DNA from: a virus
Lineage: Duplodnaviria > Caudoviricetes
Strand: one strand, 5' to 3'
Length of the DNA stretch: 64,000 nucleotides
IMG/VR virus record: IMGVR_UViG_3300044711_000095
Location: 18,540 to 82,539 of that record
The number at the start of each line of letters is the position of its first letter. The stretch's first letter is position 1. A program made the position numbers and the translations under genes. A model generated the notes under the pieces. It was not told the origin of the DNA, ran no database searches, and saw only the letters and a list, made by a program, of their open reading frames with translations. Below, piece by piece: positions 1 through 64,000 of this stretch.

Positions 1-65
1 GAGGCGTCCCGTCCAGGGACCAGCGACGCGCTCGGCGGCTGCGCGAACCTCCTCGGGCTCGCGCC

Positions 66-227
66 GTGAACCGGGCCGTGGGGTCCCTGTACGCCGCTGT
101 GTGGCGTGCGGGATGGCGGGTCGGGTACCACACGCGCCGGTTCCGTTCCCAGGCCGGTGCGGCCCGCCTGGAGTCGTACGACGACGTCCGTTCCCGTATG
201 GCCACTACCGACCGGAGGTCGCCGTGA
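66..227 (+). CDS. Hypothetical protein (53 aa)
   Basis: GTG start, MNRAVGSLYAAVWRAGW...; its stop overlaps the next GTG (GTGA). Confidence 0.5.
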   Translation: MNRAVGSLYAAVWRAGWRVGYHTRRFRSQAGAARLESYDDVRSRMATTDRRSP

Positions 228-379
228 ACCTGTTCGTCCTGATCCTGCTGGTCCTCGGCCTGGTCCTGTTCATCCTCGCCGGGTTCGGGGTCCCGTCCCG
301 GTGGAACCTGGTCGCGTTCGGCCTCGCGTGTTGGATCCTCACCGTCCTGATCGCCTCACCGATGGTGTCCGGGAAGTGA
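224..379 (+). CDS. Small two-TM membrane protein
   Basis: GGAGG RBS; MNLFVLILLVLGLVLFILAGFGVPSRWNLVAFGLACWILTVLI. Confidence 0.7.
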   Translation: MNLFVLILLVLGLVLFILAGFGVPSRWNLVAFGLACWILTVLIASPMVSGK

Positions 380-612
380 CCGGCTGGCGGCGGTCGGCGG
401 CGTGTTCGTCGTCGTCCTGTGTCGAAGTCCAGTTCGCGACGTCCACGTTCTCCGGCGGCGACAGGTGTGTCGCGGTTGGTGTCGACGGTGAACGGTGGCT
501 GGTCCGGGACTCGAAGGACCCGGCCGGGCCTGTCCTGACGTTCACGCCCACCGAGTGGGCTGCGTTCGTGGCGGGCGTGAAGGCCGGCGAGTTCGACCCG
601 CCGGCCGGTTAG
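376..612 (+). CDS. DUF397 domain protein
   Basis: WRRS..S....CVEV ... VRDSKDPAGPVLTFTPTEWAAFVAGVKAGEFD signature. Confidence 0.9.
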   Translation: MTGWRRSAACSSSSCVEVQFATSTFSGGDRCVAVGVDGERWLVRDSKDPAGPVLTFTPTEWAAFVAGVKAGEFDPPAG

Positions 613-710
613 ACCGTTCGGGCGAAGTTCCCGCGAGCCCACCACAGCAACACCCGCCGCACCCGTACCTTGAACGCGCCGGCCCGGCCCCCGACGGGCC
701 GGCAAGACGA

Positions 711-765
711 ACGCACCCCACCTGGTCGCCCTGCGCGGCCCGGGTGGGGTGCGTCTCGTTTTTGT
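711..765 (+). terminator. Intrinsic terminator
   Basis: ACGCACCCCACC / GGTGGGGTGCGT 12-bp inverted repeat followed by CTCGTTTTTGT. Confidence 0.7.
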
Positions 766-774
766 CCGCCGGAC

Positions 775-1608
775 CTAACCCCCGGGGTCCGTCGGCGGCG
801 GGTCCGTCGGCAACGGCACCGGCGGCGGATCGAACTCGCCCACGAACCGGCCCACCGCGGCCACCACAGCCCACCAGACGGCCTGGACGGCGTTCACCGG
901 CCGGGCTCCGCGCACACGCACCCCGGGAGGGTGCACAGGCGCCTGTGCCCGCCGGGGTTCGCGGCCCGGTACGTGAACCATTCGGGGTCCATCAGGAAAG
1001 CGAACCGGCGGTCAGCGGCCCGCAGCATCGCCTCGGTGACCGGCCGGGGCGTCGACCAGTCGACCGGCCCGGCGGCCCTCACCGGGCCACCAACCACACC
1101 ACGAGGGTGATCAGAGCGGCGGGCGACAGGGCCACCAGGTACGGCAGGGACCTCTGCCACGGCGACCGGTCGTAGAAACCCGACGAGTGCCGGCCCGCGG
1201 GGGTGCCGGGCGGCACCCATTCGATGGCGGACACGACCAGGCCGTCCGCCCGGCCCGTCAGCGCCTGGGTGCGGGCCCGGGCGGCGGCACGGGCAACCAC
1301 CACATCCACGTCGTCCACGGGCCGGTTCACAGGGCACGCGCCTGCTCCGCGAGCTGGGACCGCAACCGGGCCGCGACCCGCGACAAGGCCCGCAGGTCAC
1401 CGACCAGGGCCGGGTCCTTCCCGGACATCGCGGCCGACATACCCAACGTGGCGATCCCGGACGTGAGGACCGCGGCCATGTTGACCAGCTCCCGGGGGTC
1501 ACCGCGGTCCTGGGCGGGGTCCGGGTTGATGTCGAGTTCGGTCCGCTGCCGGGGCGTCAGGTCGGGGTACGCGGACAGGGGGGTCGCAACGAACGTGGTG
1601 GTGGACAT
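775..1608 (-). CDS. Four coupled small hypothetical ORFs downstream of rsr (1327-1608, 1079-1330, 894-1082, 775-897)
   Basis: Consecutive GTGA overlaps; plausible proteins, some with hydrophobic segments. Confidence 0.6.
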
Positions 1609-1758
1609 GGTCGGGGTCCGTTTCCGTGAGCGGGGGGATGCTGACCACGAGTTCATCGGCCCCCGCCGCGCGTTCCTTGAGCCCGAGGCGCCAGATGTCG
1701 CCCGGACGGCCGAATGCCCGGCCCACGGGAGAGGCCGGGCACTCGGTGAACCATCCTG

Positions 1759-3369
1759 TCAGGACATGAACGGCCAGTCCTGCGACCTGGCCCGCTCGAT
1801 CAGGGGAATCAGTCGGAAAGCAGCGTCGGTCAGGCCACCGAACGTGTGCCGGTTCTCCGCCCCGGCCGCACCGTGCCCCGGCCGGTACCCGCCCACGTTC
1901 CACGTGTACATGGGCACACCGGCAGGAACCGCAGAGTCCACCGAGCTGCCCGACTGCGACAACGCGGTCTGCTCATCTGTGATCACGATGACCCGGTCGT
2001 GGCCCTGGTAGTTCTCCACGATCGCCCGGGGCGTGTCCGTACCCGAGTCCATCCGGAACCGGCCCATCACCGCTAGGACGGCGTCACCCTTCCCGACCGG
2101 CACCCGGTAATGGGTGAACCCGTAGCCGACCAGGTCCGCTGACTCCGCGCGGACCGCGACCGCAGCGCCGAACAGTTTCGCCTGGTCCGCGAGGCTGATG
2201 TCCGACCGGTTCGAGGTCGAATAGTGGTAGCCGGGGAACATCGACGGGGACTGGTCGACGCAGATCAGCGTGCGGCCCGGCAGTGCGGGGACGTTCGTTA
2301 GGGAAGCGGTCAGCGCCTTCTCCAACGCGTGGCCCCACCGCAGGGACCCGACGGCTGTGTGCGCGGCGTAGTACCGGAACGGGAACTGCCGGGACCTCCG
2401 CACCTCGTCCGGGTCGCAGATCCTGGCGGCGACCTGCTCCGCGATGTCGTCGGGGACACCAGCCTGGTCGAAGTTCCGCAGGTTCCGGACCAACGCCATC
2501 GTTCCCATGCTGGGGATGACCCACGACCACGCCTCGGCGTCCATCCCGCCGGGGATCCATCCCGACAGCCACTCCCACGTCGCGCCGGCGTGGCCGAGCG
2601 CCCCGGACGGTCCACGGCCGTTCTCCCGGAGGATGTCCCGCCGGTGCTCGGCGGGGATGGACTCCAGCCACTGCCGGAACTCCACGGCAGGGAGTGACCC
2701 CGCCTCGATCCGCACGTCCCCGGCGTGGTGACGGCGGTCCAGTAGGTACCGGAAGAGTGCCGCCTGGGACGGGTCCGTTGGCTCCGGGTGCACCAGCTCC
2801 ACCACGTCACCCATCCGCCACTTCCCGCCGGTCCCGTCGTACTTGAGGGCCGCCCGCTCTGTGAACATCCGGGCTACCGCGTCCGCGACGCCACGCTTCA
2901 CCGGCTTCGGGACCGCCCGGCCGTACCGGTTCGTCCAGTACGCGAGCATCTCGGCCGGCTCGTCGGGCCGCTGCAACGCAGACGCGATGATCTTCCGGTT
3001 CGTGGTGTCCGACACGATCTGGGTGGTCAGCCGCTCCCGGACCGTCTCCGCCGCCAGCACCACCGCCGCGGACCGCATGTTCAGCTCGGCCCGCAGCCAC
3101 GGAACGAACCGGGCCACCCACTCGGGGTCCTCTCGGGTCACCTGACGGGCCAGGTCCACGAACCGGGAGTCCCGGACGGCCCCGGCCTCGTAGAACGTGT
3201 CCTCGCTGACCTTGTTCGCGGCGGCGAGGAGGAACAGTTCCGACTTCGCGTCCCGGACGGACCCGTGGCCGCCCTCGTGGGTGCGGGTGGCCGGGTCGGT
3301 GGTGGCGGTCACGGGCGACGTGATCCCGGCGGCGCCGAGGGTGCGGGTGGCGTTCGCGAACTTCGACAT
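1759..3369 (-). CDS. rsr: Ro60/Rsr TROVE-domain RNA-binding protein with C-terminal vWA domain
   Basis: RTHEGG..RDAKSELFLLA, LRAELNMRS, ALQRPDEPAEMLAYW, KPVKRGVADA, MALVRNLRNF, vWA DQSPSM and VITDEQ; GGAG RBS before ATG 3369. Confidence 0.93.
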   Translation of the reverse strand: MSKFANATRTLGAAGITSPVTATTDPATRTHEGGHGSVRDAKSELFLLAAANKVSEDTFYEAGAVRDSRFVDLARQVTREDPEWVARFVPWLRAELNMRSAAVVLAAETVRERLTTQIVSDTTNRKIIASALQRPDEPAEMLAYWTNRYGRAVPKPVKRGVADAVARMFTERAALKYDGTGGKWRMGDVVELVHPEPTDPSQAALFRYLLDRRHHAGDVRIEAGSLPAVEFRQWLESIPAEHRRDILRENGRGPSGALGHAGATWEWLSGWIPGGMDAEAWSWVIPSMGTMALVRNLRNFDQAGVPDDIAEQVAARICDPDEVRRSRQFPFRYYAAHTAVGSLRWGHALEKALTASLTNVPALPGRTLICVDQSPSMFPGYHYSTSNRSDISLADQAKLFGAAVAVRAESADLVGYGFTHYRVPVGKGDAVLAVMGRFRMDSGTDTPRAIVENYQGHDRVIVITDEQTALSQSGSSVDSAVPAGVPMYTWNVGGYRPGHGAAGAENRHTFGGLTDAAFRLIPLIERARSQDWPFMS

Positions 3370-3442
3370 GGCTGGTCTCCAGACGTGGGGAAGGGGGCCT
3401 GACACACGTATACGTCGGCCCCTTCACGTCACACTCATGGAT

Positions 3443-3580
3443 GCCCGAGGACCAGGTCGGCTCGACGGAATTTAGCGCTCTACCAACTGAGCTACGGCCC
3501 GGCCTAGACCGAACCGGCGGGACTCGAACCCGTGACCTCTCGAACCAGAATCGAAGTACCGCCGTGCCTGCGCACCGGGC
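3443..3580 (-). ncRNA. yrlA: YrlA-like Y RNA 1 (permuted tRNA mimic)
   Basis: Minus strand: 5' CGGUGCGCAG..UACUUC, T arm CGGG-UUCGAGU-CCCG, closed acceptor-like stem, D arm GCUC-AGUUGGUA-GAGC, 3' GGUCCUCG; flanked by a perfect 12-bp inverted repeat at 3436-3447/3576-3587. Confidence 0.85.
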
Positions 3581-3590
3581 ATCCATGTGT

Positions 3591-3698
3591 GTGCACGAGG
3601 ACCGTCCGGTCAGGGGATTGCAGGGATCGAACCCTGCGGTCGGACCCTGCGGCCCAACTTTCATGCCAGAAGTACCCCTGTGCCTTCGCACCGTGCAC
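3591..3698 (-). ncRNA. Y RNA 2 (T arm only, no clear D arm)
   Basis: 5' CGGUGCGAAG..UACUUC, GCAGGG-UUCGAU-CCCUGC hairpin, 3' GGUCCUCG, terminal stem GUGCACG/CGUGCAC. Confidence 0.7.
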
Positions 3699-3716
3699 GA
3701 ACTATTCAATTATGTG

Positions 3717-3856
3717 GGGCGCGCGAGGACCCCTGACGTTGAAGCTGACATGTCGGCTGCTCTGCCAATTGAGCTACGGAACCGTGTGGCCCCGACCGGA
3801 CTTGAACCGGCAACCCGCTGATTAGGAAGTAAGCCTCAACTACGCACCGCGCGCCC
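3717..3856 (-). ncRNA. yrlA: YrlA-like Y RNA 3 (permuted tRNA mimic)
   Basis: 5' CGGUGCGUAG..UACUUC, T arm CCGG-UUCAAGU-CCGG, acceptor-like CGGGGCC-ACAC-GGUUCCG, D arm GCUC-AAUUGGCA-GAGC, 3' GGUCCUCG; GUUGAGGCU/AGCUUCAAC stem. Confidence 0.85.
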
Positions 3857-3869
3857 TATGCAGTTAGGT

Positions 3870-3941
3870 GAGCGAGGACCGTGCGCCCGACCCGACGGGT
3901 TCTCTTAACAGGAGGAAGTAGGGCCAGGCTGCGCACCGCTC
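3870..3941 (-). ncRNA. Minimal Y RNA 4 (72 nt, no tRNA-like domain)
   Basis: Same 5' CGGUGCGCAG..UACUUC and 3' GGUCCUCG motifs; GAGCG/CGCUC terminal stem; pyrimidine-rich loop. Confidence 0.65.
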
Positions 3942-4117
3942 GATCCACAGAGAACCACAGCGGGCCGACAGTCGTCCACCGGGTACCCCCAGTTGGGCGT
4001 GCCATGGAGATTTGGTGCCGGGGGCTCAGGTCGGCCCAGTCGCTGGCCCCCGGCGGACGCATCCTGACCCTAAACGGTGCGGGCATGCAAGTGTCGTCGC
4101 TGTCCGTGTACGCCCGT

Positions 4118-4522
4118 TCAGCCGCCCGTAAGCACCCGCGCCTCGGGCCGGAACGGTGACCGCCGGGCCCGGAGGCCCCCCACGTGGTGGGCGACGGACC
4201 GCAGTTCGGCCTCGTCGAGGCCGTCGAGGATCCCGTGGTGTGGCGGGCACCTGTGGGGGACGGGGAACCCGAGGGTGTGCCCGACGTGCTCTACGGGGTT
4301 CCAGTCGTCCACGGCTTGTAGGGCGCGGATCCTGGCGAGGCACCGGTGGGTGTGGGGTGTTCGGAACCCGACGATCTGGGTGCGTTCGTCGAGGAGTAGG
4401 TCGAGGAGTTGGGTGGACAGCCCGGATTCGTCGGCGAGGGATGCGAGGTCGGGTCGCGGGCCGAGGCGGTAACGGAGCCACTGGTTGAGGGTCATGTCTT
4501 CGACTGGGGGAAGGGTCGGCAT
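4118..4522 (-). CDS. Hypothetical protein, possible HTH DNA-binding protein
   Basis: LASLADESGLSTQLLDLLL HTH-like segment. Confidence 0.5.
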   Translation of the reverse strand: MPTLPPVEDMTLNQWLRYRLGPRPDLASLADESGLSTQLLDLLLDERTQIVGFRTPHTHRCLARIRALQAVDDWNPVEHVGHTLGFPVPHRCPPHHGILDGLDEAELRSVAHHVGGLRARRSPFRPEARVLTGG

Positions 4523-4710
4523 GCCCTACATGGTCCGTGGATGTGTGGTTTCCGGCAAGCGTCCGTTCGACACGCCGCATGGGTGAACGTGTAGCCATCC
4601 GGCCACGCAGCGCAGTAACGTCGTCTGCACACACCACCCGCGGAACCACCCCGACCCTGTCGGACCCACGCGGGACCATCACCCCAACCAAACCCACCCG
4701 GGAGCACCCC

Positions 4711-4884
4711 ATGCCCTACACGAACGACGGCACCCCCGTGCCCTACGACCGCGACGACGTGTACGACCAGGACGCCGACCGACCCGTCGACCTCACCGAC
4801 CCCGACCGGGACCTGCCCGTCGACCCGGACCGGGACGTGTACACCGAACTGGCGTGGGCCCGTTCCCTGTGGGACACCAAGTGA
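4711..4884 (+). CDS. Acidic hypothetical protein
   Basis: GGAG RBS; Asp/Pro-rich 57 aa; GTGA overlap. Confidence 0.55.
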   Translation: MPYTNDGTPVPYDRDDVYDQDADRPVDLTDPDRDLPVDPDRDVYTELAWARSLWDTK

Positions 4885-5210
4885 CCGACCAGATGCTGGA
4901 CCGCGGCTACACCCCGTCCGTGACCGCCCAGATCCGGCGGGTCGCCACCCGGCTGCGGCTCCTTCGGACCCTCGAAGGGCTGTCCCTACGCGCCGCCGCC
5001 GAGAAATCCGGCACCCCCGCAGTCGTGATCGGCGCGTACGAACGGTCCGACCGGCTTCCCACCTTGGGGACCCTGTTCACGTACCTGGACGGGATGGGCT
5101 GGACGATCTGGGATGTCCTGCCCCCACCGCCCGGGTATGAGCGGTCCCTGACGAACACGGAGCGAGCTGAGGTGCTCGAAGCGGTCGCCGCGGACCTGAG
5201 GGCCCGGTGA
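4881..5210 (+). CDS. XRE-family HTH regulator
   Basis: LRLLRTLEGLSLRAAAEKSG..IGAYERSDRLPTLGTL. Confidence 0.85.
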   Translation: MTDQMLDRGYTPSVTAQIRRVATRLRLLRTLEGLSLRAAAEKSGTPAVVIGAYERSDRLPTLGTLFTYLDGMGWTIWDVLPPPPGYERSLTNTERAEVLEAVAADLRAR

Positions 5211-5320
5211 ACGCCGCGATGGCCGCCGCCCCGGGGACCGTGGGTGACGCGATCGGTTTGGCCGCGTTCGGGATCGTCATCACGTGGGCTGTCGTCGAGC
5301 TGTTGAAGGGGCTGTTCTAG

Positions 5321-5593
5321 GTGGCCCGCGGCGCGGCCCTCGCCGAGGACATCGTGTGGGTCTACCGGACCGTGGGTGGTGTCACCGCCCAACAGATCGC
5401 CGAGCGGCTCGGGATCCGGAGCGTCTCAACCGTGTACCGGGCCCTCGACGCGGCCGGCCTGTCGGACGTCGCTGGGACGCTGCGGTCGCGGGGGGCGGCG
5501 GCCAGCACCGGCGGATTCAACTGCGGGTCCGGTGTGTGCCCCAGATGTAACGGCACGTACAAGGCCCGGTACGGGACGAGGAGAGCAGCGTGA
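5321..5593 (+). CDS. HTH protein with C-terminal Cys motif
   Basis: TAQQIAERLGIRSVSTVYRAL; CGSGVCPRC. Confidence 0.7.
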   Translation: MARGAALAEDIVWVYRTVGGVTAQQIAERLGIRSVSTVYRALDAAGLSDVAGTLRSRGAAASTGGFNCGSGVCPRCNGTYKARYGTRRAA

Positions 5594-6423
5594 CGGAAAC
5601 GACAGCCTGGGGGATCACCCCCGAGCAGTACACGTACCTACGGCAGGCGATCAACCAGAACCGGGTCCGGGAACTGTCCGGGAACTCCCACCTGGAGGCG
5701 TGGGACGTCCGCAGGACCCTGACCCGAGTGTTCGGGTTCGGGGGCTGGGACGTGGAGACCCGCGACCTGGTCCTGGTCAAGGAGATCGAGATCCCTCCGC
5801 GTTCGGAGGGCGGGAAGTCCCGGTGGACGGTCGTGTACCGGGCTGACGTCCGGCTGGTCATCAAGGACGCCGCCGGGCGGGAGATATGCCACTTCGACGA
5901 TTCGGCGGCCGGAGATTCGCAGAACCAGCCGGTGGTCGGCGACGCCCACGACCACGCGATGAAGACGGCCCTGTCGCAGGCGTTGAAGCGGTGCGCGGTG
6001 AACCTCGGTGACCAGTTCGGCTTGTCGCTGTACGACAAGCGCCGGGTCGAGGGGACGTCGGTGGTAGGTGGCTCGCTGGTCCGGCCGGCGTCGGAGCCGA
6101 CGGTTACGGTGGAGGACGCCACACCGGTCACAGGCGGGGAGTTGGACGACAACCAGGACGTGGGCGACGCCCCCTACGAGGCCGTACCTGTCGCGCCCGT
6201 ACCGCCGCGTCCACCGGTGATGACGAAGGCCGAGCGGTCGGCGCTGCTCGACGCGATCATCATCGGCGCCGAATCGGTCGGAGTCAGCCGGTTGGACGCC
6301 GCGAAGAGGTTCGCCGACAAGTACGGAACCCAGATCGGTGAGGGTTTGAAAGCGGACCTGGAGGCGTTCCGGGACGAGTTCCGGGCCTTGTGGGTCGCCA
6401 AGCGACGGGAGAACGCGCAGTGA
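5590..6423 (+). CDS. Rad52/Rad22-family (Sak-like) single-strand annealing protein
   Basis: SHLEAWDVRRTLTRVFGFGGW ... HDHAMKTALSQALKRCAVNLGDQFGLSLYD. Confidence 0.88.
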   Translation: MTETTAWGITPEQYTYLRQAINQNRVRELSGNSHLEAWDVRRTLTRVFGFGGWDVETRDLVLVKEIEIPPRSEGGKSRWTVVYRADVRLVIKDAAGREICHFDDSAAGDSQNQPVVGDAHDHAMKTALSQALKRCAVNLGDQFGLSLYDKRRVEGTSVVGGSLVRPASEPTVTVEDATPVTGGELDDNQDVGDAPYEAVPVAPVPPRPPVMTKAERSALLDAIIIGAESVGVSRLDAAKRFADKYGTQIGEGLKADLEAFRDEFRALWVAKRRENAQ

Positions 6424-6995
6424 CCGATCCCTTGTTGGACGAGTTCGACGACCCGGAGTCGTGGGATGTCCCCGAAGACTGGACCGAGGACGCGGCGGTG
6501 GAGGTCGCCGACTTGGCGATGGCCACCGAACTGTCCCGGAAGTTGCGGGGCGTGGATCGTTGGCTGGCCGAGCTGGACGCTCGGGCCGAGGCGGAACTGG
6601 ACCGGCTGCAGCGGCGCGCGGTAGAGGTGTCCGCGCGGGCCCGGCGACGGCGGGCGTGGATCGTCGCCCAGTTGGAGGCGTACGCGCTGGATCGCCGGCA
6701 TCGGTACGGGGAGAAGACCACGGAGCTGATGTATGCGGTGGTGAAGACCACAGAGTGCGGCGGCGGGTGGACGGCCGACGAAGACGCGATCGACTGGGCC
6801 CGGTTCAACGCTCCGGAGCTGTTGGCGACCAACCCGAAACTGAAGATCGCCGACGCGAAGAACCGGCCCGGGTGGAAGGTCGATGGGGACAGGGTGTTGG
6901 ACGTCGAGACGGGCGAGTTCATCCCCGGCATCACGGTGGCACCGAAGGGCGTCAACGTGACCGTGAAGGTTCTCCCGGATGGGAGCGGTCGATGA
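6420..6995 (+). CDS. Gam-like host-nuclease inhibitor / Gp157-type coiled-coil protein
   Basis: Coiled coil, LEAYA, KT..L, DEDAIDW, VDVETGEFIPGITV; sits beside the annealase. Confidence 0.7.
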   Translation: MTDPLLDEFDDPESWDVPEDWTEDAAVEVADLAMATELSRKLRGVDRWLAELDARAEAELDRLQRRAVEVSARARRRRAWIVAQLEAYALDRRHRYGEKTTELMYAVVKTTECGGGWTADEDAIDWARFNAPELLATNPKLKIADAKNRPGWKVDGDRVLDVETGEFIPGITVAPKGVNVTVKVLPDGSGR

Positions 6996-7588
6996 CCGGC
7001 ATGCCGTGGCTGTTGGAGACGGACGTGGAGACGACCGGTACCGGTCGTGGTGTCCATGTTCTGGAGGTCGGGTTCCGGGTCCTCGACCGGGACCTGGAGG
7101 CCCTCGCGGAACGGGCGTGGGTGGTGCCGTACACCCCGCGTTGGGTCGCCGCGTTGCGGGCCCTTGCCGAGCCGGTGGTGGTGGAGATGCATGACCGTTC
7201 CGGGCTGTGGGTGGCGTGCGTGGAGGAGGCTCAGCGGGCCGACCGGTACGACCCTGCAGACAATGTGGACGAGTGGCTTGAGAGCCTCGTGGACGAGATC
7301 GCCGAGTGGGTCGCAGTGAACGCCCCGGGGAAGCTGCGGTTGTGCGGGTCGTCCGTCCACCACGACCGGGCCTGGCTCATCGATTTCGTCCCCGGGTTCG
7401 CCGACATGGTCCACCACCGGGTCGTGGACGTGTCCACGGTGAAGTCGCTGGTGGAGGAGTGGTGGCCGGAGTTGGCGCAGGGCCGGCCGGAGCCGAGGAA
7501 GACGCACCGGGTGCTCCCAGACATGGAGGACACGTCGGCTGAGTTGGCGTTCTACCGGTCCCGGCTGGCGCTGGCGGTGACCGAGTGA
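6992..7588 (+). CDS. orn: Oligoribonuclease-like DEDDh exonuclease
   Basis: TDVETTG, VVEMHDRSGL, LCGSSVHHDRAWL, HRVVDVSTVK, THRVLPDMEDTSAELAFYR. Confidence 0.85.
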   Translation: MTGMPWLLETDVETTGTGRGVHVLEVGFRVLDRDLEALAERAWVVPYTPRWVAALRALAEPVVVEMHDRSGLWVACVEEAQRADRYDPADNVDEWLESLVDEIAEWVAVNAPGKLRLCGSSVHHDRAWLIDFVPGFADMVHHRVVDVSTVKSLVEEWWPELAQGRPEPRKTHRVLPDMEDTSAELAFYRSRLALAVTE

Positions 7589-7911
7589 GCCAGATCCCAA
7601 GGTTCTCTTCCGACGCGGCGTTGAACGCCACGCTGCGGGCTCTCACGGAACGGGACGCCCCGCCGCCGGTGAAGACCCCACCGGCCCCGAAGGGACCCGA
7701 GAAGCCCCCGGAGCCGCCCCCCGCGCTATCCCTGGAGTGGGATCCGGCGCCACGGACGAAACAGGAAGCGATCGACCAGTTGGCGCGGGCGCGGCGGCGC
7801 GCTGAGCGCCTGTTCGCGTTCACGGTGGCGAACGCGCGCTGTTCGGCGTGTACCGCCCACCAGGCCGCCGCACGGGAGATCGTTCTGCGGCTCACCGGCC
7901 GGAGGATCTAG
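7585..7911 (+). CDS. Hypothetical protein
   Basis: Coupled ORF; CSAC motif. Confidence 0.6.
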   Translation: MSQIPRFSSDAALNATLRALTERDAPPPVKTPPAPKGPEKPPEPPPALSLEWDPAPRTKQEAIDQLARARRRAERLFAFTVANARCSACTAHQAAAREIVLRLTGRRI

Positions 7912-8177
7912 GTGGGAGCGGACTCCTACCGTGCGGGTGCGACACGGCTGCGGGATGCGCTCGTGGTGCTCGGCGCGGTCACGGGGCCGTGCGGGTTCTG
8001 CGGGCACCCGGACCAGCGTCACCGGTCGGCTGGGACTACTGGGACCGGGAAGACTCCAGGGCCGAGGTGTACGCCCTGGAGTTGACCATCGCTGTGTTGG
8101 CCGCTGACCCGCGCCGGCACGGCATCACCCGAGGCAAGGCCGCCGCCATCGACCGCGAGGTGTGGGCGGATCTCTGA
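7912..8177 (+). pseudogene. Probable frameshifted Cys/His-motif protein
   Basis: GGAGG+GTG frame gives PCGFCGHPDQRHR then nonsense-like sequence; coding-like sequence continues in another frame (VGWDYWDRED...) from about 8025. Confidence 0.4.
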
Positions 8178-8223
8178 ACCACGCGGGCCGACCCCGGTCC
8201 GTGAACGAAACCCAACCAACTGA

Positions 8224-8319
8224 GAGGAACACAACGCCCTCGCTGACGCCTACTGGACCCGCCGGGCGCACCTGTGGCTGCTGGCCATCGACGCCGAGCT
8301 GGATCAGATGACGAGGTAG
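8224..8319 (+). pseudogene. C-terminal remnant of a DEDDh 3'-5' exonuclease
   Basis: Startless frame EEHNALADAYWTRRAHLWL contains an ExoIII HNALADA motif. Confidence 0.5.
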
Positions 8320-8340
8320 CGACAACGACGGCTGCACAAG

Positions 8341-8390
8341 GCGCTCCAGTTGCCCGTTTCGGGTGGCTGGGGCGCCTTCCGTCGTTTTCC
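8341..8390 (+). terminator. Putative terminator
   Basis: GGCGCTCCAG...CTGGGGCGCC hairpin followed by TTCCGTCGTTTT. Confidence 0.5.
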
Positions 8391-8435
8391 GGGTCACCCG
8401 TTCGGGGCATCCTTCGCGTCGTCGCTCGTCGAGCC

Positions 8436-8464
8436 TTGCAACGTCACCGTCAAGGTGACATGCT
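8436..8464 (+). promoter_or_regulatory. Sigma70-type promoter with overlapping operator
   Basis: TTGCAA-N17-CATGCT; GTCACC-N5-GGTGAC palindrome at 8443-8459. Confidence 0.55.
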
Positions 8465-8535
8465 GGTGTGACAGGCCGCCCCGACCCACCAGAGCAGCCA
8501 CCACGCCCCCCACCGCCAACCCTAGGAGCCCACCC

Positions 8536-9252
8536 ATGTCCGTGACCGTCACCGTCACCGACGACATCCGCGCCGCCCTCGCGGCGGCCCTGAACAGCCC
8601 CGACCTGACCCTGATCTCCGGTCTCGGCAACGCCGACGGCGGTCCGGCCTCCGGCGAGCGGTGCACCATCGCTGAGATCAACCTGGTGTTGACGGGGAAG
8701 CTGTCGGACGACCCACACCCGTGCATCTCGGAGGTCATCAGGCAGTGGGTGATCCGGGTCCAGGACAGGATGCCGGACTCGATCCGCAACTCGTCCGCGT
8801 GGCGCGGGGCGTCTGTGGGGATCGCCGGGTCGGCGTCCACCCCGGGCGTGGAGCAGGCCCGTCGCCAGATGGTGATGGATTGGATGTGGGAGCGGCTCGG
8901 TGACGAGGCTGTCCTGGAGGCGATCCCGGCGGGGTGCCGGGCGGCGTGGGACCGGATGCTGTCCGAGAGGACGTGCGAGGCGTCGAGTGAGGCCCGGCGG
9001 CAACTGCGCGCCGCCGCCGCCTCCGCCGCCGCCGCCGACGACGCCGCCTACGTCGCCGCCGCCGCCTACTCCGCCTCCGCCGCCTCCTCCGCCGCCGCCT
9101 CCGCCGCCGCCGCCGCCTACGTCGCCGCCTCCGCCGCCGCCTACTCCGCCTCCGCCGCCGCCGACGACGCCGCCTCCGCCGCCGCTCGCCAGGCGTTCTG
9201 GGAGCGGTCCGACCCGGCCGCCCTCCTCACCCGCCTCATCGAAACCCACTGA
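8536..9252 (+). CDS. Hypothetical protein with Ala-rich repeat
   Basis: AGGAG RBS; CTIAEINL..DDPHPCISEVI domain followed by a (GCC)n tract. Confidence 0.75.
   Translation: MSVTVTVTDDIRAALAAALNSPDLTLISGLGNADGGPASGERCTIAEINLVLTGKLSDDPHPCISEVIRQWVIRVQDRMPDSIRNSSAWRGASVGIAGSASTPGVEQARRQMVMDWMWERLGDEAVLEAIPAGCRAAWDRMLSERTCEASSEARRQLRAAAASAAAADDAAYVAAAAYSASAASSAAASAAAAAYVAASAAAYSASAAADDAASAAARQAFWERSDPAALLTRLIETH
9008..9185 (+). repeat. GCC-triplet low-complexity tract
   Basis: GCC repeats interrupted in frame by TCC/TAC/GAC/GTC. Confidence 0.9.
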
Positions 9253-9255
9253 CAC

Positions 9256-9474
9256 ATGGCAGACACCCCCCCACGACTCACCAACCCTGAAGCAGCCGCC
9301 TACGCGGGCAAGACGCCCGCCGCCTGGAAACAAGCCAGGGTCCGCCGCCCATGCCCCCCTGACGGGCACTTCGGCCGCACCCCCTACTGGCACCCGTCCA
9401 CCATCGACCGGTGGCTGTCCCAGGCCCCACACCCGGGCCGCCACCACCCACCAACCACGAGGACCACACCTTGA
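9256..9474 (+). CDS. AlpA/excisionase-like HTH protein
   Basis: LTNPEAAAYAG...PPDGHFGRTPYWHPSTIDRWL. Confidence 0.7.
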   Translation: MADTPPRLTNPEAAAYAGKTPAAWKQARVRRPCPPDGHFGRTPYWHPSTIDRWLSQAPHPGRHHPPTTRTTP

Positions 9475-10484
9475 CCACCACACTGACCTACCGCGCCGAC
9501 CCGGACCTGAAGGCCGCCCTCGTCGCCGAGATGGCCGACCACGCCCGCCTCGACCAGCTCATCCAGGGCGCCTACCTCAACCCCGACGGGAAGGGCTGCG
9601 CCGTCGGCTGCACCATCTCCGGCCGGCTCCTCGCCGAACTCGGAACGCCCAGCGCGGTCGAGGAGCGGGTCCGGGAGTCCGGCGGCTGGCACGAGACGTG
9701 GGCGCAGGTCACCGGACTCCCCCAGTGGCTCGGGGAACTCGACGACACCATCTTCGAGGGCCTCACCATCGAGGAGTCGAAGGGGTGGCCGCTGCGCCTC
9801 CTGGAGGCTGTCCCTGTCGGCGTGGACCTTGCCCCGGTCCGGGACCAGATCATCCGGTCTGCCCTGTTCGACCCGTCGCGTGGTGCGATCACGCTTGCCG
9901 CCGCCGAATTGGATGCGGAGGGGTACGCCAACTTCGCTGCCGCCCTGCAGGCGTTCCCTACGACGTCGGACTACAGCGCGGTACACACCGAACTGTCCGA
10001 CATGAACTGGCAATGCGAGCATCTCCTTAGCTGGACGATCGACGCGACGCTCGCGGCCATGACCGGGACCGTTGATGAGGTGGTCGAGAACGCCGCGTAC
10101 GCCGCCGTCACGGGCCGCCGCGCGCAATATTCGTGGCTCGCTGACATGGTGATCGGTCACCTGTCCGCCGCCGGAGGTGACCGAGTGACCGACCGGACGC
10201 CACACGTGCCCGCCGTCTCCTGGGCCGGGATCGTCGGCGCGTCGAGTTGGCTGTGCACCGGCATGTGGCGCCAGGCCGACACCGGCGCCCTGGTCAGCTG
10301 CCCCCGCCCCGGCACGTGGGATGTGATGACCTCGTGCCCGTCCGGGCACGATAAGGCCGGCCTGTACTGCGACGTCCACAAGGGTGAAGCCGGGTCGGGT
10401 GGGCTGCCTTGCTCGGCCGGCACGCCGGCCTGTGGGCTGCCGGTGTCCCTGGTCGTGGCGACACCCCTCGGGGGCGGGTCGTGA
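9471..10484 (+). CDS. Hypothetical protein (GKGCAVGCT motif), possibly a fusion of two genes
   Basis: TTG start; internal GGAGG+GTG at 10185 in frame; Cys-rich C-terminal part. Confidence 0.65.
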   Translation: MTTTLTYRADPDLKAALVAEMADHARLDQLIQGAYLNPDGKGCAVGCTISGRLLAELGTPSAVEERVRESGGWHETWAQVTGLPQWLGELDDTIFEGLTIEESKGWPLRLLEAVPVGVDLAPVRDQIIRSALFDPSRGAITLAAAELDAEGYANFAAALQAFPTTSDYSAVHTELSDMNWQCEHLLSWTIDATLAAMTGTVDEVVENAAYAAVTGRRAQYSWLADMVIGHLSAAGGDRVTDRTPHVPAVSWAGIVGASSWLCTGMWRQADTGALVSCPRPGTWDVMTSCPSGHDKAGLYCDVHKGEAGSGGLPCSAGTPACGLPVSLVVATPLGGGS

Positions 10485-11748
10485 CCGCGCCGGAGCAGGA
10501 CACCCAGCCCGGGCACCGGCCGTGCGGGAGGTGCGGGACGTGGCCGGAGCCGTTCTACGTCCTGGAGGGGGACAACGGTCGGGGCCGGACCGTGTCGTTC
10601 GGCCACTCCGCGTCTCGGGGTGATGCGGTAGCACGTCTAGTGCCCGCCCAGTTGGATTTCCCTGACCTGTACCGGTGGAAGATCCTGCGGATGACCCCGG
10701 CAACGATCACGGAGACCGTGGACGAGTTCGAGACTCCCCGGGCCGGCGAGTCGTGATCGACCACACGACCGGAGCTGAACTCGCCCACCGGTTCCTCGCC
10801 AACCCGGAGAACACCCTGTTCTGCGCCAGGAAGGCCGGTAGTGACCCATGCTGGGCGCCGACCGTCTGGGCGGTCTACCTGTCGTGCCCGGAAGGGTGCC
10901 AGGGGGTCGCCGCGCTCTGCGGGGATGACGCCGTGAAGGCGGCCACCGTCGGGTCGCGCTGCGGGAAGCACCCGGAGGTCAGCTTCCGGGTGCTGGCGAT
11001 GTACCGGATCGAGGTGGCGTCGTGACCGGCCGAGAGTGCGGCGCTTACCGCCCCGCCCTCGGAGACAATCCGTGCGAAGAGTCGACCAAGTTCGACGTCG
11101 TGTACCGGTCGACGGAGTCCGGTCTGGTCCTGCTGTCTGTGCCGGCGTGTTTCGTTCACGGTCTCGCCGAGGTCGACCGCGCCACGGCCGCCGGTGTGAT
11201 GGCCGATGTGCGGATCGATGACCACGTAGAGGAGACGTCATGACCGTCCACATCTTGTTCATCGACCGGTCCACTTCCAGTTGCGGGTCCTGCCACCAGG
11301 AGACTCTCCCCGACGGGAAGACCCACGACGTGGTCTCCGGGTACGGGGGTGGGGCGGCGGGTTGCGGGGTGGAGTGGACGCACGTGTCCACCCACTACGC
11401 CGGTGACCCTGGATCTGAGGAGGGGTGCCGGGAGATGCGCCCGGACCTGGTGTGGATGGACCCGCGGGAAGCCGTCGCGGATGAGACCCGCCGGCACAAC
11501 GCGAAGGTCCGTTCGTACGTGGACTGGGCCGCTACTGGGATTGAGGAGGTGCCGTGGTGACCGTTTTAGGCGCACTGTGGTTGGTGGCCTGTTTCACGTT
11601 GGCGTTCGTCGTGATCTACAAGGTCGGCGTGGCTCGGGGCCGGGAGTTGGAACGTGCCCGCCGGAACGCGGACGTGGACCGTCTCCTGGGCATCACACCT
11701 GCGGAGGACGCTGCGCCGACCGGTGGCCTGAACACGTGGGACTTCTGA
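10481..11748 (+). CDS. Five coupled Cys-containing or membrane hypotheticals (10481-10756, 10753-11025, 11022-11243, 11240-11560, 11557-11748)
   Basis: Serial GTGA/ATGA overlaps with SD sequences. Confidence 0.65.
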
Positions 11749-11815
11749 TGGGCTGCCGACACGCCCACACAAGCAGTAGTAGCGCAAGCGCCAGTCGAGA
11801 GGGTAGGGTACTGCC

Positions 11816-12010
11816 ATGACCGAACGACCGACCGGGCGCATCCAGCTCACCGGCCTCACCGACGATGAGGAGCAGGTCATCCGGGACGCAGCGAGGTGGA
11901 GCCGGAAGACCATCAAGGACTACGTCATCGACCAGTCCAGGGCGACCATGCGCGAGGCCCAGGAATCCATCCTGAAGGCTGCGGGAGGCACCCATCGACC
12001 CGCATGCTGA
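11816..12010 (+). CDS. Ribbon-helix-helix (DUF1778-like) regulator, leaderless
   Basis: RIQL..LTDDEEQVIRDAARWSRKTIKDYVI; TAGGGT 6 nt before ATG. Confidence 0.7.
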   Translation: MTERPTGRIQLTGLTDDEEQVIRDAARWSRKTIKDYVIDQSRATMREAQESILKAAGGTHRPAC

Positions 12011-12222
12011 CCAGGTTCGGAGCTACCAAAACGACTACCGGGTGACCTGGATCTCGACGGGGGTCTAGGCCAGGTCACCCGGTGCGATACGTCCACTCCA
12101 GTGAGGGAGTAGCAACATGGCATCAAGCTTGGGGACCTGCGGTCAAGTCCCCGGCGCGACCGGCTCCGGGTCGAGCCCCTCGCCCAAATGGGCATGGTGA
12201 CCCGCGCGTGGGCCGCGGAGTC

Positions 12223-13302
12223 ATGGTCGATGGGCACCGACCGGCTGTCGAATGGGTCACGTCGATCCCCCGGGAGTGGGGCGTGACGCCGCCGGAGCGC
12301 CTCGTCTTGATGTGCTTGGCGTGTGACGCTTTCGACTGGGAGTCCGCCCCCGGGTATGACGCAGTCGCTGAATGGACGGGAATGCAGCGGTCGTCGTGCG
12401 CCGAGATTCTGACCCGGCTCTGCGAGGGCGCCTCAACGCGACCCGCGCTGCTTGAAAAGATTTCCACAATGGGCCGGCGGCGCACCATCTTTCGCCTTCT
12501 CGGCAAGGAAACGGGTTCCGCTCAACCGTCCGGCGGGGCCGGACGGTTCGGGGGTGGGCCGGACGCTGACGCGGACGAGGCCAACCGTCCGGCGTCACCG
12601 GACGGTTCGACCGACGAGATGGGCGAAGGGGACAGCGAACCGTCCGGCCGCACAGGACGGTTCAACCGTCTGGCCGAGCCGGACGGTTCGGGCCAACCGT
12701 CCGGCGTCACCGGACGGTTAGGACGCGGCGCGAACCGTCCGGCCGCACAGGACGGTTCAGCACTGCAGGAGCCGTCAACCGTCGGCGAACCGTCGGCGAA
12801 CCGTCCGGCCGGGCCGGACACGCCCTTAACCCTTAACCCAACTACGTCTCTTGACTCACCTTCCGAGGGGGGTACGGGGGGAGACGCGTCGCAGCAAGCT
12901 GCTCCGCCAGCCAAGACCAACTCAGCCAGGGGGCACCGGATCCCGGCCGACTGGGTGCCCAGCGTGGCCAAGCGGACGACTCTCCGCGAGAAATACGACC
13001 GGCCCAATGACTGGTGGCTCGACGAGACGGAGGCTTTCAGGAACCATTTCCTGGCCAGCACCGGCAGGAATGCGTCGAAGACGAATTGGGACCTGGCGTT
13101 CCACAACTGGATCAAGGAGGCGATCCGCCGGGAAGGCGGCCCGAACGGCGGCCGTCGCTGGGCCCCCAACGGATCGCCGAGCGGGTCGAAGGCCGACGAC
13201 GCGATCAAGGACATGGCTGCCCGCGCGGCGGCGATCAAGGCGGCGAAACAGACCGCGAACGGCAACACCCAACCCCAACTCGCCATCGAAGGATCATCGT
13301 GA
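12223..13302 (+). CDS. Phage replication initiator (N-terminal wHTH, repeat linker, C-terminal helical domain)
   Basis: VTPPERLVLMCLA...PGYDAVAEWTGMQRSS; C-terminal RGHRIPADW..F.NHF..TNWDLAFHNWI; directly upstream of loader and DnaB. Confidence 0.8.
   Translation: MVDGHRPAVEWVTSIPREWGVTPPERLVLMCLACDAFDWESAPGYDAVAEWTGMQRSSCAEILTRLCEGASTRPALLEKISTMGRRRTIFRLLGKETGSAQPSGGAGRFGGGPDADADEANRPASPDGSTDEMGEGDSEPSGRTGRFNRLAEPDGSGQPSGVTGRLGRGANRPAAQDGSALQEPSTVGEPSANRPAGPDTPLTLNPTTSLDSPSEGGTGGDASQQAAPPAKTNSARGHRIPADWVPSVAKRTTLREKYDRPNDWWLDETEAFRNHFLASTGRNASKTNWDLAFHNWIKEAIRREGGPNGGRRWAPNGSPSGSKADDAIKDMAARAAAIKAAKQTANGNTQPQLAIEGSS
12524..12822. repeat. Palindromic iterons, probable replication origin
   Basis: Six AACCGTC(C/T)-N9-GGACGGTT units at 12524, 12583, 12638, 12664, 12695, 12733 plus a partial copy at 12799, followed by an AT-richer CCCTTAACCCTTAACCC stretch. 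Confidence 0.8.
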
Positions 13303-13745
13303 ACGAACTCGACGAAGCCGACGTCTTGCGCATCCTCGCCAGGGTCAAGAGCTTCCACGGCCCGCAGGACGTCGGGGACACCGTCGTCGCGTCCTGGCTG
13401 CTCGCCCTGCAGCGAGCCGGTGTCCACAACGTGGACGACGCCGACGCTGCGGTGGTCGACCACTACTCCGATACGTCGGCGAACCCCTGGATCACTCCTG
13501 GCGATGTGATCGCCCGGTACCGCACGATCCGCGCCGCGCGGCTCAAGAACATCGACTACGGCGACGTCACTCAGGACGTGGACGCGAACGACGCCGATGC
13601 TTACCTCGCGACGATCCGGCACCGGTACGCCGCCATCGCGGACGGCGCGACCCTCGCCCAAGCGAACGCCCTCCCCCTGCCGCCCGCCGCCGCGCACGCC
13701 GCGATCGGAACGGCCGCACGTCGGCAGATCGGGAGGGCGCAGTGA
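13299..13745 (+). CDS. Helicase loader/inhibitor-like protein
   Basis: Between rep and dnaB; VASWLLAL..DADAAVVDHY..WITPGDV. Confidence 0.55.
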   Translation: MNELDEADVLRILARVKSFHGPQDVGDTVVASWLLALQRAGVHNVDDADAAVVDHYSDTSANPWITPGDVIARYRTIRAARLKNIDYGDVTQDVDANDADAYLATIRHRYAAIADGATLAQANALPLPPAAAHAAIGTAARRQIGRAQ

Positions 13746-15085
13746 CCGCCGTAGAGGATCTCGCCGTGCCCGACGCCGGCCTCGGGTCGCTGCCCGCGGA
13801 CCCGGACACCGAGCGGGCCCTTCTCGGTGCGTGCCTGGAGAGCCCCGCCGCGGTCGCGGACGCGGTCGAGGCCGGTGTGACCGCGGCGGACTTCTACAGC
13901 CCGGGGCACGCCGCGGTGTGGGAATCCGTGTGCCGGGTCCCGGTCCCGGGGGTCGTGGAGGTCCGCGCGGACATGGACGCGCACGGGACGCTCCGGGCGC
14001 TGCCGAACCCCGCGTACCTGGTGACGTTGGGCCGGTATGCGGTGGCGGCGTCGGCCGGGTTCTACGCCCGCCGGGTGATGGGTTTCGCGGCCCGGCGCCG
14101 GGCGATCACCGCCGGGCAGCGGATCATGCAGGCGGGGTGGCGGCTCAGCGACCCGTCGGAGGTGCAGGCGGAGGCCGAGGATGCCGTCGCCCGGATCTCC
14201 GCCCCGGTGGACACCTCCACATGGTCACCGCTCGGCGAGATCGCCGGCGATGTGTGGGCCGAGTACCAGGCGACGAAGAACCGCGGGTACGTCGAGGGAA
14301 TCCGTTGGGGGTACATCGACATCGACCGGGTCATGAACCCGCTGCAGCCCGGCGACCTGGCCGTGGTGGTGGCGTGGGCTGGGGGCGGGAAGTCGGTGGT
14401 CGCGTCGAACTTGGCGTTGGACGCGTCGATCGTTCAGGGCAAGCGGTCCCTGGTCCACGCCTTGGAGATGACGCGGCGGCAGTTGGGGCAGCGCTGGGCC
14501 GCGAAGACCGGCGGGCTGTGCCTCTCGAAAATCCTGGACGGGACTCTGTCGGAGGACGAGGAGTGTCGGTTCTGGGAGGCGCTCGCGGAGATGGAGGAGG
14601 CTCCGCTGATCGTGGACGAGGTCGGGTCGCTTTCGCTGTCGCGGTTGCGGGCGTCGATCCGCCGGCACAAGCCGGAGATCGTGATCGTCGACCAGATCCC
14701 GATCATGGAGGTGGATGATCCGGCGGGCCGGGCGTCTCGTGAGCAGGCCCTGACGAGACTGTCCTACGGGCTGAAGGAACTCGCGAAGGCCGAGGGCATC
14801 CCGATCGTCGCGTGTGCCCAGTTGAATTCCGCACCGCTGAACCGGGCCGAGAAGCTCCCCACCTTGGAGGACATCCGCGAGTCACGGGGCATCGGGCAGG
14901 CCGCGACCATCGCGGTGTTCCTGTGGGACCCGTGCAAGGTCCAACCGGAGAGCCCACGCGCCGGGGAGATCGATTGGATCATCCGGAAGCAACGGCAGGG
15001 CCGCAGCGACTTGATCATCCCGATGGCGCAGCAGTTCCACTACTCCCGCCTGTACGACCTCGGCCGCGACCCGGAAGAAGCGTGA
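13742..15085 (+). CDS. dnaB: Replicative DNA helicase
   Basis: PADPDTERALLGACL N-terminus; AWAGGGKS Walker A; ALEM; IVDQI; QLN; DIRESRGIGQAA; KQRQG. Confidence 0.93.
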   Translation: MTAVEDLAVPDAGLGSLPADPDTERALLGACLESPAAVADAVEAGVTAADFYSPGHAAVWESVCRVPVPGVVEVRADMDAHGTLRALPNPAYLVTLGRYAVAASAGFYARRVMGFAARRRAITAGQRIMQAGWRLSDPSEVQAEAEDAVARISAPVDTSTWSPLGEIAGDVWAEYQATKNRGYVEGIRWGYIDIDRVMNPLQPGDLAVVVAWAGGGKSVVASNLALDASIVQGKRSLVHALEMTRRQLGQRWAAKTGGLCLSKILDGTLSEDEECRFWEALAEMEEAPLIVDEVGSLSLSRLRASIRRHKPEIVIVDQIPIMEVDDPAGRASREQALTRLSYGLKELAKAEGIPIVACAQLNSAPLNRAEKLPTLEDIRESRGIGQAATIAVFLWDPCKVQPESPRAGEIDWIIRKQRQGRSDLIIPMAQQFHYSRLYDLGRDPEEA

Positions 15086-15086
15086 C

Positions 15087-16471
15087 ATGACTACCTCAAC
15101 CATCGACCTGGACCTGTCCGTCCTGAGGTGCGCCGGATGCCTCGACCCAGTCAGCGAGGATGACTCGGCGCTGGAGGCGTCGTACGCGGACATCAACTCC
15201 GGCCAGCCGTTCGAGTGGCGCGTGTGGCACAGCGACTGCTCCGGCGACGACGGGTACTGCATCGACCTGGCCCGTATCGAGACCCACGCCGAGGCCGCCT
15301 GGTGGACTGACCACCTGTCCGGCAAGGAGTGGTACCCGCGGTCGAACTGGCGGCAGTTGATGGCCGCCCTCAAGTTCGACGCCCGACCGCACGAGGACAT
15401 GTGATGTCCGACCCGCGTGGGATCTTCCAGGACAGCGACGAATACTGGCGGGCCGTGGAGTTCGAGGGCTGGCCTGTGATGGACCTGGACCCGTGGCGTG
15501 TGTCAACCCAACCAACCGAACCGATCATGAACGGAAAGGTCGATCATGAATGAGTCTTCCCGCCAACCGGCGAGCGTGGTAGCGCCCGCCCCGTACGGGA
15601 CGGTCCCCGTCGAGGGTGCCGCGATGCGGATGCTCGCCCACCACGCGGCCCGCGGGTACGCGTTCTGGTTGTCCGTCGCCGACCCGGGGACGTCGCTGCT
15701 GCATCTGGCGACCGCTGAGACGGGGGTGGCGGTGGAGTGGCAGTTGGCCCGCGCCTGGCTCGCGCTGTACGCCGGGTTCGACGCCGACACGGCAGCGGCG
15801 GACATCGCGTACGACTCGACCCGCCCGGAAGAGTTCGGGGACGACTTCCGGCTGTTCTGCATGCCGGCTGGCGTGGACCCGGACCGGATCGCCCCCGCGT
15901 TCCCCGGGTCGCAGGTGACGGCGTGACCGGCGACCCGCAGATCGACGTGGCGTCCTGGAACGCCGTGGCCCGCGAGTGCGCGGACCTGCGGGACCAGCTC
16001 GCCCAGACCGTGGAGGAGTTGACTGCTGCCCGGGAGGACGCCGCACACCAGTTCACGCAGAGGTGCGTTGAGACGGTCCGCGCTGAGGACGCCGCGGTGG
16101 TGGTCCGGACCGCCCGGAACTTGATCGACGGCGGCACCGGCCCGGGCCACACGAACCGGCGGTGGGAACTCTCGGACGCCATCGAAGCGTACGACTCCCG
16201 GTCGCTGCTGGTCGACGCCGACCTGGACGGTGCTGGGATGCGGCAGCTCGCCGCTGTCCTGCTCGCCCACGCGGCCCGACTGGACGCCGTGCCCGCACCC
16301 GCAGACCTGGACGTCGATGAGAGGCGCGCGGCGATCCTGGCGGCTGGCAGCGACGCGCTCACGGCCGCCCACCGCGAGCTGCGGGCCGCCGGGGTGGCAC
16401 CGGTGGACCCCCCGGGCGGGCTGGGCGCCGAGACGGGCGCACAAGGCCAGCTAGAGGGTGATGCGCGGTGA
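15087..16471 (+). CDS. Four hypotheticals (15087-15404, 15404-15553, 15546-15926, 15923-16471)
   Basis: Coupled ORFs with SD sequences. Confidence 0.6.
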
Positions 16472-16869
16472 CCGGCCGTCAGTGGTTCGTCCGCAACCCG
16501 GACGCCCCGCCCCGCGAGGTCTGGTCGTACGCGAACCAGGGCACGGGCCTGACCCGCCACGGGAAGTGCAGCCTCGTGTGGTGGCAGTCCGGGAACTACA
16601 CCAGTCACTGCGCCGGATGTTGCCGGACGTTCACGTCGCTCGCCGGGTTCGACGCCCACCAGGAGTTGGACACGACTGGCCGGGTGGTCTGCCACGACCC
16701 GGCCGGGATCGTCGACGACCAGGGCCGCCTCCGGTTCGGTTTCGAACGGGGCCACCACTACGGGGAAACGGCCCCCGGATACTGGACGGCGCTCCCGGCG
16801 TCCACCCGGACCCTCCCCGGACCGGGAATCCGCGTGTGGACGACGGATGAGGGGGTGTTTCCCGAGTGA
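16468..16869 (+). CDS. Phage FDXHR zinc-binding protein
   Basis: HCAGCCRTFTSLAGFDAHQ...CHDPA. Confidence 0.8.
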   Translation: MTGRQWFVRNPDAPPREVWSYANQGTGLTRHGKCSLVWWQSGNYTSHCAGCCRTFTSLAGFDAHQELDTTGRVVCHDPAGIVDDQGRLRFGFERGHHYGETAPGYWTALPASTRTLPGPGIRVWTTDEGVFPE

Positions 16870-17081
16870 CTCTCCCCACCCCGAACGGCCGGAAGGTTCT
16901 CGCGGCCGTCGCAGCAGCTACCGCCCGGGACGGGTACCCGTCGATCGCTGCGGTCGCGGAACTGTCCGGCCTGTCCGCCAGGGTGATCCCCGCGCACCTG
17001 TTCCTGCTGCAGACGTCGGGGCACCTGGAGGCCGCCGAGGGTGGCCTGCGGGTCACGGAACCGCTGCGGGTGGTGAAGTGA
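16866..17081 (+). CDS. LexA-like winged-helix DNA-binding protein
   Basis: GRKVLAAV..RDGYPSIAAVAELSGLS..AHLFLLQTSGHL. Confidence 0.65.
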   Translation: MTLPTPNGRKVLAAVAAATARDGYPSIAAVAELSGLSARVIPAHLFLLQTSGHLEAAEGGLRVTEPLRVVK

Positions 17082-17134
17082 AGTCGACTCCCCCACACGG
17101 CGTGTCGTACGCTGCGCTGCGCTAGTGTGAGCGT

Positions 17135-17350
17135 ATGCCGACCAACCGACGGGCGGGGCGAGACCCGGACCCGTACACCGCATCCAACCTCCGGGCATCG
17201 GCCTGGGACGCCATTCGGGCAGCGAAGCGATCTGTCCGTGGAGAAGGCGACCCATCGCAGTCCGATGTCGTCAAGGCTGCCATCAAGGTCGCATCCATGC
17301 ACATGGACGAGTGGACCGCCGCCATCCAGTCGGCGGATGACGCCGAATGA
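17135..17350 (+). CDS. Small RHH-like protein, leaderless
   Basis: TAGTGT 6 nt before ATG; SQSDVVKAAI helix. Confidence 0.55.
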   Translation: MPTNRRAGRDPDPYTASNLRASAWDAIRAAKRSVRGEGDPSQSDVVKAAIKVASMHMDEWTAAIQSADDAE

Positions 17351-17868
17351 CCACTCTTTCGACTACCTGCGTCGCGCCATCTTGCGAGCGAACTCCTTCC
17401 GCCAGGGGGTGGTGCAATCTTCATTATCAGCGGTTCATCCGGTGGGGGGATATCGAGGGCCACGCTCCTACCCGCGAAGAGCGGTTCTGGTCGCGTGTCG
17501 ATAGGACGGATGGCTGCTGGAACTGGACTGCAACCATCCAAAATGCCGGCTATGGGTGGACGGGACGGGACCTAGCGCATCGAGTCTCGTACCGAATGGT
17601 TCGCGGTGAGATCCCGGCGGGTATGACCATAGATCATCTCTGCCGGAACCGCAGATGCGCCAACCCTGAACACCTCGAATTGGTCACTCTTGCAGAGAAT
17701 ATTCGTCGTGGCGACTCTCCCTCGGCCCGGACCGCAAGGACAGGAATCTGTGCGCGCGGCCACGAGATGACTCCGGGCAACGTGTACATCGCCCCCGGGG
17801 ACGGGTCGCGGCGGTGCCGGGCTTGCGTGTCGCTTCGCGAGGGCACCAGAAAGGGTCAGACGACATGA
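17347..17868 (+). CDS. HNH homing endonuclease
   Basis: FWSRVDRTDGCWNW, AHRVSY, IDHLCRNRRCANPEHLELVT..EN; C..GH..C..C tail. Confidence 0.9.
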   Translation: MTTLSTTCVAPSCERTPSARGWCNLHYQRFIRWGDIEGHAPTREERFWSRVDRTDGCWNWTATIQNAGYGWTGRDLAHRVSYRMVRGEIPAGMTIDHLCRNRRCANPEHLELVTLAENIRRGDSPSARTARTGICARGHEMTPGNVYIAPGDGSRRCRACVSLREGTRKGQTT

Positions 17869-19229
17869 ACGGTTATCAGAGCTACCTCGCCCGGAAAGTG
17901 CAGGCAACCGACGGCGACGGATTCACCCCCACCTGGATGCCCGACGTCCTGTTCGACTTCCAGGCCGCCCTCACCGAATGGGCGCTCCACCGGGGCAGGG
18001 CCGCGATCCTCGCCGACTGCGGCACGGGCAAAGCCATCATGGGCCTCGTGTGGGCCGAGAACGTCCGGCGTCACACCGGGAGACCCGTCCTCATCACCAC
18101 CCCCCTCGCCGTTTCGTTCCAACTTGAAGCGGAAGCCGCGAAGTTCGGGATCGAAGCGGCCGTATCCCGTACCGGGAAGCCATCCGCGGGGATCACCATC
18201 ACCAACTACGAGCAGCTGGAGAAATTCACCCCAGACCATTTCGGTGGCGTCGTCTGCGACGAATCATCCGCGATCAAAGCGTTCGACGGGAAACGCCGCG
18301 CGATCGTCACCGAATTCCTGCGGACCCTCCCGTACCGGCTCCTGTGCACCGCCACCGCCGCCCCCAACGACTACATCGAACTCGGCACATCCTCCGAGGC
18401 CCTCGGCCACCTCGGGCACGTCGACATGCTGAACAGGTTCTTCACGAACAAGCAGAAGACGTCCGCGACGAACCGGATGGCCGGTCAGGCCGCCGAATGG
18501 CGGTTCAAGGGCCACGCCGAGAACGAATTCTGGCGGTGGGTCGCCTCCTGGGCCCGCGCCCTGCGCCGACCCTCCGACCTCGGGTTCGACGACGCCGCGT
18601 TCATCCTGCCCACCCTGGAGTACCGGACCCACGTCGTGGAGGCCCTCACGACCGCTGAAGGCACCCTGTTCGACATGCCGGCCCGCGGCCTGCGGGAGGA
18701 ACGGGAGGAGACCCGCCGCACCATCACCGAACGGTGCGAGTCGACCGCGGCCCTCCTCGAAGGCGTCGACCATGCGGTGGCGTGGTGCCAGTTGAACGAC
18801 GAATCGACGCTGCTCACCGGACTGATCGACGGCGCCGTCGAGGTCAGCGGGTCCGACTCCCCCGACGCGAAGGAAGAGAAACTCGTCGCGTTCGGCCGGG
18901 GCGACATCCGGGTCCTCGTCACCAAGCCCGTCATCGGGGCGTGGGGCTTGAACTGGCAGCACTGCAACCGGATGACGTACTTCCCGAACCACTCCTACGA
19001 ACAGCTGTACCAGGCGGTGCGCCGGTCCTGGCGGTACGGGCAGCAGCGTCCCGTCACCGTCGACATCGTCACCACTGAGGGCGGCGCGAACGTGATGGCG
19101 AACCTCCAGCGGAAAGCCGCGCAAGCCGAAGCCATGTTTGATTCCCTCATCAACCACATGCGTGACGCCGCCACGATCCGTCCCGGCGTCACCTACGACC
19201 AGGAAGTGGTGCTCCCGTCATGGCTCTGA
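17865..19229 (+). CDS. SNF2/DEAD-like helicase
   Basis: ADCGTGKA, VVCDESS, LCTATAAPND, GLNWQHC, QAVRRSWRYGQ. Confidence 0.88.
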   Translation: MNGYQSYLARKVQATDGDGFTPTWMPDVLFDFQAALTEWALHRGRAAILADCGTGKAIMGLVWAENVRRHTGRPVLITTPLAVSFQLEAEAAKFGIEAAVSRTGKPSAGITITNYEQLEKFTPDHFGGVVCDESSAIKAFDGKRRAIVTEFLRTLPYRLLCTATAAPNDYIELGTSSEALGHLGHVDMLNRFFTNKQKTSATNRMAGQAAEWRFKGHAENEFWRWVASWARALRRPSDLGFDDAAFILPTLEYRTHVVEALTTAEGTLFDMPARGLREEREETRRTITERCESTAALLEGVDHAVAWCQLNDESTLLTGLIDGAVEVSGSDSPDAKEEKLVAFGRGDIRVLVTKPVIGAWGLNWQHCNRMTYFPNHSYEQLYQAVRRSWRYGQQRPVTVDIVTTEGGANVMANLQRKAAQAEAMFDSLINHMRDAATIRPGVTYDQEVVLPSWL

Positions 19230-20272
19230 TCACCGACAGCACCATCACCGACAGGTACGCCCTGTATCTCGGCGATTCCATGGACGTGATGGGCGAGATC
19301 CCCGACAGCACGGTCCACGCGGTCGTGTACTCCCCTCCGTTCGCGTACGGGGAGGAAGGCGTCGGCGGTGCCGGACTGTATAAGTACAGTTCGAACCCGC
19401 GCGACCTGTCGAACGCTGGCGGCCTCGCCGGGTTCCTGGAGGCGTACGGTTTCTTCGTCCGCGAACTGCACCGCATCACGATGCCGGGCCGCCTCCACGC
19501 CGTCCACTGCATGGACACCCCGATGGGGAACTCCGGCGGTGACACCCTCCATGACTTCCCCGGCGACATCATCCGCCTCCACCAGGCGACCGGGTTCGAC
19601 TACATCGCCCGGCACGTCATCTGGAAGGAGCCCCTCGCGGTCCGGAACCGGACGATGGTGAAGGACCTCACCCACAAGACGATCGTCGATGACGCGTCCC
19701 GGGCCGGTGTCGCATCCGCCGACCACCTCCTGATCTTCCGGAAGCGGGGCGAGAACCCGGTCCCCGTCACCCACCCGAACGGGTTCACCACCTACCACGG
19801 TGCATCCTCGCCACCGGCCGACGTCCTGCGGTACCGGAACTGGGCGGGCGAGCAGATCGCGAACCGGTACTCGCAGTGGGTGTGGCGCCAGTACGCGTCC
19901 AGCGTGTGGGACGACATCCGGGGGAACCTCGGCCAGTACGACCAGCGGGGCGTCACCGGCGTCCTGCCGTACCGGGAGGCCCGCGACGAGGAAGACGAAC
20001 GGCACGTGCACCCCCTCCAGTTGGATGTCTCCCGCCGGTTCGTGGACATGCGGACCAACCCGGGCGAGACCGTGTACACGCCGTTCGCCGGGGTTGGTTC
20101 CGAGGTATACGCGGCCGTCGAGCTGGGCCGCCGCGGGATCGGGTCGGAGCTGAAACCGTCCTACTACCGGCAGGCCGTCAAGAACCTAGCGGCCGTCGAC
20201 ACCGACAACGCGGAGGACCCGACCCTGTTCGAGGTCGACTTCCAGAACGACACCGAGGACGTGACCCTGTGA
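19220..20272 (+). CDS. N4-cytosine/N6-adenine DNA methyltransferase
   Basis: LYLGDSM, VYSPPF, HVHPLQLD, VYTPFAGVGSE, GSELKPSYY. Confidence 0.9.
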   Translation: MALITDSTITDRYALYLGDSMDVMGEIPDSTVHAVVYSPPFAYGEEGVGGAGLYKYSSNPRDLSNAGGLAGFLEAYGFFVRELHRITMPGRLHAVHCMDTPMGNSGGDTLHDFPGDIIRLHQATGFDYIARHVIWKEPLAVRNRTMVKDLTHKTIVDDASRAGVASADHLLIFRKRGENPVPVTHPNGFTTYHGASSPPADVLRYRNWAGEQIANRYSQWVWRQYASSVWDDIRGNLGQYDQRGVTGVLPYREARDEEDERHVHPLQLDVSRRFVDMRTNPGETVYTPFAGVGSEVYAAVELGRRGIGSELKPSYYRQAVKNLAAVDTDNAEDPTLFEVDFQNDTEDVTL

Positions 20273-21405
20273 AGCTGAAGATCGAGAGAGACGCTCTCGT
20301 GGAGGCCGTGACGTGGGCGGCCCGCGCGCTGCCCGCGAAACCGGCGATCCCCGTCCTGTCCGGCATCATGATCGACGCGACGGCTGGGGCGATGGCCGAC
20401 GGTGAGGTCCGGATGTCCGCGTTCGACTACGAAACCTCCGCCCGGATCACCACTGGCGCGGACGTCACCGAACCCGGCCAGGCGCTCGTGTCGGGCCGGC
20501 TCCTCGCCGACATCTGCAAGTCCCTCCCGGCCAAGCCCGTCGACCTGGTCCTGGACGGCACGCAGGTGAAAGTGACGTGCGGGTCCGCGAAGTTCAAGCT
20601 CCTCACCATGCCGACCGGCGAGTACCCGTCGATGCCGACCGCCCCCGACCAGTCCGGCACCGTCCCGAGTGACGTGTTCGCGCACGCCGTCGCGCAGGTC
20701 GCGGTCGCCGCGTCCCGGGACATCTCGAACCCGGTCCTGACCGCGCTCCGTATCATCGCTGAGGGGGACCGGCTCACGTTCATGGCGACCGACCGGTACC
20801 GTCTCGCGGTCCGCACCTTCGACTGGACCCCGGACGACCCGAACGTGGAGGCCGCCTTGAACGTCCGGGCGTTCGTCCTGTCGGAGGCCGCGAAAACCCT
20901 CCCGGCCGCCGGCATGGTGTCCCTCGGCTTCAGCGACGGCATGATCGGCCTGGACGCCGGGTCCCGGACCGTCACGTCCCTACTCACGGACGGCCAGTAC
21001 CCGGACGCCCTACGCCTGTTCCCCACCGCGTTCAACCACACCGCTGTCGTGGACGTCGCGTCCCTCGTCGAGTCCGTGAAACGGGTCGCCCTGGTCGCGG
21101 AGAAGAACACCCCGGTCCGGCTCGCGTTCACCGACGGCGCCGTCGACCTGACCGCCGGTCGGGGCGAGGACGCGTCGGGCGAGGACGGGATGGACGCCTA
21201 CCTGGACGGCGGCCCGATCGATGCGGCGTTCAACCCCCAGTTCCTCGTCGACGGATTGAACGCGTTGAACTGCCCGTACGCCCGGTTCTCGTTCACGGAA
21301 GCCGGGAAACCGGTCGTGTTGACGGGCCAGGTGATGGCGGACGGGCCCGATGAGTCCAGCTACCGGTACCTGATCATGCCGGTCCGGTCGGGCGCCCCGG
21401 CGTGA
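20269..21405 (+). CDS. dnaN: DNA polymerase III beta sliding clamp
   Basis: MKLKIERDAL..PVLSGI, SAFDYETSA, ATDRYRLA, AFNPQFLVDGL, YRYLIMPVR. Confidence 0.95.
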   Translation: MKLKIERDALVEAVTWAARALPAKPAIPVLSGIMIDATAGAMADGEVRMSAFDYETSARITTGADVTEPGQALVSGRLLADICKSLPAKPVDLVLDGTQVKVTCGSAKFKLLTMPTGEYPSMPTAPDQSGTVPSDVFAHAVAQVAVAASRDISNPVLTALRIIAEGDRLTFMATDRYRLAVRTFDWTPDDPNVEAALNVRAFVLSEAAKTLPAAGMVSLGFSDGMIGLDAGSRTVTSLLTDGQYPDALRLFPTAFNHTAVVDVASLVESVKRVALVAEKNTPVRLAFTDGAVDLTAGRGEDASGEDGMDAYLDGGPIDAAFNPQFLVDGLNALNCPYARFSFTEAGKPVVLTGQVMADGPDESSYRYLIMPVRSGAPA

Positions 21406-21583
21406 CCGCTGGCCGCGATGCCGTGCAGGGGGTTGAGGAATCGATCCCCTGCACGGCATGCCCACACGATGTGGACGCCCATGACGAACGGGGGCGTTGC
21501 CTGAACGGTGATGGCGGGATCCACGACATTCTCGGCTGGACCCCTCCGCCGGGCATGGAGCCGTGCGGCTGCGGGTGGAACCG

Positions 21584-22105
21584 GTGACCTTCGGTGAGCG
21601 CCGCAAGCCCCTGCCCCGTGGCGGACCCATCGCCAGGAAAACGGAACTGCGGAACACCACCCCGCTGGCGCCCGGCGGGGCGCTGGCCCGCACGCCGCTC
21701 ACCCCAGGCAGCCAGCCGACCCGGAAGCCCCTGAAGGCCGCGTGGACACCACCCGGTGACGCGGAGAAGAACGCCAAGAACGTCGTGGAGGCCCGCTCGC
21801 GTGGCGCATGCGAAGTGTGCCTCCAGCCGGGCGACGACTGGTCCCACCGGATCGGCGCCGGCGTAGGCGGCCCCTGGACACCCGAGAACGGCGTGTACAT
21901 GTGCCGCGCCGGGCATGCTGCCCTCCACCGGGAACGGAACCGCGCGAACGACGGCGGCTGGCACCTCTGGTCGTGGCAGGACCCGCCCGGCCAGTGGCCC
22001 GTGTGGCTCGCCACCGGGTGGGTCCACTTGCTCCCCGACGGCACGACCAGACCGGCGCCCCACCGGCCCCGCCCCCTGTGGCTTCCCTGCGGAGGACGAC
22101 CATGA
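21584..22105 (+). CDS. HNH-family nuclease
   Basis: ARSRGACEVC..SHR..GGPWTPENGVYMC..H..H. Confidence 0.7.
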   Translation: MTFGERRKPLPRGGPIARKTELRNTTPLAPGGALARTPLTPGSQPTRKPLKAAWTPPGDAEKNAKNVVEARSRGACEVCLQPGDDWSHRIGAGVGGPWTPENGVYMCRAGHAALHRERNRANDGGWHLWSWQDPPGQWPVWLATGWVHLLPDGTTRPAPHRPRPLWLPCGGRP

Positions 22106-22458
22106 ACGGACAGGTACCAGACAACCCGGTCTCCATCGAAGAGGAACTCCGGAAACTCGTCACGTGGATCACCCAAGCGGTGTCCGCGAACGACGCTGCG
22201 TACCGAGCGAAGCTGCAGGCCGAACACGACTACCGGGTGGCGTACGCCCGGGCCTACGTCCGGGCCACGGGCCCGCAGACGGAGAAGCGGTACATCGCGG
22301 ACCTGGAAACCGTCGCCGAAGCGCAGGCCCGGGACGTCACCGACGCCGCCCACCGGTACGCCCTCGACAAGCACCGTGCGCTACGGGACCGGCTCGAAGC
22401 GGTTAGATCAATTGGCGCCTCGGTACGCGAGGCTTACCGGTCGAGCGGCGTCCTGTGA
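22102..22458 (+). CDS. Helical hypothetical protein
   Basis: GGAGG RBS; coupled to the upstream gene. Confidence 0.65.
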   Translation: MNGQVPDNPVSIEEELRKLVTWITQAVSANDAAYRAKLQAEHDYRVAYARAYVRATGPQTEKRYIADLETVAEAQARDVTDAAHRYALDKHRALRDRLEAVRSIGASVREAYRSSGVL

Positions 22459-22520
22459 CGATTTGCCTCGACACGCCTTGACCTGCCGAGATAAGCCGCA
22501 GGTGACGCTACAATTGGGTT

Positions 22521-22703
22521 GTGCCCACGCCGATCCGTGGTGTCCGCGTCGACCTCGACGAATGGGACCGCGCCCTCACCGCCCTACGCAACCTCACCTG
22601 CTCGCACCGGGTCGTCATCACCCTCAAGCCGGGGATGTCCCGTACCGATGCCGTGAACGAGTTCATCGCCCACGTCGCCCGCCTCCAGGAGGACCCCCAG
22701 TGA
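22521..22703 (+). CDS. Small RHH-like protein, leaderless
   Basis: TACAAT 6 nt before GTG; IRGVRVDLDEW beta-helix start. Confidence 0.6.
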   Translation: MPTPIRGVRVDLDEWDRALTALRNLTCSHRVVITLKPGMSRTDAVNEFIAHVARLQEDPQ

Positions 22704-24151
22704 CCGACCTGATCGTTGATCTCTTCGCGGGGGCGGGCGGCTGGGATGAGGGGATGTTGGCCCTCGACCTGGACGCGAACGTCGTGGGGATCGAGTGGGA
22801 CGAGTGGGCATGCCGGACCGGGAAAGCTGCTGGCCACGCCAGGGTCCGCGCTGATGTTTCTGTGCTGCACCCGGCGTTCTTCCCGATGACCGGCTTGATC
22901 GCCAGCCCGCCGTGTACCAAGTTCTCCGCCGCCGGTTCAGGGGTCGGCCGAAAGGTGATCTCCGTTCTGGTCCGTGCCGTCCGGTCCCTCCTGAACGGCG
23001 AGGATGTCCGCGCCGAGGTCATCGACGCGATCTACCCGATGTGTCTGCGGGACCGGCAGGCCGCGAACAACAAGCGCGCCGAAGAGAAACGGTCCACGCC
23101 TGAGCAGGTGGAACGGTCCGCCCGGGAGGACGCCGCCTGCACAGCTCTGGTGCTGGAGCCAGCCCGGTGGATCAACAGCGGTAACCCGGAGTGGGTCGCG
23201 TTCGAGCAGGTCCCCGACGTCCTGCCGATCTGGCGGGAGTACGTCCGGGTCCTGAAGGAGATGGGCTGGTCGGCGTGATGCGGCGTGCTCAACGCCGCCG
23301 ACTTCGGTGTCCCGCAAACCCGGGAAAGGGCCATCCTCATCGCGTCCCGGGTCAGGGCCGTTGCTCCACCGGAGCCGACGCACGCCGAGCACGCCCAAGG
23401 CGAGGACTTGTTCGGTGGCACCGGTCGGGCGCGGTGGGTGTCGATGGCTCAGGCGTTGGGCTGGGGGTTGCAAGCCGAACCGCCTCCGGTCGTCATGACT
23501 GCCCGGGGCCGGCAGGCCGGGCCTGAGGACGTGCTGCGCGGTTCGTCGTGGCGGGCGCAGTGGTGGCAGGACGTCGCGGATGACCCAAGTCGGTTCTCCC
23601 CGAAGCCGACCGGGATCGTGGTCAACACCCGGGGCGACCGGAAGACGCCAGGTGGGAACGAGTTCTCCGCAGACCGGCCATCCTGGGCGCTGACGGAGAA
23701 GACACGATCCTGGATCGTGTCTTCTCCGTCAGGCTGGGCCATGGGGGACGTGCGGTCAGCCAACGGGACGGTCCGCCCCGCTGGCTCGCCTTCCGCGACG
23801 ATTCCCGGGGCGATGGACAACGGGAACTGGCGGTGGGTGTACCGGGGGTCGAACCAGGCGAACGCGGCGCGTCGGCCCCTCAACGAACCGGCCCCGAACG
23901 TGAACTTCGGGGCCCGGTCGAACAAGGTCGAGTGGATGCCTGAGCCGATCGCGGAGGACCCGAAGGCCAGTGGGGTCCGGGTGACTGTCCAGGAGGCGGC
24001 TGTCCTGCAGTCGTTCCCGTGGGACTACCCGTGGCAGGGGTCGAAGTCGCGGCAGTTCTTGCAGGTCGGCAATGCCGTCTGCCCGCTGCTGGCGGCGCAT
24101 GTGGTGGCGGCTGCGTCGGGGGCAAGGTTCCGTGAGGAGGTCGCGGCGTGA
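22700..24151 (+). pseudogene. C5 cytosine DNA methyltransferase interrupted by an in-frame TGA at 23276-23278
   Basis: FAGAGG, ASPPC and EQV lie before the stop; LNAADFGVPQTRERA and LQSFP..QVGNAV lie after it in the same frame. Confidence 0.85.
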
Positions 24152-24895
24152 CGGACCTCGGTCAGATCACGACGAAGCAGCTCGCGCGGATGCCGGGCCA
24201 TGTGCGGCGCCGGGTCCTCGAAGCGGTCCGGCAGGAGGAGTTGGTGGCGGAGCGTGCGGCGCGGGAGGAGCGGTACCTGAGGGCTGTGCGTGCTGCGGCG
24301 CGGGCTGAGTCGGGTAGGGAGGCGATGCGCCTGGCTTTGAACCTTTACGAGGCCCACAAGCGGGGTCGGGGGCGGGCGTTGACGGTAGTGGAGATGGATC
24401 TGGTGCGGGAGGCGTGGCGGGTGCGGCGGTTGGCGTTGAAGGCTGCGGGGGTCACCCAAAAGAATGACCCAAAATGATTGCGCTGGCTGTCCACGCCCCG
24501 TAGAGTCGAACACGACGCCGCCGCCCAACCCGGTTGACCGCATCAGACAGAGCCCCGGGCCGGCGGCGGCACCCAATCCTCCCACCCAGGAGCAACCCTT
24601 GCTCATCCTCGCCACGGCCCTCGACGACATCGCGTCGATGCTGAACGCGACCGGCCACCCCGTGCACTCCGCGACCGTCATGTACTTCCCGCTCCCTGGT
24701 GACGCGGACATCCACCTGGTCCTCCGTGCCCCCATCAGCGCACAGGCCGCCGACGCCCTCCTGGCGGACCTCGGCGGGATAGCCGTCCACCACTCGGCCC
24801 CCTACGGCACCGTGGGCGCCCCCCGGGTGAACGTGACCGCGTACTTCCGCCGGTGGTCGCTCGGTGTCCAGATCGTCGCGGACGCCGACCGGTGA
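24148..24895 (+). CDS. Two hypotheticals (24148-24477, 24464-24895)
   Basis: Coupled ORFs. Confidence 0.55.
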
Positions 24896-25248
24896 CCCGC
24901 CACCTGGCGACCCTCACCATCCCCGGGGCGGTGATACCGAAGGGCCGGCCCCGGTTCGGGAACGGCAGGGTCTACACGCCCGCCGAAACCAAGGACTACG
25001 AGCTGAAGATCGGGTGGGTCGCGAAGGCGTTCATGAAGTCCCGGCGGCCCGTCACCGGCTGGTTGAAGGTGGCGATCGACTTGTACGGGGACGTCGCGCA
25101 CATCGATTCGGACAATGCAGCCAAGTCGATTTTGGACGGAATGAACAAAATCGTCTACAAGGACGACCGGCAGGTCGACATCCTCACCGTGACCCGCCAC
25201 CGCGACACCCCAGACCCGAGGGCCGTCGTCATCATCACCGAACTCTGA
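24892..25248 (+). CDS. rusA: Holliday junction resolvase
   Basis: PKGRPRF..YTP..T..YE; DSDNAAKSILDG; YKDDRQV. Confidence 0.9.
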   Translation: MTRHLATLTIPGAVIPKGRPRFGNGRVYTPAETKDYELKIGWVAKAFMKSRRPVTGWLKVAIDLYGDVAHIDSDNAAKSILDGMNKIVYKDDRQVDILTVTRHRDTPDPRAVVIITEL

Positions 25249-25269
25249 CCACTAACCAAGGAGAACAGC

Positions 25270-26896
25270 ATGCCCCTCAGCGACCCCCGCGACGACGCCG
25301 AGACCACCATGTACACCGCCCTGGCCATCGGCCTCGGAGGAGGTAACGCGTCCGACGCGATCCTCGCCCAGGAGTCCCGCGGCCAGCAGCAGATCCTCAC
25401 CTCCGCCGTCCTGCCCACCGACATGGGCGACCGGGCCGAGTACGAGGCACTCGGGTTCACGTTCGGTGACCCCGTCCCCGGTGACCCGATGTTCACGAAC
25501 GCGACCCTCCCGCGGGGCTGGTCCAGGGAGGGCAGCGACCACGCGATGTGGTCGTACCTGGTCGACGCCGACGGCAACCGGCGGGCCTCGATCTTCTACA
25601 AGGCCGCGTTCTACGACCGCAGCGCCCACATGTCCCTGAACACCGTGTACTCGCTGATGTACGACTGCGTGTACAACAACCAGCCCCCGACCCTCAACGC
25701 GTGGGTGACCCGCGAGGCGGCCGTGGAGGCGCTGACCGCACTCGTGGAACGGTTCGAGAAGGACGCCGCTGAGGCCGCCACGATCGGTGGGAGCTACGCC
25801 GAGACGTACGGCCCGAAGTCTCTCGCTCAGGCGGAGGCCGCCCGGTCCATCCGTGACCAGATCGCCTCCGGGTCCTGATGTCCGCGGCGGAGTACGCGGC
25901 GGCTGCCCTGGCCACGGTCGGTAGTGGCGTCCTGGGACACCTGTTCGGGATGGCGAAGTGCACCGCCGCGTACAACCGTGGCCTGGCCCGCGGCACGCAG
26001 ATCACCATCGAGACGTACACGGCCCTGACCGGGATCGACCTGAGCGATGAAGGCGGCGGGAACTGATGTCCACCATCGGGGAGATCACCTACCGGTCCAG
26101 GCACCGCCTGGCCGCCTGGTGGGACAAGAAGTGGACGAAGGCCCGGTGGTCGATCGCCGGCAAGGCGAACCGGCTGCCCTGGTTCTGTTGGGCCGACCTC
26201 GTCGACTGGTCGTTGCACAACCGTACCCGCGCCAAGGACCGGTTCCCGCTGCCGTCCCGGGTAACGTCCTGCCGGGAGGATGCCGCGCGCAGCGGTTCCT
26301 GTTGGTGCGCCAAATTCCAGACCTGCGCGTTCCAGGTCAAGTACCCGCAGGTAACCCCCGGGATCGTGGTCCCGGCTTCCACGGAAGGTGAAGGGTCATG
26401 ACGGCCACCGCCCGGGTCTGTGGATGCGACACGTTCGAAGACCACGTCGAACCACACACCGACCCTGTCCTCGGTATCGAGCACGGGGAACGGTCCACCC
26501 TGAACGAGGACCCGGAACCGATCGAAGTCCCCGGATCCGCTGGCCCCCACTCGTGGTCCTCGCCTGAGGCGTACTGCCTGTGCGGGCACCCGATCTACGC
26601 GACGTGCGCCGCGTTGCCCGAGGGCGGCGTGATGGGCCTGACGATCTCACGCGGACCGGGATGGACCGAAGGTGGTGGCGGTGGCGACGGACCCTGACCC
26701 CGAAACCGTCCAGCGGATCATCTCCCGGTACCGGGAGATCAGGGACCACGAGAAGGGCGGGATCCGCCGCCTCGCCTCCGAGTTCGGGGTTTCCCGGGAG
26801 GTCGCCCGCCGTCTCCTGTCCGCTCACGGCGTCCTCGCTGCCCGTGGTCGGCCCCCGGCCAAGTGGAACCGGACGGGAGCTTCAGGAACCGGCTGA
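25270..26896 (+). CDS. Five hypotheticals (25270-25878, 25878-26066, 26066-26401, 26398-26697, and HTH-like 26672-26896)
   Basis: Coupled ORFs; the last has GIRRLASEFGVSREVARRLL. Confidence 0.6.
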
Positions 26897-26990
26897 ACTG
26901 GCCGTTCTGGTAAGACCCCCCGTACGTCCGGTGCCCGGCCCACCCCCTCTGCGGGCCGGGCACCGGCCTCTCCGAAAGGCACAGCACGTC

Positions 26991-27254
26991 ATGATCCGGA
27001 CCCGGCTCACCTACACCGCGCTCACCCTCGCCGTCCTCGGGGCGCTTGTCGGTGCCGCAGCATGCGGTCGTGCCGATGACGCTGTACAGACCAAGACGGA
27101 AAACAGGAACCCGCGCATCGGGGCCGTCGAGGTGTGGCCAGACGACCTCTCGACGTCGAAGAGGTGTGACGGAACGACCCTCGTCTACACCAGAGACGCT
27201 GGATCCTCCGGTTCCATCGCTGTCGTCCCGTCCAGCCCGGAGTGCACCCCTTGA
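26991..27254 (+). CDS. Putative lipoprotein
   Basis: Signal peptide ending AAAC-G; KRCDGTTLVY...ECTP. Confidence 0.7.
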   Translation: MIRTRLTYTALTLAVLGALVGAAACGRADDAVQTKTENRNPRIGAVEVWPDDLSTSKRCDGTTLVYTRDAGSSGSIAVVPSSPECTP

Positions 27255-28271
27255 TCACCTACGTTGGCCCTGGCGGAACCGGAGGATTCCGTGGATGGCT
27301 CGCCCGCGTCGGACATCACCAGTGGCGCCTCTACGTCCCCCTCGTCTGCTTGAACGCCTGCCCTGTCCCGGCCACCGGCCCCCTGTCGTGGCTCCCGGTG
27401 GTCCCCCTCGGGGGGCTGCTGCTGTGGGTTGCCGCGACATCCGCCCACGAGCTTGCCCTGTGCGAGACCTGCATCAGCGACTTCCCCTTGGACGCCCAGG
27501 CCCAGGCCGAACGGAAGATCCTTCTCCTGCGGCTGTCCCACTGGTCCCGGACGGGGAGGGGAACGATGGTGTGGGTGGCGGTCCTGGCCGCTGCTGTCCT
27601 CATCCCGTCGGTGGTGTGGCATGGGTGGCGCTGGTGGCCGACGCTGATGTTGGCGTCGATCCCGTGGATGGTCAACGAGAACGCTGCCCTGACCCACAAG
27701 CGGCTCCGGCCGGTGTGCCCGATCTGTCGTGGCAGGGACGGCGGGGGTGGCAGGGACGTGCCGGTGGTTGACCCGGACCCGGTGGATTCCACGCCCCGCA
27801 CCCCGGCGCCAGCCGCGTGAGCGTCCGCTGGTGGCTCTGCTACGCCCTGGGGGTCGCGTATCTCCTGGCCGTCGCCGCTGTGGCGTCCACGGACCCGGAG
27901 ACGCCCAACTACCGGGATCCGCTGCCTGAACGGTGCGCCCGGATGGGTGGTCGCCTGGTTCCCGACCGTGAACTGTGCCAACTACCCGAAGGGATACGTG
28001 TTCCATGACCACCACAGAGACCACACTCCGGCCCGGCCTGTACGGCGGCCGGCTCGACCTCACCGGGAAGTCCTACGGCCTAGGCATTCCCACCGCGACC
28101 GCGCGGGATCTGATCACCGAAGCTGCCGCCGCGTATCGGGACGCTGGGCTCCCCGCCGACGGCACGCCGACGATCACCATCGTGTTCGTCACCGCACCGG
28201 CTGACCCTCCGTTCCCGGCAATGGCCGAGTGGGTCGCCTACTGGGGATACACGATGGGAAGCACGCCATGA
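27251..28271 (+). CDS. Membrane and hypothetical proteins (27251-27820, 27817-28008, 28005-28271)
   Basis: TM segments, Cys pairs, coupled starts. Confidence 0.6.
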
Positions 28272-28759
28272 CCATTATCGGTTTCACCGGCGCCCGGGAA
28301 GTCACCCCCATGCAGCGCCTGTACATCCGGGCTGTCCTGCGGCACCTCCCTGCCGACACGTACGTCACGGGCGCGTGCACAGGCGTCGATGAGGTGATCG
28401 CCCGAGCCGTGGCCGAGTACTACCCTGACGCCCGGAACCTGATCGTCGTACCGTCGGGCCGGTCCTACGTCAGCCACGCGTTCCTCGTGGACATGGCCCG
28501 CGCCGGTGCGACCATCAATCTGATGGCGCCGGGCACGACCTACAAGGACCGTAACCAGGTCATCGTCGACCAGTCGCAGCGGCTGGTCGGGTTCCCTGCG
28601 TTCGCTGAAGGCCACGACAAGGGCCAAACCTCCGGGACGTGGCCGACCATCCGGATGGCCCGCAGAGCGTTCGTAGCCGGCCTGCACATCGAGGAACCTG
28701 ACGTCCGGATCCTCACCGAACTGGTGCCCGCCACCGGTGTGCGGAGGGAAGACGCATGA
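28268..28759 (+). CDS. SLOG-superfamily (YspA/DprA-like) nucleotide-binding protein
   Basis: IGFTGAR, VTGACTGVD, RNQVIVD, SGTW.TIRMARR. Confidence 0.75.
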   Translation: MTIIGFTGAREVTPMQRLYIRAVLRHLPADTYVTGACTGVDEVIARAVAEYYPDARNLIVVPSGRSYVSHAFLVDMARAGATINLMAPGTTYKDRNQVIVDQSQRLVGFPAFAEGHDKGQTSGTWPTIRMARRAFVAGLHIEEPDVRILTELVPATGVRREDA

Positions 28760-29124
28760 CCCAGATGCGTGCCCCGTGGACACAAGACCAGGTCGCCGCG
28801 CTCAACGCCTGGCAGCAGGGACCTGTCCACCCGTTCGCGTGCGGGAACTGCCGCGCTGATTTGGTCGCCACCACCGACGGGTGGACCTGCCCCCAAGAGG
28901 GCTGCGGGTACACCCAGGCGTGGGCCCACGACTTCATGGCCGACCCGGAAACCCTCACCGGGATCTACTCGTGGAACCCAGGCTGGACCCGGACAGCCAA
29001 CCCGAAGCCGCCGGCAGGACCAGGCATGGTGCACACCTGCGTTACCCCGCCGTCCATGTCGTGCAACGCGTGCATGGAGACCTACACCTCCGACGACGAC
29101 GACATCACGGAGCCACCCGAATGA
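28756..29124 (+). CDS. Zn-ribbon hypothetical protein
   Basis: HPFACGNC..L..T.DGWTC..CGYTQ.WAH. Confidence 0.65.
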   Translation: MTQMRAPWTQDQVAALNAWQQGPVHPFACGNCRADLVATTDGWTCPQEGCGYTQAWAHDFMADPETLTGIYSWNPGWTRTANPKPPAGPGMVHTCVTPPSMSCNACMETYTSDDDDITEPPE

Positions 29125-29477
29125 GCACCTGCCCGTTCTGCGAGATCGTCGCCCGCCGCGCCCCCGCCACGATCGTCCAGTGGTGGGAGGGAGCCATGGC
29201 GATCATCCCACTGAACCCCGTCGTCCCCGGCCACCTGATCGTGATCCCGAACCGGCACGTCCCTGACGCCCTCACCGACCCCGCACTGACCGGACACGTC
29301 ATGGAGTGCGCCGCCAAGGTCGCCACCGCACCGTGCAACCTCATCACCTCCGTCGGCCAAGAGGCCACACAGTCCGTGTTCCACTTACATATCCACGTCG
29401 TGCCGCGCGCCGCCGATGATGGGCTCGCTCTCCCCTGGTACTCCGGACGCCGGAGCCGGAAAGGACAAGCCCAGTGA
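29121..29477 (+). CDS. HIT-family hydrolase
   Basis: CPFCEIV, PGHLIVIP, QSVFHLHIHVVPR. Confidence 0.92.
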   Translation: MSTCPFCEIVARRAPATIVQWWEGAMAIIPLNPVVPGHLIVIPNRHVPDALTDPALTGHVMECAAKVATAPCNLITSVGQEATQSVFHLHIHVVPRAADDGLALPWYSGRRSRKGQAQ

Positions 29478-29770
29478 GTGACGACCGGACGACTGTGGAT
29501 GCCCGGGTCGAGTGGGGCAACCGGTGGCCTGACGGGGAGGTCGAGGTCGAGTACGGCGTCAGCTGCCCCGGCTGCGGGTGGCCCGGCTACATGGGGCCCG
29601 ACGACTCCGCCCGTGAGCGCCGTGAGTGGCAGCGGGAGGCCGACCGGGCAGTCATCGAACGGCGCGACGGGCCCGGCCCGTGCGGCTGCCACTGCCACAA
29701 GCGCCTCGACGAGTGGGACCAGTGCCCGATCTGCACCAGCGGCTACTCGAACCTGTGCGAACCGCCGTGA
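29474..29770 (+). CDS. Cys-rich hypothetical protein
   Basis: CPGCG, CGCHCH, CPIC motifs. Confidence 0.55.
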   Translation: MSDDRTTVDARVEWGNRWPDGEVEVEYGVSCPGCGWPGYMGPDDSARERREWQREADRAVIERRDGPGPCGCHCHKRLDEWDQCPICTSGYSNLCEPP

Positions 29771-29774
29771 CGTA

Positions 29775-29990
29775 TCAGATGATCGTGACCCGGTCGACGG
29801 AGCCGTCAGGTTCCTGGAGTAGGAGTTTCCCCCCGGAGCGCTGGTTGGTGGTGACGAGGTGGTAAAGGTGGACGGCCCTGTTGACGATGGTCGTCTTGTT
29901 CAACCCTTCTACCTCGACCAGTTCGGCGAGCTGGGACCTGGTCTGGGTGGAAAGTTCCACCACAAGACGCGGGTTGGCAGGTTCAGTCAT
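29775..29990 (-). CDS. RHH (CopG-like) regulator, leaderless
   Basis: RLVVELS..L.EL...GLNKTTIVNRAV; TAACAT 6 nt before ATG. Confidence 0.75.
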   Translation of the reverse strand: MTEPANPRLVVELSTQTRSQLAELVEVEGLNKTTIVNRAVHLYHLVTTNQRSGGKLLLQEPDGSVDRVTII

Positions 29991-30139
29991 ACTCGGATGT
30001 TACTGGGATGACACTCCACTGTCATCGGCCGGGCACGGGGCTACCATGGCCACGACCCACCAGGGCAGCCCCCGCGGGGTCTGTGGTGAGGCGGCCCTCC
30101 TGTTGCGACCGGGAGGGCCGCAGCCACGTGTGGCGTCCT

Positions 30140-30286
30140 TCACGCGGCGTCGACGCGGTTCTTGGCCCGCCGCCCGGTCGGTTTCGGGGCGAGCGCCCAC
30201 CGGTGGAACAGGACCCCGAACGCGAACGCGGTGATGACCGCGAGAGTCCACCCGGCGATGGACAGGACGTCGAGCCAGCGCAGCAC
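30140..30286 (-). CDS. Small membrane protein
   Basis: GGAG + GTG; one TM helix. Confidence 0.5.
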   Translation of the reverse strand: MLRWLDVLSIAGWTLAVITAFAFGVLFHRWALAPKPTGRRAKNRVDAA

Positions 30287-30473
30287 GGGGGCACTCCAAC
30301 GGGGGCGTTGCGGGAGGGGTGGGGCCGGCCCCCGCCAGCAGTCCAAGGGTACCCATTCAAGGTCACGGAATGGGCGCGAACGGGTCGGCCGGGCTGGTCC
30401 TGACCTCGGGAGTTCAGCCGATACGTGCGTGCTACACGTGTTACGTAGGCGACACACGTAGTACGCTATCTGC

Positions 30474-30662
30474 ATGACCGAAACTCCGCTCCCCAAGAAA
30501 CGAGTGGCCCTGTCCCTCACCGGCGAGGAGCAACGCCGGCTCCGCATCCGAGCCTCCGTCGACGGAAAAACGATGTCCGCGTGGGTCATGGACCAGGTCT
30601 CGGCGGCCGAGAACAACACGGCCGCGCACCCCGCCCGCGAAGAAAACGGGGCACGCAAGTAG
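30474..30662 (+). CDS. RHH regulator, leaderless
   Basis: KRVALSLTGEEQRRLRIRASVDGKTMSAWV; TACGCT 6 nt before ATG. Confidence 0.75.
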   Translation: MTETPLPKKRVALSLTGEEQRRLRIRASVDGKTMSAWVMDQVSAAENNTAAHPAREENGARK

Positions 30663-30710
30663 ACCCCACACCCCGTAGGGCAACAACACCCCAACCACGA
30701 GAGGGGCAAC

Positions 30711-31859
30711 GTGGCGACACGCGCCTCCGACATCGAGAAACTCCTCCGCCACGCCGAAACCCAAGGCTGGCGGATAGAGGCCAGGAAGAAATGCTTCATC
30801 GCGTTCCCACCACTCGATGCACCCGACCCGAAACCCGTGTCCATACCAAAATCACCGAACGGAATCAGGATGATCCAGAACGTGACCTCTGCGTTACGGC
30901 GCGGAGGATTCAACCCCGACACCGACCGCCACGAAGCCGTAACTACCGCCATCGAGTCCGGCCACCGCGACATCGTCCCCTCCAGCCGAACCAACCCCCC
31001 GCCCACCCGTGAGCAGGTCGAAGTGAGACTGAACGGTGCACCCCTCGTAGCGAACGGCCGGCCCGTCAACGGCGCCCACAAGGCACCCGTGACCGTCATC
31101 ACCAGGGAACCCGTCCCCGGCAGGCCCGGTATCGAACAGGTCCTCCTGTCCGACGGCGCGGAAGTGTTCGGGTGCGCGATCTGCCCAGACCTGCGGGCCC
31201 GCACCGCCAGCGAAGCAGCCAACCACCACCACCACAACCACACCATGAACCGCGGGAGGGACGGCGAACCGGCACCCGCCGGGACCCTGATCGCCGCCAT
31301 CCTCCGCGACGAAATCGTCACCGGTAGCGGCGGTTGGACGTACGGGCAGAACATGCCCACGGGCCGGGACCTCGCCGCCCGGTTCGGGGTGTCCGGGTTC
31401 ACCATCTCTCAAGCGTTCAAACCGTTGATCGCCGAAGGGCTGGTCTCCACCCAGGCTGGCCATCGTGCGGTCGTCACCTACAAGCCCGCCCCCGCCCTCG
31501 CCGTGACCCCGGAGCCCACCATGCCGACGCCACCCACACCTGCCCTGCTCGCCGGGTCCGTCCGCCCGGTCACGGCACCCGCCAAGCCCACCCCACCAGC
31601 CCGACCCGCAGCGACCGCACCGGACCCGCAGGCCGAGATCCTGAAGGTGATCGGGCAGTTGCGGGACATCGCCGGGCAACTCGACGACGGCGGCGCCTCC
31701 GCAGCCCAGGCCGCGGAACTACGCCGGCAGGTCGCGCAGTCGAACGCGGAACGTGACTCGGCCCTCGCGAAAGCCAACGCCGCCACCACCCGCGCCGACA
31801 AGGCCGAGAAGGAGCTGGAGGCGTTGAAGGGCGCGTTGAAGGTCATCCAGTCGCTGTAG
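30711..31859 (+). CDS. Multidomain protein: HicA-like N-terminus, Zn finger, GntR winged helix, coiled coil
   Basis: LLRHAETQGWRIE..VSIPKSP; FGCAIC..HHHH; ILRDEIVTG..MPTGRDLAARFGVS..ISQAFKPLIAEGLV. Confidence 0.7.
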   Translation: MATRASDIEKLLRHAETQGWRIEARKKCFIAFPPLDAPDPKPVSIPKSPNGIRMIQNVTSALRRGGFNPDTDRHEAVTTAIESGHRDIVPSSRTNPPPTREQVEVRLNGAPLVANGRPVNGAHKAPVTVITREPVPGRPGIEQVLLSDGAEVFGCAICPDLRARTASEAANHHHHNHTMNRGRDGEPAPAGTLIAAILRDEIVTGSGGWTYGQNMPTGRDLAARFGVSGFTISQAFKPLIAEGLVSTQAGHRAVVTYKPAPALAVTPEPTMPTPPTPALLAGSVRPVTAPAKPTPPARPAATAPDPQAEILKVIGQLRDIAGQLDDGGASAAQAAELRRQVAQSNAERDSALAKANAATTRADKAEKELEALKGALKVIQSL

Positions 31860-32075
31860 GGAAGGTGCGACGGCTTCCGCGTTTCTGGACATTCTCCGCG
31901 CTGATGATCGAACGGGTAGTGTTGCCCGCGTAAAGAGTTAGCCCCGGCACGGCGGTAACCGTCCGGGGCTGATCGACCAAGCTGAGCGTCCTGGAGAACC
32001 TGTGGCCGATGAGCCGATCCTACCTGCCCCCGTGTTCGCTGCGCAGCGCCCGTCCACCATGCGGGTCGTGGCGTA

Positions 32076-32576
32076 GTGGCATGGACGAAGACCTCCGATG
32101 ACTTCCCCGACGACTGCTGGACTCTCTCGGACGCCGCGTACCGGCTCCACCACGAGGGCCTGACCTGGTCGAACCGGAAGCTCCTCGACTGCCTGATCCC
32201 CAAGGACGACCTCCGCAGGTTCGCCAAGTGCCCCGATGCTGTTGGTGAGCTGCTGGCCTGCGGGTACTGGTCGGAGGAGGGCGACGCATACGCGATCCGC
32301 CACCACGCCGCCTACCAGCGCTCACGCGAGCAGGTTGTCGCGCTGCAGGAGCGCAACCAGCGGAACGGCAAGGCGGGCGGTCGTCCGAAGAAGCCGGGCC
32401 GCGAGATCTGGACTCCCGAAACCCAACTGGGTTCCCAGATGGAAACCCAGGGGGTCAGGACAGGTCAAGGACAGGCTCTGGAAGAAGAGGTCCATGGGTT
32501 GAACGAGAACTTGGCGTGTTCGTGGTGTCGCGGCGAGGGTTGTCCGCAGTGCCGTCCTGACATGTTCGGCGGGTAG
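32076..32576 (+). CDS. Replication-initiator N-terminal-like protein
   Basis: MAWTKTSDDF..AAYRLH..LDCLIP..LLACGYW..NGKAGGRP pattern of actinophage Rep N-termini. Confidence 0.55.
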   Translation: MAWTKTSDDFPDDCWTLSDAAYRLHHEGLTWSNRKLLDCLIPKDDLRRFAKCPDAVGELLACGYWSEEGDAYAIRHHAAYQRSREQVVALQERNQRNGKAGGRPKKPGREIWTPETQLGSQMETQGVRTGQGQALEEEVHGLNENLACSWCRGEGCPQCRPDMFGG

Positions 32577-32587
32577 CCCGGACGCGA

Positions 32588-32621
32588 GTGTGGCCCCCCG
32601 CTGGCAGGTGGGGGGCCACAC
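32588..32621. terminator. Hairpin between convergent genes
   Basis: GTGTGGCCCCCC / GGGGGGCCACAC 12-bp inverted repeat. Confidence 0.65.
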
Positions 32622-32650
32622 GTATTCCTCCGGACTGACGGTCGGGAGGG

Positions 32651-32881
32651 TCAGAGCAGGACGTTCCGGAAGACGCCGAGCGCGTCGCTGGTCTGCCGGT
32701 CGGTCGGGAGGTCGCCTTGCTGTGTGGGCCGGAACGTGACCCGGGAGGTCCAGGTGGCGGGGTCGTGGTCGACTTCGTCGATGGTCTGGTATTCGCCGAG
32801 CAGGTTGGGCCCGACGATGGCCCCGATGTTGCCGGTCTGGTCGCCGGGGTAGGTGGCGTGGCGGCGGTTGTCGAACAGCAT
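32651..32881 (-). CDS. Hypothetical protein
   Basis: AGGAGG RBS; 76 aa. Confidence 0.65.
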   Translation of the reverse strand: MLFDNRRHATYPGDQTGNIGAIVGPNLLGEYQTIDEVDHDPATWTSRVTFRPTQQGDLPTDRQTSDALGVFRNVLL

Positions 32882-32902
32882 GCGTGGTCCTCCTTTGGTG
32901 GG

Positions 32903-33238
32903 TCAGGCGTGTCCGGCGGCTATGTGGGTGTCGAGGCGCATACGGAGCACGGAGTTCTCGGCCCTCAGCTCCGCGACCTCGGATCGCAGGCCGATGACTT
33001 CGCTCTGGAGTCTGACGATCTGGATGGCCAGAGGGGTTTCCCGTTTCCGGGTCGAGTCCCGGAGATCCCTGAACGCCTCGACGTCCCTCCGGCGGTACTT
33101 GCGGCGGCCCTTGCGGTGGTCACCGCCTCCGGTCCGTTCGGCGGGTTCGATCGGAAGCCTGGGGACGGTGGTCCGGTCGACCCCGAGTAGCTCGGCGACT
33201 TGCTGCACTCCGAGCAGTTCGTTGGGGTCGTTCGGCAC
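32903..33238 (-). CDS. MerR/excisionase-like HTH with coiled coil
   Basis: LLGVQQVAELLGVDRTTV..RKYRRRDVEAF; AGGAGG + GTG. Confidence 0.7.
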   Translation of the reverse strand: MPNDPNELLGVQQVAELLGVDRTTVPRLPIEPAERTGGGDHRKGRRKYRRRDVEAFRDLRDSTRKRETPLAIQIVRLQSEVIGLRSEVAELRAENSVLRMRLDTHIAAGHA

Positions 33239-33413
33239 GTTCCTCCTCCTTGGCGTGTAGGTACCCCCGAGGTCTCGGTACCCGCCGGGCAAGAGTAGGT
33301 GCAGGCCAGGCATGCTCCCCATCATACAGATTGCGGCATAGTTGCGTTAGACCGCGTCTAGAAGCTACGGTGGAGGGGAGCCACCAACTTCCCCCACCGA
33401 ACGGAACCCCCTC

Positions 33414-36284
33414 ATGTCCCTCGCCGAATGGGCCGTCCTGCAGGCCCTGTCCGCCGGTGACGACCGGACCGCCACATCGGCCAGCCCCGTCCGCTGCGAG
33501 GGCTGCGACGGCCGCCGGACCGACGTCCTCACGAACCGGCCGCGCCGTGTCTTCGGCATCCGCATCGGGTGGATCAACGAGGCGTGGTGTACGGCCTGCT
33601 ACCGCCGGGACGTCGAACGGTCCATCCCCCGCCGCACCGAGGTGTGGTGGCTCCCGGGGGGCCACCCGACGACGTGGGGTCCCCTCCTGGAGTCCCTCCC
33701 CGAGGACGGCGTCTCCTGTGCCTGCTGCGCGGGGGTCCGCGGACCCATCGAGTACGCGGTGTGGGAGCCCACCGACGCGCCGGGCGCGGCCGTGGAGTCC
33801 GCGTGGCTGGTCTGCACCCGCGACTTCGACGACGCCCACCGGGACGACGTGTGGCCCGCCGGCACCACAGCCGCGTACATCGGCCGCCAGTACGACGATG
33901 GCGCCATCGAAGCCGCTGACGCCGCGTACGACGACCGGGTGGCCCTGCACTTCGCGAAGGACACGAAATGACCGGCCCCGCCGCCGGGGTCCTGTACGTG
34001 ACCGCAGAAACGGCCCGGCACCTCGCCGCCGTCGAACACGACCTGGCCGTCACGGCCGCCGAACTCGCCGACTACCGGACATCCCTGGATTTGGTCCACG
34101 ACGCGGTCGCTGAGGCGTGGATCGCCCGTTCCCTGCCCGGCACGGACCCGTCGGCCATCCTCGAACGCCTCATCGACAAGATCACCGCCGCTGCCCCGGC
34201 ACCGGCCAACCCGAACCGGAGCGCACCGTGACCGTCCAGACCACCACCTCCGATGCGGCATTCGCTGCCCGTATCCGGGCTCTGCGCGCCGCGCAGTGGT
34301 TCGCCGCCGAGTACGCGGCCCTGAAGTCCGCGGACCTGTCCAGGGTCCGGGCCACGATGACCCGCCCCTGGGCCCGCCACCAGGCGATCAGCTGCCTGGT
34401 CGCGTCCGCCGGGTTCGGGCTGTTCGGGTGGGCGTTCGGGGTGTCCCTGATCTTCCTCGCGATGATCCCGTTGGGTGTCGCGGTCCCGGTCGCCGGGGAC
34501 GTCCTCGCGAAGCGGCACCGGACGGGGGAGCCGTTGACGGGCCGGGTCGTCGCCGACGTCCTGGTCACGTCGATCGCGGTCACCGTCCCCATCATCGCCG
34601 GTGCGGTGATCTTCGCGCTGGTCCTGCAGCGGTTCCTCGGTGGGGGCGCCCCGTGAGCATGTTCATTGCGTTGGCCCAGTCCGCTGGTGACCGGATCGCC
34701 GCCCGCCACCGGCCCCCCGGCCAGGCGGTCACGACCCACGCGGGACCCGCCACCCCGCCCGTGGTCGACGTGCCCCTCGCATGGGTGGAGGCGTTCGAGG
34801 AGGGGATGGCCCGGTACGGGTGGACCCGGTCCACCACCGGCCGGCCCGGCGCCGGCCGGGAGTACCACGACCCTGATCACGTCCTCGCCGCGACAGCCCT
34901 CGTGGTCCTCGCCGACATGGTCCACACCGGGCGGGTCACCGCGGACCAGCTCGCCGGCCTCACCCCACCCCTGTCGACCGCCCAACTGCCCGCACCGGCC
35001 CGACCCGCGCTGGAGGCCCCACAATGACCCGCCCCGACCTGTCGCCCGTCACCGCCGCCCTGGCCCCCATCGTGCCCGTCACCCACGCCGGGTGGGGCCA
35101 CCTGCCGCACCCGAACCCCCAGGTCGAGGCACAGTGCGACCGGCTCCCCGACGACGTGTTCCGCCTCCACACCGGCGACGCCGCCGCCCTGAACCGGCTC
35201 GCCGCAGTCTCCGTCCCGTTCTCGTTCCCCGCCCCCGGTGAGGCGTCCAGCCCCGTCCGTCGGGCCGAGCACTGGACGGACGGGGCGTGGGACGGGTACG
35301 TCACGTTCCACGCCGACCAGGCGGCCGACGTCACCGCGTGGGCGTGGGCGCTACGGCAACTCACGGCCGTCCAACTCGATCAGGTCCTGGTGGGGCTGTC
35401 CGGTGTCCACTTCCGGGACGACATCGCCGTGTTCGTGGAGCGGGTCAAGGGGTTCGCGTGGGGGGTGCCGGCGTGAGCAGGGACGCGACGATGCGGGCCC
35501 GGGTCACCCTGTGGGCCGTCGCGGGGGCCGTCGGGTGGGTGGCGTCCCACGTGACGTTCCCGGCGCCGTGGGGCGCGTTCGACATGGGCGTGTCCGGCCA
35601 CGGCCGCTTGTTCTGGGCCGCGTTCGCGGTGCTGGCTGGGTGGAACCTGGCCCGCCACTACCGCGACCCCGGCCGTCGCCGCGCGACCCCGCCGCCCGCG
35701 GGTCCGACCGTCCAGGTCGTCCCGCCGTCCACCACCACTCAGCCGACCGTCCGGGTGGAGGTGCCCCAGTGAGCGAGGGCACCGAACTGGACGTCGTGGA
35801 CGTCGACGTCGAGGACACCCCCGGAACCGACCTCGCCATCCCTGGGGAGGCCGCCCTGGAGGAGGTCGTCGACGGGGTGATCGAACCGGAGGACACCGAG
35901 CCCGGGGAGATCGTCGTTGACGACATCGGACTGGCGTACCCGGAGCACCAGCCCCGGCAGGCCACGTCGGACGCCGCCGACGCGGCGACCACTGGTGAGG
36001 GATTCTCCGGCGCTGGCTTCAAGTGGACGAAGGACGGCACCGGGAACGGACCCGGCGGGGGCGGCGGAAGGTCGAAGCCGGGCCGGCGCAGGCTGGGGCG
36101 CCGCGGTTCCGGCGGTGGTGGCGGTTCGGGGGGTGGGTTCCATTTCTCCCTGATCGGCGCGATCTTCCCGAACGCCGCCTTGATCAAGACAGGGTCGATT
36201 GCCTCGAACAACGCGTCCGGCAACGCCCCGTCCGTGATCTCCACCGGTCGACCCGCCCGCAAGCCCCGCCCCCGACGGAAGTGA
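33414..36284 (+). CDS. Seven coupled ORFs upstream of traB, including membrane proteins (33414-33971, 33968-34231, 34228-34656, 34653-35027, 35024-35476, 35473-35772, 35769-36284)
   Basis: ATGA/GTGA coupling into traB; TM helices in 34228 and 35473 (Spd-like position). Confidence 0.65.
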
Positions 36285-36294
36285 GGTGCCAGCC

Positions 36295-38496
36295 GTGACG
36301 ACCTTCGATGAGGCCCCCACCACCACGACCAACCCCGGTGTCACGACGGGCGCCGACATCGTCGGTGACGCCACCGACGCGTTGAAGGCCGCCACCGGCC
36401 GTGTCGCGCCCGCCGCTGGCGCTGCCGCGGCCCGGACCAGGGACGCGGGCCGCAAGGCCGCCGAGAGCGCCGGGAAGGCCGCCAGGGGCTCCCTACGGCT
36501 CATGGTGGCCGGCCTGGCCACGGCGTGGCCGGCGTACCTCGACTGGCGGGCCGTCACCGAAGCCGACCCCGACATCGACGCCGCCCGCGCCGCCGGGTCC
36601 TTCGACCGGGTGAAAGATTTCCAGGCGCAGCAGCGCAACGAGGCCCTGCACCGCACCGAGCTGGCCGCCGCCGCCGCCCGCGTCGGTGTCGCGGTCCTGT
36701 TCGGCGGGTGGCTCCTCGCGACCATCGCCCACGTCGCGGCCTGCGCCGCCGCGTTCGCGATCTCCCGGGAGATGAAACCGAACCCGCAGAAGTTCCCCGA
36801 ACCGAAGGCCCGCGCCCAGGTCCGGTTCCGTCACGCCCTGGTCGCCGCCCTCGTTTCCGCGGCCCTGACGTTCGTGGACGCCGCCGTCCTCGGCGTCGGA
36901 TGGGGGGTCCTGCCGTTCACCGCCCACCCGGCGGGGTTCTGCTGGGGCTGGGACCGCGTGTTCCTGGCCTGGCCGGGCGCGGCGCTGGTCCTGGTGCTGT
37001 TGGCGCTCATGAAGATGGCGTGGAACGGGACCGTCGCCGATGACCTGCCGTCCGACCTGGCGCCCGCCGAGGTGGAGAAAGTCGACACCACCGAGAACGT
37101 GATCATCGCCGCGTTGAAGGCGTCCTCGATCAAACTGCCCCCCGACGCCGACCCGGCCATCGTGTCGCCCGGCGTCACCTGGCACGCCGGCGGCACCGTG
37201 TGGCGCTGCCACCTCGACACCGCCAAGGGCGGCCGGGGCCCGTCCGCCGCACCCATCGTCGAACCGAAACCCGCCGAAGACTTCGCTGCCCGCCTCGGCC
37301 TCGGCCCGAAGCGTCTCCACATGCACATCGACCCTGACCTCGGGTCCCGCGTCGAACTGATCGGCGTCATCGGCGACCCGTGGGGTCCCCCGACCAGGTC
37401 CCCGCTGATGGACGTCGACCGGTGGGACCTGTGGCAGGGCGTCCCGTTCGGGATGGACATCATGAAGCAGCGGGTCGACGTTCAGGTCGCGTTCCGTAAC
37501 CGCCTCCACGGCGGCGCACCCGACGCTGGGAAGTCCACCTCCACGTACCCGGTGCAGGCCGCGTTCGTCCTGTCCCCGAACTCCCGGCTGTGGGTCCTGG
37601 ACGGCGGGGAAGTCGACACGAAACCGCTGTACGACCACGGGCTGACCTACCGGTGGTGCAACAACAACCAGGACGACGCCCTCGACATCCTCATGGAGCT
37701 GGACGCGGAGGTGGAGCGCCGGCAGACGATGCTCGGCGAGTACGGGAAGGACCACCCCCGGCTGGGGAAGAAGGTTTCTCTCCAGTTCTTCGCCGATCAC
37801 GGCCTCGGGTTCGACCTGCTGCTGTGGGACGAGATGGCCACGTTCACCAACTCCGGGGACAAGGCCCTCGCCCGGGACATCATGAAAACCGGTACGTCGA
37901 TCTTCCAGCGGTGCCGGAAGGTCGGGATCCACGTCCTGCTGTCCACCCAATCCCCGTCCAGTCTCGCGATCGACACGGACGGCCGGGACGTCATCTCCGA
38001 CCGGTACGCCCTGGCCTGCTCCACCCCCCAAATGTCCGACAAGATCCTCGGGCAGGGGCATGTCGCCGAGGGAACGAACGCCGCGAAACTGACCGTCGGG
38101 GACCGCCTCGGGTACCTGTCGGACTCCTCCGGGGACCGCCTGGTCCGTGCGGACTACCTCACCGACGACGACATGGACATCGTGTACGCCCGCGGGAAAG
38201 CCCTACGGAAGGGCCGCGTGGACACCAGGGCCGGGTCGGTCCCCCCGCTGGTGTCCGCGGCGGTACGTCTGCTGCGGGAGCGGGGCGTCGAGTGGATGCA
38301 CACCGCGGAAGTCGTGGGCCGGCTGCGCGCGGCCGGCCATGACCTGTCGGAGGGTGTGAAGGGGCAGCGGGAGTTGGCTGCCGCCCTGAAGCCGTTCGGT
38401 GCCGCGTCGGTCGAGGTGCGCGCCGATGGGGGCCGCGCCCGGTACCTGCTGGACGACCTGGAGGCCGCCCTCCGCAAGGCTGGTGGCGGACAGTGA
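36295..38496 (+). CDS. traB: TraB-like FtsK/SpoIIIE conjugative DNA translocase
   Basis: N-terminal TMs; HGGAPDAGKST Walker A; LLLWDEMA Walker B; RKVGIHVLLSTQSP; C-terminal winged helix. Confidence 0.88.
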   Translation: MTTFDEAPTTTTNPGVTTGADIVGDATDALKAATGRVAPAAGAAAARTRDAGRKAAESAGKAARGSLRLMVAGLATAWPAYLDWRAVTEADPDIDAARAAGSFDRVKDFQAQQRNEALHRTELAAAAARVGVAVLFGGWLLATIAHVAACAAAFAISREMKPNPQKFPEPKARAQVRFRHALVAALVSAALTFVDAAVLGVGWGVLPFTAHPAGFCWGWDRVFLAWPGAALVLVLLALMKMAWNGTVADDLPSDLAPAEVEKVDTTENVIIAALKASSIKLPPDADPAIVSPGVTWHAGGTVWRCHLDTAKGGRGPSAAPIVEPKPAEDFAARLGLGPKRLHMHIDPDLGSRVELIGVIGDPWGPPTRSPLMDVDRWDLWQGVPFGMDIMKQRVDVQVAFRNRLHGGAPDAGKSTSTYPVQAAFVLSPNSRLWVLDGGEVDTKPLYDHGLTYRWCNNNQDDALDILMELDAEVERRQTMLGEYGKDHPRLGKKVSLQFFADHGLGFDLLLWDEMATFTNSGDKALARDIMKTGTSIFQRCRKVGIHVLLSTQSPSSLAIDTDGRDVISDRYALACSTPQMSDKILGQGHVAEGTNAAKLTVGDRLGYLSDSSGDRLVRADYLTDDDMDIVYARGKALRKGRVDTRAGSVPPLVSAAVRLLRERGVEWMHTAEVVGRLRAAGHDLSEGVKGQRELAAALKPFGAASVEVRADGGRARYLLDDLEAALRKAGGGQ

Positions 38497-38497
38497 C

Positions 38498-38636
38498 GAC
38501 CCCTGCGGTGACTCCTGCCGCGACCCCTGGCCGACCCCTGCGGCATCCCTGCACGTCAGGGGTAACACATGACCCCCGCAGGGGTCCCGCAGGGGTTCGT
38601 GCAGGGGTCCCGCAGGCCAGCCCGAAACAACCCCTG
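38498..38636. repeat. clt-like array of 8-mer repeats (GACCCCTG / CAGGGGTC)
   Basis: GACCCCTG or near copies at 38498, 38510, 38522, 38533, 38544, 38571, 38629; inverted CAGGGGTN at 38557, 38579, 38590, 38602. Confidence 0.75.
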
Positions 38637-38681
38637 TCGTCACCGAATGTGACGCTTGTATCGATACAGGACGGAGCCGAG

Positions 38682-39653
38682 ATGGCGCCCGAGACGACCT
38701 ACCCGGCCGCCCCTGCGGCGCCCACCCACCCACAGCGCGCCGACGCCGCCCGCCTGCGCGACGAAGCCCGCCAGGTCCGCACCGCCAGCTCGGTCCTGCC
38801 CTGGGTGCTGGCCCTCCTCGGCCTCGGGAGCCTCGCCTTCACGATGGTCAACGTCTTCACCCTCGCCGTGAAGCACGGTGTCCCCCGGGAAATCGCGTGG
38901 CTCTTGGACCCGCTGATGTCCATCAGCCTCCTCGCCGTACTCATCGGCGACTCCGTCCTGTCCCGGTTCGGGGTCCGCTCCCCGGCCTGGGCTCAGACCC
39001 TCAAGTACGCCGCCGGCCTCGCCACCCTCGCCATGAACATCTGGCAACCGGTCGCCGACCACGACCGTGCCGGGGTCCTCATCCACGCGTCCGTCCCGGC
39101 CCTACTGGTGCTGCTCGCCGAAGCCACCCCGGCCATCCGGCGTCTGTTCAGCGACCTCGCCGACGACCTTCACCGACGCGCCCTGGCGGCCGAACTGGAT
39201 GCCGACGAGAAGGACGCCGCCAACGCCCGCCGGAAGGCCATCGACGACGCCGCGACGGCCGCCGAGATCGCCCGCCTCGACGCGGAACGGAAGGCCGCTG
39301 AGAAGGTCGCCCGAGCGGCCGACAAGGACACCCCGAGGACCACCTCGACGTCCGCCCCACCGCCCCCGCGACGGACGTCCAAGAAGGACGCCCACGCCCT
39401 GCCACCTGGCCTTACGCCCAACGAAATCGCCGTCTACTCGATCATGCTGGGGCGGGGGCAGATGACCCGGGCGTCCATCTTCACCGACTCCGGGCTGCCC
39501 GAACGGGGCGCCAAGGACGCCCTCGAACGGCTCTGCTCCCGCGGCCTTGTCGCGTCCGTCAGCCGGGGCGTGTACGAGACGTCGGGGCCCGCTGACCCTG
39601 AGCCAGAAATGGACGCCGCCGCGGTCGCCGAGACGGCCGGTGAAGGGTCGTGA
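38682..39653 (+). CDS. DUF2637/Spd-like membrane protein with C-terminal wHTH
   Basis: Four TM helices (AWLLDPL, TLAMNIW, IHASVPALLV) then coiled coil and LTPNEIAVYSIML..ALERLCSRGLV. Confidence 0.75.
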   Translation: MAPETTYPAAPAAPTHPQRADAARLRDEARQVRTASSVLPWVLALLGLGSLAFTMVNVFTLAVKHGVPREIAWLLDPLMSISLLAVLIGDSVLSRFGVRSPAWAQTLKYAAGLATLAMNIWQPVADHDRAGVLIHASVPALLVLLAEATPAIRRLFSDLADDLHRRALAAELDADEKDAANARRKAIDDAATAAEIARLDAERKAAEKVARAADKDTPRTTSTSAPPPPRRTSKKDAHALPPGLTPNEIAVYSIMLGRGQMTRASIFTDSGLPERGAKDALERLCSRGLVASVSRGVYETSGPADPEPEMDAAAVAETAGEGS

Positions 39654-40228
39654 GCGGGTACCGGGGGGCCCTCCTCAACCCGGCGGTGTTCCTCCCGACG
39701 TGGGGCCGGTACGCGGATCGATGGTGGCACCGGGCGTCGTCCTGTCTGGCCACGCTGGAGGGCGCCCACGCCCTGGGGTGGCCGCTGTGGCAGGTCATCT
39801 CCGGGGCGGCGGTCTCGGCGTTCTTCGGCGGGGGGAAGTTCTCACCGGACTGTGACTTGAGGTGGGCAGCGAAGAAGATCGACGCCGCGTTGCCCGACGA
39901 ACGGCTCGGCGGACACGGGCCCCTCGGGCACCATGGGTGGACGCACAGCCCGTGGGTTCCCCTACTCGCCATCGTGGGGATCTACGCCGTCGCGCCGTGG
40001 GCGTGGTTCGCGCTCGCGGGGGCTGCCGCATGGCTCTGGCATGATCTTGGTGATGCTCTGGTCGGCCGTGGCGGGGCGATGATCCCCGCCGGGATACCTC
40101 TCTGGCCCCTGCCGGGCCGGCTAGCGGTCGGGACGTTCAAGTCCGGTGGTTTGACCGGCCGGGTGCTCACGGTCTGCTGCTGGGCATCGATCGGGTGGCA
40201 ACTGTGGTCGTGGAAGGGGGGTGTGTGA
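39650..40228 (+). CDS. YdjM-like membrane metal-dependent hydrolase
   Basis: SPDCD, GHHGWTHS, WHDLGDAL, GIPLWP. Confidence 0.7.
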   Translation: MSGYRGALLNPAVFLPTWGRYADRWWHRASSCLATLEGAHALGWPLWQVISGAAVSAFFGGGKFSPDCDLRWAAKKIDAALPDERLGGHGPLGHHGWTHSPWVPLLAIVGIYAVAPWAWFALAGAAAWLWHDLGDALVGRGGAMIPAGIPLWPLPGRLAVGTFKSGGLTGRVLTVCCWASIGWQLWSWKGGV

Positions 40229-40416
40229 TGGCCGACGGAACCGGTGGCGTCCTCATCGGCGGTGTCCTCGCTGTCCTCGGGGCGCGGTGGGTGTGGAACC
40301 GGGTGATGTTCCCGGTCCGGGTGTGCCCGCCATGTAAGGGCACCGGGGAGATCGTGTCCCCGGACGGGAAGCGGGTCCGGCCGTGCTCGAAGTGCGGGTC
40401 GACGGGCCGGCTGTAG
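40228..40416 (+). CDS. Small membrane-anchored DnaJ-type Zn-finger protein
   Basis: TM then CPPCKGTG...CSKCGSTG. Confidence 0.75.
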   Translation: MADGTGGVLIGGVLAVLGARWVWNRVMFPVRVCPPCKGTGEIVSPDGKRVRPCSKCGSTGRL

Positions 40417-40694
40417 GCCGTACGGGTGGCGGCCCAGCAACCCCCATGATCAACTTGGGAGGATGGTGGGATGCGCACCATCACCCGACGCATCCACGCA
40501 GCGTTCACCGCCGGCCCCAACACCACCCGCGTCGACACCTACATCGCCCTGGCCACCGTCGCGGTCCCCGCGTACACCGCAGCGTGGATCCTGTCCCACT
40601 TCCTCCCCTGACCCCGGACAGCACTGTGCCCCCACCCTCAGGCCACGAGGGTGGGGGCGCAGTCGTTCACCCAGGTACACCAGCAACCAGCGGG

Positions 40695-43546
40695 TTACGT
40701 GCTGGAGCCGCGGGCCGCGCGGCGCCGGGCCACGTGGATCAGTCGGCGGGCGCGGCCGTTCTTCTGGGCGTCCCAGTCGTTCTGGCTCATCGCTGAGATC
40801 GCCTCGTCCAGCGATGTCGCCAGAGCGTCAGCCAGCTCCTGGTCACTGAGCGCGGACTCGATCTTGACGTACGGGTCTTCCATGATTCGATCTCCCAATC
40901 TCGTCGTTACCGGTCAGCGCCCGAAGTGGGGATTGGTCTTCGCGCCGAATATTCCCATGCAGGGATGCCCCGGGCGGGCACCGCAAGTCCTACAGCGGGC
41001 GGTGCAGGGGGCCGGACAGGGCCATGGCTTTCTCCTTCTGGTTGGTTTCACCTGGTTGGTGACTACTCCGATGCCTTGAAGGCGCCGGCTTCTCTTGACG
41101 CGCAAGCGGCATGAAGGGCCAGCCCAGCCCTACCGGGACACCGGTTTCCCGGCGACGGCGGCAGCGACGGCGGCGCGGGCCTGGGGGATGTCCACGACCA
41201 CGTCCCGGCCGTAGTCGACGGTCGGCGCCCAGTCCGGGATGGGGTGGCTGGAGCACGCCGCCCAGTCCAGCTTGGCCGGGTCAGCGCCGGAGAGGGCGCC
41301 CGCGTACAGGTACCTGGTGACCTGCGGCCCATCCCCGGTGTAGTGGGGTCCGCCGGTCCCACACTGGCAGCACCCCTCGGGGATGCCGGCGTAACGGCGG
41401 TCGCGCCAGGTGGCGAGGATGGTCTTGAGAAGGTGCCGCATGGTGGTCTCCCTGGTAGGTGATGGGCTGGTGTGGATCGGCTCAGTGCCAGTTCAAGCCG
41501 GTGATCAGGTCGGCGACGGCGAGGGACGCATGGACCTGGGCCCGCCGCTCGACGGACGCCACGAGCTGCCACAGGTGGGTCTCGGCTGCGTCGTTCCGGC
41601 CGCCGACCGGCACTTGGTCGATGTACGCACGCAGCCGGTCGGACTCGGCGAGCAGACGCTCGGCCTCGGAGCGGTGGCCGAAGTTCGTCATCGCTGCCCC
41701 ATTCGAGGCCGCGCCTGGTAGACGGATGCCGTCCCGCAGGACTTCCGGCCGCTGTCGGTGTGCACCCATCGGGTGCCGTTGCGCTTGATCACGCCGTGGC
41801 AGTGGGCGCACTGCGCCAGTTGGGCCGGAGCGGTCACCGTCCCGCCTCCTGTCGATACTCGGCCCGGATCGCCCGGGTGCACGCGTCCATCGCCCCGGCC
41901 ACGTCGGGGTGGCCAGCGTTCCGCAGCCGGTCCGCCAGGATCTTCCGGCCCAGGGTGACCTCGCTGTCCCAGGCGCCCGGGTCGGGGGCGACCGCCTGCT
42001 GGGCGAGGGCGGTGCGCAGGTACTCGGTCGGCCGGCGGCGCCCCGGCGGGGCGTCCTCGACGGCGGCGAGGATCTGCGCGTCGGTGGGGGTGTTGGTCGT
42101 GGCGCTCATCGGTCCGTCTCCCCGCCCGTGAGGTCGGCCTGCTCCCACATGCCGGGCAGCTCGGCGGCCTGCGTCGCGTCGTCGACCAGGGCCTGGTGCT
42201 CCCCGACGAGGCGGCGCAGGATCTCCAGCGACCCGAGGGACTCGAAGCCGCCGCCGTCGATGAGCTTCCAGGCCAGCGCCGTGCCGGCGTGGGCCTCGGC
42301 GATCTCCAGCACCTGGTCGACGTCCCAGTTGGCGCGGGCCGTCTCGATGACGACGCCATCGTGTGCGACCTCCCAGGGGCCGCCGTCGTCGTCGCGGGTC
42401 ACGGTGTACGGCATCGGTCAGCTTCCCTGCACTTGGTCGGCGATGGCGGCGCGGATGAAGACGACCGATGACGGGTCCACGACGTCGTACTCCACGTCCG
42501 GCCGGATGGTCTCGGTGTCGCCGCCGTGGAACGCCACGGACCAGGTCTGCGAGTCCAGGTACGGCATCGTGATCCGGAAGATCATCCGGGCTCCGCGGTG
42601 GTCCAGACTGTCCAGCCAGTCGGTGAGCTTCAGATCACGGCCGAACGTCTTGCGGATCCGGGTGTACCACTGTGCGTGCTCGGGCAGCGTGGTCACGTCA
42701 ATGCCGGTCGGCAGCGGGTTGTCGATGTACCCGGCGACCGGCGCCGGCACGATGTACGACTGGCCGGGCGGGCACGTGAATACCACGGCCCCGGCGTCGT
42801 CACGGACCACGTACCGGTCGCCCTCGAACGTGGCCTTCAAGGTCAGATGCTGCACGACGGCGGTGACGGCAGCCTCGACCCGCTCCTGGTGCGGCTCGCG
42901 GTCGGTGCCGGTTCCGGGCCACTGGCATCCGTCGCCGGCGGCGTTGCCGCAGATGGGGCAGGCGACGGTGAGGGCGTCGGGGCTGGTCATGGCGTTCTCC
43001 TGAAGATCGATGCGGCAAGAGGGTTTGTTCGGGCGCCCCGGGCTGGAGTCGATCCGGCGCCATCGCGGCGGGGTCTGGGGCTGGCGGGTCAGGCGGAAGC
43101 GGCCCTGGCCGCTTCGAGCTGCTCGGACGAGTCGAACGTCTCGACCACCTTCCGGCTCCCGTCGTCGGCGACCTCCACGATCTCGACGCGGCAGGTGGCT
43201 GCGCGCCCGCCGTCCACGGCAGACAGCGGACCTCGGGCGTGCAGCCGGGCGTCGTGGATGGACGAGGCGACGATGCTGCCGCGCCGCTCGGTGTCCAGTC
43301 CGGCGTCGAAGGTGTAGAGGGCTCGGTGGGTGGAGCGGGAGCCGCGCTTGGCCATCTGTCGGTCCTCCAGGGGGATGATGCGGAGCCAGCGGGTCAGCCG
43401 ATCGGCGTGATGTTCGGGTACAGCGCGCCGACCTCGCGGCCGTGCGCCATCACGTACCGGCCGAGGGCGATGAGCGCCTCGTTCTCCGTGCCGAACTGGC
43501 CGAGCACCTGCGTGTCCTCGTACTCGCCGATCGTCAACTGGAACAT
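40695..43546 (-). CDS. Leftward run of small hypotheticals (40695-40883, 41130-41441, 41482-41691, 41688-41837, 41834-42109, 42106-42414, 42418-42990, 43089-43355, 43394-43546)
   Basis: SD sequences and coupled starts; Zn-finger motif CPICG..C..H.ER in 42418-42990. Confidence 0.6.
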
Positions 43547-43640
43547 GGTGGCCTCCGGTTGGTGCGGGGTGGTTGGTGTGGTTCCACTCTAGCAGGCAAA
43601 AGGATAGACGTCTACCCGGACGTTGTGTTAACCTTGTGCC

Positions 43641-43889
43641 ATGAAGAACCCCACACCCCAGGACCAGGCGCTCCCCGCCCCGCCCAAGGACGTGGCCCAG
43701 ATCCCCGACGCCGCCACCCGCGTCCGCGCCGCCGTCGAAGCCGCCACCCGCGTCCAACACCTCGACAAGGAATACCGCGACATCCGCGACGCCGGCCTCC
43801 GCGAACTCCGCGCCGCCGGGCACACCCTGGCCGCCATCCAGGCCGAGACCGGCGTCAACGTCCACACCGTGAAAGCGATCGTCCGGTGA
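43641..43889 (+). CDS. Small HTH protein, leaderless
   Basis: IRDAGLRELRAAGHTLAAIQAETGV; TAACCT 6 nt before ATG. Confidence 0.7.
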   Translation: MKNPTPQDQALPAPPKDVAQIPDAATRVRAAVEAATRVQHLDKEYRDIRDAGLRELRAAGHTLAAIQAETGVNVHTVKAIVR

Positions 43890-46800
43890 CCGGCCGCCCC
43901 CTCGGCCCGGCGACCATCGCCTACACCGAACTGGTCGCCCGGCTCACCGCCACCTACCGGGCCAACCTCGACGAGGTCGCCCGCGCTGCCTTGGCCGCCG
44001 ACATCGAACGGAACCAGCAGCGGGTCGCCGAGCAGGGCCCGGACTGGCTCCACGACGATCCGGTGCTGCCCATGTTCACCGTGGACGTCGAGCCCAGTCA
44101 CGGAACGGGCGGGCACTTCTGGATGGCCCGCTGCCCCCACTGCCCGACGCCCAGCGGCTACACCGGCCCCGTTCCGGACCAGAACGGCGACCTCCTGCAC
44201 AACACCGAGGAGCAGGCGCGGGAAACCGCTGACCGCCACGAGGCGTGGCACCAGAACCGGGGATGGTAACCGTGGACGTCCGCACCCAAGCGACCATCGA
44301 ACTCTCGAAGGCACTCACCTACCGGGGGCAGCCCGGCACCCGCCGCAAGTACGAGACGGCCCTGCCCCTGGTCCTGGACACGGCCGCTGCCCTGGCCGCC
44401 GTATGCGACGACCCCCGGATGATCCCCGACGCCGTCGAACGGAACAAGGCGAAGGCGCAGATCCTGGACGCCCTCCTCGCCGTCCACACCGACACCCTGT
44501 CCCGCCTCGCCGCCTCATAGGCCGGCGACTCTCCGTACCGGATCAGTAACCCCCGGGCGATAGTGGGAGGTGGAAGGCACGTCCCCAGACCCCGGACGGA
44601 GACCCCACGCATGTGCAGGTACGTCACCGCCAGGCAGCTCGCCAAGGGACCACTCCCACCCGAGCCGCCACCGAAACCCCGCCGCAGGAGGACCACCATG
44701 ACCAGCCCCCCCGAACCACCGTCCGACGCCGACCTCGCCGAAGGCATCGACGAGACATGGCTGACCGCCGAGGGCTCCCCGACCCCGAACCAGAAGGGCC
44801 ACGCCGTCCTCGCGTACCTCCGTAGCCTCGGCTACCACCTGCCTACGAAGGACCGTCCGTGAAGCGCGCCCTGGCCGCGTGGATCCCGGCCCTGGCCCTG
44901 TACACGGTCGGCGTGTGGATGTGCTCCCACGGCGCCACCGGCCCGTCATGGCGGGGTGCCGCGTGGGCTGCGTGGATCCTCTCCGCCGGGATCGCCGCCG
45001 GGTTCGTGGCGGCGTTCTGGACGATGGTCGTGGCGTTCCGGGACGACCCGGGGCCCCAGACCCGTGGGCGGCTGGACCCTGCCGTGTACTCCCAGGACGA
45101 CCGGGACCTGTTCGACGACTGGAGACGCAAGTGAGCCGTATCTACTTTCATTCCCCCACCAACGACGTCGAGGTGTCCGGCACCGAACGTGCATGGATGG
45201 GGTGCCTCACCGACGACATCGGCATGGCCACCCTCGACGGCGACCTCATCCGCCGCATCAGCGAGTTCTGCGACATCACCCTCTACGGGGCCAGCCCCGA
45301 ACAGATCGGACTCAACGCCCGTCTCGCCGAACAGTTCAAACTCGCGTCCCGCTACTCCGGGTTCGACGACGCCGACGACCGCGGGTCCTGCCGCATGGCC
45401 TACCAGGGCCACCCGCTCCGCCCCGGGTCGATCAGCATCAACACGGCCCTCGCCGTCGGGTCGGCGCCCGTCCAGCTCGCGGCCCGCCTCCACAACCAGT
45501 GCGAGATCCACTGCTGGGTCGACGGCCCGAACCGGGCCTGGCTCGCCGACCTCATCGGCACCGGCCTGGACACCGGCGTGTTCCGGGACACCCCCGGCCG
45601 GACTGGCGGGTGGTCCGCTGTCGCCGCGTTCCTCCACGAAACCGACACCGAACCGGCCGTCACGTCGTACAGCGTCTGCGACCAGTTCCCCAACCCGGAC
45701 GCGTCCACGTGGATGCCGGCCTGGCCCGACGGTGTCCCCGAACGGTGGGACGCCCTCGACAAGGCCACCCAGGACGAACGCACCGATCGGAGCGAGGCGT
45801 GGAACGACCTCACCGACGAGGAACAGTGGCGGCACGGCATGGACTGGCTCCGCGCCCAACCCGGCCGCCTCGAACTAGTCCCCGAAGACTTCGGTGCCGC
45901 CAGCCGGTTCGGGTTCGGGGGGAACTCGCTGACCTGGCTGGACTTCGAACAGTCCGACGCCGAGGCCCGGGTCCGCGCGGCCCTCGGCCTGGACCCCACC
46001 ACCTGAACGGGAGCGACCCGCCATGACCTTCGACACGTTCATCCCCGGCATCATCGTCACCGCCACCGTGATCATCCTGATGCCGGTCGTTGCCGCCGCC
46101 GCGACCGTCATCTCCACGACGGCCGACCAGCGTCGGCGCCACCGCGAAGAGTTGGAGCAGCCAATGACCGAGATCGTGGAGTCCGTGGTTCTCGGCATAG
46201 CCGCCGTGTCGGTCGTCGGGGCGACCGCAGACTGCATCGCCTCCTACTTCAAGCGGCGGCGCCGACGCGAAGAGTTGGAGCTGCGGATGCGGGACGCGTT
46301 CTGGTCCCGGCCGACCGGCCCGGACGACCCGACCTGAACAGGCCAGGGACGACCGGGCTGCAGGTGCCCGTCAAGTGCCCTGACCTGCGACGATACCCCG
46401 AAATTCGGTATACTCGACCTAGTCCAGCAAGTGCCCGGCGGGGGCCGGCCTTCCCCGAAAGGACCAGCCCTCGTGCCAAGGATCTACGGTTCGGCTATCT
46501 CCGGCGGCCCCGCCCGCAATGAAACACCTGATCTACCGCTTGCCGCCGTGAAGTATGTCCCCGTCCACCGCGCCCAGGGCGTCGCCCATGCGGTGTCGGG
46601 GTTGGGGGATTCGAACATGCGCCGCCGCCTGCAGGACGTGAAGGAAGCGACCGCCCAACTCGAAGACTTGGGGTACAGGTGGCGGGACGCCCAGGAGTGG
46701 GGCCGGTCGGTCCGGCAGCCGGGTGGCCGGCGCCGGTGGACGGACGCCGACTTGGCGGCACAGAACGTCTCAGTGATCAACGCGTTCGTCGTGAAGGTGC

Positions 46801-47814
46801 TCGCGGATGCTGCGGAGGAGAAAGCCTCATGATCAACACTGCTGCGGGGATCTACACCGGGCAGACCGTCCGCATCCCCCTCCACGACGCCACCATCGGC
46901 GACATCCGGCAATGGCTCGACCAAGTCACCGAACACGGCGGCCCCGACGGTGCCGACGTCTACTACGATCCCCGACTCCACGCCCTCACCTGCGAATGGG
47001 CGCCCGGCGCCGGCGTCGCCGCCACCACCCACGCCAACGTAGCCACCGCCCGAGAGGCGTCCGAGGCCGCGATCCGCACGATGAGCGCCCGAGGAGACCG
47101 GCCATGACCGACCCGGCGGCCCTGCTCGCCCACATCGACGCCGTCCTGGACCCCGACGCCCCCCCGGTCGCCGACATCGGCCACGTCCTGGACGCCCTCG
47201 CCGGGGACTCCGGCGACATGTGCATCGGCCGGTGGATCCCTGAATGGGCCGCCGAGCAGGCAACCATCCGGCCGTCCACGGTCACCGAGTTCCTCGCCAC
47301 CCGCGACACGCTGGCCTGGTCCAGCATGAACTACGACCTGGAGGCTGCCCGCGGTCCCGACCGCCTGAACGCCATCTGGGACGCCGTGTACGGCCCCGCG
47401 GCGGACCCGGACAGCCACGACGTGTACGCCCTGTTCCGGCAGATGCTCACCGCCGCAACCGAGCAGACCCGCGCCGACCGCCCCCACGGCGAAACCGAAC
47501 TCAGGGAACCCGGTGAACGCTCGACCGACACACTGGCCGCCGAACAGTTCGACACCCACCTTGCCGGGTCATCCCTCAACTCGCCCGCCGCCCGGTACAT
47601 CACCGGCGGCATGCGCCCGCCCCACACCGAGACCATCAACCGTGCCGCCGGTGCCAGCGTCTACGAGGCGGCCCCACCAGTGACGTACGAGGACATCGCG
47701 CAGGCCATGAACGCTACCTGGCGGGACACGTGCTGGCTCGAAGCCCCCGACCTGATCGACTACGACCCCGCCACGGCCCGTAGGCGCCTCATCGACGGCA
47801 TCGCCAACGCCTGA
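43886..47814 (+). CDS. Hypotheticals (43886-44269, 44263-44520, 44698-44862, 44859-45134, 45131-46006, 46023-46337, 46473-46832, 46829-47107, 47104-47814)
   Basis: Coupled ORFs with SD sequences and phage-like codon usage. Confidence 0.6.
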
Positions 47815-47832
47815 CCCACCCCGGGAACGCCG

Positions 47833-47872
47833 GAGGCCCGCACAGACTCCCTGAGGGGCCTGTGCGGGCCTC
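47833..47872. terminator. Hairpin between convergent blocks
   Basis: GAGGCCCGCACAG / CTGTGCGGGCCTC 13-bp inverted repeat. Confidence 0.65.
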
Positions 47873-48008
47873 ACGTCCATACCCCAACCAACCCGGGGAG
47901 CACACCGTGGGCGACAGGAAGCCCGGTAGCGCACCGTCCCGTGCAGGGCCCCCGGAGAACCACCAACCGGGGACACCTGCCAGGGTACGTCTCGACCGGT
48001 CCCGGCGA

Positions 48009-48499
48009 CTACCCGGGCCGGGCCAGCTTCCTGCCGTGCCGCGCCCGCAGCCCGGCATCCCGACGGGCCCGGAACACTTCCCGGTCCCGACGCCGCGCCA
48101 CCACCCGCACCTGCGCCGCCGCGAGCTGCGCCGCCACCCGGTCCGACACTTCCACACCGTTGATCGTCTTCATGATCCGATGGTCAGGGACGAAACGGGC
48201 GACGGCAACACTTTTGGCGCAACGTATGTGCTGCCCTAACGGAGCGGCCGGTGGGACAACAGCAGGACCGGGTGCCCATTCGCATCCGTCGGGACCGTCT
48301 CCGCGACCGCCCGGAAGTGACCCCAACACACCGGGCCGTTCACGCGCTCACCGGCCGAGCACTCCGTTTCCACGTACCTGACCGGCGGCCAGTCGCATCC
48401 CGGAGCGGTCGACCCGTCAGGCAAGGTGACGTAGCCGACGCAGGGACTGTCGTCGGACGCCGACACGGCGGGAGCGGCTGCGGGCGTCATGGTGGTCAT
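48009..48499 (-). CDS. Two hypotheticals (48009-48173, 48236-48499)
   Basis: SD-preceded ORFs downstream of the second rep. Confidence 0.5.
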
Positions 48500-48521
48500 T
48501 TCCTTGGTCCTCCTTGTGGGG

Positions 48522-49265
48522 TTAACGGGGCTTCCCGTTGCCGTCGTACTCGTAGATCCCGTGGCTCCCGACGAATCCCTCCCACTGGCCACGGTCCACC
48601 AACTCGGCCATGAAATGGGACGGGTGGTGCGCGCCGTGGTCGTGGCGCAGCGTCCACCAGACCGAGAGCGGGTCATCTTCCCCCTCCTCGGCGCAGATGG
48701 CATGGAGCGCGTTGTAGTCGGCCTGTGCCTCTTGCCGGTCCTTCTCGGTCCACTCGCTGACGTCCTTGGGCGGCTTGCGTGGCTTCTTCGGCGCGCGCGG
48801 ACGCAGTTCGCGCCCGGCAGGCAGCCCAGAGTCCGAAGGACCACAGGACGATTCACTGGACGGTTCATCTGACGGTTCGGCGGACGCCTGCGTCCGGGGA
48901 GGGGATGACGCAGGCGTCCTCCCCCGGGGGATGCCTGCGTCCGGGGGTGTTTCGCGGTGCCGGGTGCTGCGGTCGCACGACGCTGGGCAGGCCAGCAGAA
49001 AGTCATACCGGTTGGGCCGTTCGTACGCGGACATCCCGCTGCTGCCGCCGGCCTGGAGGTGGGTTCGGATCTCGCCCATGGCCTCCAACTCGCGGAGCGC
49101 CTTCCGCACGTTCCGCGGGTCTACCGCCGCGTACTTGGCCAAGGTCGCCAGCGAGGGCCACGCCCCGCCGTCACCGTGGTGGTTCGCGATTCCGAGCAGA
49201 ACGAGCTTGGCCGAACCGCGCGCGCGGGAGTGGTGCAGGGCGATGGTCATGGCTTCGATGCTCAC
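48522..49265 (-). CDS. Second Rep-like wHTH (HTH_36-type) protein
   Basis: MSIEAMTIALHHSRARGSAKLVLLGIANH..AWPSLATLAKY..RNVRKALRELE..PNRY; EPSDEPS linker. Confidence 0.8.
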   Translation of the reverse strand: MSIEAMTIALHHSRARGSAKLVLLGIANHHGDGGAWPSLATLAKYAAVDPRNVRKALRELEAMGEIRTHLQAGGSSGMSAYERPNRYDFLLACPASCDRSTRHRETPPDAGIPRGRTPASSPPRTQASAEPSDEPSSESSCGPSDSGLPAGRELRPRAPKKPRKPPKDVSEWTEKDRQEAQADYNALHAICAEEGEDDPLSVWWTLRHDHGAHHPSHFMAELVDRGQWEGFVGSHGIYEYDGNGKPR

Positions 49266-49493
49266 GACGGCCGCCGCTCAACCGGACAGCCGGGGTTACC
49301 AAGACTTGCGAGGGATGCGACACTGGTAGCCACACCGCCTCCCTTCTGCTCACGACAGATGAGTGGCCCCCGGCCCTCGACCGTTTCCCCCGGTCGAGGG
49401 CCAAGCTTTTGCCCCATAGTACCCCCTGCGGCCAGCGAAGACACGCGCCGATCGACTAGACAAGTAGACACCGTCTCGTCTAGTCTGGTAGAC

Positions 49494-49727
49494 ATGACCC
49501 CAGAACAAGAGAAGATCCTGCGGGCCATCAAGTCGGCCATGGCCGGCATCGACAGAGCAGAGGGCAAGCTCGACCGCCTCCTGCACGAGGCCCGCCAAGC
49601 CAAGATCCCGCTCCGCACGATCGGGGCCACTCTCGGTGTGAATCACCAGACAGTGGTCAACCGGATCACGCGGGCGGCTGACCTCAAGCCCGCCAGCAAG
49701 ACACCCGATACACCAACCACCACCTGA
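49494..49727 (+). CDS. Small HTH protein, leaderless
   Basis: LLHEARQAKIPLRTIGATLGVNHQTV; TAGACA...TAGTCT 7 nt before ATG. Confidence 0.7.
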   Translation: MTPEQEKILRAIKSAMAGIDRAEGKLDRLLHEARQAKIPLRTIGATLGVNHQTVVNRITRAADLKPASKTPDTPTTT

Positions 49728-49752
49728 CCACCCACCACCAGGAGCAGCAGCC

Positions 49753-52700
49753 ATGACCACCAAGACCGCGGTTCTCGTCCGCAAGCTCACCGACTTCCGG
49801 GGTGACGCCCGCCTGTTCCGGGTGGACCCGCCGATGCCCGAGGTCGAGACGGACTGGGACACCGGCACCGGGAGGGTCATCTACCACGAGTACGTGGTCG
49901 TGTCCGCCGTGGTCGCGATGTTCTCCGGTCCGGAGACGTACATCTTCCCGGCCACGCCCGACGGGGAGGTCGTCAACTTCCTGGAGTTGGACGGCTCATA
50001 CCGTGGAGGACTCAACCACGAGACGGCGTTGAACAACGCCGGGTACGCCGTCGTCGCCACCGACTCCGAGGCCACGATGACGGCCACCGTCGGGGCCCTC
50101 GCCCGGAACAGGTTCAAGGCGCTGTGCGACACGCTCGGCGTCACGTACACCGAGCACAAGGGCCTCACCGAGTCGTCGTTCGCCCTGCGGGGGACCTTGG
50201 AGAACGTGACGAAGGTCAAGGCGGCGATGGAAGCCGACCAGCCCCGCTCGACCGTCCCCGAGGGCTCCCATGGCTCGGACTGGTCCGGCGCCCACGTCAC
50301 CGACGGCGAGTGGACCGGCCGCCAGGTCTGACCCCACCCGCCTTGCCCGCACCGAACGGAAGGACCCGACGATGACGATCTACAGCAGCCCGGAGAAGTA
50401 CGGCCTGGAACTGGTCGGCGAGGTCGACTTCTCCGACGGCAACTACCAGTTCGACCTGACCGTGGTGTTCCGCGACCGGGACACCGGCGCCCTGTTCTAC
50501 GGCAGCGACTCGGGCTGTTCCTGCCCGGCCCCGTTCGAGGACGTGGGCCGCCCCGGTCTGATCCCGGCGACCGTCCACGAAATCGCCGCGTACCTGCAGA
50601 GCCGCCTGGCCCCTGTCCGGGATAAAGCGAAGCAGTACGGGTATCCCGTCTACGGCGAGGAAGCCGTGGTGGCGTTGACCGAGCGCGTCATGGCCACCCC
50701 GATCCCGACCCGCTCCGCCGGGTCATCGGAGCCCCGATCGGCAGCGGTTGACGCTGTCGCCGAGGTCATCCGGAAGTACTTGGAGCCGGTCACGTTGACG
50801 CCGTCCGCGTTGCGTGACCTGGCCAGCGAGTGTGTCCGCGCCGCCACGTCCTGACCAACCTCCACCACACCCACCCAAACCACCTCGCAGGAGATGCACC
50901 ATGACCACCGAGTCCACCACCGTCGACCCGGCAACCATCAAGATCGGCGGATCGCTCGACGTCGAGAAGGTCCAGAAGCTCGCCACCCAGTGGCGTGACG
51001 CTTGCAGGGACGACGCGTCCTGCTGCGTCGACTGCGCGGGAAGCCACGACGCGTACGTGGCCGCGACACAGAAGATCAAGGATGTCCGCGTGGCCATCGT
51101 CGAGGTGCTGAGCGCCGACCCGATCCTCGGGTGGGCGGTCACCGACCCGGGCGCCGGTGTGACCGCTGTCCTCGACGTCGTCGAGTTGGGCCCGTGCACC
51201 CTCGCGGACGTGTACGCGCTCGCCGACCGTGAGAGGTGGTGCGGGGGTTTCGAACGCGTGGTCCGCCGTGCGGTCGCTGCTGGTGTTCTCCCCTCCGGCC
51301 TGCCGCCTCGTAAGGGCTGGTGCAACTGCGGTATCGAGGGCTGCATCGGCTGACACCAGCCCCCACGATCAACAACTGGCCCCACACCGCAACCCCACCG
51401 ACCACCAAGGAGATCAACCACCGTGAGCCAGCCATGACCACATCCCCGCTCGCCCAGGTCGCCGACGACGCAGCCGCCGCCGACACGACCGACCCCGACG
51501 CCCCGTTCTCCCCACTGGTCGGCGCCATCCTCACCCAGATGGCCTCCGACAGCGCGTACACCACCAACACGCTGCTCGACTCACCCACCGCCCAGCTCGC
51601 CGAGGCGAACGCCACCCTCGACGCGATCCGTGACCGGGTGGAGGGGATGTTCCAGGGCGAGACGATGCCGACCCCAGCCGCTGTGATCCGCCGCCTGTAC
51701 CCGCCCCCGTCCGTGGTCGAGCGGTACATGCCGACGGAGGTGAACTGATTGTGGACATCGAGCCGGCAACGATCGACGAGGTCCGCGAGACGGCGGCCGA
51801 GTTGCGCGACTACGCCACCCACTTCGCCCCCCGGGACTGGCGATACACCTGGGACATCGGCGACCTCAAGGAGATCCGTTACAGCAACGACTTCGACCGG
51901 TTCCGGACCCGGCTCGTCCGGTCCGTCCGGTGGGCGCTCGAACGGAAACGGGGCCCGTGGACGGTCGGCCGTTTCCGGATGGCCGCCTACGCCCTCCGCC
52001 GGAACAAGCACCGCCCCGACGGCATCCTCGACGGCGGCAACATCATCACCCACTGGGAGGAGACCGGCGAATACCTCCAGTACGTCCAACCCACCGTCGG
52101 CGCGTTGATCGCCGGCTGGTTGGACGCCGAACCAGAAAACCCCCACGCCCAGTTGGTCGCCGCGGAGATGCGTCGCATCCAAGACGCCTACGCGGCCCGG
52201 CTTGCTGGCGCCACCTCTGACACACCCGAGGACTGACCGATGGGCTACGTACAGCACGACACCGTGATCGTCACCACGGACGAGTCCCAAGCCCCCGACC
52301 TGGACGCGTTCCGCGCCTCGATCCCCGAACGGTTCCGTCGCCTCGTGATCGGCCCCATCCCCTCGGTCGTCAACGCCTACGTCACCTGCGTCTTCCTACC
52401 CGACGGGTCAAAGGAAGGGTGGGTGGACTCCGACACCGGCGACGACATCCGGGCCCGGTTCGTCGCCCTCTTCGGGCAGCGGTTCTCCGACGGGTCGTCC
52501 TGGCACGACGTCGTCCACGTCACCTACGGCGGGGACTACCAGGACGATTCCGGCATCACCGCCCGCGACCCGAGAGGAAGGTGTGCCCCGTGAACCTCAC
52601 TGCCGCGATGGTCCACCGGGCCGTCGCCACTCTCAACAGCTACCGGGTCCAGGTCTGCCCGCAGAACACGGCCCCGTCCGGGGCGATGGCGGTGACGGTC

Positions 52701-52892
52701 GCCGGCCCCCAGTCCCTGTTCATGCTCGGCGCCGCCGTCCACGCGGTCGTGTGCGAGGTGTCCGGCCACGACTTGACGGTCACCGGGTTCGCTTCGACGT
52801 GCGTGCCCCGGATCGTCGCTGCGGGCAGGAACGCTGCGGACCGGACCGTGATCGCGTACTGGCCTGGTATCCCGTGGGAGGCAGCACCGTGA
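49753..52892 (+). CDS. Hypotheticals (49753-50331, 50372-50854, 50901-51353, 51434-51748, 51751-52236, 52240-52593, 52590-52892)
   Basis: SD-preceded ORFs; 50372 carries a YGSDSGCSCPAPFE motif. Confidence 0.65.
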
Positions 52893-53383
52893 CCGGTGAC
52901 CCGGGGGCCGCGATGGCCGCCTTCATGGCCGCCGTCCTCTACAACATCGAAACCCACGGCGTCCACATCACCGGCGTCTTCTCCACCACCGACGACCCCG
53001 GCCCCGACTTCACGTACACGACCGGCCTCGCCGAGCAGGAACACCCCGAACTGATCGTCTTCGGGCTCCCCGCACCCGTCGCCGCGCAGATCCTCAACGA
53101 CATGACCCGCCGGATCCTCGACGGCCACACCTACCGTTCCGGCCAGGAACACGTCGGCCTCCTCTACGGCGGTGTCCCCCTCCGGATCAACGCCCTGCCC
53201 AGCGACGTTGCGGCCCGACACTTGACCCTCTCCCACCGCCTGTACGCCACCCCCGACCGGGCCGTCCCCGCCCTACAGGTCGTGTGGCCAGTCCGAGCGG
53301 ACGGCGGCTGGCCCGGCGAACCCGACTACCCCGCCGAGTACGCGGAGGCGCAGCCCGTGTTCAGCCCGTGGAACCCGGCGTGA
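52889..53383 (+). CDS. DUF4262-like protein
   Basis: FTYTTGL..HPELIVFGLP..ILN..ALQVVWP..G.WP. Confidence 0.8.
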   Translation: MTGDPGAAMAAFMAAVLYNIETHGVHITGVFSTTDDPGPDFTYTTGLAEQEHPELIVFGLPAPVAAQILNDMTRRILDGHTYRSGQEHVGLLYGGVPLRINALPSDVAARHLTLSHRLYATPDRAVPALQVVWPVRADGGWPGEPDYPAEYAEAQPVFSPWNPA

Positions 53384-55303
53384 CCAGGCCCAAGGTGCTG
53401 GGCATCCCCTCCCCATGGAGCGGCGACGAACACGACCAGGTGCCGTGGACGTACCGGCCCTGGGTCCTCACCTACTGGGCGGTCCGCCGCATCCGGCACC
53501 GCCTGAGAATGCACGACTGGCGGCCACGCGGCGTGGACGGCGGGAAGACATCGCACTGCGACTGGTGCGGCGCGAACCGGAGGAACCCGGATGCCTGAAA
53601 TCCCCGTCGGCCTGATCATCGACTTGGGCGCGGCCCGCGATGAACTCCTCGACGCCCTCCGCGCCAACGGCAGGCTCACCCCCGACACCGTCCCGCACGG
53701 CCTGGACCTACCCACGGACCGCAGCCGACCCGTCAAGGAAGGTAACCAATGACCGACCCAGCCGGGCACGTCCGGCTGCTGGAACAGATCCTGACCGACG
53801 TGGAACGCGAACTGTGCGGCAAGCGCGTCCCACGCGGCAGCCAGTGGGCGAACCTGAAAGCTATAGCCCGGTCCATGCGACGCCGCGTCGACCAAGCGAA
53901 CGCGGACAAGGAAGAGGCCTATGCGACCCTCGCCAGGGAGCGCCGAAAGTACGAGGCATGGGAACATCAGCACGCCACCGGCCTGTCCGTCGAAGCGTTC
54001 GCCGAAGCACAGATCGAGACGTTCCGTCTCCGCCGCCTCGTCCTCCGGCTACTGGAAATCGGCGAGCCGCTGCCCCAGTACTCCGCCGCGTGGTGCGACT
54101 CCCGCGAAGAGATCGGCTACCTTCCCGAGACCCACTTCCAGGCCAGGAGTACACCACGATGACCACCACATTTCCCCACCTACCCACCTCGATCCTCGCG
54201 GTCGAACGCGGCCAGTCCGCGGCCCGCTACATCCGCACACCCGCCAGCTCCCTGGACTGGCCCGGCGCGGACTGGGACCACCCGATCTCCCTGGACTTCA
54301 AGACCGAGGTCATGACCGCGTCCACCCTCGGCGTCGACATGGTCCTGGACAGCGAACCCATCCCACCAGCGGCGCTGGTCCGCGAACTCCAGGACATGTG
54401 GCACCGCGCCGGTGGGCACCTGAAGAACGCCACCCGGGTCGTCGACGCCGACGACCCGCAAGGCGTGGTCTTCCACCCCGACCTGACACCCGGCCGAACC
54501 GTGATCCGGTTGCGTCTCAAAACCTGGCCCGCGATCCCCGGCGCCACCATCCCGAAGAAAGCGACGACTCTGTGAGCAGCATGTACCGGGTCCTGTGCTT
54601 GTCCCACCCCGTTGCCGTCGAACTGGACGGAGAGTGGCAGTCGGGCGCCGACGGCCGGCACGTGATCGAGAACGTCCTCGACAAGCGCGGCGCCAGCATC
54701 ATGGCGGACGTCCTCGGCGACCACGCCAGCCACGACCTGGTCGGCGGCCAATACTCCTACCCGTTGGTGTCCGTGTACTGCCCGTCCCACCCGTACGACC
54801 CCGCGAACCCGACCACGCACCGCAGGAGCCACCAGCACGGCGAGTGGACCGACATGGACCTTCTGCGGCTCATTTGGGCCGCCCACCAGATCGGCCCCCA
54901 GTCCCTCAAGGAAGTGACCGAACCGTTCCGCTGCTGGCCCGTGGAGCGCCTCACGCCCCTACGCCAGCACATCGACCCGTCCGGCAAGTACTGGGCGTAC
55001 CGCCAGGCCGTGGACGCCCGGCCCAAGCCCGCCGCAGAAACCGACCCGGACGCCGACCCAGGGCCCGCCACGGACACCGCCGAGGTCACGTGGGACGTCG
55101 ACCCCGACGCCGTCCTCGACTGGATCCGCAGCCACGGCTACCAGGCCGCGTTCATGGACCCGGCCACCCCCACCCTGCGCCTTCGGGCACCCGTGTTCTT
55201 CGCCCGAGAGGGGGACGGGAAAGCGGAGATGGCGTTCAACGGGGACACCCTCACCTGGGACGGCGAGAAGATCACCGTGACCCGGGACCCCGACCGAGCG
55301 TAG
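53380..55303 (+). CDS. Hypotheticals (53380-53598, 53591-53752, 53749-54162, 54159-54575, 54572-55303)
   Basis: Serial 4-nt overlaps. Confidence 0.6.
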
Positions 55304-55444
55304 GAACCGACAGGAGTCCCTCCTCTCGGAGGGCATCCGGCCCTATCCTTGCGCCACGCCACTCATCCCCAGATGTGGACAACCACTGTGGAGGACCGGG
55401 CGCAAGACCGGCGCGGGGGCGCCCCGAGTGGAGGGACTCCTACG

Positions 55445-56581
55445 TTGCCCCTGTCCGCGTGCGCGAACTCCTGCACCATCCGGAACGAACACATACCGGC
55501 CTGCCTCTGCTCCGACACCTCCCACCAGCACTGGGCCCACGCCGACGGGGAACCCGGATGCCCCACCTGCGACGGATGCCTCCCCCGGCCCCCCGCCGAC
55601 GGTCTCGCTGTCTGCGTCTCCTGCGACACCACCGCCCGCCGCGTCCTCAACCACGTCGCCGACACGTGGGCCGACCTCGCCGAGAAACCCGCCGCCGGCA
55701 GCATCGTGTCCGGTGGCGGAGCAGCCGGAGACCCCGAAGCATGCCCCGACTGCGACACCGGGCAGCCCTGCGACCGGTCCCACCGCGACACCCCCACCGT
55801 CCTGGACGAGGACCGGATCTGGGCCCGGTGGCGGATCCGCGCCCACCTCGTCGCCTGGTGCGAGATCCTCCGCGACACCCGCTCCATCACCCTCCCCAAC
55901 GAAACCGACATCGCGAAAACGACCCGGTTCCTCGCCCACCACGAATCGCACATGGCCTCCCAGGAACGCCTCGCAGCCGACCTGTGCGCCAGGCCCGGCG
56001 CCGACGGCTCCCCACCGGACCTCGCCGGCGTAGCCGCCCACAAGGCCGCCGAACGGGTCCGTGGCGCCGCCGCAGCCCGCGCCCGCGACGACCGGGAAAC
56101 CGGCCGGGACATCATCCACTCCCTCGCCGAACACATCACCCGCCACCTCGACTCCCTCCTCACCAACCCCGACACGGCCCGCGCCCTCCTCGACGACCTC
56201 CGCGAATGCGAACAACTCGGCCGCCGGTACGCCAACCACACCCGGAACACGACCACCCGGATCACCTGCCCGGCATGCACCGAACGCGTCACCCCCGACC
56301 GGTCCGTCCCCGGCCTGCTCCGCTGCCCTGCCTGCGGCACGTTGGGTGACGCCACCGCATGGGAAGCGCCCGCCGCCGACCTGATGGCCGAACCAGACGT
56401 CGTCGAATACGTCCGAGTCCAGCATCGGATACGCATCACTGGTCAGCAGTTGCGCCAATGGGCGACCCGAGGGTCCGTGACCCGCCACCACCAACCCGAC
56501 GGGGCGGTCCGATACAACCCTATTGAGGTCGCTCTGCGTGCCCTCGGCGCCGGCGCGAAACGGGCACCGAAGGCGAGCTGA
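55445..56581 (+). CDS. Zn-finger plus C-terminal HTH protein, probable late-gene regulator (start uncertain)
   Basis: Multiple CxxC; ITCPAC..CPACG; LRQWATRG..RY HTH; directly upstream of a promoter and the HNH gene. Confidence 0.6.
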   Translation: MPLSACANSCTIRNEHIPACLCSDTSHQHWAHADGEPGCPTCDGCLPRPPADGLAVCVSCDTTARRVLNHVADTWADLAEKPAAGSIVSGGGAAGDPEACPDCDTGQPCDRSHRDTPTVLDEDRIWARWRIRAHLVAWCEILRDTRSITLPNETDIAKTTRFLAHHESHMASQERLAADLCARPGADGSPPDLAGVAAHKAAERVRGAAAARARDDRETGRDIIHSLAEHITRHLDSLLTNPDTARALLDDLRECEQLGRRYANHTRNTTTRITCPACTERVTPDRSVPGLLRCPACGTLGDATAWEAPAADLMAEPDVVEYVRVQHRIRITGQQLRQWATRGSVTRHHQPDGAVRYNPIEVALRALGAGAKRAPKAS

Positions 56582-56608
56582 CCAGCGGAAACCCGCCCAC
56601 CCGGGTAG

Positions 56609-56637
56609 TTGGACAACGGCACCGGATCGGCTATGGT
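56609..56637 (+). promoter_or_regulatory. Putative late promoter
   Basis: TTGGAC-N17-TATGGT. Confidence 0.55.
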
Positions 56638-56705
56638 GACATAGCGGCAGCAGGACCACGTCCGCTGTCGGAAGCTACCCCAGCCGCCTCCACGGCCAGG
56701 GCAAC

Positions 56706-56752
56706 GCCCCGGACGTCGACCCGAAGCGGTCCGTCCGGGGCGGTTTTTCGTT
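56706..56752 (+). terminator. Intrinsic terminator about 100 nt after the promoter
   Basis: GCCCCGGACG / CGTCCGGGGC stem followed by GGTTTTTCGTT. Confidence 0.7.
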
Positions 56753-56775
56753 CCCGAACCGAACGGAGCGATGGC

Positions 56776-57003
56776 GTGGCCGTTGTCGTCGACCTTCCCG
56801 ATTCGGTCTACCAGCGGTGGCCCGATGGTGAAACCGCGGACGTGTCCCCGTCGGGGTGCCTCCTAGTGATCGACGGATGCGACAGGGTCGTCGGTGGCTA
56901 CACCGCTGGCGGGTGGCTGAAGTTCCATGTGGCCCTGGACGAACCCGCCGAGCTGGCCGTCGTCGAGACCATCCCCTGCCCCGCTGAGCCTCCGGACGAC
57001 TGA
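56776..57003 (+). CDS. Hypothetical protein
   Basis: GGAG RBS; TGATG coupling to HNH. Confidence 0.6.
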   Translation: MAVVVDLPDSVYQRWPDGETADVSPSGCLLVIDGCDRVVGGYTAGGWLKFHVALDEPAELAVVETIPCPAEPPDD

Positions 57004-57344
57004 TGGGCCGGTCCACTCTCCGGGCCTGCTCGACGCCCGGCTGCGGGGCGCTGGTGCCCGCTGGGGACGGGAAATGCGGCCCGTGCCGGCAGGCGGTCGA
57101 CCAGGCACGTGGCACGCCCGCTGAGCGTGGCTACGACGCCCGGCACCGGCGGATCCGCGCGCAGTGGGCCCCCCTTGTCGCGGCTGGCGGCGTTATTTGT
57201 TGGCGCTGCAACCTCGTGATCCCGCCCGGCGCCCCCTGGCAGATGGGCCACGACGACGACAAGACCGGCTACGTCGGCCCCGAGCACCAGTCGTGTGGGT
57301 CCGCTGATGGTGGCCGGAAGGGTCTGGCGCGGCGGTCCAGGTGA
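57003..57344 (+). CDS. Packaging-associated-type HNH endonuclease
   Basis: CSTPGC..C..C; RGYDARHRR.R; CWRC..PW..GHDDD..PEHQSC. Confidence 0.85.
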   Translation: MGRSTLRACSTPGCGALVPAGDGKCGPCRQAVDQARGTPAERGYDARHRRIRAQWAPLVAAGGVICWRCNLVIPPGAPWQMGHDDDKTGYVGPEHQSCGSADGGRKGLARRSR

Positions 57345-57371
57345 GTAACCAGGATGTGTACGGGATCGCGT

Positions 57372-57480
57372 GGTCGCCGTTGTAGGGGGTCGCACCGGGC
57401 CCGTTGTAGGCGCGCGCTTCGACGCAGGGTCGCCGTTGTATGCGGATCTTGGCTGGACCGCCTCGCGCTGTTGTAGGGGT
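57372..57480. repeat. Four GTTGTA-core direct repeats
   Basis: GGTCGCCGTTGTA twice (57372, 57428), CCGTTGTAGG (57401), CTGTTGTAGGGG (57468). Confidence 0.65.
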
Positions 57481-57487
57481 ACAGGAA

Positions 57488-58699
57488 TCAGGCCATGTCC
57501 GATTCGTACCTGAAGCGACGATCGCCGTTGTTGGTGTACACATGGGCACCCATTAAGTCGATCATGCGCAGACCTGGGCGAACCGGACGCAAGATCGCCC
57601 GCCTAGTAAGTACCGGTAAGGGCCGATACGCGCCCGGCTGAACTATCTGCCCGACCGGCGCAGAACATCCCGCAATATCCGGATCCCGCTCCGCCAGCAG
57701 ATCACCCCGAAACACCGGCGGCGAGCACCGCACGGAGCACCGCCGACCGTGCCGACGGCACCCCCACCGCCGCCAGGCCAGCCGCGAGCACCCCGACCCG
57801 CCCGGCCGTGACCGGATCCACGTAGACATCGGTCCGGACCTCCGGGCGGTACCCTCCCTGGACCGTCCACCGGCCCCAGTCAGCGTCCACCGGCCCAGCG
57901 AGCGCGTCGGCCACGATCCCCGCGATAACCCTGGACCGGGCACGACCGGCCCCCGCCATAGCGGTGAGCTTCCCGGACACGTCGAGGTCCACGTACACGA
58001 CCATATGGACCGTGGGCCCCACGGTAGGCCGGCCGGGTAGCGGAAGCCGCGGGACATCCACCGTGCAACCGGGGTGGCACAGCCGCTTGACGGCGCCCGT
58101 GGCGGAACCGGTGTACGTGTGCCCGCACCTGGCGACACGCTCGCGTCGAGGCCGGTCGGTGGCGGTGTCGTTGGGCATGGCTGCATCTCCATTTCGTGAT
58201 CGGCCGGGGCGTCGGCGACGTCCCCCGGGTCCTGCTGCTGCCGTCGCCATTCCGTCGCCGTCAGGCACGGACCGTTGACCTCGAACCATTCCCGTAGCTC
58301 TTGGGTGGCGTACCGCATCGACGCGTGCCGGCCCGAGAACCACGCACGGCGCCCGTTGACACCGCGCGCCAGCCCGCCACGGGACACCATGTTCCCCCTC
58401 GTCGCGTCTTCTGCTGCGCCGTGCCTGGCCTCCAAGTACGCCCGGTACTCGACGGCGATCCGCTGTGTGCGGGTCCGGCGGCGCACCGCACCGACCGGCA
58501 CCCGACCGGCCAGCAACGCCACCGGCGCGTCACTGAACGGCCACGGGTCGCCCGGATCCTGGACCGCCCCGGTAGGCCACGGGTCGTCATCGGGCCCCCA
58601 ACTGTCGGTTGGCCCGTCATCCGGGTACACGTCCGACCCGTACGGCAGATCCGCGTACGGGTCGGCAGGCGTCGTCCACTCGGCGAGCGAGACAGACAC
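57488..58699 (-). CDS. Hypothetical protein; only the first ~175 aa look coding
   Basis: AEDATRGNMV..YATQELREWFEVNG; the frame runs on over the next gene. Confidence 0.45.
   Translation of the reverse strand: MSVSLAEWTTPADPYADLPYGSDVYPDDGPTDSWGPDDDPWPTGAVQDPGDPWPFSDAPVALLAGRVPVGAVRRRTRTQRIAVEYRAYLEARHGAAEDATRGNMVSRGGLARGVNGRRAWFSGRHASMRYATQELREWFEVNGPCLTATEWRRQQQDPGDVADAPADHEMEMQPCPTTPPPTGLDASVSPGAGTRTPVPPRAPSSGCATPVARWMSRGFRYPAGLPWGPRSIWSCTWTSTCPGSSPLWRGPVVPGPGLSRGSWPTRSLGRWTLTGAGGRSREGTARRSGPMSTWIRSRPGGSGCSRLAWRRWGCRRHGRRCSVRCSPPVFRGDLLAERDPDIAGCSAPVGQIVQPGAYRPLPVLTRRAILRPVRPGLRMIDLMGAHVYTNNGDRRFRYESDMA
57702..58178 (-). CDS. Hypothetical protein, possible tandem RHH
   Basis: GGAG + ATG; two beta-helix-helix-like repeats (MVVYVD..RSRVIAG; TDVYVD..RSAVLRA). 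Confidence 0.5.
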   Translation of the reverse strand: MPNDTATDRPRRERVARCGHTYTGSATGAVKRLCHPGCTVDVPRLPLPGRPTVGPTVHMVVYVDLDVSGKLTAMAGAGRARSRVIAGIVADALAGPVDADWGRWTVQGGYRPEVRTDVYVDPVTAGRVGVLAAGLAAVGVPSARSAVLRAVLAAGVSG

Positions 58700-58746
58700 G
58701 GTGCGTCCATTCCTGGCCCCCCGGCCGGTAGTCGGTACGTGGTCGG

Positions 58747-59843
58747 TTCAGTCGTCCGTGTCGAGCAACGCGAACAGGTCGTCACCGGTCGACTTCACCG
58801 GTTGCGGCACCCGTTCGATCTCGAACAGGACCAGCGGCGCCGACGCGTCGAAGTCGGCGCGCGTCATCGTCGTCCAATCCGGCCGCGCGGTCACTGAGCA
58901 CCCCACGGCTCACGGTCAACGAACATGCCACCCGGCGTGAGGGTCATCTCGTGCACGTCGTCCCGGCACTCGTCCAGAAGGCGGGGGTCGGCGCCCGTAC
59001 GGTCGCACCAGCGCTCCCACAGGTCGGCGAGCACCTGCCACGCGTGGTCGCGGTCGGTGCCGACCGCCTGGAACGAGAAAGAACGGGTTTCAAAGGTCAG
59101 CAAGGTCACGCTCACCGGGTCACCTCCCCGGTCACGGTGCAGGTGGACACGCTCACCCGAGCGGACAGCCGGGCGTACATGCCGCACGTGTCGCACAACT
59201 GTCCGGGGTGCGCGTACGCGTTCCGTTCGTGCATGGTCTTGACGTCAACGATCGCGGCCCGCGCGTCCCGGTACCGGGGCGTGGCGCCACACAGCGGCAC
59301 GGCAGGCCCGTCATAGCTCAGGTGCGCGGTCGCCCGGTCCCGACCCGCGGCGGTCAGCCCGTAGTCGGCGAGCCACACGAACCGGCGGGAAAGGTCGTAC
59401 ACGCTGGTGCCGACCTGAACGGCGGCGACCCGTCCCCCGGGCGCACCGATCGCGGCCAGCCCCCGAGAGATGGCCCGGTCACGGTCCACGGGGTCGGCGC
59501 CCACGAACAGGTCGGCGATCAGGTTCCCCCGCGCGTCAATGGTGGCGACGTCGTACCGTTCGGTGGTCCCGAACACGGTGGCGGCAGCAGTCATGACGGC
59601 TCAGCCTTTCAGGATGTTGACGGTACGGAACGGGCGACCCGAACCGGTCGGGGTGGACGTCACCACACGCACGGCCCGTGCGCCGCTCTCCGGCGACCAC
59701 ACAGCAGCCAACGCGGCGGCCACAGCGCCCGCCTTCAGGTCCGGGCAGAAACCAGCCCACACGGCCCCCACGGGCTCCCCAGCACCGGTCACGGCGGTGA
59801 CTTCGAACCGCTGCACAGCGGCGAGAGTGACAGTCATGGTCAT
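58747..59843 (-). CDS. Leftward hypotheticals (about 58747-58894, 58891-59115, 59112-59594, 59601-59843)
   Basis: Coupled ORFs with SD sequences. Confidence 0.55.
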
Positions 59844-59888
59844 GCTCCCTGTATCGGCAACGCGGGTGGGTTCCTGAAGGTCCAGCGC

Positions 59889-59915
59889 TCCGGCCCGCTA
59901 CGTGAGCGGGCCGGA
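59889..59915 (-). terminator. Hairpin after the ArdA-like gene
   Basis: TCCGGCCCGCT-ACGTG-AGCGGGCCGGA. Confidence 0.6.
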
Positions 59916-59925
59916 CGCGAGAGGT

Positions 59926-60345
59926 TCAGAAGGTGCGGACCCAGTACGTCTCACGGTCGAGGGTCGCGGACGAGTAGTCGGCCTGCAGCTCCTCGGCGGC
60001 GGCGTCCCAGTCGATGCACGTGAACGGCCACCGGGCCTCCGACGGGATCATGTCGAGGTCTTCGGCGAGTTCTTTCGCGTAGTCGGCGAAGTGGTCATCG
60101 TGGATCAGGGTCGGCTCGTTCTCGGCGTACTCGCCGATGCCGTCGAGGCCGTAGCCGAGGTCGCTGGCGAACTCGGTGATGCAGTTGCGCAGCCATGCGG
60201 CGGCGCCGTCGCCGTGCTCGGCGTCGAAGGTTTCGGGGTCGGCGTCCGCTTCGGAGAGCAGGGCGACCAGGTCCCGCATGTCGATCGTGTCGCCGGTGGC
60301 GAACATGGCCGAGAGGCTGAAGGCGGCGGCGGTGGTGTCGGACAT
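59926..60345 (-). CDS. Acidic ArdA-like antirestriction / DNA-mimic protein
   Basis: About 32 D/E versus 6 K/R in 139 aa (hand count); C-terminal F.DYAKELAED..WP..CIDWDAAAEELQADY resembles the ArdA C-terminal domain. Confidence 0.6.
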   Translation of the reverse strand: MSDTTAAAFSLSAMFATGDTIDMRDLVALLSEADADPETFDAEHGDGAAAWLRNCITEFASDLGYGLDGIGEYAENEPTLIHDDHFADYAKELAEDLDMIPSEARWPFTCIDWDAAAEELQADYSSATLDRETYWVRTF

Positions 60346-60414
60346 GGTGACCTCCGGTGGTTGGTGGTTCAGCGGGTATGTAGAAAGTATCGCACGATGG
60401 GGCCCACAACTGAA
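60346..60414 (-). promoter_or_regulatory. Repeated early promoter/leader cassette, copy 1
   Basis: TTCAGT-N17-GATACT-TTCTACATACCCGC..CCGGAGG..ATG. Confidence 0.75.
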
Positions 60415-60469
60415 GCCGAAACAGGCCCCGAAACCATGAATCCCCCGAACGGACTACGGCCGGCACGGG

Positions 60470-60742
60470 TCAGTCGGTGATCCCGTACTCCCGCAGCAGC
60501 CGCGCCACGATCGCTAGCTCAGCACCGACGATCCGCGCACGGCGCCCGGCCGGGTCACCGAAGTACGCACCCTGAAGGGCGCCCGCCCGGGCGCTCCCCC
60601 AGAACTCTTCGGCCCGCGCCGACCGGACCGCCCCCCAAGCTTTCATGTCGCGTCGAAGGTCGGTCAGCGCCTCATAGGCGCCGTCGAAGTCGCCTGCCAT
60701 GGCTGCGGTGCGGATGTCGTCGATCAGGTCTGCGGTGCTCAT
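60470..60742 (-). CDS. Hypothetical protein, paralog A
   Basis: 63/90 aa identical to 61597-61869 (hand alignment). Confidence 0.8.
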   Translation of the reverse strand: MSTADLIDDIRTAAMAGDFDGAYEALTDLRRDMKAWGAVRSARAEEFWGSARAGALQGAYFGDPAGRRARIVGAELAIVARLLREYGITD

Positions 60743-60781
60743 GGCGGTTGCTCCGTTCGGTGGGTTCAGCGTGGCGGGGTG

Positions 60782-60985
60782 TCAGAGGGAGAACTGGTAG
60801 GCGCACTCTTCGGCGATTTCGATGATCGCGGCTTCCATTTCGGCCCGATCGTAGGGTTCGGTGGTCTCGTCCGGGGTGACGGTCGTCTCGCCGTTCCGGT
60901 AGGCATCGACGATGGTCAGGTCGCCGTCGGTCAGGTGGTAGCCGAGCACGAGCGCCCGGTCGATGATCTGTAGGTGCTTGTCCAT
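60782..60985 (-). CDS. Acidic hypothetical protein
   Basis: First gene after promoter copy 2. Confidence 0.7.
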   Translation of the reverse strand: MDKHLQIIDRALVLGYHLTDGDLTIVDAYRNGETTVTPDETTEPYDRAEMEAAIIEIAEECAYQFSL

Positions 60986-61054
60986 GGGGACCTCCGGTGG
61001 TTGGTGGTTCAGCGGGTATGTAGAAAGTATCGCATGGTTGGGGTCAGAACTGAA
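60986..61054 (-). promoter_or_regulatory. Repeated early promoter/leader cassette, copy 2
   Basis: 46 bp identical to copy 1 (60349-60394 versus 60989-61034). Confidence 0.75.
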
Positions 61055-61113
61055 CCCAGAACCGACCCCCAACCAGCGAACCAACCGAACGGACTACCGC
61101 CGGCAGGGACCGA

Positions 61114-61548
61114 TCACAGACCGATCTTCCCCCGGTCCCACGGGTTGACCGTCCCCCCGAACCAATCGATGGACTGAGTGACCTCACCGGTGGCCGTGTT
61201 CCGCCACGTACGGCCGACCAAGGCCACCCCGTACACCCCGGACGGCCCCACGGTGACCGTGAGGGTCTGCCCGGCCTCCACGGTCCACCCGTACGTGCCG
61301 ACCAGCCGCACCGGTTCGGCGAGGACGACATCCCGGAACGTCTCCCCCTCCGCCTCCCGGATGGTGCACAGGATCCGGTCCGCCCCCGGCACCCATACCG
61401 GTAGGTCGGTGGTCCCGCCGTCCGACCACTCGGCCCACTCCCCGCAGGGGGCATCCCCCCGGGCCCGATACGACATGCCTCGCTCGGCGTCCCAGTACAG
61501 CCCTCCAGCGATCCGAGGGTCAGTGTCGGTGGTCCCGGTGGCGTTCAT
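61114..61548 (-). CDS. Hypothetical protein
   Basis: CGGAG RBS; 144 aa. Confidence 0.65.
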   Translation of the reverse strand: MNATGTTDTDPRIAGGLYWDAERGMSYRARGDAPCGEWAEWSDGGTTDLPVWVPGADRILCTIREAEGETFRDVVLAEPVRLVGTYGWTVEAGQTLTVTVGPSGVYGVALVGRTWRNTATGEVTQSIDWFGGTVNPWDRGKIGL

Positions 61549-61596
61549 GGTGGATCTCCGTTCGGTGAGTGGTTCAGGTCGGTGAAGGGCAGGCAG

Positions 61597-61869
61597 TCAG
61601 TCGGTGATCCCGTACTCACGGAACAGTCGCGCCACGATCGCCAACTCAGCGGCAGCGAACCGGGCCCGGCGACCGGACGGGTCACCGAAGTACTCACCCT
61701 GAAGGCAATCCGAGTGCGCCGACCGCATGAACTCCGCAGCCCGCACGTGCATCACGTGACCCCAAGCGCTCATGTCGCGCTGAAGGTCCCCCATCGCCTC
61801 CCGCGCTTCTTTGAATTCGCCTGCCATGGCTTCGGTGCGGATGTCGTCGATCAGGGCTGCGGTGGACAC
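61597..61869 (-). CDS. Hypothetical protein, paralog B
   Basis: See paralog A. Confidence 0.8.
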   Translation of the reverse strand: MSTAALIDDIRTEAMAGEFKEAREAMGDLQRDMSAWGHVMHVRAAEFMRSAHSDCLQGEYFGDPSGRRARFAAAELAIVARLFREYGITD

Positions 61870-61973
61870 GGTGCGCCTCCTAGGCGGGGTCGTTCGGTGG
61901 TCTGAGAGTCCAGTACCCGGCGCCTACGTGAGGCGCCGGACACAAGCCGCTCAGCGCGACACAACCGCGATGA

Positions 61974-62478
61974 CTACCCGCGTTCGTCGCGCCGCTTGGC
62001 AGCGAGCAATGACACGGCGACTTCGAAGTCATCTGCATGCACCGTGTTGCCGTACCGGGTGGATCCGACGTAGAAAGTCGAACCGTCGGACGCACGGACT
62101 TCCGCCAACACGTCCCCGCAGAATCCGGGCGACTGCATGTCAGTGATCGAGTACCCGTGGGAGCCCCACTCGCGCTCGACCTTCGACGCTACGGCGATCA
62201 CGGCATCGGTGCTGGCGTACATGGTGGCCATGGCGGTTGCTCCGTTCGGTAGGTGCGCTGGTGACGGTTGGTCGTTTTCAGCCACGCCAGGCGTGCAGGG
62301 TGATCCGGTCGCGGGACGCGAGGGGCAGTGACAGCCACTCAGCCCACGTGATGCCCGTCAACTCCACGGAAGCTTTCACCTTGCCGCTGACGACGGACTG
62401 TCGGAGAGCCTCTCGGGCGTCGCCTTGAGCGGCGTCGATGGTGGCCAGTGCGCGGGCGACGATCTCGGCGGTGTTCAT
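61974..62478 (-). CDS. Two hypotheticals (61974-62231, 62278-62478)
   Basis: Follow promoter copy 3. Confidence 0.65.
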
Positions 62479-62545
62479 GATGTCCTCCGGTGCAGTGGCT
62501 CGGCGGGTATGTAGAAAGTATCGTCCATGGCGGCCCAGAACTGAA
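62479..62545 (-). promoter_or_regulatory. Repeated early promoter/leader cassette, copy 3
   Basis: Shares the GCGGGTATGTAGAAAGTATCG core (62503-62523) and AACTGAA. Confidence 0.7.
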
Positions 62546-62622
62546 GCCCCCAACGGCGGAAACCTCACATCACCCGAACGGCGGGCCGGCACCAACCATC
62601 GGCGCCGACCCGCCACCACGAC

Positions 62623-63327
62623 TCAACCCACCCGCACCGGCGGTGAGCTGGCCGCACCATCCCGGGCACCCTCCGGCCGGTCCACCCGCACCACCCGGAC
62701 ACCCGACGGCAACGCCACGACCCCCGTCACGGACCCTGACCGGTCCGACGTGTACGAACCCACCGGCACCCACACCCGGCCCTTCAACGCCGACACCGTG
62801 ACCGGAGCCGACGGCTGCGCCGTCCACGCACCAACCACCGGGTCGAAGTGGGTGACCGTCGCCGACACGAACACCAGGCCACGCCCCAACCCGGGCACCG
62901 GCGTCACGGCCACTGTGACCCGCGACGCCCGGACCACCTTCACCGGCAGGCCGACCACATCCCCGGTACCGAGGTCCGTGACCCGCCACACCTGTCCCCC
63001 CAACACGGCCGTACGGGCCGCCACACGTCCCGTGACGAGGACGGCCGGGTCATCGGACCCCCCGAACCACACGGGCCCCTCCACGGCCCCCGTGACGCGT
63101 CCCTGGACCGCGACCCCGTACCCACCCCGCGCCGTCGACGGCGCGCCAGCCCGGACGATCACCTCGAACGGGACCGATGCCCGGTCGATGACGACCCGCA
63201 ACTGCGCCGGGTACACCACGGGTGGCGGCCCCAACGGGTCCACCAGGGCCGTAGCGGGCCCAGCGGCGACCACGGGCCCGACCAGTACGGCGAGTGCAGC
63301 GAACATGGTGCGGACGATCCTGTTCAT
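62623..63327 (-). CDS. Secreted beta-rich protein
   Basis: Signal peptide MNRIVRTMFAALAVLVGPVVAAGPATA; GGAGG RBS; beta-strand-rich body. Confidence 0.7.
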   Translation of the reverse strand: MNRIVRTMFAALAVLVGPVVAAGPATALVDPLGPPPVVYPAQLRVVIDRASVPFEVIVRAGAPSTARGGYGVAVQGRVTGAVEGPVWFGGSDDPAVLVTGRVAARTAVLGGQVWRVTDLGTGDVVGLPVKVVRASRVTVAVTPVPGLGRGLVFVSATVTHFDPVVGAWTAQPSAPVTVSALKGRVWVPVGSYTSDRSGSVTGVVALPSGVRVVRVDRPEGARDGAASSPPVRVG

Positions 63328-63476
63328 GACGGAACCTCCTGCGGGAAGCCGATAGAGCTTGACTCCCGGTGCATCGGCACCCCCACCACTGGCCCTTGAG
63401 CCGTACCACCCGTACGGCCGCCCCCGGCCGGCGCCCCTGTGGGGCCCGCTGCGCGGCCCTCGCGGCGCCGAACCGG

Positions 63477-63719
63477 CTACCGGGTGACCACTTTCACCGT
63501 GGGCCCCCCTACGCGCGTCCTACGGGCTATCTCGGGCCGGCTCACACCATCGGCCCGCATACCCCGCAACGCGTCGTCCCGTACCTGGATCGCTGCGGTG
63601 AGCATCTCCCGGCAGTAGACCGCCAACCGCTGCGCTTCCCGGGCCCGTTCCTCATGGGTGGGTAGCTGACGGATGGCGGGTAGGCGCATGGGTCGGTTGC
63701 TCTCGGCGTCATTCGACAT
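63477..63719 (-). CDS. Small HTH protein, same family as 43641 and 49494
   Basis: VRDDALRGMRADGVSRPEIARRT; TACCCT 7 nt before ATG. Confidence 0.7.
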   Translation of the reverse strand: MSNDAESNRPMRLPAIRQLPTHEERAREAQRLAVYCREMLTAAIQVRDDALRGMRADGVSRPEIARRTRVGGPTVKVVTR

Positions 63720-64000
63720 GGGGATGAGGGTACCTCCATGCGGATACCCGATACCCGCGTTGGCCAGCACCGATGGCCGATCTGGTCAGGTCGCCTCACC
63801 GGCGGGCAAGCACACCACCCCCCACCACGCCGGCCCGGCCCCGCGCAGGTGGGCCCGGACCTGACGGACCGGCGCGGCCGTGGTCGAACCTGGGCCTCCC
63901 CGACCAACCAGACGGGCCGTCACGCACCGTGTCGAAACGGACACTCTACGCGACCGGTACGTATGGGGGGATACCCTTAACGATCATCACCGACCGTGAC

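Follow-up and report, generated by a model that had tools for sequence, protein, structure and literature searches.

To our knowledge, pZL12 is the only experimental precedent for an element that combines virions with hyphal transfer. The plasmid-phage pZL12/phiZL12 was reportedly described by Zhong et al. in 2010 (J Bacteriol 192:3747), and its relatives are pSLE1 and PhiNon1. As far as the accounts in PMC3583192 and PMC4487206 extend, this plasmid-phage from Streptomyces carries a tra locus, and its transfer requires the major tra gene together with two adjacent genes; ParA/ParB are also ascribed to it in PMC4487206. A plasmid-phage with a tra locus is thus already known, and the concept is not new in kind. 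A 2025 review stated that a true conjugative phage had not been found (PMC12282955).

The window analyzed here is a stretch of 64,000 nucleotides (positions 18,540 to 82,539 of IMG/VR record IMGVR_UViG_3300044711_000095), and coordinates are those of the window. The record stems from a contractile-tailed phage that has not been cultured and whose host is a high-GC actinomycete. As described for pZL12, virion genes and a Streptomyces-type tra locus are joined in one actinomycete element of about 90 kb. In contrast to pZL12, for which the plasmid state was demonstrated and ParA/ParB are present, partition genes were not found here.

Streptomyces plasmids move dsDNA from hypha to hypha with a TraB pump, the repeats on which it docks and small membrane proteins. 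The locus resembles the transfer regions of pSVH1 and pSG5 (Reuther 2006; Vogelmann 2011; Thoma 2015, PMC4447253) in several ways. Its FtsK-fold pump has a predicted membrane anchor and a C-terminal winged helix (modelled here); 8-9-mers sharing a GACCC core are repeated in either orientation immediately 3' of the traB stop; the operon is translationally coupled and includes small membrane proteins; and a GntR-type gene lies upstream. It differs from them in that the pumps are approximately 30% identical, over the motor and C-terminus only, with the phage protein scoring below curated models. Moreover, the phage has no SpdB2 homologue and no rolling-circle Rep, the gene for its GntR protein, which lacks an effector domain, is not in divergent orientation to the operon, and the element is a tailed phage of approximately 95-100 kb compared to a 12-kb plasmid. 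The AICEs pSAM2, SLP1 and pMEA300 (PMC2440964, PMC3218068) also have a TraB-type pump, a GntR regulator and small Spd-like genes, and their NUDIX/Pif-like genes have counterparts in a related contig, L005. Unlike them, the phage element lacks an integrase and a recognised AICE Rep and is not bounded by att sites or tRNA genes, and by its gene content it is not an AICE. FtsK-superfamily ATPases are also encoded by Mycobacterium phages (Wanda, Baka and Courthouse; about 110 kb), Bacillus phages and Streptomyces phage Frankenweenie. However, the similarity to these translocases, compared on the ATPase alone, was marginal (E 1e-5 between them and pSVH1 TraB).

The record contains virion genes

The record is a metagenome-assembled linear contig of 82.5 kb, approximately 83% complete. 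Genes for a tail sheath, tape measure, baseplate and endolysin were found in it, and contig L007, which is 97-99% identical and extends the record upstream, added genes for a head protease, a scaffold, a major head protein, an adaptor and head closure. Neither yielded a terminase or portal gene. A tailocin or contractile injection system was ruled out, since the head genes are contiguous with the sheath gene in L007. The preliminary description had placed phage genes on both sides of the block, and PHROG-type replication genes and phage genes do flank it on either side. Three initiator-like genes, two of them with internal repeats, and an XRE-type switch-like region (4118-5210, with an XRE-type HTH gene at 4944-5090) are present in the record. 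The tail sheath had no relatives in plasmid records, and therefore the phage is not close to any plasmid-prophage in that collection. DNA searches with the 7-kb block gave no matches in GenBank phages or PLSDB plasmids.

Layout of the operon and its surroundings

The features of the block and its surroundings are as follows.

31089-31859, + strand: GntR-type HTH regulator (Pfam GntR E 4.8e-9, residues 68-129)
32076-32576, + strand: short replication-initiator-like protein, 166 aa (phrog_2447 'replication initiation protein', E 4.7e-13)
32903-33238, - strand: HTH_17 (excisionase/MerR-like) DNA-binding protein (Pfam HTH_17 E 3.6e-5; phrog_66 E 4e-7)
33414-36284, + strand: seven small genes 5' of traB, coupled by overlaps and Spd-like by position only (33414-33971, 33968-34231, 34228-34656, 34653-35027, 35024-35476, 35491-35772 and 35769-36284, the last being g085)
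36295-38496, + strand: TraB-type dsDNA translocase, 733 aa, from motifs, homology and fold model
38498-38620, no strand: clt-like array of eight GACCCCTGC-like 9-mers, intergenic, period 11-12 bp
38657-38668, no strand: perfect 12-bp palindrome TGTATCGATACA, read from the sequence, 14 nt 5' of the next start codon
38682-39653, + strand: membrane protein of 323 aa (g087), from Pfam TrmB and hydropathy
39650-40228, + strand: YdjM-family-like membrane protein (g088), from a sub-cut-off Pfam score and its L005 counterpart
40225-40416, + strand: Zn-ribbon-motif protein of 63 aa (g089), hydrophobic near its N-terminus and containing CxxCxGxG twice
41130-41441 and 42106-42414, - strand: two small genes with L005 homologues (phmmer E 1.4e-21 to m09 and 1.3e-10 to m28)

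A translationally coupled operon leading into TraB had been described, and the reading held: the operon (33414-40416) consists of 11 intact genes, and seven of its junctions are 4-nt ATGA/GTGA start/stop overlaps. Small membrane proteins coupled translationally with traB are thus present, as judged from hydropathy and gene overlaps, and translational coupling has been reported for spd operons of Streptomyces plasmids (PMC4447253). The seven small genes 5' of traB gave no matches in Pfam, PHROG or NCBIfam. Three transmembrane helices were predicted from hydropathy in the 142-aa product of 34228-34656. The 171-aa g085 product is acidic, Gly-rich and basic and has a counterpart immediately 5' of the TraB homologue in L005 (m17, phmmer E 1.6e-11, a match that may be partly compositional). 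No known RNA families were found in the window with Rfam.

The GntR-type, initiator-like and Xis/MerR-like HTH genes lie just 5' of the operon and had been missing from the preliminary description. The GntR-type protein, which has no UTRA/FCD effector domain, resembles pSVH1 TraR in the HTH only (E 0.005) and is a candidate TraR/KorA-like controller. In the 166-aa initiator-like protein, the phrog_2447 match covers only the N-terminal ~110 residues, and a Cys cluster is present at the C-terminus. The HTH_17 gene is transcribed divergently from the tra operon; phrog_66 is annotated as 'excisionase and transcriptional regulator', and the protein is a candidate regulator of the operon.

An integrase was not found in the 82.5 kb when PF00589 and PF07508 were searched, nor were att-like flanking direct repeats or tRNA genes, in agreement with the earlier reading that the block has no such boundary. 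The GC content of the block was slightly higher (0.715) than that of the rest (0.67-0.70), and its tetranucleotide composition lay within the spread seen elsewhere in the genome, with no compositional break. A separately integrated AICE was ruled out by the absence of integrase, att repeat and tRNA gene. ParA/ParB were not found in the record.

L005, a metagenomic plasmid/AICE-like contig with no virion genes, has homologues of seven genes of 35.7-42.4 kb. The phage and L005 have TraB, its array and three neighbouring genes in a common order, with g085-TraB-array-g087-g088-g089 matched by m17-m21; in L005 the context of the TraB homologue includes a GntR gene in divergent orientation, two genes for NUDIX proteins and one for an M20 peptidase. 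The L005 homologues at 41130-42414 suggest that a putatively plasmid-derived block reaches approximately 42.4 kb.

A divergent TraB-like pump

Walker A (GAPDAGKS, residues 406-414) and Walker B (LLLWDE, 508-513) are both intact in the TraB-like protein. An N-terminal membrane anchor of three to four hydrophobic helices was predicted at approximately residues 120-240, with Kyte-Doolittle peaks at residues 123-150, 181-199 and 222-240. In tblastn searches, 53 plasmid records were matched, 48 of them from Streptomyces, including the TraB proteins of pSVH1 and pSG5 (E ~1e-25); BLASTP against pSVH1 TraB gave E 1e-30. These two proteins are the nearest annotated relatives, with approximately 30% identity and E values from 1e-25 to 1e-30. 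When residues 290-733 were modelled with AF2, the pLDDT was 92, and the best PDB matches of the model with Foldseek were the FtsK motor domains 6T8B and 2IUT (E 7e-14). The C-terminal domain (~650-730) was modelled at pLDDT 95 as a winged helix of H-S-H-H-S-S topology; all of its Foldseek matches were winged-helix DNA binders, but they were weak (E 0.05-0.4) and FtsK gamma was not among them.

The protein scored 26 bits against NCBIfam NF041214 plasmid_TraB, compared to a cut-off of 800, and did not match Pfam PF01580 FtsK_SpoIIIE even at E<=10. It falls below the curated TraB and FtsK models and therefore belongs to a divergent subfamily which, by sequence comparison, is known from metagenomes only. 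The description of an intact TraB-type FtsK ATPase was accordingly borne out in motifs, fold and homology to pSVH1 and pSG5 TraB, but not at the level of the curated families. Approximately 10 of 959 HMMER relatives were close and full-length, and the protein was intact and 99% identical in two other assemblies, and is thus conserved across three. None of 50,697 GenBank phage records contained a relative at E<0.1. Pattern-based searches of IMG/VR with TraB, TraB alignments, g075, g087, g096 and g137 gave no relatives, and neither did a scan of GTDB genomes.

A clt-like repeat array follows traB

The array starts 2 nt 3' of the traB stop codon. Five 9-mers are in forward orientation, starting at 38498, 38510, 38522, 38533 and 38544, and three are inverted (38578, 38589 and 38601); the unit had earlier been taken as an 8-mer, and the presence of a repeat array after TraB was confirmed. 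With up to one mismatch, eight GACCCCTGC-like sites were found in 38498-38609 (112 bp) compared to 30 in the remaining ~63.9 kb, a Poisson estimate of approximately 1e-15. Only three exact GACCCCTG sites lie outside the array in the window. When the whole 82.5-kb record was scanned for any 8-mer present at least five times per 300 bp, comparable repetition was found at one other locus, an iteron array, apart from a coding CCGCCGCC low-complexity run. A coding origin of the array was ruled out because the next gene starts at or after 38649 in the gene calls of three assemblies.

In pSVH1, which was used as positive control, GACCCGGA occurs five times, with the first copy 16 nt 3' of the traB stop. 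Each traB of pSVH1, L004 and L005 is followed by its own repeated 7-8-mer, and a GACCC core is common to the repeats of pSVH1, L005 and this phage, while the L004 repeat is GACCTGGA. A cluster of repeats placed like a cognate clt of 8-bp motifs, next to the 3' terminus of traB, is thus present here. The palindrome between the array and the next gene is a possible operator or promoter element.

Genes downstream of the array

The g087 product occupies the place where plasmids carry DUF2637/SpdB-like proteins. Four N-terminal transmembrane helices were predicted, and a charged linker rich in Ala, Asp and Lys joins them to a winged helix of the TrmB type at the C-terminus (Pfam TrmB E 3e-8). A 99% identical copy is present on a 9.9-kb contig from another assembly. 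It had been called DUF2637-like, and this assignment was not upheld: Pfam DUF2637 was unmatched at E<=10, and BLASTP showed no similarity to pSVH1 SpdB2, to a plasmid DUF2637 protein or to L005 m19. In the ESM Atlas, g087 leads to DUF2637+HTH and SpdB_N+HTH clusters at sub-threshold scores (0.78-0.81). The YdjM-like label of g088 is indirect. Its own score against Pfam YdjM (PF04307; E 1.1e-3, 18.9 bits) is below the 29-bit cut-off, but its L005 counterpart m20 (phmmer E 6.6e-9 to g088) scores 32.1 bits. As for the small Zn-finger membrane protein, the two motifs and the hydrophobic segment of g089 can be read in its sequence, whereas the Pfam match is at E 0.009 only (DnaJ_CXXCXGXG); L005 m21 matched it with phmmer E 3.3e-5. 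No Spd protein was recognisable by sequence in the module. The term 'complete TraB-clt-Spd module' was therefore overstated as regards Spd and a TraB below the curated models.

Discussion

These findings are consistent with a working-looking Streptomyces-type dsDNA transfer module in a tailed phage genome, which would serve capsid-independent dsDNA transfer between hyphae or compartments; the probability of this reading was put at approximately 0.5. The operon would be transcribed from the 175-bp divergent region 33239-33413, probably under the control of the divergent HTH_17 protein, the upstream GntR-type protein or both. TraB would enter the membrane via its N-terminal helices and form an FtsK-like ring, its C-terminal winged helices would dock on the eight GACCCCTGC-like sites, and the motor would pump circular or replicating phage dsDNA into an adjacent hypha or across septal cross-walls. 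The Spd role may be played by the co-transcribed 3-TM, 4-TM-plus-winged-helix, YdjM-like and Zn-ribbon proteins. As an outcome, the phage genome would move without a capsid, either by conjugation from one mycelium to another or by spreading inside a single mycelium. We infer DNA binding, transfer, the timing of operon expression and donor survival from the features above. A purely lytic phage would kill its donor, and a stable circular donor form is an assumption because integrase and ParA/ParB were not found. The preliminary description had proposed spread both as a virion and by hyphal conjugation, as a phage-AICE hybrid. The checks made on the wider record did not refute it, and it is partly supported: virion genes are present, no boundary of an inserted element was found, and TraB and the array have counterparts in the plasmid/AICE-like L005. 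The element itself is not an AICE, and with pZL12 at hand the idea is not new in kind.

The block could instead be passive or selfish cargo, an integrase-less plasmid or AICE fragment caught by recombination, useless or hitch-hiking and maybe decaying. Such an origin would fit the seven genes with homologues in a non-phage contig, the higher GC content, the truncated-looking initiator gene and Xis-like gene that adjoin the block and the lack of TraB relatives among GenBank phages, but it is unlikely given that all 11 operon genes are intact and coupled, that the TraB motifs are intact in a protein 99% conserved in three assemblies, and that the block has a composition within the genome range and no boundaries. 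An assembly chimera, or a host region with a prophage beside a separate conjugative element, was considered since the record is an incomplete linear metagenome assembly and no independent contigs were found that span either junction of the block. This is very improbable: the record showed no genes of host type, the block is flanked on either side by replication and phage genes, the composition is homogeneous, and integrase and att repeats are absent.

If the block is functional, TraB and the array might act as a pump plus centromere that spreads plasmid-prophage copies across septa and into spores, replacing ParA/ParB, with no transfer between mycelia. We know of no plasmid TraB system with segregation as its sole role, which together with the hypothetical nature of the lysogenic state here makes this quite unlikely, even though FtsK-family pumps clear DNA through septa and the phage combines an XRE-type switch-like region and three initiator-like genes with an absence of ParA/ParB and integrase. 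TraB has also been implicated in intramycelial spreading (PMC4447253), which fits segregation as well. The pump may have a different job altogether: it might exclude superinfecting phages, belong to an addiction or abortive system of the kil/kor type, or mobilise chromosomal DNA of the host. In plasmids, traB is toxic when unregulated, and a kil-kor system is found (PMC4447253); FtsK-like translocases with no assigned role also occur in cultured Mycobacterium phages (such as Wanda, Baka and Courthouse) and in Bacillus phages. However, a docking array on the phage DNA itself, immediately 3' of traB, is the layout expected for self-transfer, and the scarcity of exact GACCCCTG sites elsewhere in the window also renders another job very unlikely.

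If the transfer module works, one element would have two horizontal routes, virions and hyphal dsDNA transfer. With an intact pump, partner proteins and a 9-bp recognition site predicted from the array, the parts are defined well enough for a direct test of this. A broader proposal, which we regard as possible but doubtful, is that tailed phages of mycelial actinomycetes routinely use their own TraB-clt as a 'movement' apparatus that pumps naked dsDNA to neighbouring compartments or hyphae. If this were true, a single adsorption could be enough to reach an entire mycelium, whether or not virions were made afterwards. Bacteria would then have an equivalent of the movement of viruses from cell to cell, and the element would be a true conjugative phage. 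TraB systems mobilise chromosomal DNA, and therefore copies carried by phages could broaden gene flow among actinomycetes that produce antibiotics. The finding bears on how phages deal with multicellular, compartmentalised hosts.

A contractile-tailed phage genome

The IMG/VR virus record is linear, 82,539 bp long and 83% complete (CheckV), with a GC content of 67-74% along its entire length; the window covers its bases 18540-82539. The 18.5 kb preceding the window encode tail sheath, tape measure, and baseplate proteins and endolysins; the sheath is approximately 30% identical to Gordonia, Arthrobacter, and Brevibacterium myophage sheaths and had no relative among plasmid records. When a 22-kb IMG/VR contig from another sample (L007) was compared with the record's first 11 kb, the two were 97-99% identical, and L007 reached 8.3 kb further upstream into genes for a head maturation protease, scaffold, major head protein, HNH endonuclease, head-tail adaptor, and head-closure protein. 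The tail genes on the record and the head genes on this nearly identical contig show that the record is a real contractile-tailed phage, and a tailocin reading was rejected because of those head genes. The preliminary description had left the wider genome to be checked: tail and head genes were found, no terminase or portal gene was recovered from the record or the L007 extension, and no integrase was present. In L007, the HNH endonuclease gene (3682-4410) is an insertion that separates the gene for the major head protein from that for the head-tail adaptor.

Phage genes lie on both sides of the block, as had been claimed. The left arm inside the window carries Ro60/TROVE, RecT-like, and Gam-like genes, an initiator with iterons in its own ORF followed by DnaB, and helicase, methyltransferase, and DnaN genes. 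Among the genes of the right arm are an O-like initiator and an ArdA-like gene; several PHROG families and a phage zinc-finger domain are also represented there. An Rfam search of the window at gathering thresholds yielded neither a Y RNA nor a member of any other known RNA family.

Features of the phage arms
1759-3369, minus strand: full-length Ro60/TROVE-like gene (Pfam TROVE, E 1e-14; phrog_850, E 4e-44)
48522-49265, minus strand: second initiator, O-like (phrog_8540, E 3e-29), with GACGCAGGCGTCC palindromic repeats in the gene at 48879-48946
59926-60345, minus strand: acidic protein encoded close to the record's right end (phrog_25535, E 2e-20; weak anti-restriction PHROG match, E 5e-5)

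Three initiator-like genes are present on the record (12082-13302, 32076-32576, and 48522-49265), which makes a plasmid-like carrier state of the phage possible. The first, a 406-aa ORF just upstream of DnaB with weak phrog_1408 and phrog_3992 matches, contains within its coding sequence approximately 12 copies of AACCGTCCGG/CCGGACGGTT in inverted pairs (12500-12830), the strongest repeat locus of the record, and looks like a lambda-O-style origin inside a gene. An XRE-type HTH gene (4944-5090; PF01381, 28.8 bits) belongs to a divergent gene pair (4118-5210), possibly a lysis/lysogeny switch in a phage without integrase.

A TraB-like pump in a coupled operon

Gene calls were based on GC3 together with start/stop geometry. 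The plus-strand operon at 33414-40416 contains 11 genes, with 4-nt ATGA/GTGA overlaps at seven junctions. Three further genes lie immediately upstream of it, coding for a GntR-type HTH protein, a short initiator-like protein, and, divergently, an HTH_17 protein. None of the seven genes preceding traB could be assigned to a family; one encodes a protein with three predicted TM helices. The eighth gene (36295-38496) encodes a 733-aa TraB-like protein with 3-4 hydrophobic helices at the N-terminus, a Walker A motif (GAPDAGKS), and a Walker B motif (LLLWDE). It had no match at all to Pfam FtsK_SpoIIIE and scored 26 bits against NCBIfam plasmid_TraB (cut-off 800), and it matched phrog_1358 'FtsK/SpoIIIE-like protein' at E 2e-19. 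By tblastn, 53 plasmid records were matched, 48 of them from Streptomyces, including the TraB proteins of pSVH1 and pSG5 (approximately 30% identity, E ~1e-25); BLASTP aligned pSVH1 TraB with residues 378-685 at 1e-30. Nothing was found at E<0.1 in 50,697 phage records. In the AlphaFold model, residues 290-733 had a pLDDT of 92, and the closest PDB folds were the FtsK motor domains 6T8B, 2IUT, and 2IUS (E ~7e-14), then TcpA and EccC/EssC. The final ~86 residues were modeled as an H-S-H-H-S-S fold (pLDDT 95) whose fold matches, all winged-helix DNA binders, were weak. The overlaps, Walker motifs, pSVH1 match, and motor fold bear out the earlier claim that a coupled operon leads into an intact TraB-type FtsK ATPase.

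Genes following the repeat array
38682-39653, plus strand: membrane protein (g087) in which a charged linker joins four predicted TM helices to a TrmB-type winged helix
40225-40416, plus strand: last operon product (g089), 63 aa, with two CxxCxGxG motifs

The label 'DUF2637-like' given previously to g087 was not supported: there was no Pfam DUF2637 match and no BLASTP similarity to SpdB2 or a plasmid DUF2637 protein. In the ESM Atlas, neighbours of DUF2637+HTH or SpdB_N+HTH architecture scored only 0.78-0.81, a lead at most. For g088, the next gene, the 'YdjM-like' call is indirect; its own score was 18.9 bits, and its homologue on the 17-kb metagenomic contig L005 was above the cut-off.

A clt-like repeat array

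The array begins 2 nt past the TraB stop codon and is non-coding in the gene calls of three assemblies. Forward copies are located at 38498 (GACCCCTGC), 38510 (GACTCCTGC), 38522 (GACCCCTGG), 38533 (GACCCCTGC), and 38544 (CATCCCTGC), and inverted copies at 38578, 38589, and 38601. Allowing at most one mismatch, 8 of 38 matches in the window fall within the 112 bp of the array (Poisson chance from the counts, ~1e-15). At only three loci in the whole record does an 8-mer occur at least five times within 300 bp: the array, the iterons (12.5-12.8 kb), and a run of CCGCCGCC in coding sequence. TraB recognises 8-bp repeats in experimentally defined clt loci (PMC4447253, PMC3583192). When the same k-mer script was applied to Streptomyces plasmids, GACCCGGA was found five times right after pSVH1 traB, and GACCTGGA four times after traB of a second plasmid. 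The phage array therefore matches clt loci in position, copy number, and mixed orientation, and shares a GACCC core with pSVH1.

Relatives of the TraB block

HMMER recovered 959 relatives of the TraB-like protein among 1.84 billion representative proteins. Approximately 10 were close and full-length (33-53% identity), all from metagenome assemblies with contigs of up to 67 kb. Variants 99% identical to the phage protein were found on 8.3-kb and 9.9-kb contigs of other assemblies. One relative, P0153, is encoded on L005, a JGI contig (Ga0302299_10000944), and is followed by its own GAGACCC-type repeats. Gene order is kept, with homologues of g085, g088, and g089 and only a positional analogue of g087, and homologues of g092 and g095 are nearby. 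The surroundings include a divergent GntR gene, two NUDIX genes, and genes for a TPR protein, an M20 peptidase, and a polynucleotide-kinase-like protein; neither virion genes nor an integrase were seen within the 17 kb. This context resembles an AICE or plasmid and not a phage. The layout of L005 (1-17007: divergent GntR, two NUDIX, TraB, repeats, membrane protein, YdjM, small protein) is like that of pSAM2, KorSA/Pif-like.

Boundaries and interpretation of the block

As described previously, no integrase or att-like boundary surrounds the block: no tyrosine or serine recombinase was found in 82.5 kb, there is no tRNA gene, and no direct repeat of at least 16 nt flanks the block. GC is slightly raised in the block, and tetranucleotide usage is within the range of the genome (distance from the whole record 0.0128, compared to 0.008-0.014 for other 7-kb windows). 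No independent contig crossing the block junctions was found, which leaves room for an assembly chimera; nothing in the record points to one, however, and we regard it as very improbable. That the block is captured cargo, useless to the phage, seems unlikely, and a segregation device for a plasmid-prophage somewhat more so. A different role for the pump is given little weight.

The most economical reading, to which we give approximately even odds (about 0.5), is that the phage may carry a functional Streptomyces-type dsDNA transfer system. Transfer would be aimed at the phage's own DNA, given that the putative docking array is part of the phage genome and follows the pump gene immediately. The plasmid-phage precedent pZL12 has ParA/ParB (PMC4487206), whereas neither gene was found in the phage record. 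The annotated 'FtsK-like DNA translocases' of ~110-kb Mycobacterium phages such as Wanda, Baka, and Courthouse are only marginally similar to pSVH1 TraB (27% identity, E 1e-5), as are those of Bacillus phages. The phage block offers a clean, testable parts list.
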